Positions 1 to 64,000 of a DNA stretch of 64,000 bases are shown here, one piece after another. The stretch lies in IMG/VR virus record IMGVR_UViG_3300046007_013272; one strand, given 5' to 3'. Position 1 is the first letter of the stretch, and every line of letters starts with the position of its first letter. The DNA comes from an uncultured virus (IMG/VR IMGVR_UViG_3300046007_013272) (lineage: Duplodnaviria > Heunggongvirae > Uroviricota > Caudoviricetes). The notes under the pieces are model-generated. The model did no database searches. It saw nothing but the letters and a program-made list of their open reading frames with translations, and was not told the DNA's origin. The position numbers and the translations under genes were made by a program.

Positions 1-502
1 CTTTAGCCAGTTAACTGCTACTAACGGTGGTTACTACAACACTCAAGGCCAGTGGTTCCAAACCCTTGGTACTAAGATGCAGAAGTTATCTAACAAGATT
101 CACCAGTTAACTCTTCGTGGTGGTGCAAACTTCTTAGTATGTTCTCCAACTGTAGCTACAGTTCTTGAATCTATCCCTGGATATGCTTCAAATTCTGACG
201 GTGATGTATCTAAAATGACTTACGCCTTTGGTGTACAGAAAGCAGGTGCTATCAACAACAGATACACTGTATACAAGAACCCATACATGAATGAAAACAC
301 AATTCTTATGGGCTTCCGTGGTACTCAATTCTTGGAAGCTGGTGCTGTATTCGCTCCTTACATTCCATTAATCATGACTCCTCTTATCTACGATCCAGAA
401 ACCTTCACTCCAAGAAAAGGTCTCTTGACTCGCTACGCTAAGAAGATGTTACGTCCTGAATTCTATGGTAAGATCTACGTTTCTGGTTTAACCAGCTTCT
501 AA
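1..502 (+). CDS. Major capsid protein (T4 gp23-like), C-terminal part; begins upstream of the window
   Basis: Frame is open from base 2 (FSQLTATNGG...). Motifs TLRGGANFLVCSP, GAVFAPYIPL and FTPRKGLLTRYA are typical of the gp23 C-terminus. Confidence 0.9.
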   Translation, partial: FSQLTATNGGYYNTQGQWFQTLGTKMQKLSNKIHQLTLRGGANFLVCSPTVATVLESIPGYASNSDGDVSKMTYAFGVQKAGAINNRYTVYKNPYMNENTILMGFRGTQFLEAGAVFAPYIPLIMTPLIYDPETFTPRKGLLTRYAKKMLRPEFYGKIYVSGLTSF

Positions 503-522
503 TCTAACCTAGAATAGAAATG

Positions 523-552
523 GAGAGCCCCGCGAAAGCGGGGCTTTCTTAT
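523..552 (+). terminator. Intrinsic terminator after the capsid gene
   Basis: GAGAGCCCCGC-GAAA-GCGGGGCTTTC hairpin followed by a T-rich tract. Confidence 0.85.
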
Positions 553-576
553 TTCATTTTACAATATTTATATTAT

Positions 577-822
577 ATGAATATTTTTGAAGAAATATTA
601 TGGCCACAATTTGTTCAATTTGAACATATAAAAAAATTACCTTTAAATGAACAGGTAAAATATTATAATCAATATTTATATGAATTAACTATTGCTCGAC
701 AAAATTGGATTACGTATCAAAATAAAGGAGATGTTGATTTAACCGAAGATGAAAATTTCTTGCTTCAAGAAAATTTATTTTATATTTTACAAGAAGATAA
801 TTCCAAAATAATAATAACTTAA
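577..822 (+). CDS. Small hypothetical protein, possibly virion-associated
   Basis: ATG 577 follows a TATTTATA motif, whereas the track start at 520 overlaps the terminator. C-terminal LLQEN..ILQED motif. Confidence 0.55.
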   Translation: MNIFEEILWPQFVQFEHIKKLPLNEQVKYYNQYLYELTIARQNWITYQNKGDVDLTEDENFLLQENLFYILQEDNSKIIIT

Positions 823-824
823 TT

Positions 825-1640
825 ATGCCTAATTTACCTATATCTCAATTACCTGTAGCTGGTCCTTTAGTAGGAGATGAATTATTTGTTGTAGTTCAAG
901 ATAGTGTCACAAAACAAGTAGAATATTCACAATTTCTTTCCGGAACATCAGGTACTAGTGGAACCTCAGGTACATCAGGTAGTGGTACTTCTGGTTCTTC
1001 GGGTACTTCAGGAGTTGCAGGCACTTCAGGTACATCAGGTATAAATGGTACTTCAGGAACATCGGGTATTTCAGGGACGTCCGGTTCAAGTGGTACTAGT
1101 GGAACTTCAGGAAGTGGAACATCTGGTTCTTCAGGTTCTTCAGGAACATCAGGTTCTAGTGGAACTTCAGGTGGTAGTGGGGTTACTAATTATTATCTAT
1201 CAGCGTATCATACAGCATCTATATCTTTATCAGTAACTAATACAGTTTATTCAATGTCTTATAGTACCACAGACTTTGCTAGTGGTATTAGTATTAGTGG
1301 CTCAGATAAAACCCAAATTAAAATAGCTAATACTGGAATCTATGATCTTCAATTTTCAGCTCAATTAAGTAAAACTAATAATAGTAATAATACAGTTTAT
1401 ATTTGGTTAGCAAAAAATGGAAATAATGTTGATGATAGTAATACAGGAGTTACTTTAGGAGGTGGATCTAATGATTCCTCTGTAGCTGCATGGAATTTTT
1501 ATCTCTCAGCTTCAGCAGGAGATTATTATGAATTAAGAATGGCAGGCACTGATAATAATGCTGTTGTTCTATATAATGGAACCCCTACTTTAGGACCTGC
1601 TGTTCCTTCAGTTATATTAACTGTTGGTAGAATAGGATAA
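825..1640 (+). CDS. Short Gly/Ser/Thr-repeat fibre or decoration protein with a C-terminal beta-rich (BclA/C1q-like) head
   Basis: N-terminal MPNLPISQLP, about 80 aa of (SGT/SGS)n, then a beta-strand-rich domain (GIYDLQFSAQL, GDYYELRM). Confidence 0.6.
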   Translation: MPNLPISQLPVAGPLVGDELFVVVQDSVTKQVEYSQFLSGTSGTSGTSGTSGSGTSGSSGTSGVAGTSGTSGINGTSGTSGISGTSGSSGTSGTSGSGTSGSSGSSGTSGSSGTSGGSGVTNYYLSAYHTASISLSVTNTVYSMSYSTTDFASGISISGSDKTQIKIANTGIYDLQFSAQLSKTNNSNNTVYIWLAKNGNNVDDSNTGVTLGGGSNDSSVAAWNFYLSASAGDYYELRMAGTDNNAVVLYNGTPTLGPAVPSVILTVGRIG

Positions 1641-1658
1641 AAATTTAATATTTGTAAA

Positions 1659-1688
1659 GAAGGGCCTAGAATTTTCTAGGCCTTTTTC
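1659..1688 (+). terminator. Intrinsic terminator
   Basis: AAGGGCCTAGAA-TT-TTCTAGGCCTTT hairpin with T tract. Confidence 0.7.
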
Positions 1689-1751
1689 TACTCTAAGTAC
1701 CCTTACTATATTTATAGGGGAACTAAGTAAGTATAACTTAAAAGTATTATA

Positions 1752-2666
1752 ATGAAAGAAACTCCCTCGCAATTGCAGGTACCAAGTTATGTAATGAATT
1801 TCCCGTTTACGCTCGATACCTCGAATCCAAACAATGTTTGGATGCAAGAACTAGAAGCTGAAGATTTAAAAATCAATAGAGGTAAAGCTTACAAGCAATT
1901 TTTAGACTTGTATAATTTTATGTCCGGTGCTTCTTTAACCTATCTTTTACCAAGCGCTGGTAACTTCCAGGATCAAGTATATGTAGCTAATTTAGGCATT
2001 TATTTACCCCACATTAAAGATTCAAACAATATAGTCTTATCTAACTTTACCTCAGAACCAAGACAAGGTGAAGAGAAAGTAGGTAAACCATTTTTTGATT
2101 TAATGGGTTACAATACTCACATGTGTCCTCATAAATGGGAAGGCGAGGCAGATTTAAAATACTTACACGATAATATCTACATTGGTGGTTACGGAATTCG
2201 TTCAGATATCAAAACATATGAGTGGATGGCTGAACAATTTAATATGAACATTATCCCCGTTAAAATGGTAGATGAATATCTATATCACTTAGATTGTTCT
2301 ATTTTCCCATTATCTAAAGATAAAACTTTAGTTTGTACTGAACTCTTTACTCCTAAAGAAATTAAAGCTATGGAATCTGTAACTGAGGTCATTGATATTG
2401 ATATTGATGACGCATATGGTGGTATTACAAACGCTGTAAGATTAGGAAATATGGTTCTCGCAGCATCTAACATTTCTGAATTAAAGCGTACAGACGAATT
2501 GTATGATGGTGAAAAACATAAGATTGAATCACTAGAAAAAATTTGTGCTAACGAGGGAATGGAGCCTATTATATTCAATATCTCAGAATATATGAAATCA
2601 GGTGCTCTTCTTTCATGTATGGTAATGCACCTTAACTACGTAGATTACACTAAAAGTTTAGTTTAA
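1752..2666 (+). CDS. Pentein-fold amidinotransferase/amidinohydrolase (DDAH / arginine dihydrolase-like)
   Basis: Motifs DQVYVAN, R.GE, WEGEAD, YHLDC and C-terminal GALLSCM with catalytic-type Cys. Confidence 0.8.
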   Translation: MKETPSQLQVPSYVMNFPFTLDTSNPNNVWMQELEAEDLKINRGKAYKQFLDLYNFMSGASLTYLLPSAGNFQDQVYVANLGIYLPHIKDSNNIVLSNFTSEPRQGEEKVGKPFFDLMGYNTHMCPHKWEGEADLKYLHDNIYIGGYGIRSDIKTYEWMAEQFNMNIIPVKMVDEYLYHLDCSIFPLSKDKTLVCTELFTPKEIKAMESVTEVIDIDIDDAYGGITNAVRLGNMVLAASNISELKRTDELYDGEKHKIESLEKICANEGMEPIIFNISEYMKSGALLSCMVMHLNYVDYTKSLV

Positions 2667-3400
2667 TGGCCCAATATTTAGAAGATTGGTTAGATGGTGA
2701 AGTAGAAGAACTATCTAAACTACCTATCGGAGAATTATCAAATGTATTCTTCTTTAGAGACCCGTTACGTCCTAACTATATAGATTTTGAACATTTTTAT
2801 AGTCCTGCTGATGGTACAATTCTTTACCAAAAATTTATTACAGACCCATCAGAGCCTGTAGTTGAAATTAAAGGTATGAACTACACACTTCAGGATGTTA
2901 TAGGTGATAAAGATTATAACGTACCTAGTTTAGTTATAGGCATTTTTATGTCGTTCTACGACGTTCACATTAATCGCATACCATATGGGGGAGTATTAAC
3001 GTATAAGCCGTTAGACCCAATTGAAAGCACAAATAAACCCATGTTAGCGGTTGAAAAAGACATTCTTAATGCTGCAATTAATCCTAATAATATGGATTAT
3101 TTAAAGTTTAATGAAAGAATGTACAACAAAATTTATGTTCCATCTTTAGATTATTCATATCATTTAGTACAAATCGCAGATGAGGATGTAAATGTTATAG
3201 CTCCTTTTACAAACAAACAATATGATGTGTTTGCCCAAAATGAAAGATTCTCATTAATTAGATGGGGGTCTCAAGTTGATTTAGTTCTACCTTTGGATGA
3301 ACGTTTTGACTTTGAATTAGTTTTAGAAGATACAATGCACGTAAATGCTGGTTTAGATAAGCTAGTAAAAATAAATTTTAAAAATGGATACAACATCTAA
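2666..3400 (+). CDS. Phosphatidylserine decarboxylase-family pyruvoyl enzyme
   Basis: FFFRDP, SPADG, IFMS..DVHINR.P and RWGSQVD (Gly-Ser autocleavage site). No N-terminal membrane anchor is visible. Confidence 0.8.
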   Translation: MAQYLEDWLDGEVEELSKLPIGELSNVFFFRDPLRPNYIDFEHFYSPADGTILYQKFITDPSEPVVEIKGMNYTLQDVIGDKDYNVPSLVIGIFMSFYDVHINRIPYGGVLTYKPLDPIESTNKPMLAVEKDILNAAINPNNMDYLKFNERMYNKIYVPSLDYSYHLVQIADEDVNVIAPFTNKQYDVFAQNERFSLIRWGSQVDLVLPLDERFDFELVLEDTMHVNAGLDKLVKINFKNGYNI

Positions 3401-4106
3401 CGAAGATATTTTCAAAGAAAAACGTAAACCAAAAAACCCAATAAAATTTAAAATAGAATTAAACCAAGAACAAAAAGAAGCTAAAGCAAAAATACTTCAA
3501 AGTACAGTTACATTATTAGCTGGAGCAGCCGGTTCAGGTAAAACATTGTTAGCGTGTCAAATTGCCCTCGAAAAATTATTTATGAGAGAGGTAGATAAAA
3601 TTATCATTACACGTCCAACAGTTTCAAAAGAAGAAATAGGTTTTCTACCAGGAGATCTAAGAGAAAAGATGGATCCCTGGATTCAACCAATTTACCAAAA
3701 CATGTATGCCTTATATGATAAAACCAAAGTCGAAAAACTTATCGAAGATGGATCTCTTGAAATTGTACCCTTATCTTTTATGCGCGGTAGGACTTTTCTT
3801 GATAGTGTTGTTATTGTAGACGAAGCTCAAAACGTTACCCACGAGCAAATGGAAATGATTGTAACCCGTATAGGTTTACGATCTAAAATGATTATCTGTG
3901 GTGACGATATTCAAGTAGACCTTAAAAACAAAAAAGATTCTGGGTTTAGATTCTTATATAAAGGAGCTAGAAAAATTAAAAATTTAGAGGCTATTACTTT
4001 AAAGCAAAACCATAGAGATCCTATTGTTGGGGATTTAATTAATTACTATGAAGAGGCTAAAGAAATAGGTGTACAATTAGGTACATCAGGAACTTCAAGA
4101 AAATAG
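3384..4106 (+). CDS. phoH: PhoH-family ATPase
   Basis: GAAGSGKT, IGFLPG, FMRGRTF, DEAQN, GD..Q.D. Confidence 0.95.
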   Translation: MDTTSNEDIFKEKRKPKNPIKFKIELNQEQKEAKAKILQSTVTLLAGAAGSGKTLLACQIALEKLFMREVDKIIITRPTVSKEEIGFLPGDLREKMDPWIQPIYQNMYALYDKTKVEKLIEDGSLEIVPLSFMRGRTFLDSVVIVDEAQNVTHEQMEMIVTRIGLRSKMIICGDDIQVDLKNKKDSGFRFLYKGARKIKNLEAITLKQNHRDPIVGDLINYYEEAKEIGVQLGTSGTSRK

Positions 4107-4148
4107 TTTGATTTATTGTCTTTTTGATATTTATAACAAAAAGGCAGA

Positions 4149-5369
4149 ATGAATATCCCTATATATAGTGGCTCCTCAAATTTCACAGAATCTTTAAATT
4201 TATACACTTCACAATCGAATGTGTATCCTTCTCCTACCCCTTTTGGGTTTTATGATAATGATGTACAATTCCAAAATGATGCAAATAGTGTCACAAACTT
4301 CTGTGCTAGAAGATTAGGATGGCCTATTGAAAACGTAGAATTACAAGATTTAAACTTTTGGACTGCTTTTGAAATGGCGGTTACAGTTTATGGTAATGAA
4401 CTTTATGCTTATTTAGTTAGAGAGAATCTTGTAAACTTCGAGGGAATGACCCTAGAAGAAGCACCAGATACTTTTCAAAATGCTAGTATTACCCCAAACT
4501 ATAGTAATATTATTAGAGTTTCAGAACAATATGGTGCTGAAGCCGGAACCGGGGGTAATGTAACTTGGTATAGCGGATCTGTTATTTTAACAGGTAGTGT
4601 ACAAGAATATGATTTAAATCAATGGGCTGAAGATCGAGGTATTTCTGGTAGTGAGCTTGAAATTAAAAGAGTTTTTTATCAAGGTGTACCTGCATCTGCA
4701 GACTATTACTACGGAGGTGGTATTGGTTTAGGTGCCGGTTGGGGCTCTTTCTTTGGTGGTTTAGGTGGTGTGGCTGGTTATGGAGCCGGTACAAATTTCT
4801 TTGTAACACCTTTATCATACAACGTAGCAGCAATCCAAGAAGTAGAACTTGGAAACGATATTTTATTCTCAGCTTATAGCTTTGAACTTATAAATAATAA
4901 ACTTAAAGTATTCCCAGTACCTACTCCAGCAGATGATGGAGTAAATTTCTGGTTTGAATATATTATTAAGAGTGAAAGATATTTAGACTCTATACAAACT
5001 GGTAGTGGAGCATCAGGTTCAGGATATATTACAAATGTATCTAACATGCCTTACAATAACCCAGTTTATTCTCAAATAAATTCTATAGGTCGTTCTTGGA
5101 TATTTGAATATACTTTAGCTCAAGCTAAAGAAATGTTGGGATATGTAAGAAATAAATATTCCCAAATCCCTATCCCAGGAGCAGCTGTAACACTTAATGG
5201 TGGTGATTTAATTGCTGCTGCTAAAGACGAAAAAGATAAATTAATAGCTCGTTTAAGAGAATATTTTGATGAAACTTCTCGTAAAGCACGTCTTGAAAGA
5301 AGAAAAGATGAAGCAGAATTCGCTAAATCAGAATTAAATAATGTTCCAATGACAATTTATATAGGATAA
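4149..5369 (+). CDS. Neck/head-completion protein (T4 gp13-like)
   Basis: RRLGWP...VEL near the N-terminus, C-terminal KY..IPIPGAAVTLNG, and position in the morphogenesis block. Confidence 0.7.
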   Translation: MNIPIYSGSSNFTESLNLYTSQSNVYPSPTPFGFYDNDVQFQNDANSVTNFCARRLGWPIENVELQDLNFWTAFEMAVTVYGNELYAYLVRENLVNFEGMTLEEAPDTFQNASITPNYSNIIRVSEQYGAEAGTGGNVTWYSGSVILTGSVQEYDLNQWAEDRGISGSELEIKRVFYQGVPASADYYYGGGIGLGAGWGSFFGGLGGVAGYGAGTNFFVTPLSYNVAAIQEVELGNDILFSAYSFELINNKLKVFPVPTPADDGVNFWFEYIIKSERYLDSIQTGSGASGSGYITNVSNMPYNNPVYSQINSIGRSWIFEYTLAQAKEMLGYVRNKYSQIPIPGAAVTLNGGDLIAAAKDEKDKLIARLREYFDETSRKARLERRKDEAEFAKSELNNVPMTIYIG

Positions 5370-5932
5370 TGGCTTTATTTGGAGAAAAAAGAGATATAAG
5401 TATGTTTAGACACATCAACCGAGAGTTGATGGGTAATATTATATCTCAACAAGCAGCTTTTTACAAATATAGACCTAGCCAAACTAATTCAAACATTTAT
5501 GGCGAAGCTTCTCAAGAAAAATTTTATATAGGTCCTGTATTATTATATTGTATTATTGATATACCTGAATCACAAAATCCTGTTAGTGATTTTGGTGTGG
5601 ACTTTTCTTGGAAACCTATCTTCCAATTTTTAAGAGATGATTTACTTGAAAAATTTTATGATTTTAACAGAAATTACGATTTTGGAAACATCTATGGAGC
5701 TAATTATGTACCTCAACCAGGTGACATAATTTATTATCAAAATTCATATTATGAAGTAGATAGAGCTTGGGAAACTCAATATTTCTTAGGTAAAAACCCA
5801 GACTATCCAAATGACACCCAACCCCCAGGATTTAATCCTGGTTTAGGAAATTTTGGATATAACGTAGCTGTAGCTTGTCAAACTCACTATGTACCGGCTG
5901 ATAAAGTAAGTATAACTTTAGAAAGAATGTAA
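5369..5932 (+). CDS. Neck protein (T4 gp14-like head closure)
   Basis: Synteny after the gp13-like gene; NIYGE, DFGVD and PQPGDIIY motifs. Confidence 0.55.
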   Translation: MALFGEKRDISMFRHINRELMGNIISQQAAFYKYRPSQTNSNIYGEASQEKFYIGPVLLYCIIDIPESQNPVSDFGVDFSWKPIFQFLRDDLLEKFYDFNRNYDFGNIYGANYVPQPGDIIYYQNSYYEVDRAWETQYFLGKNPDYPNDTQPPGFNPGLGNFGYNVAVACQTHYVPADKVSITLERM

Positions 5933-6963
5933 TGCCCGAAAGTAGAAAACCTATTCCAAAAACACAACAGCAACTTAGCAATGAGTATGCAGGGCAAAAT
6001 GCTATTTTAGGTGATCCTAATTTAGCAAATCCTAATTTTAACGGGCCTAACAGATCACTTCAACAAAGTTGGGAAGGTGATACTGTAAAACCATTTACTG
6101 TAGGTTTACAAGATATAGATGAATCTATTCTTTATTATTTCCAAAATGTAATTAAACCTTACGTAATACAAAATGGTAACAGAATTGAAGTTCCTGTAAT
6201 ATATGGTTCTCCTGAAAAATGGAAATCAATGTTAAAAGATGGGTATTTAAAGGATAAAAATGGTGCTATTATGGCACCTATGGTAATGTTTAAAAGAAAT
6301 AACATTATTAAAAATAGAAGTATAGCTAATAAATTAGATGCAAATTATCCTAATTTATATGCTGTAATGAAGAAAAAATATGATACACGAAATTTTTATT
6401 CAAATTTTGGTGTGTTAAATAATAGAATTCCTGAACAACAATTTTATGCTGTTACAGTTCCTGATTATGTAACTGTTAACTACTCTTGTGTAGTTTATAC
6501 TTATTACATGGAACAATTAAATAAAATTGTTGAAGCCATGGAATACGCTTCAGACTCATACTGGGGTAATCCTTCAAGATATCAGTTTCAAGCTCGTATT
6601 GATCAATTCAATACAACTACTGAAATTAAAGAAAATGACGAAAGAGTAATTCGTGCTTCTTTTGATATTAAACTTTATGGATATCTAATCCCAGACACAG
6701 TACAAAAAGACTTAGCTTCTTTAAAGAAATTTAATAATAAGTGTAAGTTAATTTTTTCTCTTGAAACTGATGTTTCACCATTTGAATTATTACCTAATGT
6801 GGAAATTAGTGATAAAAATACAAATGAAATTTATGTTCCTGAAACAGCAGATAATGCTCAAGATCCAAGATTTAGATCTGCAAATGCACCATCTGATGAT
6901 CCTAATTTATCAACAATAAGAATAGAACCAAATACAAATAATTCTACAAATTTTGGTATTTAG
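5932..6963 (+). CDS. Tail terminator / sheath stabiliser (T4 gp15-like)
   Basis: IEVPVIYGSPEKW motif, VP.YV.VNY segment and synteny. Confidence 0.6.
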   Translation: MPESRKPIPKTQQQLSNEYAGQNAILGDPNLANPNFNGPNRSLQQSWEGDTVKPFTVGLQDIDESILYYFQNVIKPYVIQNGNRIEVPVIYGSPEKWKSMLKDGYLKDKNGAIMAPMVMFKRNNIIKNRSIANKLDANYPNLYAVMKKKYDTRNFYSNFGVLNNRIPEQQFYAVTVPDYVTVNYSCVVYTYYMEQLNKIVEAMEYASDSYWGNPSRYQFQARIDQFNTTTEIKENDERVIRASFDIKLYGYLIPDTVQKDLASLKKFNNKCKLIFSLETDVSPFELLPNVEISDKNTNEIYVPETADNAQDPRFRSANAPSDDPNLSTIRIEPNTNNSTNFGI

Positions 6964-7010
6964 AAAAAATAAAAAATATTTATTACATATATAATAATTG
7001 AAAGTATAAA

Positions 7011-10000
7011 ATGGCCAGTAACGCTAGATTTTTAGACCAAATATCAATTGGGAGTTTTCAGTCAACCGGTGGAGGAAGTGGCACAGATGGCACTTCAGGT
7101 ACTTCAGGTACTTCCGGTATAGGTGGAGCAGTTAATATTTACTACACAAGTTCATTAGTTGTATCAAATGTTGCAACATTAAACTTTACAGGTAGTGGGG
7201 TTTTTGTTGAAGCGTCTGGTTCAAATGGTGCTACTATTACAATTACTGGTACTGGTGGTGGTTCTGGTTCTTCAGGTTCTTCAGGTTCTTCAGGAACTTC
7301 AGGCACAAGTGGTACTTCAGGTACATCAGGTATAGGTTCTTCAGGTACTTCAGGTACAGATGGTTCATCTGGTACAAGTGGTACTTCAGGTATCGGTTCT
7401 TCAGGCACATCAGGTACTTCAGGTACAGATGGCACTTCAGGTACTTCAGGTGTAGGCACATCAGGTACCAGCGGCACATCTGGAACAGATGGTACTTCAG
7501 GTACATCAGGTACAGGCTCTTCAGGTACTTCAGGAACATCTGGTACAGATGGTTCTTCCGGTACTTCAGGTATCGGTTCTTCAGGCACATCAGGTACTTC
7601 AGGTACAGATGGTTCATCTGGTACTTCAGGTGTAGGTACATCAGGAACAAGTGGTACTTCAGGTACAGATGGTTCATCTGGCACTTCAGGCGTAGGCACA
7701 TCAGGTACAAGTGGTACTTCGGGTGCTGATGGTACTTCAGGTACTTCTGGTATTAATGGTACAAGTGGCACTTCTGGTACATCAGGTGAAGGAACTTCAG
7801 GAACAAGTGGTACCTCAGGTACTTCAGGCATAGGCTCTTCAGGATCATCTGGTACAAGTGGTACTTCAGGTGAAACTGGTACTAGCGGTACCTCAGGTAC
7901 TTCAGGAGCAGGTTCTGCTATTACAATTTCAGACGAAAATTTTGTCTTAACAACAAACGCTACACTAATTAACTTTACAGGATCAGGTGTAGTTGCAGAA
8001 ACTGGCAGTAATCCAGGAGAAGTTAACGTTACTATTGGTACTACAATTTATTATACGGGCTCACTCGTTGATACCAATATCGGTGCGTTCTACTTTACTG
8101 GTAGTGGTGTACAAGTTGAATCAACAGGATCAGGTACAGCAGTATTAGTAACTATTACAGGAGGCACTTCAGGAGACTCAGGATCTTCTGGTACTTCAGG
8201 CACAAGTGGTACTTCAGGTGAAACTGGTACTTCAGGTACATCAGGAGAATCAGGTACTAGTGGCACTTCAGGTACTGATGGTTCATCAGGAACTTCTGGC
8301 ACTTCTGGTATAGGTACTTCGGGTACATCAGGTACATCAGGAATTTCAGGTACATCCGGTACTTCAGGTGAGTCTGGTACTTCAGGTACCTCTGGAGAAT
8401 CTGGTACAAGTGGAACAAGTGGTGAATCTGGTACTTCAGGTACAAGTGGAATTTCAGGAACATCAGGCACATCAGGAGAATCAGGTACTAGTGGTACCTC
8501 AGGTACAGATGGTTCATCAGGAACTTCTGGGATTAATGGTACTTCGGGTACAAGTGGCACTTCAGGAGAAGCAGGTACTTCAGGTACATCAGGTATAGAT
8601 GGCACTTCTGGAACAAGTGGTTCAAGTGGAACTTCAGGTATAGGTACTTCAGGAACCTCAGGCACATCAGGATTATCAGGTGTAAATGGTACATCTGGAA
8701 CATCAGGCTCAAGTGGTGAATCCGGAACTTCAGGAACAAGTGGCACTTCAGGTACCGGTGGTACTTCTGGTACAAGTGGTACAGGTGGTACTTCAGGTAC
8801 CTCAGGTTCTTCAGGTTTAAGTGGTATAAATGGTACTTCGGGCACAAGCGGTACCTCAGGTACAGATGGTTCATCAGGAACATCAGGAACAGATGGTTCT
8901 TCAGGCACTTCTGGTACCTCTGGTACCTCTGGTACAGATGGTTCATCTGGTACAAGTGGAACAAGCGGATCTTCAGGTTTAAGTGGTATAAATGGTACTT
9001 CTGGAACTAGTGGTACAGATGGTACTTCAGGTACATCAGGTACAGATGGTTCAAGTGGTACTTCAGGTACAGGTGGTACTTCTGGTACAAGTGGTACAGA
9101 TGGCACTTCAGGTACTAGTGGTAGTTCAGGCCTTTCAGGAATTAATGGAACCTCTGGTACAAGTGGTACAGATGGTTCTTCAGGAACATCAGGTACAGAT
9201 GGCTCATCAGGCACAAGTGGTACAAGTGGTACAAGTGGTTCATCAGGAACTTCAGGTACTGATGGCTCAAGTGGCACTTCAGGTAGTTCTGGTTTGTCTG
9301 GTATAAACGGAACAAGCGGCACATCAGGAACTTCAGGAACAGATGGTTCATCTGGTACTTCAGGTACAGATGGTAGTTCAGGTATAAGCGGAACATCAGG
9401 CACATCTGGTACAGATGGTTCATCTGGTACAAGTGGCACTTCAGGCTCTTCAGGCCTTTCAGGTATAAACGGAACAAGTGGCACTTCAGGTACTGATGGC
9501 TCAAGTGGCACTTCAGGTACAGATGGTAGTTCAGGTACATCTGGTTCATCAGGAACTAGTGGTTCTTCTGGTACATCTGGTACAGATGGTTCAAGTGGTA
9601 CATCAGGTTCATCAGGTTTAAGCGGTATTAATGGAACCTCAGGTACAAGTGGTACCTCAGGTACTGATGGCTCAAGCGGTACTTCAGGTACAGACGGTTC
9701 TTCAGGTACTTCTGGCACAAGTGGTTCATCAGGCACATCTGGTACAGATGGTTCATCTGGCACTTCAGGCTCTTCAGGCCTTTCAGGTATAAACGGAACA
9801 AGCGGTACTTCTGGTACTTCAGGAACTGATGGCTCTTCGGGTACAAGCGGTGAATCAGGTACAAGCGGTTCTTCGGGTACTTCAGGTACAGACGGATCTT
9901 CAGGTACAAGCGGAACAAGTGGAAGTTCGGGATTAAGTGGTATTAATGGTACTTCAGGTACTAGTGGTTCATCAGGTACAAGTGGTACCGATGGTTCTTC

Positions 10001-13000
10001 AGGTACTTCGGGTACAGATGGTTCTAGTGGCACTTCTGGTACTTCGGGTACAGATGGTTCTTCTGGTACCTCTGGTTCATCTGGTCTTTCAGGTATAAAT
10101 GGTACATCAGGTACTTCAGGCACTTCTGGTACAGATGGTTCATCTGGTACAAGTGGTGAATCCGGAACATCTGGCTCATCTGGTACTTCTGGTACAGATG
10201 GTTCTTCAGGCACAAGCGGAACCAGCGGATCTTCAGGTTTATCCGGTATAAACGGCACCTCAGGTACAAGTGGTTCATCAGGAACCTCAGGTGAATCCGG
10301 CACAAGTGGTACTTCAGGTACTGATGGTTCAAGCGGTACTTCAGGTACAGATGGCTCTTCAGGTACTTCAGGTACATCTGGTTCAAGTGGTTCATCAGGA
10401 ACATCTGGATCTTCAGGTTCATCAGGAACTTCAGGGACAGATGGTTCATCTGGCACCTCAGGTACAGATGGTTCTTCGGGTACAAGTGGCACTTCTGGTA
10501 CAAGTGGTACAGATGGTACTTCAGGTACTAGTGGCACATCAGGTAGCTCAGGTCTTTCAGGTATAAATGGCACTTCAGGTACAAGTGGTTCATCAGGTAC
10601 TTCAGGTACAGATGGTTCTTCAGGTACTTCAGGTACTAGTGGTAGTTCAGGTTCATCTGGTACAAGCGGCACAGATGGTTCATCAGGTACATCAGGTAGT
10701 TCAGGCTCATCAGGCACAAGTGGTAGTTCAGGCTCATCAGGTACTAGCGGTTCTTCAGGAACTTCAGGTACAGACGGATCTTCAGGAACTAGTGGCTCAA
10801 GTGGTACATCTGGTTCATCTGGTACAAGTGGTACAGATGGTTCTTCAGGTACAAGCGGAACAAGTGGTTCTTCTGGTTTATCAGGTATAAACGGAACAAG
10901 TGGTACTTCTGGAACTTCAGGTTCAAGTGGTACAGATGGTAGCTCAGGTACTTCAGGCACTAGTGGTAGCTCAGGTAGTTCAGGATCTTCAGGAACATCT
11001 GGTACAGATGGTTCTTCAGGCACTTCAGGTAGTTCTGGTTCATCTGGAACTTCGGGTTCAAGTGGCTCATCAGGAACATCAGGTTCAAGCGGTACCTCAG
11101 GTACAGATGGTTCATCAGGAACTAGTGGTACAAGTGGTAGCTCAGGTTCTTCAGGAACAAGTGGTACTTCAGGTAGCTCAGGAACAAGTGGTTCTTCTGG
11201 CTTAAGTGGTATTAATGGTACTTCAGGTACTTCAGGCACAAGCGGTACAGATGGCTCATCTGGTACTTCAGGCAGCTCAGGATCATCTGGTTCATCTGGT
11301 ACTTCAGGTACAGATGGCTCAAGTGGTACTTCAGGTAGTTCAGGCTCTAGTGGAACTTCAGGTTCTAGTGGTTCATCAGGAACTAGTGGTTCCTCAGGTA
11401 CATCTGGTACAGATGGCTCATCTGGTACTTCAGGATCTTCAGGAACATCAGGTAGCTCAGGCTCATCAGGTACTTCAGGAAGTTCAGGCACTTCAGGTAC
11501 ATCTGGATCTTCAGGTTTAAGTGGTATTAATGGTACTTCAGGTACTTCGGGTACAAGTGGTACAGATGGTTCATCTGGCACTTCAGGTAGCTCAGGTTCT
11601 TCAGGTAGCTCAGGTACTTCAGGTACAGATGGTTCATCAGGAACAAGTGGTTCTTCAGGTTCATCTGGTACATCAGGTTCATCAGGTTCATCAGGAACAA
11701 GCGGTTCATCAGGTACATCAGGTACAGACGGATCTTCAGGTACAAGTGGAACCTCAGGTAGTTCAGGCTCATCAGGTTCAAGTGGAACTAGTGGTTCTTC
11801 AGGTACTTCAGGTACTTCAGGATCATCAGGTCTTTCAGGTATAAACGGAACTTCAGGTACTTCAGGTTCATCTGGTTCATCAGGTACCTCAGGTACGGAT
11901 GGCTCTTCAGGTACTAGTGGAACATCAGGTTCTTCAGGTTCAAGCGGTAGTTCAGGTTCAAGCGGCACTTCAGGATCTTCAGGTTCTTCAGGAACAAGTG
12001 GTACAAGTGGTACTTCAGGTTCTTCAGGTTCAAGTGGTACATCTGGTACAGATGGTTCATCTGGTACAAGTGGTAGCTCGGGCTCATCAGGCAGTTCAGG
12101 TACTTCAGGTACATCTGGCTCTTCAGGAACATCAGGTTCTTCAGGTTTAAGCGGTATAAACGGAACTTCAGGTACTAGCGGTACATCAGGCAGTTCAGGT
12201 AGTTCAGGTTCATCAGGAACAAGTGGTTCATCTGGTACTTCAGGAACTAGTGGTTCAAGTGGCTCTTCAGGTTCAAGCGGAACTTCAGGTTCAAGCGGAA
12301 CATCTGGTTCAAGTGGTAGTTCAGGTTCTAGTGGCTCATCAGGAACTAGTGGTACAGATGGCTCATCTGGTACTTCAGGTTCATCAGGAACATCAGGCAG
12401 CTCAGGTTCATCAGGAACTAGCGGAACTTCAGGTTCTTCAGGAACATCTGGTTCATCAGGCCTTTCAGGTATAAATGGTACTTCAGGTACAAGTGGTACT
12501 TCCGGTTCAAGTGGTTCAAGTGGCTCTTCAGGTACATCAGGTTCAAGCGGTTCATCAGGAACTTCAGGAACTAGCGGCTCATCAGGATCTTCAGGTAGCT
12601 CAGGTTCATCAGGAACTTCTGGCTCAAGCGGTACATCAGGTACTAGTGGAAGTTCTGGTTCATCTGGTTCATCAGGAACATCAGGCACTTCAGGTTCAAG
12701 CGGAACATCAGGCACATCAGGATCATCAGGTTCATCTGGTACCTCAGGTACATCTGGATCATCAGGTTTAAGTGGTATTAATGGTACTTCTGGAACAAGT
12801 GGCTCATCTGGAACTTCAGGTTCAAGTGGCTCATCAGGTACAAGTGGTAGCTCAGGTTCTTCAGGTACTTCAGGTTCTTCAGGAACTTCTGGTTCAAGTG
12901 GCTCAAGTGGCTCTTCAGGTTCATCAGGTACTTCTGGTACTAGTGGTTCATCAGGTACTTCAGGTACAAGTGGTTCTTCTGGTTCATCAGGTTCTTCAGG

Positions 13001-14939
13001 CTCATCAGGAACAAGTGGTTCATCTGGTACTTCAGGTACAAGTGGCTCTTCAGGTTCATCTGGTTCAAGTGGTTCATCAGGAACATCAGGTTCAAGTGGT
13101 ACCTCAGGAACTAGCGGAAGCTCTGGTTCATCAGGTTCAAGCGGTAGTTCAGGTACTTCAGGCAGTTCAGGTACTTCAGGTACTAGTGGCTCTTCAGGCT
13201 CATCAGGTAGCTCAGGTTCATCTGGTACAAGTGGCTCATCAGGTTTAAGTGGTATTAACGGTACATCAGGAACTTCAGGTAGTTCAGGTTCATCTGGTTC
13301 AAGTGGTTCATCCGGTACTTCAGGTACAAGTGGTTCTTCAGGAACATCAGGCTCATCAGGCAGCTCAGGTTCTAGTGGTTCATCAGGAACTAGCGGAAGC
13401 TCAGGTTCGTCTGGTACTTCAGGATCTTCAGGCAGCTCTGGTTCTTCAGGCTCATCAGGAACATCTGGTTCTAGTGGTACTTCAGGAACTTCAGGTACTT
13501 CAGGTAGTTCAGGTTCATCAGGTTCAAGTGGAAGTTCAGGCTCATCAGGTACTTCAGGTTCAAGCGGAACATCAGGTACTAGTGGAAGTTCTGGTTCTTC
13601 AGGTAGTTCAGGCTCTTCAGGAACTAGTGGTTCATCAGGAACTTCAGGCTCTTCAGGTACAAGTGGCAGCTCAGGCTCATCTGGTTCAAGCGGAACATCT
13701 GGTTCTTCAGGTTTATCAGGTATAAACGGAACTAGTGGTACTTCAGGTTCATCAGGTTCATCAGGTAGTTCAGGTTCTTCAGGAACATCTGGCTCAAGTG
13801 GCTCATCTGGTACTTCAGGCTCATCAGGCTCATCAGGTTCATCAGGCACGTCAGGAAGTTCAGGTTCATCAGGTACTAGTGGCTCTTCTGGATCTTCAGG
13901 TAGCTCAGGCTCATCAGGCACAAGTGGTAGTTCAGGCTCTTCTGGTACATCAGGTTCAAGTGGCTCTTCAGGTAGCTCAGGCTCATCAGGAACTAGTGGT
14001 TCTTCAGGCTCCTCTGGTACTTCAGGCAGTTCAGGATCTTCTGGCAGTTCAGGCTCATCAGGTTCATCAGGAACTTCAGGTTCATCAGGAACTTCAGGTT
14101 CATCAGGTACAAGTGGCTCAAGTGGTAGCTCAGGCTCATCTGGTTCAAGCGGCTCTTCTGGAACATCTGGTTCTTCAGGTTTATCAGGTGTAAATGGCAC
14201 TTCAGGAACATCAGGTTCTTCAGGTTCATCAGGTATAGGCATTAGTGGTACATCAGGCTCTTCAGGTACAAGCGGTTCATCAGGTTCATCCGGTTCTAGT
14301 GGTACTAGCGGTTCTAGTGGCTCATCAGGTTCATCAGGTACGTCAGGCGCTGCTACTATAAACAACAATACTAACAACTACGTATTAACCGCAACTGGTA
14401 CCGCTGGTCTAATTAATGGTGAAGCTAACTTAACATTTACTGGCACAACATTAGGAGTTAACGGAGATATTAGTGTTCAAGGTGGCATTGATATGAACAA
14501 TACTGATGTTAGTAATGTTAGAAACATTACTATGGATGGTACTGGTAATATTGATGGTGCCGGAACTTCTAATATTAATAACTTTAATGAAATCAATGGT
14601 AACGTTAAAAACTTTGATATACCACACCCTTCAAAAGAAGGATGGAGACTTCGCTACTCAGTGCTTGAGGGACCAGAAACTGGTGTGTATATTAGAGGTA
14701 AAGTAGAAGGAGATGGAGTAATTACATTACCTGATTACTGGAAAGATTTAGTATACCATGATAGCCTATCAGTACAATTAACACCTATTGGAAAATCATG
14801 TACTCACTACGTATTATCAGCGTCAGTTGAACAAGTCGTGGTAGCATGTGAATGTGGAGAAGTAAACGCTTATTACGTAGTATTTGCAGAAAGAAAAGTA
14901 GATCCGAAATTAATAGTTGAATATCCCGTAAAAGGCTAA
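7011..14939 (+). CDS. Giant Gly-X-Y (Gly/Ser/Thr) repeat fibre protein, 2642 aa
   Basis: More than 2200 aa of G-[ST]-S triplets, three FTGSGV beta modules near the N-terminus, and a C-terminal KNFDIPHP...LEGPE.GVY.RG domain of the kind seen at phage fibre ends. Confidence 0.85.
8165..14348 (+). repeat. Degenerate 9-nt-period coding repeat (GGT ACT TCA / GGT TCA TCA variants)
   Basis: Continuous Gly-every-third-codon array with shuffled synonymous codons. Confidence 0.95.
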
Positions 14940-14961
14940 TATTTATTAGTATATATAAAAG

Positions 14962-17900
14962 ATGGCAAAAAACGTACAGATAATACCAAAATCAGGTAGC
15001 TTAAATTTCCAAGATACTGCTGTAGGTAAAGAAATTAAATTTGATTTTGCATCAGCGGGTCAATTAACAATCAAAAGTGGTTCTGTTAACATTGCTACTA
15101 TTGATAGTGGCAGTTTAGCCATTGCTAATAATGCTACTTTTGTATTACCTGTTGTAGGATCCTCTCCTTCTTCACCAATCCCAGGACAAGTTTGGTTTAA
15201 TAGTGGTACAAATACTTTAGAAGTAGAAGGTACAGCTGGAACCATAACAGGTGGTGGTCCTCAAGGTCCAATTGGTCCTCAAGGTCCACAAGGCCCACAA
15301 GGTCCTATTGGTCCTATTGGACCACAAGGCCCTATTGGAGCACAAGGTCCCATAGGCCCTATTGGTCCTATTGGTCCTCAGGGCCCTATCGGTCCTATCG
15401 GCCCTACAGGTCCTATTGGTCCTATTGGCCCACAGGGTCCTATCGGCCCTATTGGCCCTATCGGTCCTCAAGGTCCAATTGGTCCTATCGGTCCTACAGG
15501 TCCTCAAGGCCCACAAGGCCCAATTGGCCCCATTGGTCCACAGGGTCCTATTGGTGCTCAAGGCCCAATTGGTCCTATCGGTCCTACAGGTCCTATCGGC
15601 CCACAAGGTCCAATCGGTCCTCAAGGTCCAATTGGTCCACAAGGTCCTATAGGTAACCAAGGCCCTATTGGCCCAATTGGTCCTACGGGTCCTATCGGTC
15701 CTCAAGGTCCTATTGGTCCAATTGGTCCTATCGGTCCGATTGGTCCTATCGGCCCACAAGGTCCTATTGGTCCAATTGGTCCAACTGGTCCAATTGGCCC
15801 TCAAGGTCCCATAGGTCCTATCGGCCCCATCGGTCCTATTGGTCCAATTGGTCCTCAAGGTCCCATAGGTCCAATTGGCCCAACTGGCCCTATAGGTCCA
15901 CAAGGTCCTATTGGAGCTCAAGGCCCAATTGGTCCTATAGGTCCTATCGGTCCTCAAGGTCCAATCGGTCCAATTGGCCCAACTGGTCCTATTGGCCCAC
16001 AAGGTCCTATAGGTGCACAAGGTCCTATTGGACCTAAAGGAGACAACCAAGCTCCGGGCCCTATCGGTCCTATTGGTCCGATTGGCCCCCAAGGCCCTAT
16101 TGGTCCAATTGGTCCAACTGGTCCGATCGGTCCACAAGGTCCCATAGGTCCTATAGGCCCTATTGGCCCTATTGGTCCTCAAGGTCCTCAAGGTCCTATA
16201 GGTCCTATCGGTCCTACAGGTCCAATTGGTCCTCAAGGTCCTATTGGAGCTCAAGGCCCTATTGGTCCCATTGGTCCTATTGGCCCACAGGGTCCTATTG
16301 GCCCAATTGGTCCTACTGGCCCGATTGGTCCACAAGGTCCTATTGGAGTACAAGGTCCTATTGGACCTAAAGGAGATAACCAAGCACCTGGTCCTCAAGG
16401 TCCTATTGGACCTATCGGCCCTCAAGGTCCAATTGGTCCTATCGGACCAACTGGTCCAATCGGCCCACAAGGTCCTATCGGTCCTATCGGTCCTATTGGC
16501 CCACAGGGTCCTCAAGGAAACCAAGGCCCTATCGGTCCTATTGGTCCTACAGGTCCTATAGGTCCACAAGGTCCTATTGGAGCTCAAGGCCCAATTGGTC
16601 CTATTGGTCCAATCGGCCCACAAGGTCCTATCGGTCCTATCGGTCCTACAGGTCCTATTGGCCCCCAAGGTCCAATTGGTAATATTGGTCCTATAGGTCC
16701 TATTGGTCCTATCGGACCCCAAGGCCCTATTGGCCCTATCGGTCCTACAGGTCCTATTGGTCCTCAAGGTCCAATTGGTAATATTGGTCCTATTGGCCCT
16801 ATTGGCCCAATTGGTCCTCAAGGCCCTATCGGTCCTATTGGTCCTACGGGTCCAATTGGTCCTCAAGGTCCTATTGGAGTACAAGGTCCTATTGGTCCTA
16901 AAGGAGACAACCAAGCACCTGGCCCCATTGGTCCTATCGGTCCTATTGGTCCTCAAGGTCCTATCGGCCCCATTGGTCCTACTGGACCTATTGGCCCTCA
17001 AGGTCCTATTGGTCCTATTGGTCCAATTGGTCCACAAGGTCCACAAGGTAACCAAGGTCCTATTGGTCCTATAGGACCTACTGGCCCCATTGGTCCTATT
17101 GGTCCTATTGGTCCTCAAGGTCCAATTGGTAATATTGGCCCCATTGGTCCACAAGGTCCTATTGGCCCTATTGGTCCTACAGGCCCTATTGGTCCTCAAG
17201 GTCCTATTGGTCCAATCGGTCCAATTGGTAACATTGGTCCAATTGGTCCTCAAGGTCCAATCGGTCCAATTGGCCCAACTGGTCCTATTGGCCCTCAAGG
17301 TCCTATTGGTAATATTGGTCCCATAGGTCCTATTGGTCCTATTGGTCCACAGGGTCCTATTGGTCCAATCGGTCCAACTGGTCCTATTGGCCCTCAAGGC
17401 CCTATTGGCGCTCAAGGCCCAATTGGACCTAAAGGAGATAATCAAGCTCCAGGCCCCCAAGGCCCTATTGGTCCTATCGGCCCACAGGGTCCTATCGGTC
17501 CTATTGGTCCTACAGGTCCTATTGGTGTGCAAGGTCCAATTGGTAATATCGGTCCTATAGGTCCTCAAGGTCCCCAAGGTAATATTGGCCCTATTGGCCC
17601 AATTGGTCCTACAGGCCCTATTGGTCCTCAAGGTCCAATTGGTAATATTGGTCCTATTGGCCCTATCGGACCTATTGGTGCACAAGGTCCTATTGGTCCT
17701 ATTGGCCCTACAGGTCCTATTGGCCCCCAAGGTCCAATTGGTAATATTGGCCCCATTGGACCACAAGGCCCTCAAGGTAATATTGGTCCTATTGGCCCTA
17801 TCGGTCCTACAGGCCCTATTGGTCCTCAAGGTCCTATTGGTCCTATTGGCCCAACTGGTCCTATTGGAAATATAGGCCCACAAGGTATTCAGGGTCCTAT

Positions 17901-18162
17901 TGGTCCTGTTGGTGCATCTGGTGCTCAAGGTCCTATTGGTAACATTGGACCCATTGGCCCACAAGGTCCTATTGGCCCTTCAGGTGCTACAGGCGCTATT
18001 GGTCCTATTGGTCCTATTGGTCCTCAAGGCCCCATTGGTCCTCAGGGCCCAGCAGGTAATAATGCACCAACTGGAGTTACTACAACTTTTGCTCTTAATA
18101 CTAGTGGAGGTAACCCTTCATTTAATTATGTAGCCGGAGTATTAACAGCTTATAACCCTTAA
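14962..18162 (+). CDS. Collagen-like fibre protein 1 (GPI/GPQ/GPT), 1066 aa
   Basis: About 310 Gly-X-Y triplets, broken only by four GPKGDNQAP inserts; N-terminus [14 protein letters not shown]. Confidence 0.9.
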
Positions 18163-18168
18163 TAATCT

Positions 18169-21100
18169 ATGGCTAAAAATGTTAAAATAATACCTAAATC
18201 AGGTAGCCTTGAATTTATTGAAAGTTCAAATGGTAAAGCTATAGATTTTACTTTTAATAATGTTACAGGAGATTTAGCAGTCCAAAGTGGTAGTGTTGAT
18301 ATATTTACTATTAAACCAACAGGTATTGAAATTAATAGTAATGCTGGATTTGTAGTACCTAATACAGTTCTTGTTTCTAATAGAACGGGTGCTTTACGAT
18401 TTGATGCACCTGCTGAAGCTTTAATTGTTACTAGTAAAACAGGAACACCAATTGATTTACAAGGACCACAAGGTCCTAGGGGTACACAAGGTCCTAGAGG
18501 CAATCAAGGACCGCAAGGTCCACGTGGTATTCAAGGTCCACAAGGTACTCAAGGACCACAAGGCTTACAAGGACCAAGAGGTATAATTGGTCCTATTGGA
18601 CCAGGACCACAAGGTCCACAAGGTCCACAAGGTATACAAGGTCCTATTGGCGCTCGTGGACCACAAGGAATTATAGGTCCTATTGGACCAGGACCACAAG
18701 GTCCACAAGGTCCAAGAGGTTTAATAGGACCTCAAGGTATTCAAGGTCCTACAGGTATTATAGGCCCTATTGGACCAGGACCACAAGGCCCACAAGGTAT
18801 TCAAGGTCCTCGTGGTTTAATAGGTCCATGGGGTCCTATTGGACCTATTGGAATTCAAGGCCCCATTGGACCTGGACCACAAGGCCCACAAGGCATACAA
18901 GGCCCACAAGGTACTCAGGGACCTATTGGTCCTAGAGGTCCACAAGGTATTATTGGTCCTATAGGCCCTGGACCTCAAGGTCCACAAGGTATTCAAGGTC
19001 CTATTGGCAATATAGGCCCAATTGGTCCTAGAGGACCTTTAGGCATTCAGGGTCCAATCGGTCCTGGACCTCAAGGCCCACAGGGCATTCAGGGTCCACA
19101 AGGTATTCAAGGGCCTATTGGTCCTAGAGGACCTCAAGGTATTATCGGTCCTATTGGTCCAGGTCCACAAGGCCCGCAAGGTACCCAAGGACCTACAGGC
19201 ATACAAGGTCCTAAAGGTATCCCAGGTGATACTGGTGATCTTCAAGGCCCTATTGGCCCTCGTGGTCCTCAAGGTATTATAGGTCCTATTGGTCCGGGTC
19301 CACAAGGCCCGCGAGGTATTCAAGGTCCTATTGGTAACATTGGTCCTATTGGTCCTAGAGGTCCTTTAGGTATCCAAGGCCCAATTGGTCCAGGCCCACA
19401 AGGGCCTCAGGGTATTCAAGGCCCGCAAGGTACACAAGGTCCTATTGGTCCTCGGGGACCTCAGGGTATTATTGGTCCTATAGGTCCCGGACCTCAAGGT
19501 CCACAAGGCATTCAAGGCCCCACAGGTATTATAGGTCCTAAAGGTATTGCTGGAGATGTAACTGATGCTATAGGTCCTCGTGGTCCTATTGGTCCTCAAG
19601 GTATTATTGGTCCTATAGGCCCGGGCCCACAAGGTCCTCAAGGTACTATAGGCCCTATTGGCCCACGAGGTCCTTGGGGTCCTATTGGACCTATTGGAAT
19701 TCAAGGTCCAATTGGCCCAGGTCCACAAGGACCTCAGGGTATTCAAGGCCCTCAAGGAATACAAGGTCCTCGGGGTAATATTGGTCCTCAAGGTATTATC
19801 GGCCCTATTGGCCCAGGCCCACAAGGTCCACAGGGCATTCAAGGTCCTATTGGTAACATTGGTCCTATTGGCCCTAGAGGACCTCAGGGTATTATAGGTC
19901 CTATAGGTCCTGGCCCACAAGGTCCACAGGGCATTCAAGGCCCTATTGGTAACATTGGTCCTATTGGCCCTAGAGGACCTCAGGGTATTATAGGTCCTAT
20001 AGGTCCTGGCCCACAAGGTCCACAGGGCATTCAAGGCCCTATTGGTAACATTGGTCCTATTGGCCCTAGAGGACCTCAGGGTATTATAGGTCCTATAGGT
20101 CCTGGCCCACAAGGTCCACAAGGCATTCAAGGCCCCACAGGTATTATAGGTCCTAAAGGTATTCCGGGTGATATAAATGATATTCAAGGTCCTATTGGTC
20201 CTCGTGGTCCTCAAGGTATAATAGGCCCTATAGGTCCTGGTCCTCAAGGCCCTCAGGGTATTATAGGCCCTATTGGTCCGCGAGGTCCTTGGGGTCCTAT
20301 TGGACCTACTGGCATTATTGGTCCTATTGGACCAGGCCCACAAGGACCTATTGGACCTCGTGGTCCTCAAGGTATTCAGGGTCCAATTGGAAATATAGGT
20401 CCACAAGGTACTATTGGTAATATTGGACCTGGTCCTATTGGTCCACGGGGTATAATAGGCCCAATTGGCCCTATTGGTAACATTGGTCCTCGTGGTCCTC
20501 AAGGTATTATCGGCCCTATAGGTCCTGGACCTCAAGGTCCACAAGGTATTCAAGGCCCTATTGGTAACATTGGTCCTATTGGTCCTAGAGGACCCCAAGG
20601 TATTATAGGTCCTATTGGACCTGGTCCTCAAGGCCCACAAGGTATTCAAGGCCCTACAGGCATTCAAGGTCCTAAAGGCATTGCAGGAGATGTAACTGAT
20701 ATTGTAGGCCCTAGAGGTCCTATTGGTCCTCAAGGTATTATTGGTCCTATAGGCCCGGGCCCACAAGGTCCACAAGGCATACAAGGTCCTATTGGTCCTC
20801 GTGGTCCATGGGGTCCAATTGGTCCTATTGGTAATATTGGTCCAATTGGTCCTGGCCCACAAGGTCCACAGGGCATTCAAGGCCCTATTGGTAACATTGG
20901 TCCTAGAGGTCCTATTGGACCTACTGGCATTATTGGTCCTATAGGCCCGGGCCCACAAGGTCCACAAGGCATACAAGGTCCTATTGGTCCTCGTGGTCCA
21001 TGGGGTCCAATTGGTCCTATTGGTAATATTGGCCCAATTGGCGTTGCACCCCAAGGTCCTAGAGGTATAATTGGTCCTATTGGTCCGGGCCCACAAGGTC

Positions 21101-21627
21101 CTATAGGACCTATAGGAGTACAAGGCCCTCGGGGCAATAGAGGCCCAGCTAGTACTATTCAAGGCCCTCAAGGTCCTATTGGTAATATTGGTCCTCGTGG
21201 TCCTATTGGTGCTGTTGGTTCTAGTCCTCAAGGTCCTAGAGGTCCTATCGGCCCTCGTGGTCCTATTGGTTCTAGAGGTCTTATTGGGGCTGAAGGTACT
21301 GGACCTATAGGTTTAACTGTAAATTTTAAATTATTTACAGTAAATTTTTCACAAACATTAGATTTTGCCGATGGTTATCTTCAATACAGAAAAACATCAG
21401 ATATTAGATTAAAAGAAAATATTGTAAAAATAGGTGTATCTAAATTAGGTATTAATATTTACGAGTATAATTACATTAATGATCCTAATACTAGATATAT
21501 TGGTGTAATGGCTCAAGAATTATTAGGAACACAATTTGAAGACGCTGTGGTAATAGCTGAAAATGGTTATTATGCTGTAGACTATAGCAAAATTGATGTT
21601 AAATTTGAAAAACTAGAATTAGTTTAA
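18169..21627 (+). CDS. Collagen-like fibre protein 2 with C-terminal peptidase S74-like intramolecular chaperone, 1152 aa
   Basis: [12 protein letters not shown] triplets with periodic G-P-G interruptions. N-terminus is paralogous to collagen 1. SDIRLKENI...GVMAQE...VDYSKI tail. Confidence 0.9.
19816..20103 (+). repeat. Three near-identical 96-nt tandem copies inside collagen 2
   Basis: Units start at 19816, 19912 and 20008; I could see only one synonymous mismatch. Confidence 0.85.
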
Positions 21628-21647
21628 AAATTTATAAGTATTTTTAA

Positions 21648-21675
21648 TAAGGGGGACTTTGAATGTCCCCCTTTT
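21648..21675 (+). terminator. Intrinsic terminator after the fibre genes, overlapping promoter-like elements of the next operon
   Basis: AAGGGGGAC-TTTGAAT-GTCCCCCTT then TT; TATTTATA follows at 21677. Confidence 0.75.
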
Positions 21676-21698
21676 ATATTTATATTATATATAGGTTT

Positions 21699-24050
21699 AT
21701 GAAAATAGTTTTATACACAGGTTATCACAAAACTCCTTGGGGTCCTTCTTCTATAGAAACTACCGGTTTAGGAGGTACAGAAAAAACCACTTATTATTTA
21801 GCACAAGAATTAGCCAAACTCCCTGAATATTATATTTGGGTAGTTGGAAATGTTATTCCTGGAGATTTTGATAATGTAAAATATAGAACTACTAAACAAT
21901 TTAAACAAGAAGAATCTTCAGTTGATACTATTATTGGAATAAATTATATACATTATTTAAAAGAATTTGAAGATTTTAATTATAAAAATTCTATATTTTG
22001 GCTTAGTAATACCGATTATTATAATTGGTGGAATGGAGAAGAAATACCTAATCATAGAGAATTATTAATCCATCCTAAACTTAAATATATTATATGCTTA
22101 ACTAAATGGCATAGAGAAATTTGGCTCCAACAATACCCAGAAACCGAAAGTAAAATTAAAATTATTGGTTATGGTATTGATGCTAGCAAAATTATAAAAA
22201 CTTTTCCTGAACCCCAAGCAATAAAAGGTTTAATCTTCCCAAAACCAACTTCTCAATTATATCAAAAAAATAAAAATCAATATATCTATTCATCTCATGC
22301 TGAAAGAGGTTTAGCTAGAGTATTAGAAGATTGGCCTCAAATTAAACAAGAAGCCCCTGATTCTAGCTTAAAAATTTGTACTCCTGAATATGGTTTAGAA
22401 TATTATAATCAATATTATAAAGAATGGGTAGATAGTTTGGATGATGTAGAATTTTTAGGTACATTACCCGAAAAAGAATTATATAAATTAATGGCGGATA
22501 GTCAATATTGGTACTATCCTTCAACATATGAAGAAACATTTTGCTTAACAGCTTTAGAAATGTTAGGCCATCAAGTATTACCTATTACTTGGGAATGGGG
22601 TGGTTTAAAAGAAACATTACATGGTTTTAATGCTCTTAATGAAAATGACAATATAAATTGGCAATTAGCACAAAATTACGTATATTCACTTGACTGGTGG
22701 TATGTAACAATAAGAAACTGGATACCTTTATTATTAAAATTAAATATGAATTTAGATCATTTTTACGTTATAGCTTTAAATGAAACTCAGCAAATTAAAG
22801 ATAAATGCGATAAATTATCTATGCCTGGTTTTTATAACTACTGGGTAAAAACTGGTTTTGATTATCGCACTTTAACACAAAAAGATTTAGTAAAATTTGG
22901 TGTTAAAAAACACCCAAATTGGAAAATCGAAAGTAGTTGTCATTGGTGGAATCGCGAAGTAACAGATGGAGAAGTAGGATGTGCCTTAGCTCATATTGAT
23001 GCTTGGGTTGATGCTTATGAATATGATAGAGAAATAACTTTTATTCTAGAAGAAGATTTTAAAGAACAACTCCCAGTAAACTGGGAAAATATAAAATCTC
23101 TTTTAGATAAAGGATATGATATGATTTATTTAGGACGTAATGCTCTTAAACCTGATTTAGAAAAACCTATAGAAGGATTTAGAAATTGGGTAGAGCCTGA
23201 TTATTCATATAACTCACACGCCTACATTTTATCACGTTCAGGTGTTCAAAAGCTAGTAGAAGAGTGGATCCCTCGTTATAAAAGTAAAATATTTGCTTTA
23301 GATGAGTTTTTATCAATTACTTTTGGTATGACTCATCGTCAAGATATTTTAGCAGATTTTGCTGATCTACCTAAATTAAAAGTAGCTGCTCCAAAAGTTA
23401 ATTATTTTGAACAAGATAAAAGTGTAGGAGTAACTGAAGGTAATAAACCTATAATTGAAATTTTAGATGATAGTAACTGGGAAGAGTGGTGTAAAAAATA
23501 TATTGATCCTTATATTTTAAAAGGACAATATAAGCTTATGACTGATGAAATTGGTCCTAATATTATTGAATTCCCATTATTTACTGAAAAATTCTGTGAT
23601 GAAGTAATAGCTTTAGCTGAACAAAATGAATGGAAAACTGATAGACATACTTTTTATCCTACAACAGACCAAACTATGGAAAGTTTAAAGATGCAAAAAA
23701 TCTATCAAAAAGTTCTAGAACAATTTGTTTATCCTATTTGGATTTGGTTTTGGGAACTTGAAGGTAATAATTGGCAAACTTCAAAAAGTGAAAACTTTAT
23801 TGCTAAATATGATACAAATAATCAAGGTAGCTTAGATATTCACCACGATAGCTCAGCTATTACATTAAATGTTAGGTTAAATGATGAATTTAAAGGAGGT
23901 GGTACTTTTATCCCTCGCTATAAATTAACAATCCAACCTCAAAGAAAAGGATATGCTATGGCTCATCCTGGTCAAATTACTCACAAACACGGGGGACGTC
24001 CTGTAATCGAAGGAACCCGATATATTTTAATTTCTTTTACAAATCCTTAA
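21699..24050 (+). CDS. Three-domain enzyme: GT-B (GT4-like) glycosyltransferase + GT25 (COLGALT-like) + PLOD-like 2OG-Fe(II) lysyl hydroxylase
   Basis: GLGGTE, YSS..ERGL and ETFCLTALE (GT-B); GEVGCALAH, LEED, DMIYLGR, VEPDYSY..HAYILS..G..KL and DEFL (GT25); FPLFTEKFCDE, YPTTD, HHDSS.ITLNV.LN, GGGT, HPGQITH.H.G.P...GTRYI.ISF..P (PLOD C-terminal domain). Start moved to ATG 21699. Confidence 0.85.
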   Translation: MKIVLYTGYHKTPWGPSSIETTGLGGTEKTTYYLAQELAKLPEYYIWVVGNVIPGDFDNVKYRTTKQFKQEESSVDTIIGINYIHYLKEFEDFNYKNSIFWLSNTDYYNWWNGEEIPNHRELLIHPKLKYIICLTKWHREIWLQQYPETESKIKIIGYGIDASKIIKTFPEPQAIKGLIFPKPTSQLYQKNKNQYIYSSHAERGLARVLEDWPQIKQEAPDSSLKICTPEYGLEYYNQYYKEWVDSLDDVEFLGTLPEKELYKLMADSQYWYYPSTYEETFCLTALEMLGHQVLPITWEWGGLKETLHGFNALNENDNINWQLAQNYVYSLDWWYVTIRNWIPLLLKLNMNLDHFYVIALNETQQIKDKCDKLSMPGFYNYWVKTGFDYRTLTQKDLVKFGVKKHPNWKIESSCHWWNREVTDGEVGCALAHIDAWVDAYEYDREITFILEEDFKEQLPVNWENIKSLLDKGYDMIYLGRNALKPDLEKPIEGFRNWVEPDYSYNSHAYILSRSGVQKLVEEWIPRYKSKIFALDEFLSITFGMTHRQDILADFADLPKLKVAAPKVNYFEQDKSVGVTEGNKPIIEILDDSNWEEWCKKYIDPYILKGQYKLMTDEIGPNIIEFPLFTEKFCDEVIALAEQNEWKTDRHTFYPTTDQTMESLKMQKIYQKVLEQFVYPIWIWFWELEGNNWQTSKSENFIAKYDTNNQGSLDIHHDSSAITLNVRLNDEFKGGGTFIPRYKLTIQPQRKGYAMAHPGQITHKHGGRPVIEGTRYILISFTNP

Positions 24051-24061
24051 TTTAAAAAATC

Positions 24062-24673
24062 ATGATGAATGTTAATTATACATTCCCTTTAGAAAATCCC
24101 GTAAACCAATGTAATTATTATTGGTTTCAAGAAGGTTTTACTACTGATGAGTTATCTCAAATTGAATCTCAAGTAGCCGAAATGCAATTCCAAACAGCTG
24201 TTACTGAGCAAGGTGGACAAGATCAAGGTGAAAATTTAGATGCTCGCAATTCCAGTATTAAATGGATTCCATTTTCAGAAAATACAAAATGGATTTACGA
24301 TAAAATTGGTTTAATGGCATATGAAGCTAATAAAGAAATGTATCATTTTGATCTAAACTTTATGCCAGAACAAATTCAATATACTGAATACTATGGTACT
24401 AATAAAGGTCACTATGATTGGCATATGGATATAGGTAGCCAAGGATTTATGCCTTTTAGAAAACTCTCAGTTACAGTTCAACTTTCTGGCCCTGAAGAAT
24501 ATGAAGGGGGTAATTTAGAAATTTGGAATGGTGGGCAAATGCCTTTAACAGGTCCTAAAGGTAAGGGTACTGTTATTATTTTCCCATCATTTATGCTTCA
24601 TAGAGTTACACCTGTAATTAAAGGTACTCGTAAATCATTTGTTCTTTGGTTAGGAGGAGGTCATTATAGATAA
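24062..24673 (+). CDS. 2OG-Fe(II) oxygenase (prolyl-4-hydroxylase/PKHD-like)
   Basis: YDWHMD, RKLS, YEGG, FPSF.LH.VTPV..G.R.S.V.W: HxD...H triad plus RxS. Confidence 0.9.
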   Translation: MMNVNYTFPLENPVNQCNYYWFQEGFTTDELSQIESQVAEMQFQTAVTEQGGQDQGENLDARNSSIKWIPFSENTKWIYDKIGLMAYEANKEMYHFDLNFMPEQIQYTEYYGTNKGHYDWHMDIGSQGFMPFRKLSVTVQLSGPEEYEGGNLEIWNGGQMPLTGPKGKGTVIIFPSFMLHRVTPVIKGTRKSFVLWLGGGHYR

Positions 24674-25437
24674 TGAAAGTAGCAATTTGTATAAGCGGTT
24701 TACCCCGCAATTATGATTTAGGTTTTAAAGAACTAAAAAAATGGTTCTTAAACAAGTATGATTGTGATGTTTACATCCATACTTGGTATGATACTACATC
24801 AGTCTTTGAAACTGGACATGATTTTTTAGAAAAAAAAACATACACTTTTACACAAAGTGATTATGATAAAATTTTAAAATTATATAAACCTAAAGCATAC
24901 GAATTTCAAACACCTATACCGTTTGATGAAACCGATATTCGCGGATCTCATTTAAATTATAAATTACATAATATTTTAAGTGCTGCTTATTCAATTCATG
25001 CTTGTTATAATTTAGTACGTGAATCCGGTATTGAATATGATTATATTATTAGATATAGATTTGATCTTCAATTTACTAAGTATGTATCTCCTAAATGTAT
25101 CTTTCTAAAAGACATTACTCAATTAGATCCTAACAAATATAATTGCTTTAAATACCCAGATATTAATGGATTCCCTCAACGAACATCTGAAATTGATGAT
25201 CAATTTATAGTTAGTGGACCTCATATTGCTGAAATTTATTCTGATTATTTTTGTTATATACTTAACTACATTTTTATAGACCCAGATTATGGTGAATGGT
25301 TAAAAACTGTCACAAGTACAGCGGATAAAACTGTTGCTGAAAGTCTTTTAAAATGGCATGTAATGCTAAAAAATAATGTAGAGGTAAATTATGTTGAAAG
25401 TTTAACCAAACATTTTCATGCCCATATTATTCGATGA
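24673..25437 (+). CDS. Putative glycosyltransferase-like protein, paralog A
   Basis: MKVAICISGLPR, DVYIHTW, YDYIIRYRFDL and DDQF motifs; located within the GT cassette. Confidence 0.5.
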   Translation: MKVAICISGLPRNYDLGFKELKKWFLNKYDCDVYIHTWYDTTSVFETGHDFLEKKTYTFTQSDYDKILKLYKPKAYEFQTPIPFDETDIRGSHLNYKLHNILSAAYSIHACYNLVRESGIEYDYIIRYRFDLQFTKYVSPKCIFLKDITQLDPNKYNCFKYPDINGFPQRTSEIDDQFIVSGPHIAEIYSDYFCYILNYIFIDPDYGEWLKTVTSTADKTVAESLLKWHVMLKNNVEVNYVESLTKHFHAHIIR

Positions 25438-26183
25438 AAATAGCTTTAACAATTAGTGGTCAGCCACGTAGATACAAACATGGTTTTAAAGAACTAAAAC
25501 GTTGGTTTTTAGATCGATATGATATTGATGTGTATATGCATGCTTGGGTTGATAAACATTTTTACAAGTATGATTTTTTTAATGAAGGTAAATTGCAACG
25601 TGTTTATAATGTTGATCAAAATACTTACAAAAATCTATTAGATTGGTATCAGCCTAAAAAACATTTATTTGAAAAAGCAATAAAGTTTGATGCTACAGAT
25701 TTAAAAGGACAAAATAACCAACGCTTAAATTCCCAAATGGGAATGTGGTTATCTTTAAAACGATCTTGGGATTTGTTAGAAAATTCCGGTATTAAATATG
25801 ATTTGGTAATAAAAACAAGATATGATTTACTTTGGACACATAGAGTAGCTGAAAATTGTATCTTCTTAGAAGACATTACTAAAGTAAACCCTGAAGCAGT
25901 TAATTTTTTTGAATATCCTGATAGATGGGGTATGGCTGATCAACTTAATGATACTTTTGCTGTTGGGGGATATGATGTTATGAAAACCTACCATAATGTC
26001 TTTCCTGAAATGTTACGAACAATCTTTGTAAACCCTGAATATTACCAGTACTATTATGATATGTTTGTTAATGAAACTTTACTCAGACAGCATTTAAGAA
26101 ATCACGGAGTTCCAATTTGTCCTATTTATCATGGTTTTGATGGATATAGAGGACTAGATGGGGGTTGTTCAATAATGAGATAA
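25434..26183 (+). CDS. Putative glycosyltransferase-like protein, paralog B
   Basis: MKIALTISGQPR, DVYMHAW, YDLVIKTRYDL and NDTFA; clearly similar to the upstream gene. Confidence 0.5.
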   Translation: MKIALTISGQPRRYKHGFKELKRWFLDRYDIDVYMHAWVDKHFYKYDFFNEGKLQRVYNVDQNTYKNLLDWYQPKKHLFEKAIKFDATDLKGQNNQRLNSQMGMWLSLKRSWDLLENSGIKYDLVIKTRYDLLWTHRVAENCIFLEDITKVNPEAVNFFEYPDRWGMADQLNDTFAVGGYDVMKTYHNVFPEMLRTIFVNPEYYQYYYDMFVNETLLRQHLRNHGVPICPIYHGFDGYRGLDGGCSIMR

Positions 26184-26184
26184 T

Positions 26185-28467
26185 ATGAAACCAAAAGTTT
26201 ATGCACACGGACCTTATATAGGCCCTACAGGTTACGCTAATCATACAAGAGATTTTTTTAGACATTTATCTAAACATCTTGATGTAAAAGTTAGAAATTT
26301 TCCTGCAGGTAAAACTTGGGAAGGTTATAAAGATGAACCTCATAATAATGAACCTTATTTAAATGATTTAGATAAAAAATTATTAGTTGAACAAACACTT
26401 TTTGTAGATTACGAAAGGCAAGATTCTCCTATATATAAAAATTATGAAAATAATTTTAAACATAATGTTAATATTATTTTAGAAGCTACGGGTCATCATT
26501 ATTTTTATGATAATTACGTAGGTCCTAAAATTGCATATAATGTTTGGGAATCTACTTTACAACCTGAAAATTTTTTTAATAAATTAAAAGAATTTGATCA
26601 AATTTGGGTACCTTCAAAATGGCAAGCTGAATGTACTATTAAGCAAGGTATGCCTGCTGAAAAAGTAAAAGTTGTACCTGAGGGTGTAGACACTAATATC
26701 TTTAAAATTGAACCCTACCTATTACTCCCAGAAGAATATTTGGATAATAGGTTTAAATTTGTAATGTTTGGGCGTTGGGAATATAGAAAATCTACAAAAG
26801 AAATAATTGAAACCTTTCTTAAAGAATTCAAACCAGATGAGAAAGTTGATTTAATACTTTCGGTTGATAACCCATTTGCAGATGATGGTTTAAAAACTAC
26901 TGAAGATAGATTAAAGCATTATGGTTTAGAAGATCCTCGCATCAAAGTAGTACATTTTCCTTCTAGAGAAGATTACATTCAATACTTAAAAACAGGTCAT
27001 GTATTTTTATCTTGTGCTCGTAGTGAAGGATGGAATTTACCTTTAATTGAGGCTATGGCTTGTGGTACTCCAGCTATTTACTCAGCATGCTCTGGTCAAA
27101 TGGAATTTGCTGAAGGTAAAGGATTACCTGTAAAAGTATGGGGAGAATTACCTGCCAAGGATCCAAATTATAAAGGAAAATTTGTAGAAGGTTCTTATTA
27201 TGAACCTGATTTTGAAGATTTAGCTCGTGTAATGAGAGATGCTTACGTAAATTATCAAGATCATTATAAACGTGCACATAAAGAGTCTGAAATTATCCAT
27301 CAAAATTTTAATTGGGATAAAGTAGCTGAAATTGGTCGGAATACTTTACAAGAATTTTTAGATGAATATAATCAAGTAGAAGATAAAAATAAAATAAATA
27401 TTAGTTATTTAAATAAACCTAAAGTAGAAATTTTAGGAAATATTAACAAAAGTTATTTTATAGAATTTATTGATTCTGCAACCGGTAAAGTACACCATTC
27501 ACAAACCATTAACAATAATATGTGGGTTGAATGTAGTACAGAGTACTATGTACCTTGGGTAATAAAAATTGATGGTAAAGAAGCAAGTAGATTAGATTTA
27601 ACTAATCAAAAAGTTTTAATTACGGTAGAATCTAAAGCAATAGGTGATACCATTGGTTGGGTTCCTTATGTTGTTGAATTTGCTAAAAAACATAATTGTA
27701 AAGTTATACTTTCTACATTCCATAATGATTGGTTCCAAGGATTAGAAGCTTACAAAAACATAGAATTCACCAACCCAGGAACAGCTGTTGAATGTATTAC
27801 TCATTATAAATTAGGATGGTTTAGAGACGAAAATGGGGGTTGGAAAAGCCCAAATTATCACCCTCGTCAATGTAATACTATCCCAATGCAAGCAACTGCA
27901 ACAGATATTTTAGGGTTAGAATTTAAAGAATTAAATTATGGTATTAATGTACCTAAAGGTGAAAGACCTTATAAACAAAAATATATTGTAATAGGTCCTA
28001 ATGCTACAGCAGGTTGTAAAGAATGGAAGTATGAATATTGGTGTGCTTTAGTTAAATTACTTAACCAACAAGGTTATACTATAATTTCTCTTACACAAAA
28101 AGAATTTACAATTCCAGGTACCATTAATCACTATGGGCATTCTATAGATAAAGTAGTTAATTATCTTTATCATGCGGATTTATTTATTGGATTAGGTTCA
28201 GGTCTATCTTGGTTGAACTGGACAATCGGGAAACATACAGCTATGATTAATGGTTTTGCAGAAAAAAACCACGAATTTACTTCTCGTGTTACACGTATAA
28301 CAACAGATAATTGTTTTCCGTGTTGGACTAATCCAAATTTTGTGTTTGATGCAGGTGATTGGGATTGGTGTCCTATTTGGAAAGGAACTGATAAACAACA
28401 TATTTGTCAAAAATCAATTACCCCACAATTAGTTATGTCTAAAATTAAACCTTTACTAAAAAAATAA
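26185..28467 (+). CDS. GT4 glycosyltransferase fused to an Aah/TibC-like (autotransporter heptosyltransferase-type) domain
   Basis: TGYA.H, RKS and EGWNLPLIEAMACG (GT4); IGDTIGW.PY, ADLFIGLGSGLSWL and C-terminal CFPCW...WCP...C (TibC-like four-Cys motif). Confidence 0.8.
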   Translation: MKPKVYAHGPYIGPTGYANHTRDFFRHLSKHLDVKVRNFPAGKTWEGYKDEPHNNEPYLNDLDKKLLVEQTLFVDYERQDSPIYKNYENNFKHNVNIILEATGHHYFYDNYVGPKIAYNVWESTLQPENFFNKLKEFDQIWVPSKWQAECTIKQGMPAEKVKVVPEGVDTNIFKIEPYLLLPEEYLDNRFKFVMFGRWEYRKSTKEIIETFLKEFKPDEKVDLILSVDNPFADDGLKTTEDRLKHYGLEDPRIKVVHFPSREDYIQYLKTGHVFLSCARSEGWNLPLIEAMACGTPAIYSACSGQMEFAEGKGLPVKVWGELPAKDPNYKGKFVEGSYYEPDFEDLARVMRDAYVNYQDHYKRAHKESEIIHQNFNWDKVAEIGRNTLQEFLDEYNQVEDKNKINISYLNKPKVEILGNINKSYFIEFIDSATGKVHHSQTINNNMWVECSTEYYVPWVIKIDGKEASRLDLTNQKVLITVESKAIGDTIGWVPYVVEFAKKHNCKVILSTFHNDWFQGLEAYKNIEFTNPGTAVECITHYKLGWFRDENGGWKSPNYHPRQCNTIPMQATATDILGLEFKELNYGINVPKGERPYKQKYIVIGPNATAGCKEWKYEYWCALVKLLNQQGYTIISLTQKEFTIPGTINHYGHSIDKVVNYLYHADLFIGLGSGLSWLNWTIGKHTAMINGFAEKNHEFTSRVTRITTDNCFPCWTNPNFVFDAGDWDWCPIWKGTDKQHICQKSITPQLVMSKIKPLLKK

Positions 28468-28479
28468 TATTTATACGAA

Positions 28480-28728
28480 ATGGAAAAAAAGTTTTTAAAT
28501 AAAGAAGAACTAGAAAATTTAAGACAATTAGAAAACGAATATGTTGAACTAATAAATTCTCTAGGAACAATAGAATATCAGATTGTTTTATTACAAAAAA
28601 GTAAAGAAAATATAAAACAAAATATATCTATTTACGAAGATAAATTAAAAGAATTTGAAAAAGTACTTGTTGAAAAATATGGTACTGATGGGAAATTTAA
28701 TTTAGAAGAAGGCAGCTTTACATCCTAA
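28480..28728 (+). CDS. Small coiled-coil hypothetical protein
   Basis: Heptad-rich 82 aa ending KYG..GKFNLEEG; TATTTATA upstream. Confidence 0.6.
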   Translation: MEKKFLNKEELENLRQLENEYVELINSLGTIEYQIVLLQKSKENIKQNISIYEDKLKEFEKVLVEKYGTDGKFNLEEGSFTS

Positions 28729-28823
28729 AAACTTTTGCTAAAGTGTTATATTAATTGGTTTTGTAAGGTATTTTTGAAGAAAAGTACAATATTTATAATA
28801 AAAACCATAATATAACATTTAAA

Positions 28824-30641
28824 ATGGCAGAAACTTTATTATCACCTGGGGTTTTAGCGAGAGAGAACGACCAGTCTTTCCTAACACAACAACCTGTAGA
28901 GGTAGGCGCAGCAATTATTGGCCCTACAGTTTTAGGACCCGTAGAAATCCCTACTTTAGTTACCTCATTTTCTGACTTTACTACAAAGTTCGGAAATACT
29001 GTTATGAGTGGTAGCCAAGAATATAGCTACTTAACTTCTATTGCTGCATTTAATTATTTCCAAAACGGAGGAAATACTTTATTAGTAACTAGAGTAGTAC
29101 CTTCTGCATCTGCATGGACCTCAGCAACTGCTTCTGCCGGTACCTTTATTTCAAATAGTGCAATTATAGCTCCAAGTGATCCTAACTTCGGTCAGGCTGC
29201 TTTCTTTACAGCATCATTTACTCTTAGTACTATTGCTGAAGGTAATATAATGGATAATTATGTATCAGGTTCAAATAATTTCTTTGGTCAAACTGGCAGT
29301 GATGGTACTTTAGTTTCAGGCTCTGCAAATAATGTTAGGTGGCAAATTACAAGTGTTGATCCTGCTAATGGTATATTTAGTTTATTAATTAGACAAGGTA
29401 ATGATACAGCAACTGAACCTAGTGTTTTAGAAACTTGGACAAACCTTTCATTAGACCCAACTCAACCTAATTACATTTCGAAAGTAATAGGTGATACTTA
29501 TAAAAAAGTTACTACAGTTGGTTCAGACACATTTATTGAAGTTGTAGGTAATTATCCAAACAACTCAAGATATGTTTACATATCAGCAGTAAATTCACCA
29601 ACTCCTTTCTATTTTAATAATGCAGGCGCTGTAGGTACTAACCCCGCAACAACTTTAAGCTGGAGTGCTTCTCTACCAATAGCATCTAATGGTGCATTTG
29701 GTGGAGCAAATGGTGATTTATTTTATGATAATTTAGGAGCTGCTAGATTCTATAACAATATTAGCTCATCAGGCAATATTCAAGGTTTAGATAATAACGA
29801 CTACGATACTGCAATTGGCTTAATGGGGAATCAGGATGAATATGTTTATAATGTTATTACAGTTCCTGGTTTAACTAAAGATAATGCAACTTCACAAATT
29901 TCTGCTTTAATTAACACTGTTCAAACTCGTGGAGATGCAGTAGCAGTAATTGATTTGGTAGCTTATGGTTCTTCAACCAATCAAACTATCACAGCAGCAA
30001 CAACTTACAATAGCTCATATGCTGCTACTTATTGGCCTTGGTTACAAACAGTAGACCCAGGCACTGGCCAGTTAGTTTGGATCCCAGCTTCTACATTAAT
30101 CCCAGGTGTATATGCATTTAACGATAGTGTATCAGATCCTTGGTTTGCACCCGCTGGTATTAACAGAGGTGGTTTAGATACAGTTGTAAGAGCTGAACAA
30201 AAGCTAACTCAAACACAACGTAATGATCTTTACATCGGTAATGTAAACCCAATTGCAACATTCCCTAACGTAGGTGTTGTAGTATATGGTCAGAAAACTC
30301 TACAGAAAAAAGCATCTGCACTTGATCGTGTAAATGTTAGAAGATTATTAATTTCACTTAAGTCTTACATTTCTCAAGTAGCTAATAATTTAGTGTTCGA
30401 ACAAAACACAATTGCTACAAGAAATCAATTCTTAAGCCAAGTTAACCCATACCTAGAATCAGTTCAACAACGTCAAGGTTTATATGCGTTTAGAGTAATT
30501 ATGGATGATTCCAATAACACTCCAGACGTAATCGATAGAAATCAATTAATTGGTCAGATCTATCTACAACCAACTAAGACTGCTGAATTCATTTACCTAG
30601 ACTTTAACATCTTACCAACAGGAGCTACTTTCCCAGGGTAA
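28824..30641 (+). CDS. Tail sheath protein (gp18-like)
   Basis: SPGV..RE.D N-terminus; PWFAPAG..RG, VNPI, GQKT, RVNVRRL and PTKTAEFI. Confidence 0.95.
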   Translation: MAETLLSPGVLARENDQSFLTQQPVEVGAAIIGPTVLGPVEIPTLVTSFSDFTTKFGNTVMSGSQEYSYLTSIAAFNYFQNGGNTLLVTRVVPSASAWTSATASAGTFISNSAIIAPSDPNFGQAAFFTASFTLSTIAEGNIMDNYVSGSNNFFGQTGSDGTLVSGSANNVRWQITSVDPANGIFSLLIRQGNDTATEPSVLETWTNLSLDPTQPNYISKVIGDTYKKVTTVGSDTFIEVVGNYPNNSRYVYISAVNSPTPFYFNNAGAVGTNPATTLSWSASLPIASNGAFGGANGDLFYDNLGAARFYNNISSSGNIQGLDNNDYDTAIGLMGNQDEYVYNVITVPGLTKDNATSQISALINTVQTRGDAVAVIDLVAYGSSTNQTITAATTYNSSYAATYWPWLQTVDPGTGQLVWIPASTLIPGVYAFNDSVSDPWFAPAGINRGGLDTVVRAEQKLTQTQRNDLYIGNVNPIATFPNVGVVVYGQKTLQKKASALDRVNVRRLLISLKSYISQVANNLVFEQNTIATRNQFLSQVNPYLESVQQRQGLYAFRVIMDDSNNTPDVIDRNQLIGQIYLQPTKTAEFIYLDFNILPTGATFPG

Positions 30642-30686
30642 AAGCTTAAAAAGTTGATATTTATAATAAAATAAAGAATACATAAA

Positions 30687-31175
30687 ATGGCAGTATTAGA
30701 TCCGAACGAAATATTTTTTACAGCATTTGAACCTAAAATTCCTAACAGATTCATAATGTATGTAGATGGTTTCCCATCATATATCATTAAAGCAATCTCG
30801 GCTGTTGGATTCGATCAAAGTGAGACAGTTCTTAATCATATCAACGTATATCGCAAAATCAAAGGCAAAACAAGATGGAACGATATCACAATGACATTAT
30901 TTGACCCAATCACTCCTTCAGGTGCTCAGGCTGTAATGGAATGGACTCGTTTACACCACGAATCAGTAACAGGTAGAGATGGTTACTCTGACTTCTACAA
31001 GAAAGATGTAACAATTGATATCTTAGGCCCTGTAGGTGATATCGTATCAGAATGGGTAATCAAAGGTGCATTTATTAAATCAGCTACTTTTGGTGACTAC
31101 AACTGGGATACTGATAACGTTGCTACCAACTTGACTGTAGTGTTAGGTATGGATTATTGTGTACTAAACTTCTAA
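30687..31175 (+). CDS. Tail tube protein (gp19-like)
   Basis: Follows the sheath; W.DITMTL.D, VMEW, YKKD, W...GAF motifs. Confidence 0.85.
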   Translation: MAVLDPNEIFFTAFEPKIPNRFIMYVDGFPSYIIKAISAVGFDQSETVLNHINVYRKIKGKTRWNDITMTLFDPITPSGAQAVMEWTRLHHESVTGRDGYSDFYKKDVTIDILGPVGDIVSEWVIKGAFIKSATFGDYNWDTDNVATNLTVVLGMDYCVLNF

Positions 31176-31194
31176 AAAAGTTTACATACTTTAC

Positions 31195-31228
31195 AAAGAG
31201 AGCTTGGCTTCGGTCAAGCTCTTTTTTA
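31195..31228 (+). terminator. Intrinsic terminator
   Basis: GAGAGCTTGGC-TTCG-GTCAAGCTCTT hairpin followed by T run. Confidence 0.85.
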
Positions 31229-31266
31229 TTTTAATATGTATACTCGCAAATTGTTATTAAAATTAT

Positions 31267-31989
31267 ATGAATACAAGTTTTCCAACAGAGGTTATTGAAT
31301 TACCTTCAAAAGGCTTACTATATCCTGAAGAAAGTCCTCTATCATCCGGTAAAATTGAAATGAAATATATGACTGCTAAGGAAGAAGATATCCTTACCAA
31401 CCAGTCTTATATTCAAAATGGTACTGTTTTAGACAAGCTTTTAAAAGCATTAATTGTCACTAAAATGAATTATGACGATCTTGTCATTGGTGATAAAAAT
31501 GCACTAATGGTAGCTTCTAGAATTTTAGGTTATGGTGCTGATTACACGTTTAAGTATGCTAATAAAGAATATACTATTGATTTATCACAGGTAGAAAATA
31601 AGCCTTTTGATGAATCATTAATTGTTCAATACAAAAACGAATTTCAATTTACCCTACCAGCTTCTAATACTGCTATTACTTTTAAAATTTTAACCCATTC
31701 AGATGAGTTAAAAATTAATCAGGAATTAGAAGGTCTTAAAAAATTAGGTAGAGAATTATCACCAGAATTATCAACACGTTTAAAGTATATTATTACTTCT
31801 GTAAATGGTAGTAGTGATACTAAAACTATACGTGATTTTGTTGATACTAATTTATTAGCTAGAGATTCAAGAGCATTAAGAGAGTATATTTCACGAGTTC
31901 AACCCGATGTTGATTTGAAATTTACTACGGACAGCGGACAGGAGGCCGCTATTCCAATTACTCTTAGCTTTTTTTGGCCTGACCTCTGA
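31267..31989 (+). CDS. Baseplate hub/tail assembly chaperone (T4 gp26-like)
   Basis: IELPSKG..Y, MTAKEEDIL and LP.S...ITFK motifs; lies between tube and tape measure. Confidence 0.7.
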   Translation: MNTSFPTEVIELPSKGLLYPEESPLSSGKIEMKYMTAKEEDILTNQSYIQNGTVLDKLLKALIVTKMNYDDLVIGDKNALMVASRILGYGADYTFKYANKEYTIDLSQVENKPFDESLIVQYKNEFQFTLPASNTAITFKILTHSDELKINQELEGLKKLGRELSPELSTRLKYIITSVNGSSDTKTIRDFVDTNLLARDSRALREYISRVQPDVDLKFTTDSGQEAAIPITLSFFWPDL

Positions 31990-32269
31990 AACAGCACCCA
32001 AAATAAGATTTAATTTATTTACTCAAATTCATGAAATTGTTTTTCATGGAAATGGGGGGTATTCTTGGGAAACTATCTACAACATGCCTACATGGCTAAG
32101 GAAATTTACTTTTAATAAAATACAGGATTATTATACTAAACAAAAAGAAGAAATTGATAAATCTAAAACCGGTAGTAATACTACTAATATTATGGATTCT
32201 TCAGGAAATGTTAATACTCCTCAATTTATGAAATCAATGCCTCAAAAATCTAAATCAAGTTTTAAATAG
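31970..32269 (+). CDS. Second chaperone segment, probably reached by frameshift from the upstream gene
   Basis: +1 frame is open from 31919 to 32269 and looks coding (QIHEIVFHGNGGYSWETIYNMPTWLR) well before the first ATG at 32084; T7 run at 31969-31975. Confidence 0.6.
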   Translation, partial: FFGLTSETAPKIRFNLFTQIHEIVFHGNGGYSWETIYNMPTWLRKFTFNKIQDYYTKQKEEIDKSKTGSNTTNIMDSSGNVNTPQFMKSMPQKSKSSFK

Positions 32270-32294
32270 TGCAATATTTATCATAAAATGTTGA

Positions 32295-34364
32295 ATGGCA
32301 GAAGGAGATCCTCAACAGCAGTTTAACGACGCTAATAACGCACAGCAGCAGTTCACAGATAGGTTTAGTGAAAACATAACCTTTCTGAGAGATGCCTTTA
32401 CTTCGTTAGGATTCACCATCCAAGACGCTATTCAAGAAGCTATTGATAAAACTGACAATTTAGGCTCAGTAGGACAACGTGTAGCTAAATCATACGAAAG
32501 AGATATTGTTAATGGTCTTAAAAAGATTAATGGCTCTTTAGATTCTCAAATAGCTTTACAGCAAAAAATTATTTCAGGTCAAGCTAAACAAGCTGATTTT
32601 GACAAAGAAAAAATTAGAGTACAAGCAACAATTGCTGCTGTTCAAAGTAGAATTCAGGCATTAGAATTACAAGGTGTAGAAATAAATGCTGAATTAGTTA
32701 CAGAACTAAAAGAACAACAAGCATTAGCTGAATTACAACTTGAAGATTTAGAAAAGCAAAATACTGAAAGAATAAAAGGTATGTCTCTTCTTGAAAAAGG
32801 AAGAGGTTTATTACAACAGCAAGCTAATACTATTGATAAAACTGGTACTCTTGCTAAGGTTTTAAATGGTAATTTTAAAGATGTATTTTCAACTGCTAAC
32901 TTAATAGAGGGTGCAATTGGATTTATTATTAAAGGAATGTTTGATGCTTCGGCACAAATGGCTTCATTTAGAAAAGAAGCAGGCTTAAGCTACTCAGAAT
33001 CCTTAGCACTTTCAGCTGAATTAAAAGTTGTTGCTGCATCTACTGGTGATGCTTTTATTAATTCTGCTAAACTTTCAAAATCTTTTGTTGATTTATCAAA
33101 AGAATTAGGTTCAATTGTTAATACAAGTGGTCAAACACTTGAAACCTTTACTAATTTAACTCAAAGATTAGGTTTAGGTAATAAAGAAGCAGCTCAATTA
33201 ACATTATTAGCACGCAGTCAAGGTGAAAACACTGAAGATGTTTTAGATAATGTTAGTAAGACAGTTGATGGTTTAAACGCTCAAAAAGGTACAGGAATAC
33301 TTTTAAAACAAGTATTTAATGATATTGCATCTGCTTCTAAATCTATTGTAGTAAGTTTAGGAATGAATCCCAGCCTTATTGCTGAAGCCGCAACTGAAGC
33401 AAGACAATTAGGTTTAAGTTTAGGTGAAGTTGATAAAATAGCAGGTTCACTTCTAAATTTTGAAGATTCAATTACCAAAGAATTAAAAGCTGAACTTTTA
33501 ATAGGTCAAGAAATCAATCTTGAACAAGCCAGACAAGCAGCTTTAATGAATGATATGGTTGGTTTAACCCAAGAAATTGGTAAAAATCAACAAATTATAG
33601 ATACATTTGCTACAGGTAACCGATTCCAACAACAAGCTGTTGCTGAAGCTTTGGGTATGTCTCGAGAAGAGATGGCTCAAATGGTTTATCAACAACAAGT
33701 TATGACAATTGGAGCTGAAGCTGTAAGAGAAAAATTTGGTGAACAAGCATATGAGCAATTAAAAGCACAATCAGCAGCAGAAAACTTCCAAAATACCTTA
33801 ACTAAAATCCAGGGTGTAGTTGGAGATATTGGTTTAGCATTTGCTCCCATTCTTGATATAGTATCATTTTTAGTTTCAAAAATGGCTGCTTTATCTCCAA
33901 TTATTGTAGGTGTTGCTGCAGCAATGGCACCTTTAGCTATCAAATCTGTAGTTACTGCAATTGCTGGTATCTATACCTCATTATCTCAAATTCCATTTGG
34001 TATTGGTTTAGCTGCTGCTACAGGTGTAGCAGGAGGTCTTTTATCATTAATCTCAAGTGCTAACTCACAAGTAGCAGATGATATGGTACAGCCTGGATAT
34101 GGTAAAAGAACAATCCTATCCCCAGAAGGCTCAATTCAATTAAACGATAACGATACTATTATAGCAGGTACTAATTTAGAAGGAAAAAGAAAATCACAAG
34201 CTGCAGTTTCAAGTGCAGTTTCAATGGATATGGGACCTTTAGTACAAGAAATGGCTGCTGTAAAAAATCTACTAGGACAACTACTTGCTAAAGATACGAA
34301 TGTTTATATGGATTCAACTAAAGTTGGAGAAGCATTAAGAGTATCAGCAGTAAAAATTAATTAA
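32295..34364 (+). CDS. Tape measure protein
   Basis: 689 aa, Ala/Gln/Leu-rich and helical, with a hydrophobic C-terminal stretch; canonical position. Confidence 0.75.
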   Translation: MAEGDPQQQFNDANNAQQQFTDRFSENITFLRDAFTSLGFTIQDAIQEAIDKTDNLGSVGQRVAKSYERDIVNGLKKINGSLDSQIALQQKIISGQAKQADFDKEKIRVQATIAAVQSRIQALELQGVEINAELVTELKEQQALAELQLEDLEKQNTERIKGMSLLEKGRGLLQQQANTIDKTGTLAKVLNGNFKDVFSTANLIEGAIGFIIKGMFDASAQMASFRKEAGLSYSESLALSAELKVVAASTGDAFINSAKLSKSFVDLSKELGSIVNTSGQTLETFTNLTQRLGLGNKEAAQLTLLARSQGENTEDVLDNVSKTVDGLNAQKGTGILLKQVFNDIASASKSIVVSLGMNPSLIAEAATEARQLGLSLGEVDKIAGSLLNFEDSITKELKAELLIGQEINLEQARQAALMNDMVGLTQEIGKNQQIIDTFATGNRFQQQAVAEALGMSREEMAQMVYQQQVMTIGAEAVREKFGEQAYEQLKAQSAAENFQNTLTKIQGVVGDIGLAFAPILDIVSFLVSKMAALSPIIVGVAAAMAPLAIKSVVTAIAGIYTSLSQIPFGIGLAAATGVAGGLLSLISSANSQVADDMVQPGYGKRTILSPEGSIQLNDNDTIIAGTNLEGKRKSQAAVSSAVSMDMGPLVQEMAAVKNLLGQLLAKDTNVYMDSTKVGEALRVSAVKIN

Positions 34365-34387
34365 TCCAATATTTATAATAAAAAACT

Positions 34388-34594
34388 ATGGGACTACTAA
34401 AACTTTTACCTTCATCTCCTTTAGGTTTGAAAGGATTAACCCCACCAACTATTGGTAGTGCAAATCCTCAATCTAAATTACACTATGAGTATTCAATCAA
34501 CAATACTCCCCCATTCCCAGGATTTCCTAATCCATCACAATTGGATTTAAATGGAATAACCCCACCTAAGTATTTAGACAATCCTCCAGGATAA
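34388..34594 (+). CDS. Small Pro-rich hypothetical protein, probably virion
   Basis: TATTTATA upstream; 68 aa ending KYLDNPPG. Confidence 0.55.
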   Translation: MGLLKLLPSSPLGLKGLTPPTIGSANPQSKLHYEYSINNTPPFPGFPNPSQLDLNGITPPKYLDNPPG

Positions 34595-34597
34595 TAT

Positions 34598-36616
34598 ATG
34601 CCATTAATTAACCTTACAACGAACCTAAAAGATATTAGGTACGGGAAAGATACTCCCGGTGGTGGTTATAGCGGGCAACCCTACATACAGAAAGAAATTC
34701 CTGTAGGGTTAGCACCTAAATCACCGGATTTCTTATTGCGTAATGGTTACTTAGCACCTCAAAATTCTTTAACAGATATAAAGAGGTTAACAAAAATGTT
34801 TTTCGATTTAAAATCACCTAATGGTCTTTTATTTATCGCTAAACAAAATTTATTATCTAACTCTAACGTTAGAACTCAAGCAGGTGGTATCTTAAATCAG
34901 GGAGTTTATACTCCTTTATCTACTTTAGCTCAAGCAGGTATTGTTGCGTTTGGGGGTCATTTAAATAAACAAGGTATTGATCCAACTGGTTTATCACCTT
35001 TATCTCTTAGAACTTATTTAGATGTTGTAAATCCTAAAGCTGGAGCTGCTCTTAGTTTAAAAACTACTAATAATAACAGATTAATTAACCTTTTTCAGGT
35101 TAAAATGGAAAATTTACCTTTTGCAGGTAAATCTTCCTTAGTTCCTAATAACATTGCTGATTTACCTTCTAATATTCTATCATATAGAGGAGGTCCTGGT
35201 GCTCCTTTAGGAGTAGGTACAACTAATATTAAATTTGGTGATCAAAGAACAGGTATAAATAACCCATTAGCTCGATCTATTGGGGCTGATAAAGCATACT
35301 TTTATGGGAGTTATGCTAAGGGTGGAATTTTAACTTTAGGTAAAACAGGACCTGTTAAATTACACGATGACGAACCTATTAGGTATAATAAACAAGGAGC
35401 AAGTTTAGAATATCAACAAAATGTTAATAAAGCAATAGCTCGTATTAATGCTGCTAATACTGCTACAGCTTTAGCCTCTGGAGGATTACCCGCAGCTTTT
35501 ATCTCTGCAATTAGATTAAATGATACTCTTTTTGGAGCAGGTGGTACTTTAACAAGTGAAAGAAATGTTTACAAACAAGGAGGAACATTTCCAGCAACTA
35601 ATACTAATATTATTCAACAAAACGGAACAACTACTTTTAACCAATTCCAGATATTAAACGCTGAACCTATTGGTAATAAAAGTGGTCAATTTCCAAAAGA
35701 TTTTAGAAAAACAATTATTGAAACTCCTGAAGGTAAAAAACTTTTAGGTAAAGATAATAATAACCTCGCTGAAGCTCCAGATTATATAACAGGAGCTATT
35801 GAAACCAGAGTACATTTAGGAAATCCTGGTACTCCTAAAAATAAAGCAAATTATAACGATTCACCTAATCCTTTAGATAAGATTACAGCTTTGCCACTTT
35901 ATAAAGCTAGCTCAGTAGCAACTAATAACATGCCAGATTTTCCTGTCAATGATTTAGTTAAATTTAGAATAGCTGTAATTGATAACAATAACCCTCAGAA
36001 CAAAACTTTTATTCACTTTAGAGCATTCTTAGATAGTATTTCAGATAACTATGCAAGTGAATGGAATTCATTTAAATACACAGGTCGTGGTGAAAACTTC
36101 TACACCTATCAGGGTTTTACACGTGATATATCATTAGGTTGGTCAGTAGCCGCACAATCACGTGCTGAACTGATTCCAATGTATAAAAAACTAAATTACC
36201 TAGCATCAGTTTGCTCTCCAGATTACTCAAATTCAGGATATATGAGAGGTAACCTTGTCCAATTAACGATTGGTGGTTATCTTTATGAGACAGTGGGAAT
36301 AATAAGAGGATTTACATACGAAATGCCCCAAGATGCAACTTGGGAAATAGGCATTAATACTTTAGGTACAGGTTTGGATGAAGATAGGATTCAAGCAGCT
36401 GAAGGTGTTAAAGAATTATCACAATTAATCAGAGTAACTGGATTTAGATTTACTCCAATTCAAAGCTTCTTACCAAGAACTCAAATTCTTAATTTTGGTA
36501 ATTTAGCTACAGAACAAGATGCTACATTAGCACCTACAAAAGTAGAAGGTTATGGTTTACAAAGATATATTAGTTTATCAAACGGATTTAATAATAATTA
36601 CACTACCGCACCCTAA
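34598..36616 (+). CDS. Putative baseplate/tube-initiator protein
   Basis: C-terminal FRAF...ISDNY...W....Y.GR.E.FYTY.GF.R domain; position after the tape measure. Confidence 0.5.
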   Translation: MPLINLTTNLKDIRYGKDTPGGGYSGQPYIQKEIPVGLAPKSPDFLLRNGYLAPQNSLTDIKRLTKMFFDLKSPNGLLFIAKQNLLSNSNVRTQAGGILNQGVYTPLSTLAQAGIVAFGGHLNKQGIDPTGLSPLSLRTYLDVVNPKAGAALSLKTTNNNRLINLFQVKMENLPFAGKSSLVPNNIADLPSNILSYRGGPGAPLGVGTTNIKFGDQRTGINNPLARSIGADKAYFYGSYAKGGILTLGKTGPVKLHDDEPIRYNKQGASLEYQQNVNKAIARINAANTATALASGGLPAAFISAIRLNDTLFGAGGTLTSERNVYKQGGTFPATNTNIIQQNGTTTFNQFQILNAEPIGNKSGQFPKDFRKTIIETPEGKKLLGKDNNNLAEAPDYITGAIETRVHLGNPGTPKNKANYNDSPNPLDKITALPLYKASSVATNNMPDFPVNDLVKFRIAVIDNNNPQNKTFIHFRAFLDSISDNYASEWNSFKYTGRGENFYTYQGFTRDISLGWSVAAQSRAELIPMYKKLNYLASVCSPDYSNSGYMRGNLVQLTIGGYLYETVGIIRGFTYEMPQDATWEIGINTLGTGLDEDRIQAAEGVKELSQLIRVTGFRFTPIQSFLPRTQILNFGNLATEQDATLAPTKVEGYGLQRYISLSNGFNNNYTTAP

Positions 36617-36921
36617 TGAACAGATATAGAAATATACCCATTCTAAAGGACAATACAGGTAGCAGATATTATAAAACTACTTTGTATCCTGAAATTCCCT
36701 TACAACAAACAGATGTGTATGTTTATACAACTCAAGGGGATCGATTTGATACTTTAGCATCACAATATTATGGAGATTCTTCACTTTGGTGGATTATCTC
36801 AGCTGCAAATGCTGAGTTACCTAAAAATTCATTGTTTCCACCTGAAGGAATTCAAATTAGAATTCCAAGTAATCCTAGTGCTATTATTTCTGCGTTTGAA
36901 ACCTTAAATGAGATCCAATGA
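36616..36921 (+). CDS. LysM-like baseplate protein (gp53/gpX-like)
   Basis: GDRFDTLASQYYGDSSLWWII..AN...G.QIRIP. Confidence 0.8.
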   Translation: MNRYRNIPILKDNTGSRYYKTTLYPEIPLQQTDVYVYTTQGDRFDTLASQYYGDSSLWWIISAANAELPKNSLFPPEGIQIRIPSNPSAIISAFETLNEIQ

Positions 36922-39830
36922 ACCTTATAGGAGAAAGTTTTGATGAGTTTGTTAACGATCAAATTAAAAAAAGACAGCAAAAATTAGGTTTAGCTGGTAG
37001 AAGTAACGAAAATCTTGTTTGGCAAAATGCTAAAACAGGATTTATTAAAGTTACTAGTATGGTAAATGTTATCGATACTCAAACTACAAACCTAAAAAGA
37101 TACAGCTGGTTACAAGATGCAAATCTAAAAGGCTCAGACTTAGCTAAAGCTTTTGTATTAGATACCGGATTAACAGATACTAGGACTACTCCTAATCAAA
37201 TATTTTCTGGAGTTACAAATAATACTTCTTTAATTAATAATTTTGCTTATGGTCTAGGTGGTACCGAATTTGGTATTAACCCAATTCCAGGTGTTTCTTC
37301 ATTAATTGTTAAACACAAAAATGATGGTTCATTAAGAGAAGCACAAATACAATTAAAAGCTTATAATAAAGTACAATTTGAAATTTTAGATTTACTTTAT
37401 TTACGTTTAGGATATTCTGTTGTTGTTGAATGGGGTAATACTTTATACTGGGAAAATGGTACAGATGAAGAAAATCCTAGTTTAAGTCAAATATCCAAAA
37501 CATTACAAAACTCTATTTTTCAAGAAGGTAAAAGTCATTTTGATGTTCATAATAAAATTTTAGAATTAAGAAAAATTAATAGTGCCAATTATGATGCTAT
37601 GATTGGTAGAGTAAGAAATTATAGTTGGGCTATTAATAAAGATGGACATTATGATATCACACTTGATTTAATTTCCTATGGCGATTTAATTGAAAGTTTA
37701 AAAGTTAACAATTTAAATACAACAACTCAAACAACAGGAACAGATGCTAATCAACCTGTAGACATCTTTCAGAGACATAAAGATAAACATGCTATAGGTA
37801 AACATTTATTTTTAATTAAGCAAAATAATACTAATATCTCTGAAAATACTGAACAAAATCAGTGGAGAATTTATTTAACTAATCCTAATTTAAATTTAAA
37901 ATTCACCCCTACACCTAATGTAGCACATTGTTATGCAGCTAAATTCTCAGATGACCAAGATAATTTTCAATTTTATTATAGATTAGGAAGTTTTTTAAAA
38001 TTTTTGCAATGGAATTCTCAAATATTTAATAATAATAAGGGAAATTATAAATTTGTTAGTGAAACAGAATATCCTCCTTATATTGATTTTGATTTTGATA
38101 CTCAAACTAATTTTCTTTATTTAGATAGACTTCAATTCGCGGCTGATCCAAGAATCTGTATAATGAAAAAAATAGATTCTACATTTAATCCTAATGTACC
38201 TATAGAATTATATTCATCTGCTGAAGTAGGGTTTAATAGAGAAGTTTTAAGTTATCCTATTGGATTATTAATGAATGTTTATATTAATTTTGAATTTATA
38301 TTAAGTAAATTAGATGAATTAATAGATAATAATAACAAAGTAAATTATTTTGATTTTTTAAAAGCTATTTGTGATGGCATTAATGAATCTTTTGGTTACA
38401 TAAATAAACTAGAACCATACATTGATGCTGATACTAACACTATTAAAATAATTGAGCGTAGAACATTCCCAGATCAAAATAAATTAATTCAAAATACTAC
38501 TAAGAAAAAAGTAGAAAATACTCCTATTAGACTTTTAGGGGTTAAAAGCAATTTTGGTTTAGAAGAAGGTAGTTTTGTTAGAGATTTCTCTTTTCAAACT
38601 CAACTAGATAATGATTTACAGTCAACTGTAGCAATTGGGGCTCAAGCTAATGGCGCTAGTATCTCTGAGGATGCTACGGCATTTAGTAAATTAAATGAAG
38701 GTTTAATTGATAGAGTATTTCCTGAAAAACTTACTAGTAGCACTAACACCCAAAAATCAGGACCAAGTACTGAACCTTCACCTGTTGTAGGTATATCATC
38801 TGTTCAAGCCTTGAGTGAATTTGAAAAAGAAAAAAATAATGCTTTAAATAACCCTGAAGCTAATGAATTATTGGCTAATTATGAAGAAGCAGCTTTAGCT
38901 TATGATAAAAACATTATAGAAACTTATAATACTTACAAATGGAATCCAGATGTATATGAAACTCAAAAGAACTTAATTAAAAATTTAGTTCAGTATAATA
39001 ATGCTATTGAAGCGCTTCAAAATAATGCTATAAGTACTACTTTACCTGCTATTCCTATCAATTTAAATTTAACCCTTGATGGAATTTCAGGTATGAAAAT
39101 TCTTCAACAATTTGAAGTACAATCTGATTTCTTACCTGCAGGATATGCTGATAATTTAAGTTATATTTTAAAAAATATTGTACATAAAGTTAATAATAAT
39201 ACTTGGACTACTGAATTAGAAACTCTATTTGTACCCAAATCACCAAACAGACCCACAGAAAATCAATTATACACTACTTCAGGTAATGCAACTGAATTAC
39301 CTAAGGTACAAGCTGCCCCATTTACTTATCAAGAAGTAAATAATAATGAACAAAATGTTCAAGATATATCTTTTAGTAATAATGCTATTAATCTAATTAA
39401 ACAATTTGAAGGATTTAGATCAAAAGCTTATAAAGATTCTGTTGGAGTTTGGACTATTGGTTATGGTACAACAAGAAGAGCAGGTAGAGCTATAACTTCT
39501 ACAGATGTTGTTACTGAAAGTGAAGCAGTTAATTTATTAAGAGTAGACCTTCAAAGATTTCAATTTACAGTAAAAAATAATTTTTTACCTAAAAATACAG
39601 GTGGTAAACAGATTACCTTTACTCAAAATGAATGGGATGCTCTTTTATCATTTACTTATAATTTAGGAGCAGGATGGTCTAAAAATTCAGGATTAAAAAA
39701 TCTAATTGTAGCTGGTAATAAACCAGCCGCAGCTAATAAAATTTTAGAATATAGTAAAGCAGGAGGAAAAGTACTTCCGGGTCTTTTAAGAAGAAGAACT
39801 ACTGAAAGAGCATTATTTGTTAGAAAATGA
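36918..39830 (+). CDS. Baseplate hub protein with C-terminal GH24 (T4-type) lysozyme
   Basis: C-terminal LIKQFEG....AYKDSVGVWTIGYG, DALLSF.YNLG and GL.RRR..E..LF. Confidence 0.8.
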   Translation: MNLIGESFDEFVNDQIKKRQQKLGLAGRSNENLVWQNAKTGFIKVTSMVNVIDTQTTNLKRYSWLQDANLKGSDLAKAFVLDTGLTDTRTTPNQIFSGVTNNTSLINNFAYGLGGTEFGINPIPGVSSLIVKHKNDGSLREAQIQLKAYNKVQFEILDLLYLRLGYSVVVEWGNTLYWENGTDEENPSLSQISKTLQNSIFQEGKSHFDVHNKILELRKINSANYDAMIGRVRNYSWAINKDGHYDITLDLISYGDLIESLKVNNLNTTTQTTGTDANQPVDIFQRHKDKHAIGKHLFLIKQNNTNISENTEQNQWRIYLTNPNLNLKFTPTPNVAHCYAAKFSDDQDNFQFYYRLGSFLKFLQWNSQIFNNNKGNYKFVSETEYPPYIDFDFDTQTNFLYLDRLQFAADPRICIMKKIDSTFNPNVPIELYSSAEVGFNREVLSYPIGLLMNVYINFEFILSKLDELIDNNNKVNYFDFLKAICDGINESFGYINKLEPYIDADTNTIKIIERRTFPDQNKLIQNTTKKKVENTPIRLLGVKSNFGLEEGSFVRDFSFQTQLDNDLQSTVAIGAQANGASISEDATAFSKLNEGLIDRVFPEKLTSSTNTQKSGPSTEPSPVVGISSVQALSEFEKEKNNALNNPEANELLANYEEAALAYDKNIIETYNTYKWNPDVYETQKNLIKNLVQYNNAIEALQNNAISTTLPAIPINLNLTLDGISGMKILQQFEVQSDFLPAGYADNLSYILKNIVHKVNNNTWTTELETLFVPKSPNRPTENQLYTTSGNATELPKVQAAPFTYQEVNNNEQNVQDISFSNNAINLIKQFEGFRSKAYKDSVGVWTIGYGTTRRAGRAITSTDVVTESEAVNLLRVDLQRFQFTVKNNFLPKNTGGKQITFTQNEWDALLSFTYNLGAGWSKNSGLKNLIVAGNKPAAANKILEYSKAGGKVLPGLLRRRTTERALFVRK

Positions 39831-40447
39831 TCTATTATCCTAAAACCCAAATTCGCACTAACCTCTTTACAAATGGGGGTGAATTTATTAATTCTATAAC
39901 AAAAGAATTATATGTGGGTAATTACTATGAAACTTCTTTAGATCAAAAATTTACAGGTAAAAACCCACAAGACCCAAATTCAGTTCCATTAATTCCAATT
40001 AGTGAAACTGCATTAGATCCAACTCAAACAAATGCTGATAATGATTTAGTGATTGATGCTAGATTTACAGAACCAAACTACGCTTACTCAATAGTAACTA
40101 AACAAAATCCAAATACACCTCAACCTATTTATCCAAAATTTTATTTTGCAAAACCAACAGAACAAGATTATAAAAATACTCAATTTAACAGATATTTTTA
40201 TAAAACTTTAAGTGGTGAAAGATATGTTGAAATTAGTCAAGGAGATTATAATTCTTTAATTAATAAAGAAACTAAATTTTTATATCAATCGGTTTTAGCT
40301 ATTATTTTACCTTGGCAATTAGTCGGTGTAAAAGAAGAAGTTTATAAAACTAATGCTAGAACTACTGGTAATGTTGAAAAACAATATGGCGTAAAAGGTT
40401 TAGGTTTATATTTAAATTTTGATTATACTAAATTTTATAAAGGTTAA
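39827..40447 (+). CDS. Hypothetical protein at the end of the baseplate operon
   Basis: 206 aa ORF overlapping the previous stop. Confidence 0.6.
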   Translation: MIYYPKTQIRTNLFTNGGEFINSITKELYVGNYYETSLDQKFTGKNPQDPNSVPLIPISETALDPTQTNADNDLVIDARFTEPNYAYSIVTKQNPNTPQPIYPKFYFAKPTEQDYKNTQFNRYFYKTLSGERYVEISQGDYNSLINKETKFLYQSVLAIILPWQLVGVKEEVYKTNARTTGNVEKQYGVKGLGLYLNFDYTKFYKG

Positions 40448-40479
40448 TTTGGTTAATTAAAATTCTTGTCATATCTTTA
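40448..40479 (+). promoter_or_regulatory. Bacteroidota-type sigma70 promoter candidate
   Basis: TTTG-N20-TATCTTTA at the start of the replication block. Confidence 0.55.
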
Positions 40480-40502
40480 TATCTCTAAAGGTTATGATAT
40501 AG

Positions 40503-41756
40503 ATGTTTTGGTTAGTTGAATCTCAAGAACAATTTAAGGAATTTAAAAAGAATCTCGGCAAAGAGGCTTTTATTGAGATCATACCCTATAATCCTTTTAT
40601 ACACCCGGCGCAAAATTCAATTTGCGCCCTTTATATTCGTCCTTTAAACGATTATAAGGGTTATTTACTTCCAATTTATCACACTGAATCTAGTGTGTTA
40701 TTTGAAGATGATGTATTTTTACTAATTAAGAGTTTAGAAAAAATATATGTTAAAGATAAAAAGGAATTTTTACACTATTTTCCTTTAAATCAAAGTTTTG
40801 ACATAACATTCCCTAATCAAATAGAGGTAAAGTACACAACAGCTCATGAGTTTATCTATGATAAACATAAACATAGAGCAGATGTAAATACAATTATACC
40901 TATTGTAAAACATTACGAATATTGCGAAGCACTATTTGAAGAATTAGAACATTTAATAGATAACCCAGTAAATGAATTTTATAATTTAAAAGCTAGTTGG
41001 GTGTTCTGTGGTATAGAAAAAAGCGGGTTACACGTTAATATAGATTTATATAATCAATATTTTCACAAAACAACGGAACCCTATGTTTTTACAAAGTATA
41101 ATTTTAAAACACTTACAACACGCCCGTCAAACACATTTAATGGAATAAATTATGCAGCACTTAACAAAGAAAATGGGTGTAGGGAAGCTTTTATCCCAAG
41201 GAATTCTTTATTTGTTGAGTTCGACATTAGCGCTTATCATCCTACTCTTTTGGCTCATGCAGTTAGGTATGATTTTAATAGTGAGGACATTTATAGTCAT
41301 CTTGCACAAGTTTATAGATGTGATAGGCAGGAAGCCAAAATATTAACTCTACAACAATTATACGGGGGGGTTCTACCTCAATATCAAAATCTTGAATTTT
41401 TTAAAAAGATAATAATATACATAGATAATTTATGGGATACATTTCAACATATGGGGTATGTTGAATGCCCTATTTCGGGTTTTAAATTTTATAAGGATAA
41501 ACTCGAAAATATGAATCCTCAAAAATTATTAAATTATGTAATTCAAAATCTAGAAACTTCCAATAATATTAATTTAATGTGGGAATTTTTTAGAATTTTA
41601 AAAGGAAAAAATACAAAGCTTGTCTTATACACTTATGATTCTTTTTTATTTGATTTTGATCCTAATGAAAAAGATGAATTAAGCGCAATCGGTAAGATAA
41701 TTATCAAACAAAACTTAAGTTATAAAATAAAAAATGGAACTAGCTACAATTTTTGA
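40503..41756 (+). CDS. Compact, divergent family-A DNA polymerase-like protein
   Basis: T.T.RPS, R.AFIP, motif A EFDISAYHP, motif B R..AK......LYG, NY.IQ and motif C YTYDS. Confidence 0.75.
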   Translation: MFWLVESQEQFKEFKKNLGKEAFIEIIPYNPFIHPAQNSICALYIRPLNDYKGYLLPIYHTESSVLFEDDVFLLIKSLEKIYVKDKKEFLHYFPLNQSFDITFPNQIEVKYTTAHEFIYDKHKHRADVNTIIPIVKHYEYCEALFEELEHLIDNPVNEFYNLKASWVFCGIEKSGLHVNIDLYNQYFHKTTEPYVFTKYNFKTLTTRPSNTFNGINYAALNKENGCREAFIPRNSLFVEFDISAYHPTLLAHAVRYDFNSEDIYSHLAQVYRCDRQEAKILTLQQLYGGVLPQYQNLEFFKKIIIYIDNLWDTFQHMGYVECPISGFKFYKDKLENMNPQKLLNYVIQNLETSNNINLMWEFFRILKGKNTKLVLYTYDSFLFDFDPNEKDELSAIGKIIIKQNLSYKIKNGTSYNF

Positions 41757-42189
41757 TATGCAATACGATATTTATGGTGAGACTAATTTTAAAGCCATAG
41801 ATTTGAATAATAAGTTATTTTGCACCTTTACTCAGGAGCATCTCGTAGATGATATTATAGCAGACTTATCTTATAAGTATTCCATTTTGTATAATAAAAT
41901 TTTTGTCTTAGAAGTAAAAGACAATAATGAATACGTTATCACTTATAATATTGATTTAGCTAATTTGGCTGGTATACCTTTAAATACTATATTAGTTCAT
42001 AGAAAAAAGGAAACAAATACTTTATACACAATTAATGCTCTTAATGAGTTAATCAAAAAGTTAAATGGTGGAGTAGTTGACCCTCGTTATAAGATAGATT
42101 GGAAACACTATAAAAATACCATACTTTTAACTCAACAAAATGAGTTAAGACTGTTAAGAACAAAAATTTATAAAATTATTGAACTTTAA
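41734..42189 (+). CDS. Hypothetical protein (start uncertain)
   Basis: ORF with NKLFCTF and VHRKKETNTLYTINALN, in the replication block. Confidence 0.6.
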   Translation: MELATIFDMQYDIYGETNFKAIDLNNKLFCTFTQEHLVDDIIADLSYKYSILYNKIFVLEVKDNNEYVITYNIDLANLAGIPLNTILVHRKKETNTLYTINALNELIKKLNGGVVDPRYKIDWKHYKNTILLTQQNELRLLRTKIYKIIEL

Positions 42190-42221
42190 CTTGGCAGTTT
42201 AAAAAAAGTTTTGTATATTTG
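42190..42221 (+). promoter_or_regulatory. Bacteroidota-type sigma70 promoter candidate
   Basis: CTTG-N20-TATATTTG, an exact TAnnTTTG -7 box, upstream of the SSB gene. Confidence 0.7.
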
Positions 42222-42246
42222 GTTACAAATTAATTAGTTACATACT

Positions 42247-43077
42247 ATGGATTTAAATTTCATCAAACAAAAAATGGCTGCGATGCAGCAAAAACCCGAA
42301 CAGAGTAAGGGTGGGAATAAAGATCTATTCTGGAAACCACCTGTAGGCAAAGTTCAAATTCGTATTGTACCTTCAAAGTACAATCCTAATTCTCCTTTTA
42401 AAGAACTTCTATTTTACTACGGCATCGATCGCCCAGTAATGATTTCACCTCTTAATTTTGGAGACAAAGACCCAATTGCTGAAACAGCAAAACAACTACG
42501 CCAAACTAGTGATAAAGAAAATTGGCGCTTAGCTAAAAAACTTGATCCCAAAATGCGAGTTTTTGCTCCTGTAGTTGTACGTGGAGAAGAAGATAAAGGA
42601 GTACGTCTATGGCAGTTTGGTAAAGAAATGTACCTTGAACTTATGTCAATTGCTGATGATGATGATATTGGTGATTACACTGACGTAGCTGAAGGTCGTG
42701 ATTTTACAGTTGACACTGTTGGGCCCGAAGTAACCGGTACTAACTACAATAAATCTTCAATCAGAGTTAAAACTAAACAAACTCTATTATCTGAAGATGC
42801 TGCTGAAGTTAAGCAATGGTTAGATACCCAACCTAACCCAGAAGAAGTCTTCAAAAAGTGGTCTTACGAAGAAATGAAACAATCTCTTGTTAAATTCCTC
42901 GTACCTGAAGATGCTGCTGAAGAAGGTGATATCATTGATAACGAAAAGGAACCAGAAGTAGAAGAAGCACCTAAAACAAATTATAGTTTAAACACTTCAG
43001 CTAAAACTATTAAACAAAGTAAAGCTGATAAGTTTGACCAGATGTTTGAAAGTGATCTTCCCTTTGATCTAGAATAA
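42247..43077 (+). CDS. Single-stranded DNA-binding protein (gp32-like)
   Basis: FWKP..G...IRIVP, LWQFGK, D...GRDF motifs; acidic tail ending DLPFDLE. Confidence 0.8.
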   Translation: MDLNFIKQKMAAMQQKPEQSKGGNKDLFWKPPVGKVQIRIVPSKYNPNSPFKELLFYYGIDRPVMISPLNFGDKDPIAETAKQLRQTSDKENWRLAKKLDPKMRVFAPVVVRGEEDKGVRLWQFGKEMYLELMSIADDDDIGDYTDVAEGRDFTVDTVGPEVTGTNYNKSSIRVKTKQTLLSEDAAEVKQWLDTQPNPEEVFKKWSYEEMKQSLVKFLVPEDAAEEGDIIDNEKEPEVEEAPKTNYSLNTSAKTIKQSKADKFDQMFESDLPFDLE

Positions 43078-43080
43078 TAC

Positions 43081-44166
43081 ATGGCAAGAGGTAAAAAACC
43101 AACCCAGTCGTTGTCGGCTGCGGTAACGGCAGAAATCCAAGCAAATTTTGACTTAGATAAATTTAAGAATAAAAAAGGTTTACTTGGTAATGTCAAATTT
43201 AAATCCCAACAATGGGTACCTTTATCTAATGCTTATCAAGAAGTAACAAGTGTGCCCGGTATTCCTACCGGACACATTGTTCTCTTGAGAGGTCATAGTG
43301 ATACTGGTAAAACTACTGCTTTGATTGAAGCAGCAGTTAATGCCCAAAAAGCAGGTATTCTACCAGTATTCATTATTACCGAGATGAAATGGAGTTGGGA
43401 ACACGCTACTCAAATGGGTCTGCAAATCGAAGAGGTAGTAGATGAAGAAACTGGAGAAATTCTAGATTATAAAGGATTTTTCTTATATGCTGACCGCGAA
43501 ACTATTCACACAATTGAAGACGTAGCAGCATTTATTCTTGATTTACTTGATGAGCAGAAAAAAGGTAATCTACCTTATGATTTAATGTTCTTGTGGGATT
43601 CAATTGGTTCTGTACCTTGTGAATTGTCTGTACGTTCTAATAAAAATAACAACGAATGGAACGCAGGAGCGATGTCAACTCAATTTGGTAATGGTGTAAA
43701 TCAACAAATTACATTATCTCGTAAAGAATCATCTAAACATACTAACACATTAGTTTGTATCAATAAGGTATGGACAGCAAAAGCTGAAACACCTATGAGT
43801 CAACCTAAACTGATGAACAAAGGTGGTTTCGCAATGTGGTTTGATGCCACGTTTGTTGTAACGTTTGGTAATGTTTCTAATGCTGGTACCTCCAAAATTA
43901 AAGCAATTAAGGATGGTAAGCAGGTTGAATTTGCAAAACGCACTAAAATCCAAATTGATAAAAACCACATTAATGGTATTACTACTCGTGGTAATATTAT
44001 TATGACTCCTCATGGTTTTATTGATGATAGTGATAAGGCATTAAAATCTTATAAGGATGCTCACGCAAAAGAGTGGAGTAAAATTCTAGGTGGTGGTGAT
44101 TTTGAAGTTGTAGAAGAATTAGACAACTTTGAACCAACACAAGAATTCTCTCAGGAACCAGAATAA
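43081..44166 (+). CDS. uvsX: RecA/UvsX-like recombinase
   Basis: GIP.G, GHSDTGKT Walker A, WDSIG, GG.A..F and KN. Confidence 0.85.
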   Translation: MARGKKPTQSLSAAVTAEIQANFDLDKFKNKKGLLGNVKFKSQQWVPLSNAYQEVTSVPGIPTGHIVLLRGHSDTGKTTALIEAAVNAQKAGILPVFIITEMKWSWEHATQMGLQIEEVVDEETGEILDYKGFFLYADRETIHTIEDVAAFILDLLDEQKKGNLPYDLMFLWDSIGSVPCELSVRSNKNNNEWNAGAMSTQFGNGVNQQITLSRKESSKHTNTLVCINKVWTAKAETPMSQPKLMNKGGFAMWFDATFVVTFGNVSNAGTSKIKAIKDGKQVEFAKRTKIQIDKNHINGITTRGNIIMTPHGFIDDSDKALKSYKDAHAKEWSKILGGGDFEVVEELDNFEPTQEFSQEPE

Positions 44167-44167
44167 G

Positions 44168-45202
44168 ATGAATAAAGAAGATTTATTAAAACTCCTCAGC
44201 AATTTAGATGAGGAGAATGAAATAGTACTCCCTAAAAAGCACGATAGAGTTCTTTTGATAGATGGTTTAAATCTATTTTTTAGAAACTTTGCAATGTTAA
44301 ATTTTGTTAATGAAGAAGGTCTTCACGTAGGAGGTCTTGGGGGTTTTATTCGTTCTTTAGGAACTTTAATAAATCAAATTCAGCCAACTTCTATATATAT
44401 TGTTTTTGACGGGCAGGGATCTGCTACTAACAGAAAAAATATAAATTCTGATTATAAATCTAATAGAAATATTAGACGAATTACAAATTGGCAAGTTTTT
44501 AATAGTTTAGAAGAAGAAAACGAAGCAAAAATAAACCAAATTGTAAGATTAATTCATTATTTAAAATGTTTACCTGTTAAAGTAGTATCCCTGCCCAAAG
44601 TCGAGGCAGATGATATCATTGCTCATTTATCTAAAAAATTAGAATCTAAATATAATTCTAAAGTTTTTATTGTTTCTAGTGATAAAGATTTTATTCAATT
44701 AGTAACTGAAAACATTATTGTTTACAGACCAATAGAAAAAGATTATTATACTCAAGAAACAATTAAAGAAAAATTTGGAATCCCCGCAAAGAATTTTATA
44801 TTATATAAAACATTATTGGGAGATAGTTCAGATATGATTAAAGGAATTAAAGGTTTAGGTGAAAAAGGTATCCTAAAAAAATTTCCTGAATTAGCTGAAA
44901 AAGAATTAGATTTAGATGGCATCTTTAGTATTTGTGAAAATAAGTTTAAAGAACATGTAACTTATGCTCGTGTAATACAAAGTATAGATGAATTAGAAAA
45001 AAATTATACAATAATGGATTTAGCTAATCCAATGTTAGATGATAAAGAAAAATGTTTTTTGGATAATTTAATAAAAGATAAAACACCAAAATTGAATGAA
45101 AATGCTTTTTTAAAGTTTTACCATGAAGATGGTTTAAGACATTTAATTAAAAACATTGAATATTGGTTAACAAGCAATTTTAAAGATATTATAAGCGAAT
45201 AA
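44168..45202 (+). CDS. 5'-3' exonuclease / RNase H (FEN, T4 rnh-like)
   Basis: LIDGLN, VFDG, YK.NR, EADD, SSDKD, GD.SD.I.GIKG.G.K; start moved to ATG 44168. Confidence 0.9.
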   Translation: MNKEDLLKLLSNLDEENEIVLPKKHDRVLLIDGLNLFFRNFAMLNFVNEEGLHVGGLGGFIRSLGTLINQIQPTSIYIVFDGQGSATNRKNINSDYKSNRNIRRITNWQVFNSLEEENEAKINQIVRLIHYLKCLPVKVVSLPKVEADDIIAHLSKKLESKYNSKVFIVSSDKDFIQLVTENIIVYRPIEKDYYTQETIKEKFGIPAKNFILYKTLLGDSSDMIKGIKGLGEKGILKKFPELAEKELDLDGIFSICENKFKEHVTYARVIQSIDELEKNYTIMDLANPMLDDKEKCFLDNLIKDKTPKLNENAFLKFYHEDGLRHLIKNIEYWLTSNFKDIISE

Positions 45203-45203
45203 A

Positions 45204-46559
45204 ATGACTCTGAGTAATTTAAATTCATATGGTCCAGGTTTTCAGATAAAGGTTTTAGCTTCACTTTTAAATCATAAAGAGTTTTTAATAAACATTCATG
45301 ATATTTTAAGTGAAGATTATTTCGATAATCAAGCACATAAATGGGTTGTAAAAGAGATACTTAAGTATTATGAAAAGTATCACACAACTCCAACAATGGA
45401 AGTACTAAAAGTAGAACTTAAAAAAGTTCAAAATGAAGTACTCCAAATTTCTATTAAAGAACAATTAAAAGAAGCATACAAATCATTAAATGATGATTTA
45501 GCTTATATTGAAGAAGAATTTTCAACTTTCTGTAAAAACCAGATGTTGAAAAAAGCCTTACTTCAATCTGTTGACTTACTACAAGCCGGTGATTATGATT
45601 CAATTAAATTTATGATTGAATCTGCTATGAAAGCCGGTCAAGATAAAAATGTAGGTCACGAATACTCTAAAGATATTGAATCTCGATACAGAGAAGAACA
45701 TAGAATTGCAGTACCCACACCTTGGGGAGAATTTAATGAACTACTTCAAGGTGGTTTAGGTGGTGGTGATTTTGGTCTTATTTTTGGTAACCCTGGTGGT
45801 GGTAAATCTTGGGCATTAGTTGCTCTAGGAGGTCATGCTGTTAAAATGGGTTTTAATGTAATCCACTACACTCTTGAATTAGGTGAAGATTATGTAGGCC
45901 GTCGTTATGACGCTTACTTTACCCAAATCCCAGTTAATAAAATTACTCAATATAAAAAAGAAGTTTCAGACGTTGTTGAGCAAATCCCAGGTCGATTAAT
46001 TATTAAAGAATTTCCAACAGGTAAGGCAACTATATCGACTCTTGAATCACACATTAAAAAATGTATTGATTTAGAATTCCAACCAGATTTAATTCTTGTT
46101 GACTATGTAGACCTTCTTCGTTCAAAACGTAATAGTAAAGAACGTAAGGAAGAGATAGATGATATTTATGTTGGCACAAAAGGATTAGCTAGAGAGCTTA
46201 ATCTCCCAATATGGAGTGTATCACAAGTAAACCGAGCAGGTTCAAAGGATGACATCATTGAGGGGGATAAGGCTGCTGGCTCCTATGATAAGATGATGAT
46301 TACTGACTTCGCAGCTTCATTATCAAGAAAAAAAGAAGATAAAGTAAATGGAACAGGTAGATTTCACATTATGAAAAATAGATATGGAATAGATGGCCTG
46401 ACATATGGGGCAAAAATTGATACCTCTACCGGATTCTTTGAAATATCTTCAGATCTTGATTCATACAGCACACCAAGTCCTACACAAAATACAAGTTTTG
46501 ATTCATTTTCAAGTGACGACAAGAGTAAAATAAGTGATTTTTTACTCAAGATAAACTAA
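45204..46559 (+). CDS. Replicative helicase (DnaB/gp41-like)
   Basis: GNPGGGKS, LEL, VDY.DL, SQ.NR and KNRYG. Confidence 0.9.
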   Translation: MTLSNLNSYGPGFQIKVLASLLNHKEFLINIHDILSEDYFDNQAHKWVVKEILKYYEKYHTTPTMEVLKVELKKVQNEVLQISIKEQLKEAYKSLNDDLAYIEEEFSTFCKNQMLKKALLQSVDLLQAGDYDSIKFMIESAMKAGQDKNVGHEYSKDIESRYREEHRIAVPTPWGEFNELLQGGLGGGDFGLIFGNPGGGKSWALVALGGHAVKMGFNVIHYTLELGEDYVGRRYDAYFTQIPVNKITQYKKEVSDVVEQIPGRLIIKEFPTGKATISTLESHIKKCIDLEFQPDLILVDYVDLLRSKRNSKERKEEIDDIYVGTKGLARELNLPIWSVSQVNRAGSKDDIIEGDKAAGSYDKMMITDFAASLSRKKEDKVNGTGRFHIMKNRYGIDGLTYGAKIDTSTGFFEISSDLDSYSTPSPTQNTSFDSFSSDDKSKISDFLLKIN

Positions 46560-46580
46560 TTTATTAAAAAAACTAATACT

Positions 46581-47567
46581 ATGGCAAAGAAATCAAATCT
46601 GTTGCATGAGAGAATTATCTACAAACCTTTCGAATATCCGGAAGCATATGATTATTGGCTTAAACAACAACAGGCACACTGGTTACATACTGAAGTTCCA
46701 ATGATGTCTGATTTGAATGACTGGAACTCTAATCTTAATGAATCTGAAAAAAATATTATTGGTTCTATCTTAAAAGGTTTTGCCCAAACAGAAACTATTG
46801 TAAATGATTATTGGTCAGGGTTAGTAACTAAATGGTTTAGAAAACCAGAAGTTATTATGATGGCTACAACATTTGGCGCTTTTGAAACAATTCACGCTGA
46901 AGCTTATTCTTTATTAAATGAAACACTCGGACTTGATAATTTTTCAGAGTTTCTCGAAGATGAAACTACGATGGCTAAAATTGAAAATCTTATGCTTGTT
47001 AGGGATAGTTTTAATGGCGAAAAAGATTTCCACGAAATTGCCAAATCATTGGCTATATTCTCAGCCTTTACCGAGGGCGTTAACTTATTCTCTTCATTCG
47101 CCATACTACTCTCTTTTAAAATGCGAAACAAGCTTAAGGGAGTGGGTCAAATTGTTGAATGGTCTATTAGAGACGAGTCTCTCCACTCAGAAGCAGGATG
47201 TTGGTTATTTAGAACTCTTATTAAAGAAAATCCAAAACTCAAAACAAAAGAACTAGAAGCAGCAATTAATGAAGCAGCTTTATTATCTCTTAAACTCGAA
47301 CTTGATTTTATTGATAAGGTATATGAGTTAGGTGATCTTGAAGGATGTTCAAAATACGATCTTCAAAATTTTATCAAAAATCGTGTTAATACCAAACTTG
47401 GTGATCTTGGTTATAATCCAATCGTTTCAAATATTGATATGACAGCGGTTGAACGTATGAAATGGTTTGATGCTTTATCTGCGGGTAAACAACACACTGA
47501 TTTCTTTGCTAGTCGTGTTACTAATTATTCTAAAGGACACATGCAGTGGGATGAAAGCATTTTTTAA
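46581..47567 (+). CDS. nrdB: Class I ribonucleotide reductase beta subunit
   Basis: W...EV.M..D, E.IH..AYS, EGV.LFSSF, RDESLH and DFF. Confidence 0.95.
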   Translation: MAKKSNLLHERIIYKPFEYPEAYDYWLKQQQAHWLHTEVPMMSDLNDWNSNLNESEKNIIGSILKGFAQTETIVNDYWSGLVTKWFRKPEVIMMATTFGAFETIHAEAYSLLNETLGLDNFSEFLEDETTMAKIENLMLVRDSFNGEKDFHEIAKSLAIFSAFTEGVNLFSSFAILLSFKMRNKLKGVGQIVEWSIRDESLHSEAGCWLFRTLIKENPKLKTKELEAAINEAALLSLKLELDFIDKVYELGDLEGCSKYDLQNFIKNRVNTKLGDLGYNPIVSNIDMTAVERMKWFDALSAGKQHTDFFASRVTNYSKGHMQWDESIF

Positions 47568-47611
47568 AAAATTTATTAGAGCATTTTTTGAAACTATTCA
47601 ATCGCATTAAA

Positions 47612-48208
47612 ATGAAAAAGTATTTTTTAATTACTCTTTTATTCCCACTTACTCTTTTAGCCCAACTAAAAGATAGTGTATATTGGAACACCCCTTACTT
47701 TATAATTAACTATTCAGAAGTACTAGAAGGACCTCGTTCAGTAAGATACTCTGTAGCTTGCCCAAATGGTACTGCATCTCGTACTGGAATGGATTTTTAT
47801 ACTGAAAAAGGACTTAAAACATCAGATAATAAAGACTATGAAGAAAATGAATGGGACAAAGGACACATGGCTCCCGCGGCATCTCTTAATTGTGATCGCG
47901 ATATGCTATACGCTACTTTTACTTATGTCAATTCTAGCCTTCAACAACAAAGTCTAAATCGTGGTGTTTGGAAAAAGTTAGAAATATATGAACGTGAACA
48001 AGCAAAAACAGCTCAAGTTCAAGTGTTTATTCGAATAGAATATGATAAAACACCAGCTCGAGTTCCTACAAATGCTGCTATCCCTAAAGGATATTATAAG
48101 GAACTTAAGATTGGAAATCGCAAAGAGTGTTATTATTTTAAAAATGTAGCACCTGTATCAAAAGAATTAAATGATTATAAGTGTAATTGTAGAAACGTAA
48201 TAAAATAA
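47612..48208 (+). CDS. Secreted DNA/RNA non-specific endonuclease (NucA/Serratia type)
   Basis: Signal peptide MKKYFLITLLFPLTLLA/Q; DKGH.AP, TF.Y.N...Q, LNRG.W..LE and IP..YYK. Confidence 0.85.
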   Translation: MKKYFLITLLFPLTLLAQLKDSVYWNTPYFIINYSEVLEGPRSVRYSVACPNGTASRTGMDFYTEKGLKTSDNKDYEENEWDKGHMAPAASLNCDRDMLYATFTYVNSSLQQQSLNRGVWKKLEIYEREQAKTAQVQVFIRIEYDKTPARVPTNAAIPKGYYKELKIGNRKECYYFKNVAPVSKELNDYKCNCRNVIK

Positions 48209-48209
48209 A

Positions 48210-49919
48210 ATGGATAATAATTTAGTAGCAGATTTTTCTATTTGGGAAAAAGGGAAAGACTACCCTGAGTACATGGATGAGGTAGCACTCAGTACCATTT
48301 CAAAAGGTTATTTACTCCCAGGTGAAACACCCAAAAAAGCTTACAGAAGAGTAGCACACGCTGTGGCGATGCGTTTAAATCGTCCTGACTTAGAAAATAA
48401 ATTTTTTAAATACATTTGGAATGGATGGATTGGTCTTGCCAGCCCTGTTCTTAGCAATACCGGTACTGATCGTGGTTTGCCTATCTCTTGTTTTGGAATT
48501 GATACGCCCGATAGTGTTCGTGGAATTGGACTTACTAACGCTGAACTTATGCGCCTTACTTCCTACGGCGGAGGAGTTGGAATCTCGCTTAGCCGCATTC
48601 GACCAAGAGGTGCTCATATCACAGGAAATGGAAAGTCAGAAGGAGTTGTACCATGGGCTAAAATCTATGACTCCACTATCATTGCCACTAACCAAGGTTC
48701 TGTTAGACGAGGAGCTGCATCCGTAAACTTAGATATCAGCCATAAAGACATTCATGAGTTTCTTCAGATTCGCAGACCTAAAGGAGACCCAAATAGACAA
48801 TGCCTTAACCTACATCAGTGTGTAGTTGTTGATGATGCGTTTATGAAGCGCTTAAATGATCGCGACAGCGAGGCTATGTCATTGTGGTTAGAAATACTTA
48901 AATCACGCGTAGAAACCGGTGAACCCTACATTATGTTTAGTGATAATGTCAATAAAGACAACCCACTAGCATACAGAATGAACAATTTAAATGTTTCAAT
49001 GACTAACATCTGTACTGAAATTACACTTCACACAGATGAAGAACATTCATTTATTTGTTGTTTAAGTTCATTAAACTTAGCTAAATATGATGAGTGGAAA
49101 GATACAGATGTAGTTGAAACTGCAATCTATTTTCTTGATGGTGTAATGGAAGAATTCATCCAAAAAACCAATGGTAAAGAATCTATGATTCGCTCACACA
49201 GACATGCTAAAAAAGGTCGTGCACTTGGTTTAGGAGTAATGGGATGGCATACATTCTTACAACAAAAGAATTTACCATTTAACTCAATTGCCTCTACTGC
49301 TTGGACTCACACTATTTTCAGCCAAATTAAATTACAAGCAGAAGCCGCATCTCGTAAAATGGCTACAGAGTATGGTGAACCACTCTGGTGTAAAGGTACG
49401 GGTATGAGAAATACTCACTTACTAGCAATTGCACCAACAGTTTCTAATTCTCGTATTAGCAGTTGTTCAGCAGGTATTGAACCTCAACCAGCAAACGTTT
49501 ATGTGTTTAATGGTGCCAAAGGAACTTTTATTGTTAAAAATCCTGAGCTTGAAGCACTATTAAAGAAAAAAGGACATAATGTAAGTAAAGTTTGGGATCA
49601 AATTCTAGCTGACAATGGTTCAGTACAAAATTTATCTCATGAAATTCTAACTGAAGACGAAAAAGAAATATTCTTAACCTTCCCAGAAATTAACCAGTTA
49701 GCTTTAGTTCAACAAGCAGCAGTTCGCCAAAAGTATCTTGACCAAACCCAATCACTTAATCTTTCATTTGATCCAACCGATTCACCTAAATGGATTAACC
49801 AGGTACATATGGAGGCTTGGAAGCTTGGAATCAAAACACTTTATTACTTACGCACTGATTCAGTAATTAAAGGAGATCTTGGATCTCGCACTGTAGATTG
49901 TGTTGCTTGTGATGGGTAG
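48210..49919 (+). CDS. nrdA: Class I ribonucleotide reductase alpha subunit (no ATP cone evident)
   Basis: SPVLSN, ISCF, QG..RRG, TNICTEI, CCLSSLN, AIAPT and C-terminal CVACDG. Confidence 0.95.
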   Translation: MDNNLVADFSIWEKGKDYPEYMDEVALSTISKGYLLPGETPKKAYRRVAHAVAMRLNRPDLENKFFKYIWNGWIGLASPVLSNTGTDRGLPISCFGIDTPDSVRGIGLTNAELMRLTSYGGGVGISLSRIRPRGAHITGNGKSEGVVPWAKIYDSTIIATNQGSVRRGAASVNLDISHKDIHEFLQIRRPKGDPNRQCLNLHQCVVVDDAFMKRLNDRDSEAMSLWLEILKSRVETGEPYIMFSDNVNKDNPLAYRMNNLNVSMTNICTEITLHTDEEHSFICCLSSLNLAKYDEWKDTDVVETAIYFLDGVMEEFIQKTNGKESMIRSHRHAKKGRALGLGVMGWHTFLQQKNLPFNSIASTAWTHTIFSQIKLQAEAASRKMATEYGEPLWCKGTGMRNTHLLAIAPTVSNSRISSCSAGIEPQPANVYVFNGAKGTFIVKNPELEALLKKKGHNVSKVWDQILADNGSVQNLSHEILTEDEKEIFLTFPEINQLALVQQAAVRQKYLDQTQSLNLSFDPTDSPKWINQVHMEAWKLGIKTLYYLRTDSVIKGDLGSRTVDCVACDG

Positions 49920-49942
49920 ATAATTTTAAATTTCTTTTTTAC

Positions 49943-49968
49943 TAGGGGTGTCTTCGGACACCTCTTTG
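49943..49968 (+). terminator. Intrinsic terminator
   Basis: AGGGGTGTC-TTCG-GACACCTCT then TT. Confidence 0.75.
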
Positions 49969-49991
49969 TATTTATAATAAACCCATAAATT

Positions 49992-50243
49992 ATGAAACTA
50001 CCTATTACTTTTGAACAATTTTCAAAAGATCCTACAAAAGGTCTACTGTTTTTAGTAATTGTTGCTATAGGTTATTTATACGTCGATATCAAATTAAGCA
50101 ATTCTGATTTGATCGGTAAATACGACGAGCGTGTAGCTGGTCAAGACCAAAAAATTGAGTTATTAACTGAACACGTTCGTAGAAGTGATTCTACATTAGG
50201 TTACATGATAAGCAAGGTTGAAATGCTTCAAATCATGAAATAA
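49992..50243 (+). CDS. Single-TM coiled-coil membrane protein (lysis block)
   Basis: TM segment GLLFLVIVAIGYLYV followed by a heptad region. Confidence 0.6.
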   Translation: MKLPITFEQFSKDPTKGLLFLVIVAIGYLYVDIKLSNSDLIGKYDERVAGQDQKIELLTEHVRRSDSTLGYMISKVEMLQIMK

Positions 50244-50578
50244 TGGACGTTAAAAAAACTTACATTATAGGAGTAGCATCTATTATTTTAGCTACCACTA
50301 TAATTTCAGTTACGGCTCAAAAACCAAATGAGCCTAAAGTTGATGAAGTTAAGTTCCTACTTCAAAAATCACAGGAACAAATGAAACAAGCCACTAAAAT
50401 GGCTAAGGCTATTGATAAATCTACTACAGAAAAAGTTGTTGGAATGAAGGAGTCAATCCAGACGTTGCAAGAAGAAAAACTAATTTTAACAACACAACTA
50501 AATGAAGTCAAGGCTATCATCGATTCTGTTTCTCCTTCCGCTACTCCTTTTGAACTCGAGTCTGACGGCTCAAACTAG
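50243..50578 (+). CDS. Exported or membrane-anchored coiled-coil protein
   Basis: N-terminal hydrophobic segment ending VTA/Q, then coiled coil. Confidence 0.6.
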   Translation: MDVKKTYIIGVASIILATTIISVTAQKPNEPKVDEVKFLLQKSQEQMKQATKMAKAIDKSTTEKVVGMKESIQTLQEEKLILTTQLNEVKAIIDSVSPSATPFELESDGSN

Positions 50579-51446
50579 ATATCCTTACGAGTTAATTAAA
50601 GGTAAAGATACAACTGTGACTATGCTTAAGTCACAGGCTGTTTATCTTAACCAGACTATTGCTAAGCAAAAAACAAAACTTAACGAAATTAAAACTGAGT
50701 ATGATTCTGCTAAAGCCGAATATGCTGTTTTAGATTCTAGTTTTAATGAACTTCATATTTATGCAGGTCAAAAAAGTGCTAAAGTAACTGAATTAGATTC
50801 GATTATAAAGAATCAACAACCAATTGTTAAAATTGATACTGTAATTAAAGAAATTCAAGTACCAAGTCTACCACCTGTTAAAGGTTTATCAAGATGGGGT
50901 ATGAGTTTTTCTAGAGGTTCTTTAAATTCATTTAGTGATTTAAGAAGTGAATCTATTGAAGCCATAGAAGGTAGTACTCAAGCTTTAACATATTCGCCTG
51001 ATAAACATTGGGAAACTAGAGGTATATTAACTCAAGGCACTATTAGAGGTACTCGAACCACTCCAATAGAAGACACCCAAACATTTGGAGCTACACTTTA
51101 TTCAGCTGAATTAGTCTTAGCTTATAATTTTGCAGTAAGTAAAGATGGAAGTATTACTATTTTTGGAGGTAATGGATTTGCTCATGCCCATCGTTATTTA
51201 ACCTCAGCTAGTAATCCTAACTACCCTTTAATGGAAATTAATTCAGCAGGAGGAGTTTGGACAATCTTTACTACTTTAGGAGGTGAGGTAGGAATTAACT
51301 TAACTAAATCTGTAAAAGTATTTGGTGGTACTAAAGTAAATGTTTATTCAACAGACGATTTAGATGCTTGGGCTTCTTACAATAAAGGAACCCCAGATAT
51401 TATACAATATACTTATGCGGGTCTAGCTTTTAGATTTAGTAGGTAA
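50502..51446 (+). CDS. Exported protein: coiled coil plus probable outer-membrane beta-barrel
   Basis: Signal peptide ending LTA/Q, heptad stretch, alternating amphipathic strands and terminal YAGLAFRF. Confidence 0.6.
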   Translation: MKSRLSSILFLLPLLLLNSSLTAQTRYPYELIKGKDTTVTMLKSQAVYLNQTIAKQKTKLNEIKTEYDSAKAEYAVLDSSFNELHIYAGQKSAKVTELDSIIKNQQPIVKIDTVIKEIQVPSLPPVKGLSRWGMSFSRGSLNSFSDLRSESIEAIEGSTQALTYSPDKHWETRGILTQGTIRGTRTTPIEDTQTFGATLYSAELVLAYNFAVSKDGSITIFGGNGFAHAHRYLTSASNPNYPLMEINSAGGVWTIFTTLGGEVGINLTKSVKVFGGTKVNVYSTDDLDAWASYNKGTPDIIQYTYAGLAFRFSR

Positions 51447-51505
51447 TATTTATAATAAATGTTTTATATAATAGTTGTATTAAATTAACTTTTAAATTTA
51501 AAATT

Positions 51506-51763
51506 ATGGCATTTAGTGACATTTTTAAAGACAAGAATGATTTCAACGAAAAAACTATCGTTGGCTTTATGTCATTCTCAGTAATGAGTATTGCAGCTCT
51601 TGCAGACGTCGCAACTGGTATTATGGGTCAAGAACTCGTTATCAGTGATACAATCTTTAACTCTTTTGTAATCATCACTCTTGGTGCTTTCGGTATTGCT
51701 GAAGCAGGTAAAATTTTTGGTGGTAATAAAAAAGATAAGTCTAACGAAGAAGAAATAGGATAA
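51506..51763 (+). CDS. Two-TM holin-like protein
   Basis: Two hydrophobic helices and a charged C-terminal tail; upstream of the endolysin. Confidence 0.5.
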   Translation: MAFSDIFKDKNDFNEKTIVGFMSFSVMSIAALADVATGIMGQELVISDTIFNSFVIITLGAFGIAEAGKIFGGNKKDKSNEEEIG

Positions 51764-51930
51764 TGAAAGATATTTTTAATGCAATTTTGAAATTTTTACT
51801 AGGTAAAACAAAATTAGATGAAACATTAGCTGATGAGCTAGGTAACTTAAAAGAAAAAGTAGATACTATTGATAAAATTGATAGTGATACTGAAGTAAAA
51901 CAAGAAGAAACCCCTAAAACCGAAGAATAA
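51763..51930 (+). CDS. Small acidic hypothetical protein (not in the ORF track)
   Basis: MKDIFNAILKFLLGK...ETPKTEE*; ATG overlaps the previous stop. Confidence 0.55.
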   Translation: MKDIFNAILKFLLGKTKLDETLADELGNLKEKVDTIDKIDSDTEVKQEETPKTEE

Positions 51931-51932
51931 TC

Positions 51933-52400
51933 ATGATGTTATCCGAAAATCTTTCAGTCGCTGAATTTAGCAAATCAGATACCGCAAAAAGAAAAGGTAT
52001 TGATAATACTCCAAAGGGAGTTCATTTAGAAGCAGCTAAAGAATTAGCTCAAAATATTTTCCAACCTATTAGAGAACATTATGGAGTACCTATCTTCTTA
52101 TCTTCAGGATATAGAAGTGATGCTTTAAATAAAGCAGTAGGTGGTTCAGCTACTTCACAACACTCAAAAGGTGAAGCAATTGATATTGATATGGACGGGC
52201 ATAAAGGTCCATCTAATGCTGAAATCTTTAATTACATCAAAGAAAACTTAAACTTTGATCAGTTAATTTGGGAATTTGGTACTAAAACAGCACCAGATTG
52301 GGTTCACGTATCTTATAAAAAAGGTGGTCCTCAAAGAAAACAAATTTTACGTGCAGTAAGAAATTCTGCAGGTAAAACTGTTTACGAACCTTACAAATAA
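51933..52400 (+). CDS. Peptidase M15A-family endolysin
   Basis: SSGYRS..LN..VGG...SQH..GEAIDI and WVHVS (Zn ligands His, Asp, His). Confidence 0.9.
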   Translation: MMLSENLSVAEFSKSDTAKRKGIDNTPKGVHLEAAKELAQNIFQPIREHYGVPIFLSSGYRSDALNKAVGGSATSQHSKGEAIDIDMDGHKGPSNAEIFNYIKENLNFDQLIWEFGTKTAPDWVHVSYKKGGPQRKQILRAVRNSAGKTVYEPYK

Positions 52401-52408
52401 TAACAATA

Positions 52409-52852
52409 ATGAAACTTAACCTTCCACTACTGGCTATTACTTCGTTATCAGCAGGTGTAACCTTTATGTGTTCTTATTTTATGAAGCTAACTATGGCTAA
52501 TTCTGATCAGTATTTAGCCGTAGTGGGAGTTATGTTTCTAGATGGCATATTTGGAATGATTGCAGGTGCTAGAAGAGAAGGATTTCAAACTCGTAAAGCT
52601 TTACAAGTATTAAGAAATACCTTTGCTTGGTTAGTTATTCTAACAGGTATCCTGATGGTAGAACAAGGTTTTACTGGAACAGCTTGGCTTAGTGAAGTAA
52701 TCGTAGTACCTTTTATGATATTTCAAATCATAAGTGCACTTAAAAATGCATCTATGGCTGGTTTTATTAAGGCATCTTTATTAAATGAGATTCTTGATAA
52801 AATAGATCAACATAAAGGTATAAGAAAAAAAGATGAAAAATCTACAGAATAA
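52409..52852 (+). CDS. Holin-like multi-TM protein
   Basis: 3-4 TM helices, D...G and S.LKN motifs; adjacent to the endolysin. Confidence 0.65.
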   Translation: MKLNLPLLAITSLSAGVTFMCSYFMKLTMANSDQYLAVVGVMFLDGIFGMIAGARREGFQTRKALQVLRNTFAWLVILTGILMVEQGFTGTAWLSEVIVVPFMIFQIISALKNASMAGFIKASLLNEILDKIDQHKGIRKKDEKSTE

Positions 52853-53915
52853 AATATTTCCATTTTTAATAGCGCTTTCTGCACTATCAGTTTCTGCTTC
52901 GGCCGCTTTCTATTCAGTAAGCGGCCTTAGTAAACTTTTCGCAGGTGCTAGTTTGGCTGTAATTATTATGGCAACTTCTCTAGAAATAGCTAAACTAATT
53001 ATTGTTTCTTTACTTTATCAGTATAGAAAAACTTTACCTTTAATGTTAAAAATTTATTTAACAATAGCTGCTACTATCCTTGTTTTAATTACTTCTATGG
53101 GTATTTATGGTTTTTTATCAGCAGCATATCAAGAAACAGCAAATAAAGATGGTTTTGTTACTCAACAAATAGAAGTATTAGAAACTAAAAAAGAATTATA
53201 CGAAGATAATCGTAATAATATTATCCAAGAAAAACAATCATTAGCTGAATTAAAAGGTACATTATCTAAAGGTTCAACTACTCAATATACAGATAAGAAT
53301 GGTAATTTAGTAGTTAGATCTAATAATGCATCTATTAAACAAATTGAATCTGCTAATAAATCGGATGATGCTTTAACAAATAAATTAAATATAGTTAATG
53401 ATTCTATATTTAGTTTAGAAACTCAAATATTAGAAGTTAAAACTAATGGTGAAGCCGCAAGTGAATTAGGACCTTTAAAATTTCTTTCTAACTTAACGGG
53501 CGTTGCCATGGATAGGATCATAAATTGGTTATTATTAATTATAATATTTGTATTTGATCCTTTAGCAATTGCATTAGTTATAGCAGCTAATTTTGCTTTT
53601 GAAAATTCTAAAAATAAAAATGATATGAAGTTATTTAATTGGTTTAAAAAACAAACCACCCCAGAACCTACCCCAGTACAAGAAGTTTCTAATAATGAAC
53701 CTGAGATTTTTCCTGAAGAAATTATTTTAGAAGATATTAAAAGTGATGTTTCTGAAGAAAAAAAAGTTACTTTAGCTGAACCTACTGAAAGTTTAGTTGA
53801 GCTTGTAAATGAATATAAAGAAAATATCCAAACCCAACCCCAACTCAGCCCCCGAGAATTAAAAATTAAACAAAAATTTAATAAATCAGATGATGATTTG
53901 ACTATAAAATATTAG
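52833..53915 (+). CDS. Membrane protein with central coiled coil
   Basis: Three N-terminal TM helices (SVSGL..LF, TSMGIYGFLS), a coiled coil and the TM segment IIFVFDPLAI. Confidence 0.7.
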   Translation: MKNLQNKIFPFLIALSALSVSASAAFYSVSGLSKLFAGASLAVIIMATSLEIAKLIIVSLLYQYRKTLPLMLKIYLTIAATILVLITSMGIYGFLSAAYQETANKDGFVTQQIEVLETKKELYEDNRNNIIQEKQSLAELKGTLSKGSTTQYTDKNGNLVVRSNNASIKQIESANKSDDALTNKLNIVNDSIFSLETQILEVKTNGEAASELGPLKFLSNLTGVAMDRIINWLLLIIIFVFDPLAIALVIAANFAFENSKNKNDMKLFNWFKKQTTPEPTPVQEVSNNEPEIFPEEIILEDIKSDVSEEKKVTLAEPTESLVELVNEYKENIQTQPQLSPRELKIKQKFNKSDDDLTIKY

Positions 53916-53917
53916 TT

Positions 53918-54334
53918 ATGAAAAAAATATTAGTTTTATTTATTTTTTTATTAGTATCATTTAGTTCATTTGGGCAACAAATTCTAAAATGGCATAAAGT
54001 TACTAACTATATGTCTACCTCCGAAATGATTTGGAGTCAGGTAGAACAAAAAACAATATTTTTTGATAATCACGATTTAGCAGCAACCAGTGCTGTTTGG
54101 GATATTACATTAGATGTAGTAAACGGAGAAGGATTTGTAACCTCAGGTAATATTACTTACCGAGTAAAATCAACCACAATTGAAGAGCGAGAAGGAATGA
54201 AAATGGTTGTAATGAATGCTTACAATGAAACTTTAAATATTCCTGTTTTAATGATTGCAAATACTATTGATAATAAATTTAAAATGGGTATTTACGTTGA
54301 AGCACATAAAAAAGTTTATTATTTCTACGAATAA
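53918..54334 (+). CDS. Secreted hypothetical protein
   Basis: Signal peptide MKKILVLFIFLLVSFSSFG/Q. Confidence 0.65.
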   Translation: MKKILVLFIFLLVSFSSFGQQILKWHKVTNYMSTSEMIWSQVEQKTIFFDNHDLAATSAVWDITLDVVNGEGFVTSGNITYRVKSTTIEEREGMKMVVMNAYNETLNIPVLMIANTIDNKFKMGIYVEAHKKVYYFYE

Positions 54335-54346
54335 TTTATTTGTAAA

Positions 54347-54748
54347 ATGATTTCAAATCTAAAACGACCTTATAAATTAGAAATAAGAAAAACCTATCAA
54401 AAAGGTTGGGGAGTATTTGCTACTTCACCTATATATCTTAATGAAGTTATTGAAGAATGTCCTTTATTAGAAGTACCTACTAAATTATCTAACTCTCACC
54501 CTGAAGCTTTTATGGATTATGCTTTTGCTTATCCAATAGAAAACCCTCAACTACAAGTTCTTCCTCTTGGATTTGGCTGTATATACAATCATTCAGATAC
54601 ACCTAATGCTAAATGGCAACACAATCCATTAGATAGTCAAATTTTTCAATTTATAGCTATAAGAGATATACAAGTAGGAGAAGAGATTTGTACTTATTAT
54701 GGAGACGAAAAATATTGGGCTCAAAGACCCTACATTAAAAAAATTTAA
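54347..54748 (+). CDS. SET-domain protein (putative lysine methyltransferase)
   Basis: KGWGVFA, YNHS..PNA and A.RDI..GEEI..YYG. Confidence 0.9.
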   Translation: MISNLKRPYKLEIRKTYQKGWGVFATSPIYLNEVIEECPLLEVPTKLSNSHPEAFMDYAFAYPIENPQLQVLPLGFGCIYNHSDTPNAKWQHNPLDSQIFQFIAIRDIQVGEEICTYYGDEKYWAQRPYIKKI

Positions 54749-54763
54749 AACATTTTACAATAC

Positions 54764-55552
54764 ATGGCAACGCTAGATAATAGATTGCGAGCAATAAATT
54801 TTCAAATTCAATCATTTTTAGGACTTAAAAAACAAGACAATAATGAGAATTTTGAGCTAGTTAAAGAATGGGATTTTACTAAAACTACTTTTGATGAGTT
54901 AAAAAAAGATTTTCGTTTTACCCCACCTTGGGGTGAAAAAATAAATAAGAAACACTCGTGTAAGTTTAACGAGAATAATATTAAATTAACCTCTGAAGGA
55001 ATTGAATTTTGGAATTCAGTAAATACTGGAAGTGATAATACGGAAACTCCTTATATTGCAGGAGCGATTATAACGAGAAAAGCAACTACTTTACCAGCAT
55101 TCGGGAAAATTGAGGCGTTGGTTGAAATCCCAAGGTATAAGGGACAATTCCCAGCATTTTGGACGACTGATGAATTAGCAGCAATGCCCGAATTTGATAT
55201 ATTTGAGTTTATTTGGCCCTCATGGAAAGAAGAAGCTACAATGGCTGGGAATATTCACTATGGAACTGCTTATGATTCTAAAAAATGGAAATTTGATAAT
55301 CCAAGTTGGTTGGGTGTAAGTGGAAAAACGTGGGATAAACCCATTAAATTTAGCGCTGAATTTTATCCTCACGAGACTCTATATAAGGTAAATAATTATG
55401 TTGTATATAAAACTATAAACGGGTATACACCTAATAATAGGGTAGTGTGGTTAAATGGTGGCACTTATCATAGTGGAGGAGGGCCTATAGGAGAAGGACC
55501 ATGGTTATCTTTAAAAGCTAAATATCTAAAATTTTACAGATTAAAAGAATAA
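54764..55552 (+). CDS. GH16-like glycoside hydrolase
   Basis: FGKIEA, G.FPAFW and EFDIFE (ExDxxE catalytic motif). Confidence 0.7.
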   Translation: MATLDNRLRAINFQIQSFLGLKKQDNNENFELVKEWDFTKTTFDELKKDFRFTPPWGEKINKKHSCKFNENNIKLTSEGIEFWNSVNTGSDNTETPYIAGAIITRKATTLPAFGKIEALVEIPRYKGQFPAFWTTDELAAMPEFDIFEFIWPSWKEEATMAGNIHYGTAYDSKKWKFDNPSWLGVSGKTWDKPIKFSAEFYPHETLYKVNNYVVYKTINGYTPNNRVVWLNGGTYHSGGGPIGEGPWLSLKAKYLKFYRLKE

Positions 55553-55615
55553 TTTTTTACTTAACTTGCCCCCAACTAGTATGTTTAGTATATTTATTAA
55601 AAATAAAATAAACAA

Positions 55616-55813
55616 ATGGAAAATTTTCTAACTGAACAGGACAAAAAGAAAACACAACTTATTGATGAGCTTTTATCTGTAGCTAGCCTATTAGATGAAG
55701 CCTATCAATACCACCCCGCAAATCCTAAACAAATTAAAGTAGAGGATTATTTCCAAGAGTTAAGTGAGAGAAAAGTACAAATTGAAACTGAATTATCTAA
55801 TTTAGAAAATTGA
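55616..55813 (+). CDS. Hypothetical protein
   Basis: 65 aa; promoter-like CTTG-N20-TATATTTA upstream. Confidence 0.6.
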   Translation: MENFLTEQDKKKTQLIDELLSVASLLDEAYQYHPANPKQIKVEDYFQELSERKVQIETELSNLEN

Positions 55814-56055
55814 GCAAAAAAAAGTTAATTAAAGGATCCAAAATTAAAGTTAAAGGTATCTCTGAACAAGGTATCTCTAGAACTTCTATTCACGGAAAAA
55901 TCTGGCAAATTGAGCGAGTTGTTAACGACTTGTCTGAATTTTACTCTAGCAAAGGTCCTTTAATTGCTTTAAAAAGTTGTAGTGAAAGGAATGCTTGTTT
56001 TTGGTTTTATTATAAAGAAGATCCTCATTTTAAAATAACAAAATTTTTAGGATAA
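55810..56055 (+). CDS. Hypothetical protein
   Basis: TTG start overlapping the previous stop. Confidence 0.45.
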   Translation: MSKKKLIKGSKIKVKGISEQGISRTSIHGKIWQIERVVNDLSEFYSSKGPLIALKSCSERNACFWFYYKEDPHFKITKFLG

Positions 56056-56116
56056 GAATTATTCTTTTAAAAAATCCTAATATGTATTATTGTATAACAA
56101 AATACCATAAATAAAA

Positions 56117-56632
56117 ATGGCAATAACAACTTTAGCAGTTAGACAATTTTACCAAATTCCTTCAGAATATGGCACTTTTAACCGTCCTGCATCAACTTTT
56201 GTAGTTACTGGATCTGTTAGTAGACTACTAGTTGATGGTGGTCGATCAAATTTAGCTAATGATTCTATGACTATCACCACTCAAAATAGCAGCCCCTATA
56301 TTGCAAACTCAGGCACTGCAGAAGGTTGGTGGCCTAGTCCTAGTATTGACGGAGCTACGGGATATGGTATTATTGTAGGTGGAAATGATGTATTTGCAAA
56401 TACTTCTCCAGATGGTAGAATTTCAACAGTTTCATGTTGGGGTTGGATTGCACAAGAAGATCAAGCTGCTAATGATGCTGAATTTATTGCTTTAGCTGAA
56501 ATTGTAACTGGAGTTGAAATAGCTAATACAGCATCTGCTAAAACTAATTTACAAAGCCGTGGTTATTACTATCAATACCCAACTGGGTATCAAGGACAAA
56601 GCCCAGGCACAGGACCAGGTTCAGATTCTTAA
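56117..56632 (+). CDS. Hypothetical Gly/Ser/Thr-rich protein, possibly virion-associated
   Basis: TATGTATT motif upstream and terminator downstream; composition like the structural genes. Confidence 0.55.
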   Translation: MAITTLAVRQFYQIPSEYGTFNRPASTFVVTGSVSRLLVDGGRSNLANDSMTITTQNSSPYIANSGTAEGWWPSPSIDGATGYGIIVGGNDVFANTSPDGRISTVSCWGWIAQEDQAANDAEFIALAEIVTGVEIANTASAKTNLQSRGYYYQYPTGYQGQSPGTGPGSDS

Positions 56633-56656
56633 TTGAAATAAAAAATATTTTAGAAA

Positions 56657-56694
56657 GAAGGGAAAATTTTTATAATTTTCCCTTGCTTTTTTTT
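56657..56694 (+). terminator. Intrinsic terminator
   Basis: AAGGGAAAATT-TTTAT-AATTTTCCCTT hairpin followed by GC and T8. Confidence 0.65.
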
Positions 56695-56730
56695 AAAATT
56701 GGTTGTAAATTCAAGATAAATAAATTCTTA

Positions 56731-57519
56731 ATGATAAAAGTTAGTCACGAAACTCCGTTATGTCTATTAGAAGATAGTCGTTTATTTAATGATTATGATT
56801 ATTGCCTCCCCCACTTGCTCGATCAAGAGCAAGGCTATCAAGATTATTTTTTAACATCAGTAGCACAAGGTCGCTATGTTATTATGGATAATTCACTTCA
56901 TGAGCTAGGACATGCTTATGATGAGGATCGTTTGCTACACTGGATTAGTGTACTTCGCCCTAATGAATTTATTGTACCTGATGTTTGGCAAGATCGAGAC
57001 AAATCAGTAGTAAACGCTCGTAAATGGGCTCAAGTTAAACTACCTATGGGGGTAGAAAAAGTAGCAGTAGTTCAAGCAACTACTATTCACGAAGCTGCTA
57101 CTTGCTATCAAACCTACAAAGATCTAGGTTACAAGAAAATTGCATTTTCATATGGCGCTTCTTACTATAATGATGTAGTACCTCACGCTAATAAAAACCT
57201 AGGTAAAGCACTTGGACGTTTATCTGTTATCTCAGCTCTATATGAAACTAAAGTAATTGAAAATAACGATCGAGTACATTTATTAGGATGTCAAGTACCA
57301 CAAGAATTTGGATGGTATAATGGATTTCAATTTATCGAATCAATTGATACTTCAAACCCAGTAATGGCTGCTCTAGAAGGCATGCGTTACACAAATGCGG
57401 GTTTAATTGAAAAACCAAAAGCAAACATGAACGATTATTTCTTTATGTTGTCTGATCAAGTTGATTATGAGCTTTTATCTTATAACATTTTAAAGTTTCG
57501 TGAAATTAACGATTTGTAA
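56731..57519 (+). CDS. TGT/DpdA-like TIM-barrel protein (candidate 7-deazaguanine insertion enzyme)
   Basis: IMDNS, VPDV, VVQ, VHLLG and SIDTS motifs resemble TGT-fold proteins; directly upstream of queC. Start moved to ATG 56731. Confidence 0.55.
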   Translation: MIKVSHETPLCLLEDSRLFNDYDYCLPHLLDQEQGYQDYFLTSVAQGRYVIMDNSLHELGHAYDEDRLLHWISVLRPNEFIVPDVWQDRDKSVVNARKWAQVKLPMGVEKVAVVQATTIHEAATCYQTYKDLGYKKIAFSYGASYYNDVVPHANKNLGKALGRLSVISALYETKVIENNDRVHLLGCQVPQEFGWYNGFQFIESIDTSNPVMAALEGMRYTNAGLIEKPKANMNDYFFMLSDQVDYELLSYNILKFREINDL

Positions 57520-57554
57520 AAGCGTTTGCCTATACGCTTACAATACATGGCAAA
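57520..57554 (+). promoter_or_regulatory. Compact H-type pseudoknot candidate in the queC leader
   Basis: AAGCGT(57520-25) pairs with ACGCTT(57534-39), and TTTGCC(57525-30) pairs with GGCAAA(57549-54). Confidence 0.45.
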
Positions 57555-57573
57555 TTAAATATTTATACAAAAC

Positions 57574-58452
57574 ATGGCAAAACACGTTGTAGTTTCGTTA
57601 TCTGGAGGAATGGATTCCTCAACACTATTGCTTAGAGCGCTAAGCGAATTTGATACTGTAACAGCAGTATCGTTTGACTATGGTCAAAAACATAAAGTAG
57701 AGCTTGATCGAGCCCAATCACTGGTAAATTATATTAATGATAATCCTACTAGAGTATTCCATCATGATCATGCTCCAAATGGATTTGAAGAATCGTATCC
57801 ATTAGTAAATTACCGAGTAATTAAACTTGATGGTTTAGTTGATTTACTTAACTCAGCCCTAGTAACAGGTGGTGCCGAGGTACCAGAAGGTCACTATGCT
57901 GAAGAAAACATGAAAGCTACAGTAGTACCCAATCGAAACAAGATTTTCAGTTCAATTACTCAGGCAATTGCTTTGTCTATTGCTACTGAAAAAAAAGAAG
58001 AATGTTCTATTGCTTTAGGTATTCACGCAGGTGATCACGCTATTTATCCTGATTGTCGTCAAGAGTTTCGTGACGCTGATGACCTCGCCTTTCGAGTAGG
58101 TAACTGGGATAGTGAATTAGTTTCATATTGGACTCCATATCTTGAAGGTGATAAATTTACTATTTTGCAAGATGGAGAGAAATTGTGTGCTAATCTAGGA
58201 GTTGACTTTAATGAAGTTTATAAACGCACTAATACCTCTTATAAACCACTTCAACATATTATTGAAACGCAACCTGGATGGACTGAGCTAGTATGGTTTA
58301 GTGATTACAAATCAGCATCATCTGTTGAACGAGTTGAAGCGTTTATTAAGCTGGGTCGCCCCGATCCCGCAGAGTATGCTGACGAGACCGGTCCTGTAAC
58401 TTGGGAACATGTAATAAATGAAGTATCTAAAGTACTATCTAATCATGAGTGA
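57574..58452 (+). CDS. queC: 7-cyano-7-deazaguanine synthase
   Basis: SGGMDS, FDYGQ.H, TVVPNRN and YPDCR.EF. Confidence 0.92.
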   Translation: MAKHVVVSLSGGMDSSTLLLRALSEFDTVTAVSFDYGQKHKVELDRAQSLVNYINDNPTRVFHHDHAPNGFEESYPLVNYRVIKLDGLVDLLNSALVTGGAEVPEGHYAEENMKATVVPNRNKIFSSITQAIALSIATEKKEECSIALGIHAGDHAIYPDCRQEFRDADDLAFRVGNWDSELVSYWTPYLEGDKFTILQDGEKLCANLGVDFNEVYKRTNTSYKPLQHIIETQPGWTELVWFSDYKSASSVERVEAFIKLGRPDPAEYADETGPVTWEHVINEVSKVLSNHE

Positions 58453-58747
58453 TGGAATAACAGAAGCTCGTAGAGGCACCTATTTTAAATCCGATAAATA
58501 TAACCATGATGATAGTATTATTAATCCTGAGTTATACGGAAAAATAAAAAGTACAAAAAACGTGAAAATAGATACTAAAATTAAAGATTTTAAACATATG
58601 CCTAATCAAAAATGGCATAAAATTATGAGCTTTATTAAATCAAGTATCCGTATAACTGGTTATATTCTTATCCCATTCGACTTGACCTCAGCTGCTCTTG
58701 TTCTTATATTTAGTGAAATAGTAGGTATATTAGAAGAATTAGTATGA
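58445..58747 (+). CDS. Hypothetical protein with C-terminal hydrophobic hairpin
   Basis: ATG 58445; C-terminal SFIKS.IRI.GY...E.VGILEELV. Confidence 0.5.
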   Translation: MSDGITEARRGTYFKSDKYNHDDSIINPELYGKIKSTKNVKIDTKIKDFKHMPNQKWHKIMSFIKSSIRITGYILIPFDLTSAALVLIFSEIVGILEELV

Positions 58748-58890
58748 AAAAATTCGAAACTTGGTTTTTGAAATATGGACATTGGAGTTTTTTAACAAGC
58801 TCACTTTTTGAAGCATCAGAGAGTCGTTGGTTAACGGCGGCTGCTTTTATGTTTCTTTTTATTAACTATCAATTTTTAAACAAAAAATGA
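58744..58890 (+). CDS. Small hydrophobic hypothetical protein (not in the ORF track)
   Basis: 48-codon ORF overlapping both neighbours through ATGA junctions. Confidence 0.45.
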   Translation: MKKFETWFLKYGHWSFLTSSLFEASESRWLTAAAFMFLFINYQFLNKK

Positions 58891-59135
58891 AACAACTTTG
58901 GTATTTTTCAGCCCCATGGTGCGGTCCATGTCAATCTTTTGGTCCTATTATGGATCAAGTAACAAATGCAGGTGTAAATGTAAAAAAAGTTAATATTGAT
59001 TATGAACCTAATGCCTCAACTACTTATGGTATTAAAAGTGTTCCAACTGTTATTTTAGTTGAAGACGGACAAGAAAAAGCACGTTTTATAGGAGCTCGTT
59101 CTTTGAATGATGTGATTAAATTTTACAATCAATAA
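58887..59135 (+). CDS. Thioredoxin
   Basis: FSAPWCGPC and SVPT. Confidence 0.92.
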   Translation: MKQLWYFSAPWCGPCQSFGPIMDQVTNAGVNVKKVNIDYEPNASTTYGIKSVPTVILVEDGQEKARFIGARSLNDVIKFYNQ

Positions 59136-59599
59136 TGAGTAGTTTTAGGTCAACAAAAGTATTTGATGGCTACTCAACAGTATTCCGCCAATGGAAAGCT
59201 GAAGGAACACATTGTAGATTCCTTCATGGCTATGGAGTAAGTTTAAAAGTATGGTTCGAAGGTGAACTTGACCAGCGTAACTGGGTATGGGACTTCGGAG
59301 GTATGAAGCGTGCTAAAGGTACTATCGATGGTATGAACCCTAAAGCATGGATGGATTATATGCTTGATCATACTACAATTATTGCAGATGATGATCCATA
59401 CCTTTCTTACTTCCATAACATGTACACCGAAGGTCTAATTCAACTACGAATTATTCCAGCTACAGGAGCAGAGCGTTTTGCAGAGTACTTCTACAACAAA
59501 TTAAATACATTTATTCAAGAAGAAACAGATGGTCGTGTTAAAGTAGTTCAAGTTGAATTTCGTGAACACGAGAAAAACACAGCATTTTATAAAGGATAA
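59135..59599 (+). CDS. queD: 6-carboxy-5,6,7,8-tetrahydropterin synthase
   Basis: C..LHGY, DFG, LDH, T.AE and terminal E; que-cluster context. Confidence 0.85.
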   Translation: MSSFRSTKVFDGYSTVFRQWKAEGTHCRFLHGYGVSLKVWFEGELDQRNWVWDFGGMKRAKGTIDGMNPKAWMDYMLDHTTIIADDDPYLSYFHNMYTEGLIQLRIIPATGAERFAEYFYNKLNTFIQEETDGRVKVVQVEFREHEKNTAFYKG

Positions 59600-59601
59600 T
59601 T

Positions 59602-60384
59602 ATGTCACTAGGAAGAATAGAAGACTACAATAAAATTCTACCAATTGTAGAATTATACACTTGTGTGCAATCAGAGGGTAGCCGAGCAGGTCGCCCTACT
59701 GTTGCAGTCCGCACTACGGGTTGCACCCACCGCTGCTACTTTGGTGAAGGTGGATGGTGTGATTCTTGGTACACAAGTATCCACCCTGAAAAAGGTAAAT
59801 ACACTTTCCAGGATATTATTAACATTTACGATCAAAATCCTGAAATTAAGGAGATGATGTTAACTGGAGGTTCTCCAACTATGCATCCAAAACTCGTAAA
59901 CGAACTAACTCACTTTGCAAATGAAAGGCAAATCATCATCACGATCGAAACAGAAGGGTCTGCTTTCCTTGAAACAGATTATCCTATTGGGCTTATTAGT
60001 TTCAGCCCTAAATTTAGTAACAGCGTGCCTGTACTTGGGGGTACTACACCTCTTGGGAGTATTGTAGATCAAAAATTCATTGATACTCACAATCGACTAC
60101 GTCTAAACAAAGACGCGATTAAAAAGTCAATGGCTTATCATTCAGACTACCATATGAAGGTAGTCGTTAACCCAGATGAAATGCCAGAAACTTGGGCTGA
60201 AATTCGTTCATTTATGGATGAGCTAGAAGTACCAAAAGATAAAATCTGGATTATGCCTCCTGGAGATAATCGTCAAGAACTAATTCGTGTTTATCCTATG
60301 GTAATTGATTGGTGTACTAAGAATTACTATAACTTTACAGGTCGTGAACATATTATTGCTTTTGATACTAAACGTGAAGTCTAA
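59602..60384 (+). CDS. queE: 7-carboxy-7-deazaguanine synthase (radical SAM)
   Basis: Q.EG...G, R..GC..RC(insert)WCDS, TGG.P, IETEG and SPK. Confidence 0.9.
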   Translation: MSLGRIEDYNKILPIVELYTCVQSEGSRAGRPTVAVRTTGCTHRCYFGEGGWCDSWYTSIHPEKGKYTFQDIINIYDQNPEIKEMMLTGGSPTMHPKLVNELTHFANERQIIITIETEGSAFLETDYPIGLISFSPKFSNSVPVLGGTTPLGSIVDQKFIDTHNRLRLNKDAIKKSMAYHSDYHMKVVVNPDEMPETWAEIRSFMDELEVPKDKIWIMPPGDNRQELIRVYPMVIDWCTKNYYNFTGREHIIAFDTKREV

Positions 60385-60563
60385 TGCCTTTTGTCATTTT
60401 TAAGCATACTAACATCCAAGGAATCCCTCGTACTATCATCGTGAATGATAGTGAGGGTATTCCTATGGAGTTTGAATCTATGAGTGCTGCTACAAAATTA
60501 GCTGAACTATTTCAAGCCAACACCACTTCAGGAAATATTTACGAAGTAAAAAAAATAAAATAA
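60384..60563 (+). CDS. Small hypothetical protein (not in the ORF track)
   Basis: 59-codon ORF MPFVIFKH...YEVKKIK*, coupled to queE by TAATG. Confidence 0.55.
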   Translation: MPFVIFKHTNIQGIPRTIIVNDSEGIPMEFESMSAATKLAELFQANTTSGNIYEVKKIK

Positions 60564-60715
60564 TGGCTAAAACTAGTGAAAAAATAGTTTGCCATAACTG
60601 TTTAGATTCTATAACTTTTAAAAAAGGAGTTAAAGTAGAAAGAAATAACTTTGGGATTCCTCATTTTGTTTGGATTTGTAAAAAATGTTACGATGCAGCT
60701 CCTACTAGAAAATAA
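60563..60715 (+). CDS. Small CxxC...CxxC zinc-finger-like protein (not in the ORF track)
   Basis: MAKTSEKIVCHNC...WICKKCYDAAPTRK*; TAATG coupling. Confidence 0.55.
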   Translation: MAKTSEKIVCHNCLDSITFKKGVKVERNNFGIPHFVWICKKCYDAAPTRK

Positions 60716-60866
60716 TAAAGGACATGTTATAGTAGACGATTCTACAGGTAAAATTATTTCTGTTGTCGTTCATAATGCTATTAAAAATAAACAAGATTTT
60801 ATTAACTTAGCCAGTTTTACAAATAACCCAGATGGGACTCACTCTGCAACACGTTTTGTAAAATGA
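60693..60866 (+). CDS. Small hypothetical protein
   Basis: ATG 60693 is in frame with the track ORF; ATGA overlap with thyA. Confidence 0.4.
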   Translation: MQLLLENNKGHVIVDDSTGKIISVVVHNAIKNKQDFINLASFTNNPDGTHSATRFVK

Positions 60867-61801
60867 ACAATTTAGATAAAACATACCAAGCACTCCTACA
60901 AGATATCCTAGATAACGGAGTAAAAAAGGAAGACAGAACAGGTACCGGAACTATTTCAGTATTTGGTCGTCAGATCAGACATAAAATGTCTGACGGTTAT
61001 CCTTTGCTTACTACTAAGAAAATGGCATTCAAAACTATGGTAACTGAGTTACTGTGGTTTTTGAAAGGAAATACCAACATTAAGTATTTGGTTGAGAATG
61101 GATGTAACATATGGACTGGGGATGCATACAAACGTTATAAAACTGTATGGGAATACGAATTAGATGAACCATTGTCAATGGAAGACTTTGTTCAGCGTAT
61201 TAAAACAGATCCTATTTTTGCACACGTTTGGGGTGAGTTAGGACCAATTTATGGAGCACAATGGAGAAAGTGGCCATCATCTGATTTAGCAGGTGGTGAT
61301 ATTGACCAAATTAAAAATCTAATTTATCAACTCAAAACAAACCCAGATTCAAGACGATTAATGGTTTCAGCTTGGAATGTTGATGATCTAGAACATATGG
61401 CTCTACCTCCTTGCCATTACGGATTTCAAGTTTATACAAGACCAACTACACGTGAAGAGAAGATTATTAATCCTGGAAAATACAGAGCAATCTCTCTAAT
61501 GTGGAATCAACGTTCAGTAGATACATTCTTAGGTTTACCATTCAATATTGCCTCTTACGGATTATTGCTTGAAATGATTGCTAAAGAAGTAGACATGGTA
61601 CCTGATGAATTGATTGGTAATTTAGGTGATGTTCATTTGTATTCAAATCACGTTGAACAGGCAAAAGAACAAATCACTAGAAAACCAATGACTTTACCTA
61701 CAGTAGAGATAACAGAACTAGATTTGTTGGAAGGTAGTGTATCGGCAGAATTAAAAAACTATATTCACCACGATCCAATCAAAGCACCTTTATCTAATTA
61801 A
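60863..61801 (+). CDS. thyA: Thymidylate synthase
   Basis: DRTGTGT, PLLTTK, ELLWF, LGPIYG.QWR, MALPPCH and QRS.D.FLG.PFN. Confidence 0.97.
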   Translation: MNNLDKTYQALLQDILDNGVKKEDRTGTGTISVFGRQIRHKMSDGYPLLTTKKMAFKTMVTELLWFLKGNTNIKYLVENGCNIWTGDAYKRYKTVWEYELDEPLSMEDFVQRIKTDPIFAHVWGELGPIYGAQWRKWPSSDLAGGDIDQIKNLIYQLKTNPDSRRLMVSAWNVDDLEHMALPPCHYGFQVYTRPTTREEKIINPGKYRAISLMWNQRSVDTFLGLPFNIASYGLLLEMIAKEVDMVPDELIGNLGDVHLYSNHVEQAKEQITRKPMTLPTVEITELDLLEGSVSAELKNYIHHDPIKAPLSN

Positions 61802-61803
61802 TT

Positions 61804-62328
61804 ATGATTGAATTATATTCTGCTCACGATATAGACATTAAAACCAAAATTATTGCTCAACAAATTTCTCGCGAGCATAAAAATGATGCTACACCTGTTG
61901 TAATGGTAGGAGTACTAAATGGAGCATTTATGTTCTATTCAGATCTAGTTCGTAATATGGATATTGATGTAGAATGTGATTTTGTTCGAGTCAAATCCTA
62001 CTCAGGTAAAGAACGAGGCAGTATTCAACTCACTAAAGATATTGAAACATCAGTGCAGGGTAAGTACGTTTACTTAGTTGATGATATTTTTGATTCAGGA
62101 GAAACAATGCGATTTTTAGCTAAATATTTTAATATTAAAGGTGCAAAAGATATCAATGTTGTTACTCTAGTAAAACGAGCTAAAAATGAATTTAACCCTA
62201 TAGGACCTCATAGTCTTATATCTTCATTTAGACATGCTTTTGAATGCGAGGATGAATGGTTGATTGGTTATGGAATGGATTCAACAGGGGGTTATAAAAG
62301 AAATCTTAAATCTATCTTTGCTCTTTAA
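61804..62328 (+). CDS. hpt: Hypoxanthine-guanine phosphoribosyltransferase-like protein
   Basis: VGVLNGAFMF.SDL, KSY, LVDDIFDSG.T and IGYGMD. Confidence 0.88.
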   Translation: MIELYSAHDIDIKTKIIAQQISREHKNDATPVVMVGVLNGAFMFYSDLVRNMDIDVECDFVRVKSYSGKERGSIQLTKDIETSVQGKYVYLVDDIFDSGETMRFLAKYFNIKGAKDINVVTLVKRAKNEFNPIGPHSLISSFRHAFECEDEWLIGYGMDSTGGYKRNLKSIFAL

Positions 62329-62351
62329 AAAAAAGTTATTATATTAATGTT

Positions 62352-63056
62352 ATGGAAAATATAGAAAATAAACGTCGTAAAAAACACGAAAATATTGAAT
62401 GCGTTCCTGTTGGTTTCGCAAACGGAGTAGCAGGTGATTTCCCACTTTCAGCTGAACAAAAAGAAGCAATGATCGAGGAAGCAGCAGAGCACTTTGGACG
62501 CTTTCTTACAGCACTAAAATGTGATTGGCAAAATGACCCTAACTCAATGGAGACACCTCGTCGCGTAGCTAAAGCATACGTAAACGATTTATGGAAAGGC
62601 CGTTATACTCCATTTACAGAAATTACTTCATTCCCCTCAGATGGTTATGATGGAATTATCATTGAACGTAACATTCAACTTACATCAATGTGTTCACACC
62701 ACCACCAAACAATTCGTGGTGTAGTACATATTGGTTATGTAGCTGGAGATAATGGTCGTGTAATTGGTTTATCTAAACTAAACCGAATTGTAGAACATTT
62801 TGGTCGTCGAGGTGCTATCCAAGAACAACTTACATCAGCTATTCACCAAGCAGTAAATAAAGTATGTGAAGGTAATCGTGGTGTAATTGTAACTGTAGTT
62901 GCTACACACAACTGTGTATCTTGTAGAGGTATTAATCACCAAGGTGCAGCAATGGTAACTACCAAAGCATCAGGTGTGTTCATGGAAAATGATAACCAAG
63001 CTCGTAAAGAATTCTTTGATAGTCTTAAAATAAATAATGGTCATGTCTCAATTTAA
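62352..63056 (+). CDS. folE: GTP cyclohydrolase I
   Basis: ETP.RVAK, SMCSHH, GLSKL.R, IQE.LT and H.CV..RG. Confidence 0.95.
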   Translation: MENIENKRRKKHENIECVPVGFANGVAGDFPLSAEQKEAMIEEAAEHFGRFLTALKCDWQNDPNSMETPRRVAKAYVNDLWKGRYTPFTEITSFPSDGYDGIIIERNIQLTSMCSHHHQTIRGVVHIGYVAGDNGRVIGLSKLNRIVEHFGRRGAIQEQLTSAIHQAVNKVCEGNRGVIVTVVATHNCVSCRGINHQGAAMVTTKASGVFMENDNQARKEFFDSLKINNGHVSI

Positions 63057-63660
63057 AGAATTAATAACAATAGAATTAATTAATAGTTTAGGATTACTTC
63101 GTTCATTCTCTGATCGAGATGAAGCAACCCGTAACCCTGAAATAGATTGGGCTGAAGAAACTGCAGGTAGAATTGCAAAATTATTCAATTCCAAATATGT
63201 ACCATTCGTAAGCGAGGTTGAAGAGTTCAACAGCTTAATGAATAAACCCAACAATTATGCACCCACAATTCCAGCAAAATCTGAATGGGATTTTGTCTAC
63301 AACTTCGTTTTGGAAGAACTTGAGGAATATAAACAAGCTTGTGAAAAACAAGACATCGTGGAAATTTTGGATGCATTGTGTGACATTGCTTATGTATCCC
63401 TTGGGAACGGTACTATGCTTCATGGCCTTAAGAATCAAATTTGGCCCGCTTATATGGAAGTACAGGCATCAAATCTTTCAAAAGCTTGTTTTACACAAGA
63501 AGAGGCACAAAAGACTGTTGAAACACGTTCACAAGAACAAGGCGAAGGCTGTCACTATGAGCAGGTTGGTAACAAGTATGTTGTATATCGTACTCGAGAC
63601 CGTAAAGTAATGAAATCAATTAATTATTTTAAACCTGATCTGAATCAATTCTTTAAATAA
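63043..63660 (+). CDS. MazG-like / all-alpha NTP pyrophosphohydrolase
   Basis: EE..EY, EILDALCDI.YV, EV..SN.SK and KV.KS..YF.PD. Confidence 0.75.
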   Translation: MSQFKELITIELINSLGLLRSFSDRDEATRNPEIDWAEETAGRIAKLFNSKYVPFVSEVEEFNSLMNKPNNYAPTIPAKSEWDFVYNFVLEELEEYKQACEKQDIVEILDALCDIAYVSLGNGTMLHGLKNQIWPAYMEVQASNLSKACFTQEEAQKTVETRSQEQGEGCHYEQVGNKYVVYRTRDRKVMKSINYFKPDLNQFFK

Positions 63661-64000
63661 TGAGTTACAAATCTTGTTTTGCTACTAGATTAGGCAATAA
63701 CAAATATAAAATCCATTTATGGGAAGATAAGGGTTACACTAATTTTGAGTGGAACTACCCTGCCTACATCGAATGTGACGAACAAGAAGAAGAATTTGTT
63801 GGTTTAAAAAAAGAATCTCTTAGGAAAACTTACAAATGGGATAAAGAAGATAATAAAGTTCATTTTAACGATATGAAACCTTACCAAAGGTTTTTAGTTG
63901 AAAAGTATGGAACTAATGATGAACCTTCAACAACCCATAAAGAAGTATTTTTTGATATTGAGATTGAAATGGGGGGAGCACTTACGGAAGAATATATCAA
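63660..64000 (+). CDS. Family-B DNA polymerase, N-terminal part (runs off the window; not in the ORF track)
   Basis: Open frame MSYKSCFATR...FLVEKYG...EVFFDIEIEMGG; FFDIE is an ExoI-type motif at the expected distance. Confidence 0.65.
   Translation, partial: MSYKSCFATRLGNNKYKIHLWEDKGYTNFEWNYPAYIECDEQEEEFVGLKKESLRKTYKWDKEDNKVHFNDMKPYQRFLVEKYGTNDEPSTTHKEVFFDIEIEMGGALTEEYI

What the first reader, a model, noticed from the sequence alone, without database searches (positions are those of the whole stretch)
16030..20680. The only helical lysines are four G-P-K-G sites per collagen, nearly in register and each followed by a helix break
Seen: collagen 1 has Lys at aa 359, 470, 647 and 824 (spacing 111, 177, 177), each as GPKGDNQAP. 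Collagen 2 has Lys at aa 349, 458, 663 and 836 (spacing 109, 205, 173), each as GPKGI[PA]GD followed by an acidic interruption. Known: PLOD enzymes hydroxylate Lys in X-Lys-Gly (Y position). Inference: these are dedicated hydroxylation/glycosylation or hinge/cross-link sites for the adjacent PLOD/GT25 enzyme.
Basis: partly seen in the sequence, partly recalled or inferred. Interest (0 to 1): 0.8.

Follow-up and report, generated by a model that had tools for sequence, protein, structure and literature searches.

The report
Sparse lysine nodes on phage collagen fibres
Two very long collagen-like fibre proteins of an uncultured T4-like bacteriophage each keep just four lysines in their helix, each beside a break in it, and these lysines are the only places where the phage's own collagen lysine-hydroxylating and sugar-adding enzyme could act.

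Summary
Collagen 1 (14962-18162) has helical Lys only at aa 359/470/647/824, each in GPKGDNQAP. Collagen 2 (18169-21627) has them only at 349/458/663/836, each in GPKGI[PA]GD plus an acidic break.

The window is a T4-like myophage. The next gene fuses a retaining GT4-fold domain, a COLGALT1-like GT25 domain and a lysyl hydroxylase domain like PLOD3/mimivirus L230. Its iron and 2-oxoglutarate residues are invariant in 19 homologues.

Beside relatives of this enzyme, 47 of 48 proline-type collagen genes carry helical Lys (878 in Y, 33 in X). A broader phage set gives 47 of 63 loci with upstream collagens, all 47 with Y-Lys.

Number, spacing and breaks are not conserved. Relatives carry 1-69 Lys per chain, and the nearest ones have the same Lys modules without a break.

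Arg shows the same Y bias, so position alone proves little. However, Lys is avoided in this helix: K/R is 4/37, against 2.1 in the phage's other proteins.

No cross-linking enzyme was found. Nothing is shown biochemically. The scan has noted this phage enzyme-collagen system before on other DNA; four literature searches found no paper on it.

The parts
14962..18162 (+). Collagen-like fibre protein 1 (1066 aa). It has an N-terminal ~98-aa conserved domain, a 936-residue Gly-X-Y region (mostly GPI/GPQ/GPT, no Arg, no Glu) and a ~32-aa C-terminal cap.
   Evidence: N-terminal domain conserved in 21 aligned fibre proteins
16030..16056 (+). Collagen 1 Lys module 1, GPKGDNQAP (Lys359), with a Gly-less triplet (QAP).
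16363..16389 (+). Collagen 1 Lys module 2, GPKGDNQAP (Lys470).
16894..16920 (+). Collagen 1 Lys module 3, GPKGDNQAP (Lys647).
17425..17451 (+). Collagen 1 Lys module 4, GPKGDNQAP (Lys824).
18169..21627 (+). Collagen-like fibre protein 2 (1152 aa). It has a paralogous N-terminal domain (42% identical to that of collagen 1), a 944-residue Gly-X-Y region with 25 G-P-G breaks and 37 Arg, and a C-terminal Peptidase_S74 intramolecular chaperone domain.
   Evidence: (PF13884, 32.2 bits, cut-off 22)
19207..19245 (+). Collagen 2 Lys module 1, [13 protein letters not shown] (Lys349).
19534..19572 (+). Collagen 2 Lys module 2, [13 protein letters not shown] (Lys458).
20149..20187 (+). Collagen 2 Lys module 3, [13 protein letters not shown] (Lys663).
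20668..20706 (+). Collagen 2 Lys module 4, [13 protein letters not shown] (Lys836).
21663..24050 (+). Three-domain enzyme. The ORF starts at 21663; the likely true start is Met13 at 21699, as in the 783-aa homologues. Domains: retaining GT4-fold GT-B (to about aa 360), GT25 COLGALT1-like (about aa 365-590), PLOD/L230-like lysyl hydroxylase (about aa 600-795).
24062..24673 (+). Second 2OG-Fe(II) oxygenase (203 aa, PKHD/prolyl-hydroxylase-like). Its homologue was found just after the enzyme in all 11 of 11 N-terminal-domain loci where the enzyme was detected.

Best explanation
The window is part of an uncultured T4-like myophage. Collagens 1 and 2 are paralogous fibre proteins about 270 nm long; that length is calculated from 936 and 944 helical residues at the textbook rise of about 0.29 nm per residue.

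The eight GPKG lysines are the only X-Lys-Gly acceptor sites in these fibres for the enzyme encoded next to them. The inferred sequence of events is as follows. The C-terminal domain hydroxylates these Lys to 5-hydroxylysine on unfolded chains. The GT25 domain then adds a first sugar, by analogy galactose. The retaining GT4 domain may add a second, alpha-linked sugar.

In this lineage Lys has been almost purged from the helix. Basic Y positions are Arg in collagen 2 and uncharged in collagen 1. Modification would therefore be confined to four nodes per chain, or twelve per trimer.

Each node sits in a short conserved module that, in this lineage only, has also lost the Gly phase. That would make the node a local soft spot or kink.

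Shown: the sequence anatomy, the enzyme homology with intact catalytic residues, and the co-occurrence of enzyme and Lys-bearing collagens. Inferred: that the Lys are modified, which sugars are added, that the breaks act as hinges, and that the matched heights in the two fibres matter.
For: Lys positions and modules.

Enzyme:
- The lysyl hydroxylase (LH) domain matches human LH3 (E 1e-26) and mimivirus L230 (E 1e-25), while prolyl hydroxylases score only E 0.014.
- H727, D729, H776, Y716 and R786 are invariant in 19 homologues. They align to the residues that the L230 paper names as the Fe triad and 2OG binders (H825, D827, H877, Y814, R887; passages read; alignment).
- The GT25 domain matches COLGALT1 at E 1e-13, with E463 and D465 invariant opposite COLGALT1's EDD.
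- The N-terminal domain model (block-mean pLDDT above 80 over most of aa 12-360, dipping to 60-67 near aa 181-200) matches retaining GT4 enzymes, best TM 0.70 to an alpha-1,2-glucosyltransferase.

Co-occurrence:
- The gene order collagens, enzyme, oxygenase is kept in related loci.
- 47 of 48 distinct proline-type collagen ORFs next to enzyme homologues have helical Lys: 878 in Y, 33 in X, 32 at breaks.
- Of 79 further phage loci found with stand-alone LH homologues, 63 held at least 6 kb upstream. Of those, 47 have a collagen ORF, and all 47 have Y-Lys (2163 Y, 62 X and 181 other in 52 distinct ORFs). Many of these contigs are near-identical, and some are the same clade.

Lys is specifically avoided:
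- K/R is 2.10 in 45 non-collagen ORFs but 4/37 in the collagen 2 helix, and 17 of the 37 Arg codons are AGA, one step from AAA.
- Related fibres swap the two residues (69 K with 0 R in one, 13 K with 61 R in another).

The module is under constraint: the four GPKGDNQAP copies differ only by synonymous changes, at about 80-87% DNA identity.
Against: There is no biochemical evidence of any kind.

The Y position alone is weak evidence. Arg shows the same bias (638 Y against 8 X). In collagen 1, 272 of the 303 X positions are Pro, so any other residue falls in Y almost by default.

The number, spacing and breaks are not conserved, so 'dedicated four-site design' may be over-reading a repeat history.

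16 of 63 phage LH loci and 0 of 13 bacterial-genome LH loci show a collagen within the 10 kb held, so LH-like domains also have other contexts.

One related fibre has mostly X-position Lys (10 X, 2 Y).

The AlphaFold model of the LH domain was poor (pLDDT below 50 for aa 706-795, from only 19 sequences) and adds nothing.

Confidence: 0.55

Rival explanations
1. The modules are structural elements only. A Y-position Lys and a following Asp form a charge pair that clamps the chains beside a deliberate interruption, acting as a hinge or a register mark in an otherwise degenerate repeat. Hydroxylation is absent or incidental.
For: In collagen 1 the 4 Lys and 4 Asp are the only charged residues of the 936-residue helix, and they always occur as K-G-D directly before its only four breaks. 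K-G-D/E pairs stabilising triple helices is recalled knowledge, not tested here. The nearest relatives also keep GPKGD.
Against: In collagen 2 the Asp lies 5 and 8 residues after the Lys, not in the K-G-D arrangement. Across relatives the residue after K-G is N, P, F, I, T, V, A and others, as well as D or E. Arg, which collagen 2 uses 37 times, would serve a charge pair equally well, yet Lys is kept at exactly these sites. Hydroxylysine keeps its amine, so this rival and the main reading can both be true.
Confidence: 0.2
2. The four-site pattern, its spacing and the match between the two fibres are by-products of block duplication in unstable repeat arrays. Any Lys may be modified, but number and position carry no function.
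For: The modules lie in higher-order repeats. Both genes show an A-B-A-B alternation of module variants. One 32-residue unit differs between the window and three contigs whose enzyme is 100% identical. Relatives with an 82% identical enzyme have 2-7 Lys at other positions, and more distant ones have 1-69.
Against: The arrays change quickly, yet the two paralogues (N-terminal domains only 42% identical) have their four modules within 10-20 residues of each other over about 940 residues. Both paralogues acquired a break right after the Lys, where the orthologous modules of the nearest relatives have none. The module residues show only synonymous differences.
Confidence: 0.15
3. The enzyme's hydroxylase domain acts on something other than these fibres, such as another virion or host protein, and the Lys are ordinary residues.
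For: 16 of 63 phage loci and all 13 bacterial loci with LH-like domains have no collagen within the 10 kb held. A 34.6-kb contig (20% complete) has a fibre with 15 Y-Lys but no LH match.
Against: The closest solved relatives are collagen lysyl hydroxylases only. The fusion with a COLGALT1-type domain points to hydroxylysine as the sugar acceptor. The tight same-strand linkage to Lys-bearing collagens holds in this clade and in three other enzyme architectures: stand-alone LH of 211 aa, fusions of 560-606 aa, and three-domain enzymes of 777-795 aa.
Confidence: 0.1

Closest known systems
Mimivirus L230 (collagen lysyl hydroxylase plus hydroxylysine glucosyltransferase) with the mimivirus collagen-like proteins
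   Same: A virus-encoded LH domain homologous to the one here (E 1e-25), with the same Fe and 2OG residues, fused to a glycosyltransferase. The virus also encodes collagen-like proteins. The Luther 2011 paper was seen only as a citation. Passages of the 2018 L230 structure paper were read.
   Different: The host virus here is a tailed bacteriophage, not a giant virus of amoebae. The partner domains are GT4 plus GT25 instead of the PLOD-type GT-A domain. The putative substrates are encoded immediately upstream. In this lineage they offer only four acceptor Lys per chain of about 1000 residues.
Animal LH3 (PLOD3) with COLGALT1 (GLT25D1), the collagen hydroxylysine glycosylation machinery
   Same: The LH domain (E 1e-26) and the GT25 catalytic domain (E 1e-13) are homologous to those here. 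The acceptor motif X-Lys-Gly is the same (established knowledge).
   Different: In animals these are two proteins that form a complex (PDB 8zgc title); here they are one polypeptide. The second sugar transferase here would be a GT-B retaining enzyme, not the LH3 GT-A domain. There is no ER, and no Y-position hydroxyproline context: Pro sits in X in these fibres.
Collagen stalks of C1q, mannose-binding lectin and adiponectin (recalled, not tested here)
   Same: A few conserved Y-position Lys that are hydroxylated and glycosylated, together with a kink-forming interruption of Gly-X-Y.
   Different: Those are short animal stalks of fewer than 100 residues. Here the fibres have about 940 helical residues and belong to a phage. 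The resemblance is an analogy from memory only.
Phage and bacterial collagen-like fibre proteins (collagen-like tail fibres, PHROG families; Peptidase_S74 chaperone-tipped fibres)
   Same: Gly-X-Y fibre with a C-terminal self-cleaving trimerisation chaperone. The only collagen-like ORF scanned against PHROGs, the small one at 825-1640, hits tail-fibre families.
   Different: The reviews read describe prokaryotic collagens as mostly unmodified and phage collagen stretches as very short. Here the helices are over 900 residues long and are linked to a dedicated lysine-modifying enzyme.

Membership tests
Collagen lysyl hydroxylase (PLOD / L230 type), C-terminal domain of the 21663-24050 product | Sequence homology to the LH domain rather than to prolyl hydroxylases | tested here: met
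   LH3 E 1e-26 and L230 E 1e-25; the best prolyl hydroxylase scores E 0.014.
Collagen lysyl hydroxylase (PLOD / L230 type), C-terminal domain of the 21663-24050 product | 2-His-1-carboxylate Fe(II) triad and 2OG-binding Tyr/Arg | tested here: met
   H727, D729, H776, Y716 and R786 are invariant in 19 homologues. They align with the HHD, the His and the RY of L230 and LH3. The residue roles come from PMC5802723.
Collagen lysyl hydroxylase (PLOD / L230 type), C-terminal domain of the 21663-24050 product | Hydroxylates Lys in X-Lys-Gly of collagenous peptides | not testable with these tools
   Needs an enzyme assay or mass spectrometry.
GT25 collagen galactosyltransferase (COLGALT1 type), middle domain | Homology to the catalytic GT25 domain | tested here: met
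   PF01755 scores 30.1 bits against a cut-off of 24. COLGALT1 chains match at E 1e-13 over aa 398-557.
GT25 collagen galactosyltransferase (COLGALT1 type), middle domain | Acidic DxD-like metal/UDP-sugar motif | tested here: met
   E463 and D465 are invariant and align to the EDD of COLGALT1. That this motif is the catalytic one is recalled, not tested.
GT25 collagen galactosyltransferase (COLGALT1 type), middle domain | Transfers galactose to hydroxylysine | not testable with these tools
   Donor and acceptor cannot be read from the sequence.
Collagen triple-helix protein (collagens 1 and 2) | Long uninterrupted Gly-X-Y repeat | tested here: met
   936 and 944 residues, with 4 and 32 interruptions respectively.
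Collagen triple-helix protein (collagens 1 and 2) | Forms a trimeric triple helix | not testable with these tools
   Supported only indirectly, by the Peptidase_S74 trimerisation chaperone on collagen 2.
Lysyl-hydroxylase acceptor site | Lys in the Y position, followed by Gly, within a collagenous sequence | tested here: met
   All 8 helical Lys are G-P-K-G.
Hydroxylysine-derived cross-link system | A lysyl oxidase or similar enzyme encoded with the collagens | tested here: not met
   No such Pfam family appeared among the 54 translated stretches of the window that were scanned. A host enzyme cannot be excluded.

The most novel reading that the evidence does not exclude
Tailed phages tune the density of hydroxylysine-linked glycans on their collagen fibres by swapping Lys and Arg at Y positions, from about 8 sites per 100 residues down to 0.4. 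In this lineage the process has gone to an extreme. Two paralogous 270-nm fibres each keep four acceptor Lys, and each Lys is coupled to a newly evolved helix interruption. The sites lie at matched heights, giving four glycosylated flexible nodes along the fibre. This would be a phage counterpart of the kink-plus-glycosylated-hydroxylysine design of animal defence-collagen stalks.
Probability: 0.2. Interest if true: 0.75.

Novelty: new variant of a known kind. Interest (0 to 1): 0.55.

Why it matters
Collagen lysine hydroxylation and glycosylation is documented for animals and for mimivirus. Here the full enzyme set, fused into one protein, sits in a bacteriophage beside its likely substrates, and the family is common in aquatic metagenomes (234 homologues at E <= 1e-10).

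This window is the sparsest case seen among the collagens compared. It has eight defined sites, which makes it a clean system for testing site specificity by mass spectrometry and K-to-R exchange. It could also show what a glycan on a phage fibre is for. Finally, it offers short, natural acceptor modules for engineering site-specific modification of recombinant bacterial collagens.

Tried and rejected
- The whole genome of the window is not held, so host and genome size are unknown. The nearest cultured relative by DNA is Flavobacterium phage immuto (66.5% over the sheath region). It has ordinary tail-fibre genes in the equivalent region and no enzyme.
- A tblastn search of the enzyme against 50,697 phage records gave only partial matches (at most 24% of the query, 15 records).
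- I looked for fibres with the same N-terminal domain but no enzyme, as a negative control. The 11 loci that carried the enzyme (L067-L070, L072-L075, L077-L079) gave no contrast. The other five were inconclusive: L071 and L076 end before the enzyme would appear; L080 and L081 have Lys-free Thr/Gln-type collagens and no enzyme, which is consistent with the reading but they match only 18 residues of the N-terminal domain; and L082 has 15 Y-Lys and no LH match, but the record is only 20% complete.
- A heterotrimer of collagens 1 and 2 was considered as an explanation for the register and rejected. Collagen 2 has 25 G-P-G phase shifts that collagen 1 lacks.
- The AlphaFold model of the whole enzyme was informative for the two GT domains only.
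- The N-terminal domain has no sequence match among solved structures; only the fold search placed it.
- I checked whether Lys register between the two fibres is general. It is not in L005, L026, L047 or L051. It is weakly suggested in L010, where 120/180/279 in one fibre compare with 116/174/270 in the other.
- Literature searches found no paper describing a lysyl hydroxylase of a tailed phage. Subscription journals are not covered.

Full report
**Observation.** Collagen 1 (14962-18162, 1066 aa) has Lys at 359, 470, 647 and 824, each in GPKGDNQAP. Collagen 2 (18169-21627, 1152 aa) has Lys at 349, 458, 663 and 836, each in GPKGI[PA]GD followed by an acidic stretch that breaks the Gly phase. 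No other Lys lies in the Gly-X-Y regions (aa 99-1034 and 99-1042). The remaining 5 and 14 Lys are in the terminal non-collagen parts.

In collagen 1 the four GDNQAPG stretches are the only interruptions in 936 residues. Collagen 2 has 32 interruptions. Twenty-five are G-P-G, four follow the Lys, and three lie near the C end.

The offsets between the two proteins are -10, -12, +16 and +12 residues. Three contigs with a 100% identical enzyme carry a collagen 2 with one 32-residue unit fewer, which gives spacing of 109, 173, 173.

**Context.** All 83 ORFs of 90 aa or more that look real lie on the + strand, and GC is about 30-35% outside the collagen genes. The window encodes a Gp23-type capsid protein fragment, PhoH, tail sheath, tail tube, baseplate proteins, a lysozyme-tipped protein, gp32, a UvsX-like protein, a DnaB-like helicase, ribonucleotide reductase, thymidylate synthase and queuosine-pathway genes. 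It is therefore part of a T4-like myophage. The nearest cultured relative by DNA is Flavobacterium phage immuto, at 66.5% identity over the sheath region. No whole genome is held.

The gene order in the region is as follows:
- a 2642-aa Gly-[Ser/Thr]-[Ser/Thr] protein with no helical Lys (7011-14939);
- collagen 1;
- collagen 2;
- the three-domain enzyme (21663-24050);
- a second 2OG oxygenase;
- two paralogous proteins of unknown function;
- a GT4+GT9 protein;
- the tail sheath.

Collagens 1 and 2 share a conserved N-terminal domain of about 98 aa (42% identity). Collagen 2 ends in a Peptidase_S74 self-cleaving chaperone domain. At the textbook rise per residue, the helices would be about 270 nm long.

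**The enzyme.** The C-terminal 190 residues match the lysyl hydroxylase domains of human LH3 (E 1e-26) and mimivirus L230 (E 1e-25). Prolyl hydroxylases score only E 0.014. In an alignment of 19 homologues (47-83% identical), H727, D729, H776, Y716 and R786 are invariant. They align with the L230 residues that its structure paper names as the Fe triad and the 2-oxoglutarate binders (passages read; alignment).

Residues 398-557 match the catalytic GT25 domain of COLGALT1 (E 1e-13), with E463 and D465 invariant opposite its EDD.

The N-terminal third has no sequence match among solved structures. Its AlphaFold model has block-mean pLDDT above 80 over most of aa 12-360, dipping to 60-67 near aa 181-200, and superposes on retaining GT4 enzymes. 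The best target-normalised TM is 0.70, to an alpha-1,2-glucosyltransferase. The LH part of the model was poor and was not used.

The likely true start is Met13 (21699), as in the 783-aa homologues and in the Atlas record.

**Does the enzyme go with Lys-bearing collagens?** The enzyme family is large: 234 proteins at E <= 1e-10, on contigs up to 178 kb. I fetched 8 viral and 57 metagenomic loci.

Together with the window they hold 63 collagen-like ORFs, of which 53 are distinct. Forty-eight are proline-type and 5 are Ser/Thr-type; many are cut by contig ends. Forty-seven of the 48 proline-type ORFs have helical Lys. The exception is a 235-residue edge fragment. None of the 5 Ser/Thr-type ORFs has any. 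Lys falls 878 times in Y, 33 in X and 32 at breaks.

A second, wider set was fetched with an alignment of stand-alone LH homologues. Of 79 viral loci, 63 held at least 6 kb upstream. Of those, 47 had a collagen ORF on the same strand, and all 47 carried Y-Lys (2163 Y, 62 X and 181 other in 52 distinct ORFs). This held in loci where the LH is a 211-aa protein, a 560-606-aa fusion or a 777-795-aa three-domain enzyme. Many of these contigs are near-identical, and some are the same clade as before, so the independent sample is much smaller than 47.

Sixteen of the 63 viral loci, and all 13 bacterial-genome loci, show no collagen within the 10 kb held.

The ESM Atlas likewise lists LH-like domains in tailed phages in several architectures.

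**Limits of the positional argument.** Arg is even more Y-biased (638 Y, 8 X). In collagen 1, 272 of the 303 X positions are Pro. 'Lys in Y' is therefore nearly forced here and is not diagnostic on its own. One related fibre has mostly X-Lys (10 X, 2 Y).

A better argument is that Lys is specifically avoided. The phage's 45 other ORFs have K/R = 2.10, whereas the collagen 2 helix has 4 Lys and 37 Arg, and 17 of those Arg use AGA, one step from AAA. Related fibres range from 69 Lys with no Arg to 13 Lys with 61 Arg. Lys density runs from 0.2 to 8.4 per 100 helical residues, and the window sits at 0.42-0.43, near the low end of that range. This fits Lys being the 'special' residue whose number is tuned, but that is inference.

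**What is and is not conserved about the sites.** The four copies per gene are copies of one module within higher-order repeats (TRF periods 99 and 333 nt; flanks 75-89% identical). In collagen 1 they differ only by synonymous changes.

Both genes show an A-B-A-B alternation of module variants. Relatives whose enzyme is 82% identical have orthologous modules without a break: GPKGDTGSQGP against [11 protein letters not shown], which is the same length with one Gly replaced, and GPKGxSGDTG against [13 protein letters not shown]. They carry 2-4 and 6-7 Lys at other positions.

The Lys modules are therefore older than the breaks. The break arose in this lineage in both paralogues, and the count and spacing are lineage-specific. 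The match in height between the two fibres stands out because the arrays are otherwise unstable, but it rests on one lineage and I could not test it further. A heterotrimer is unlikely, because collagen 2 has 25 phase shifts that collagen 1 lacks.

**Mechanism.** My best-supported reading has confidence 0.55. The eight Lys are the acceptor sites of the co-encoded hydroxylase. The GT25 domain then glycosylates the hydroxylysine, and the retaining GT4 domain may extend the glycan.

The derived interruption next to each site probably makes a flexible node, based on general knowledge of collagen interruptions. Cross-linking is unsupported: no lysyl-oxidase-like family appeared among the 54 translated stretches scanned against Pfam.

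The rivals are a purely structural K-D clamp or hinge (0.2), a by-product of repeat history (0.15), and another substrate for the enzyme (0.1).

**Comparison and novelty.** The closest known systems are mimivirus L230 with its collagens and the animal LH3/COLGALT1 pair. The resemblance to the kinked, glycosylated stalks of C1q, MBL and adiponectin is recalled only.

Four full-text searches found no paper on a lysyl hydroxylase of a tailed phage. A review I consulted describes phage collagen stretches as very short and prokaryotic collagens as mostly unmodified (passages). A 2010 comparative-genomics paper predicted hydroxylation of bacterial collagen-like proteins, but by other dioxygenase families (passages). 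Subscription journals are not covered by these searches.

This scan has already noted the same enzyme-collagen system on other genomes. One of those notes argued against the lysine route in its own locus; I did not check it.

What this window adds is the sparsest set of putative acceptor sites among complete fibres, the coupling of those sites to breaks, and the Lys/Arg contrast.

Noticed in passing
window 7011-14939: A 2642-aa protein made almost wholly of Gly-[Ser/Thr]-[Ser/Thr] triplets, with no Lys, Arg or Pro in about 2400 helical residues. Its C-terminal domain matches phrog_17490. The same type precedes the Lys-bearing collagens in 5 related loci, and up to 3324 aa in L071 and L076. It may be a substrate for the other glycosyltransferases of the cassette.
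   Followed up: partly
window 18060-18162; L014:2-1783: Collagen 1 ends at ...LTAYNP, exactly where a Peptidase_S74 chaperone would be cleaved off. In L014 the orthologous fibre continues with SDIRLKEN... and a full S74 domain, whereas in the window that domain sits on collagen 2. The chaperone seems to have moved between the paralogues.
   Followed up: partly
window 19600-20150 versus L001:6600-9962: Collagen 2 of the window has three consecutive copies of a 32-residue unit where three contigs with a 100% identical enzyme have two. This is either strain variation or an assembly difference in the repeat.
   Followed up: partly
window 16048-16056 and copies; 19222-19224 and 20164-20166: The only Pro-Gly contexts of collagen 1 (the four QAPG) and the only two Y-position Pro of collagen 2 (GIPGD after Lys349 and Lys663) lie inside the Lys modules. 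They are possible targets of the neighbouring prolyl-hydroxylase-like oxygenase (24062-24673).
   Followed up: no
window 24673-26183 and 26185-28467: Two paralogous proteins of about 250 aa (phrog_13607, weak DUF7796 match) and a 760-aa GT4+GT9 fusion lie between the oxygenase and the tail sheath, and related loci hold ORFs of matching size and order. Together they look like a larger fibre-glycosylation cassette.
   Followed up: partly
window 54347-54748: A 133-aa SET-domain protein (PF00856, E 7e-13), a possible lysine methyltransferase, is encoded by the phage.
   Followed up: no
L084 (Aquimarina sp. RZ0 scaffold) and protein P0139 (Aquimarina algiphila): Stand-alone homologues of the hydroxylase domain (62% and 45% identical) occur in Flavobacteriaceae genomes with no collagen gene within the 10 kb held. 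This may be a hint at the host group or at a prophage.
   Followed up: partly
L114-L127, about 1467-7025: In another phage lineage (contigs of 38-179 kb) a 1853-aa collagen with about 120 Y-Lys lies 3 kb upstream of a stand-alone 211-aa hydroxylase. This is the Lys-rich opposite of the window.
   Followed up: partly
window 825-1640: A small (271 aa) tail-fibre-like protein with a Gly-Thr-Ser collagen stretch and no helical Lys sits just after the capsid gene fragment.
   Followed up: no
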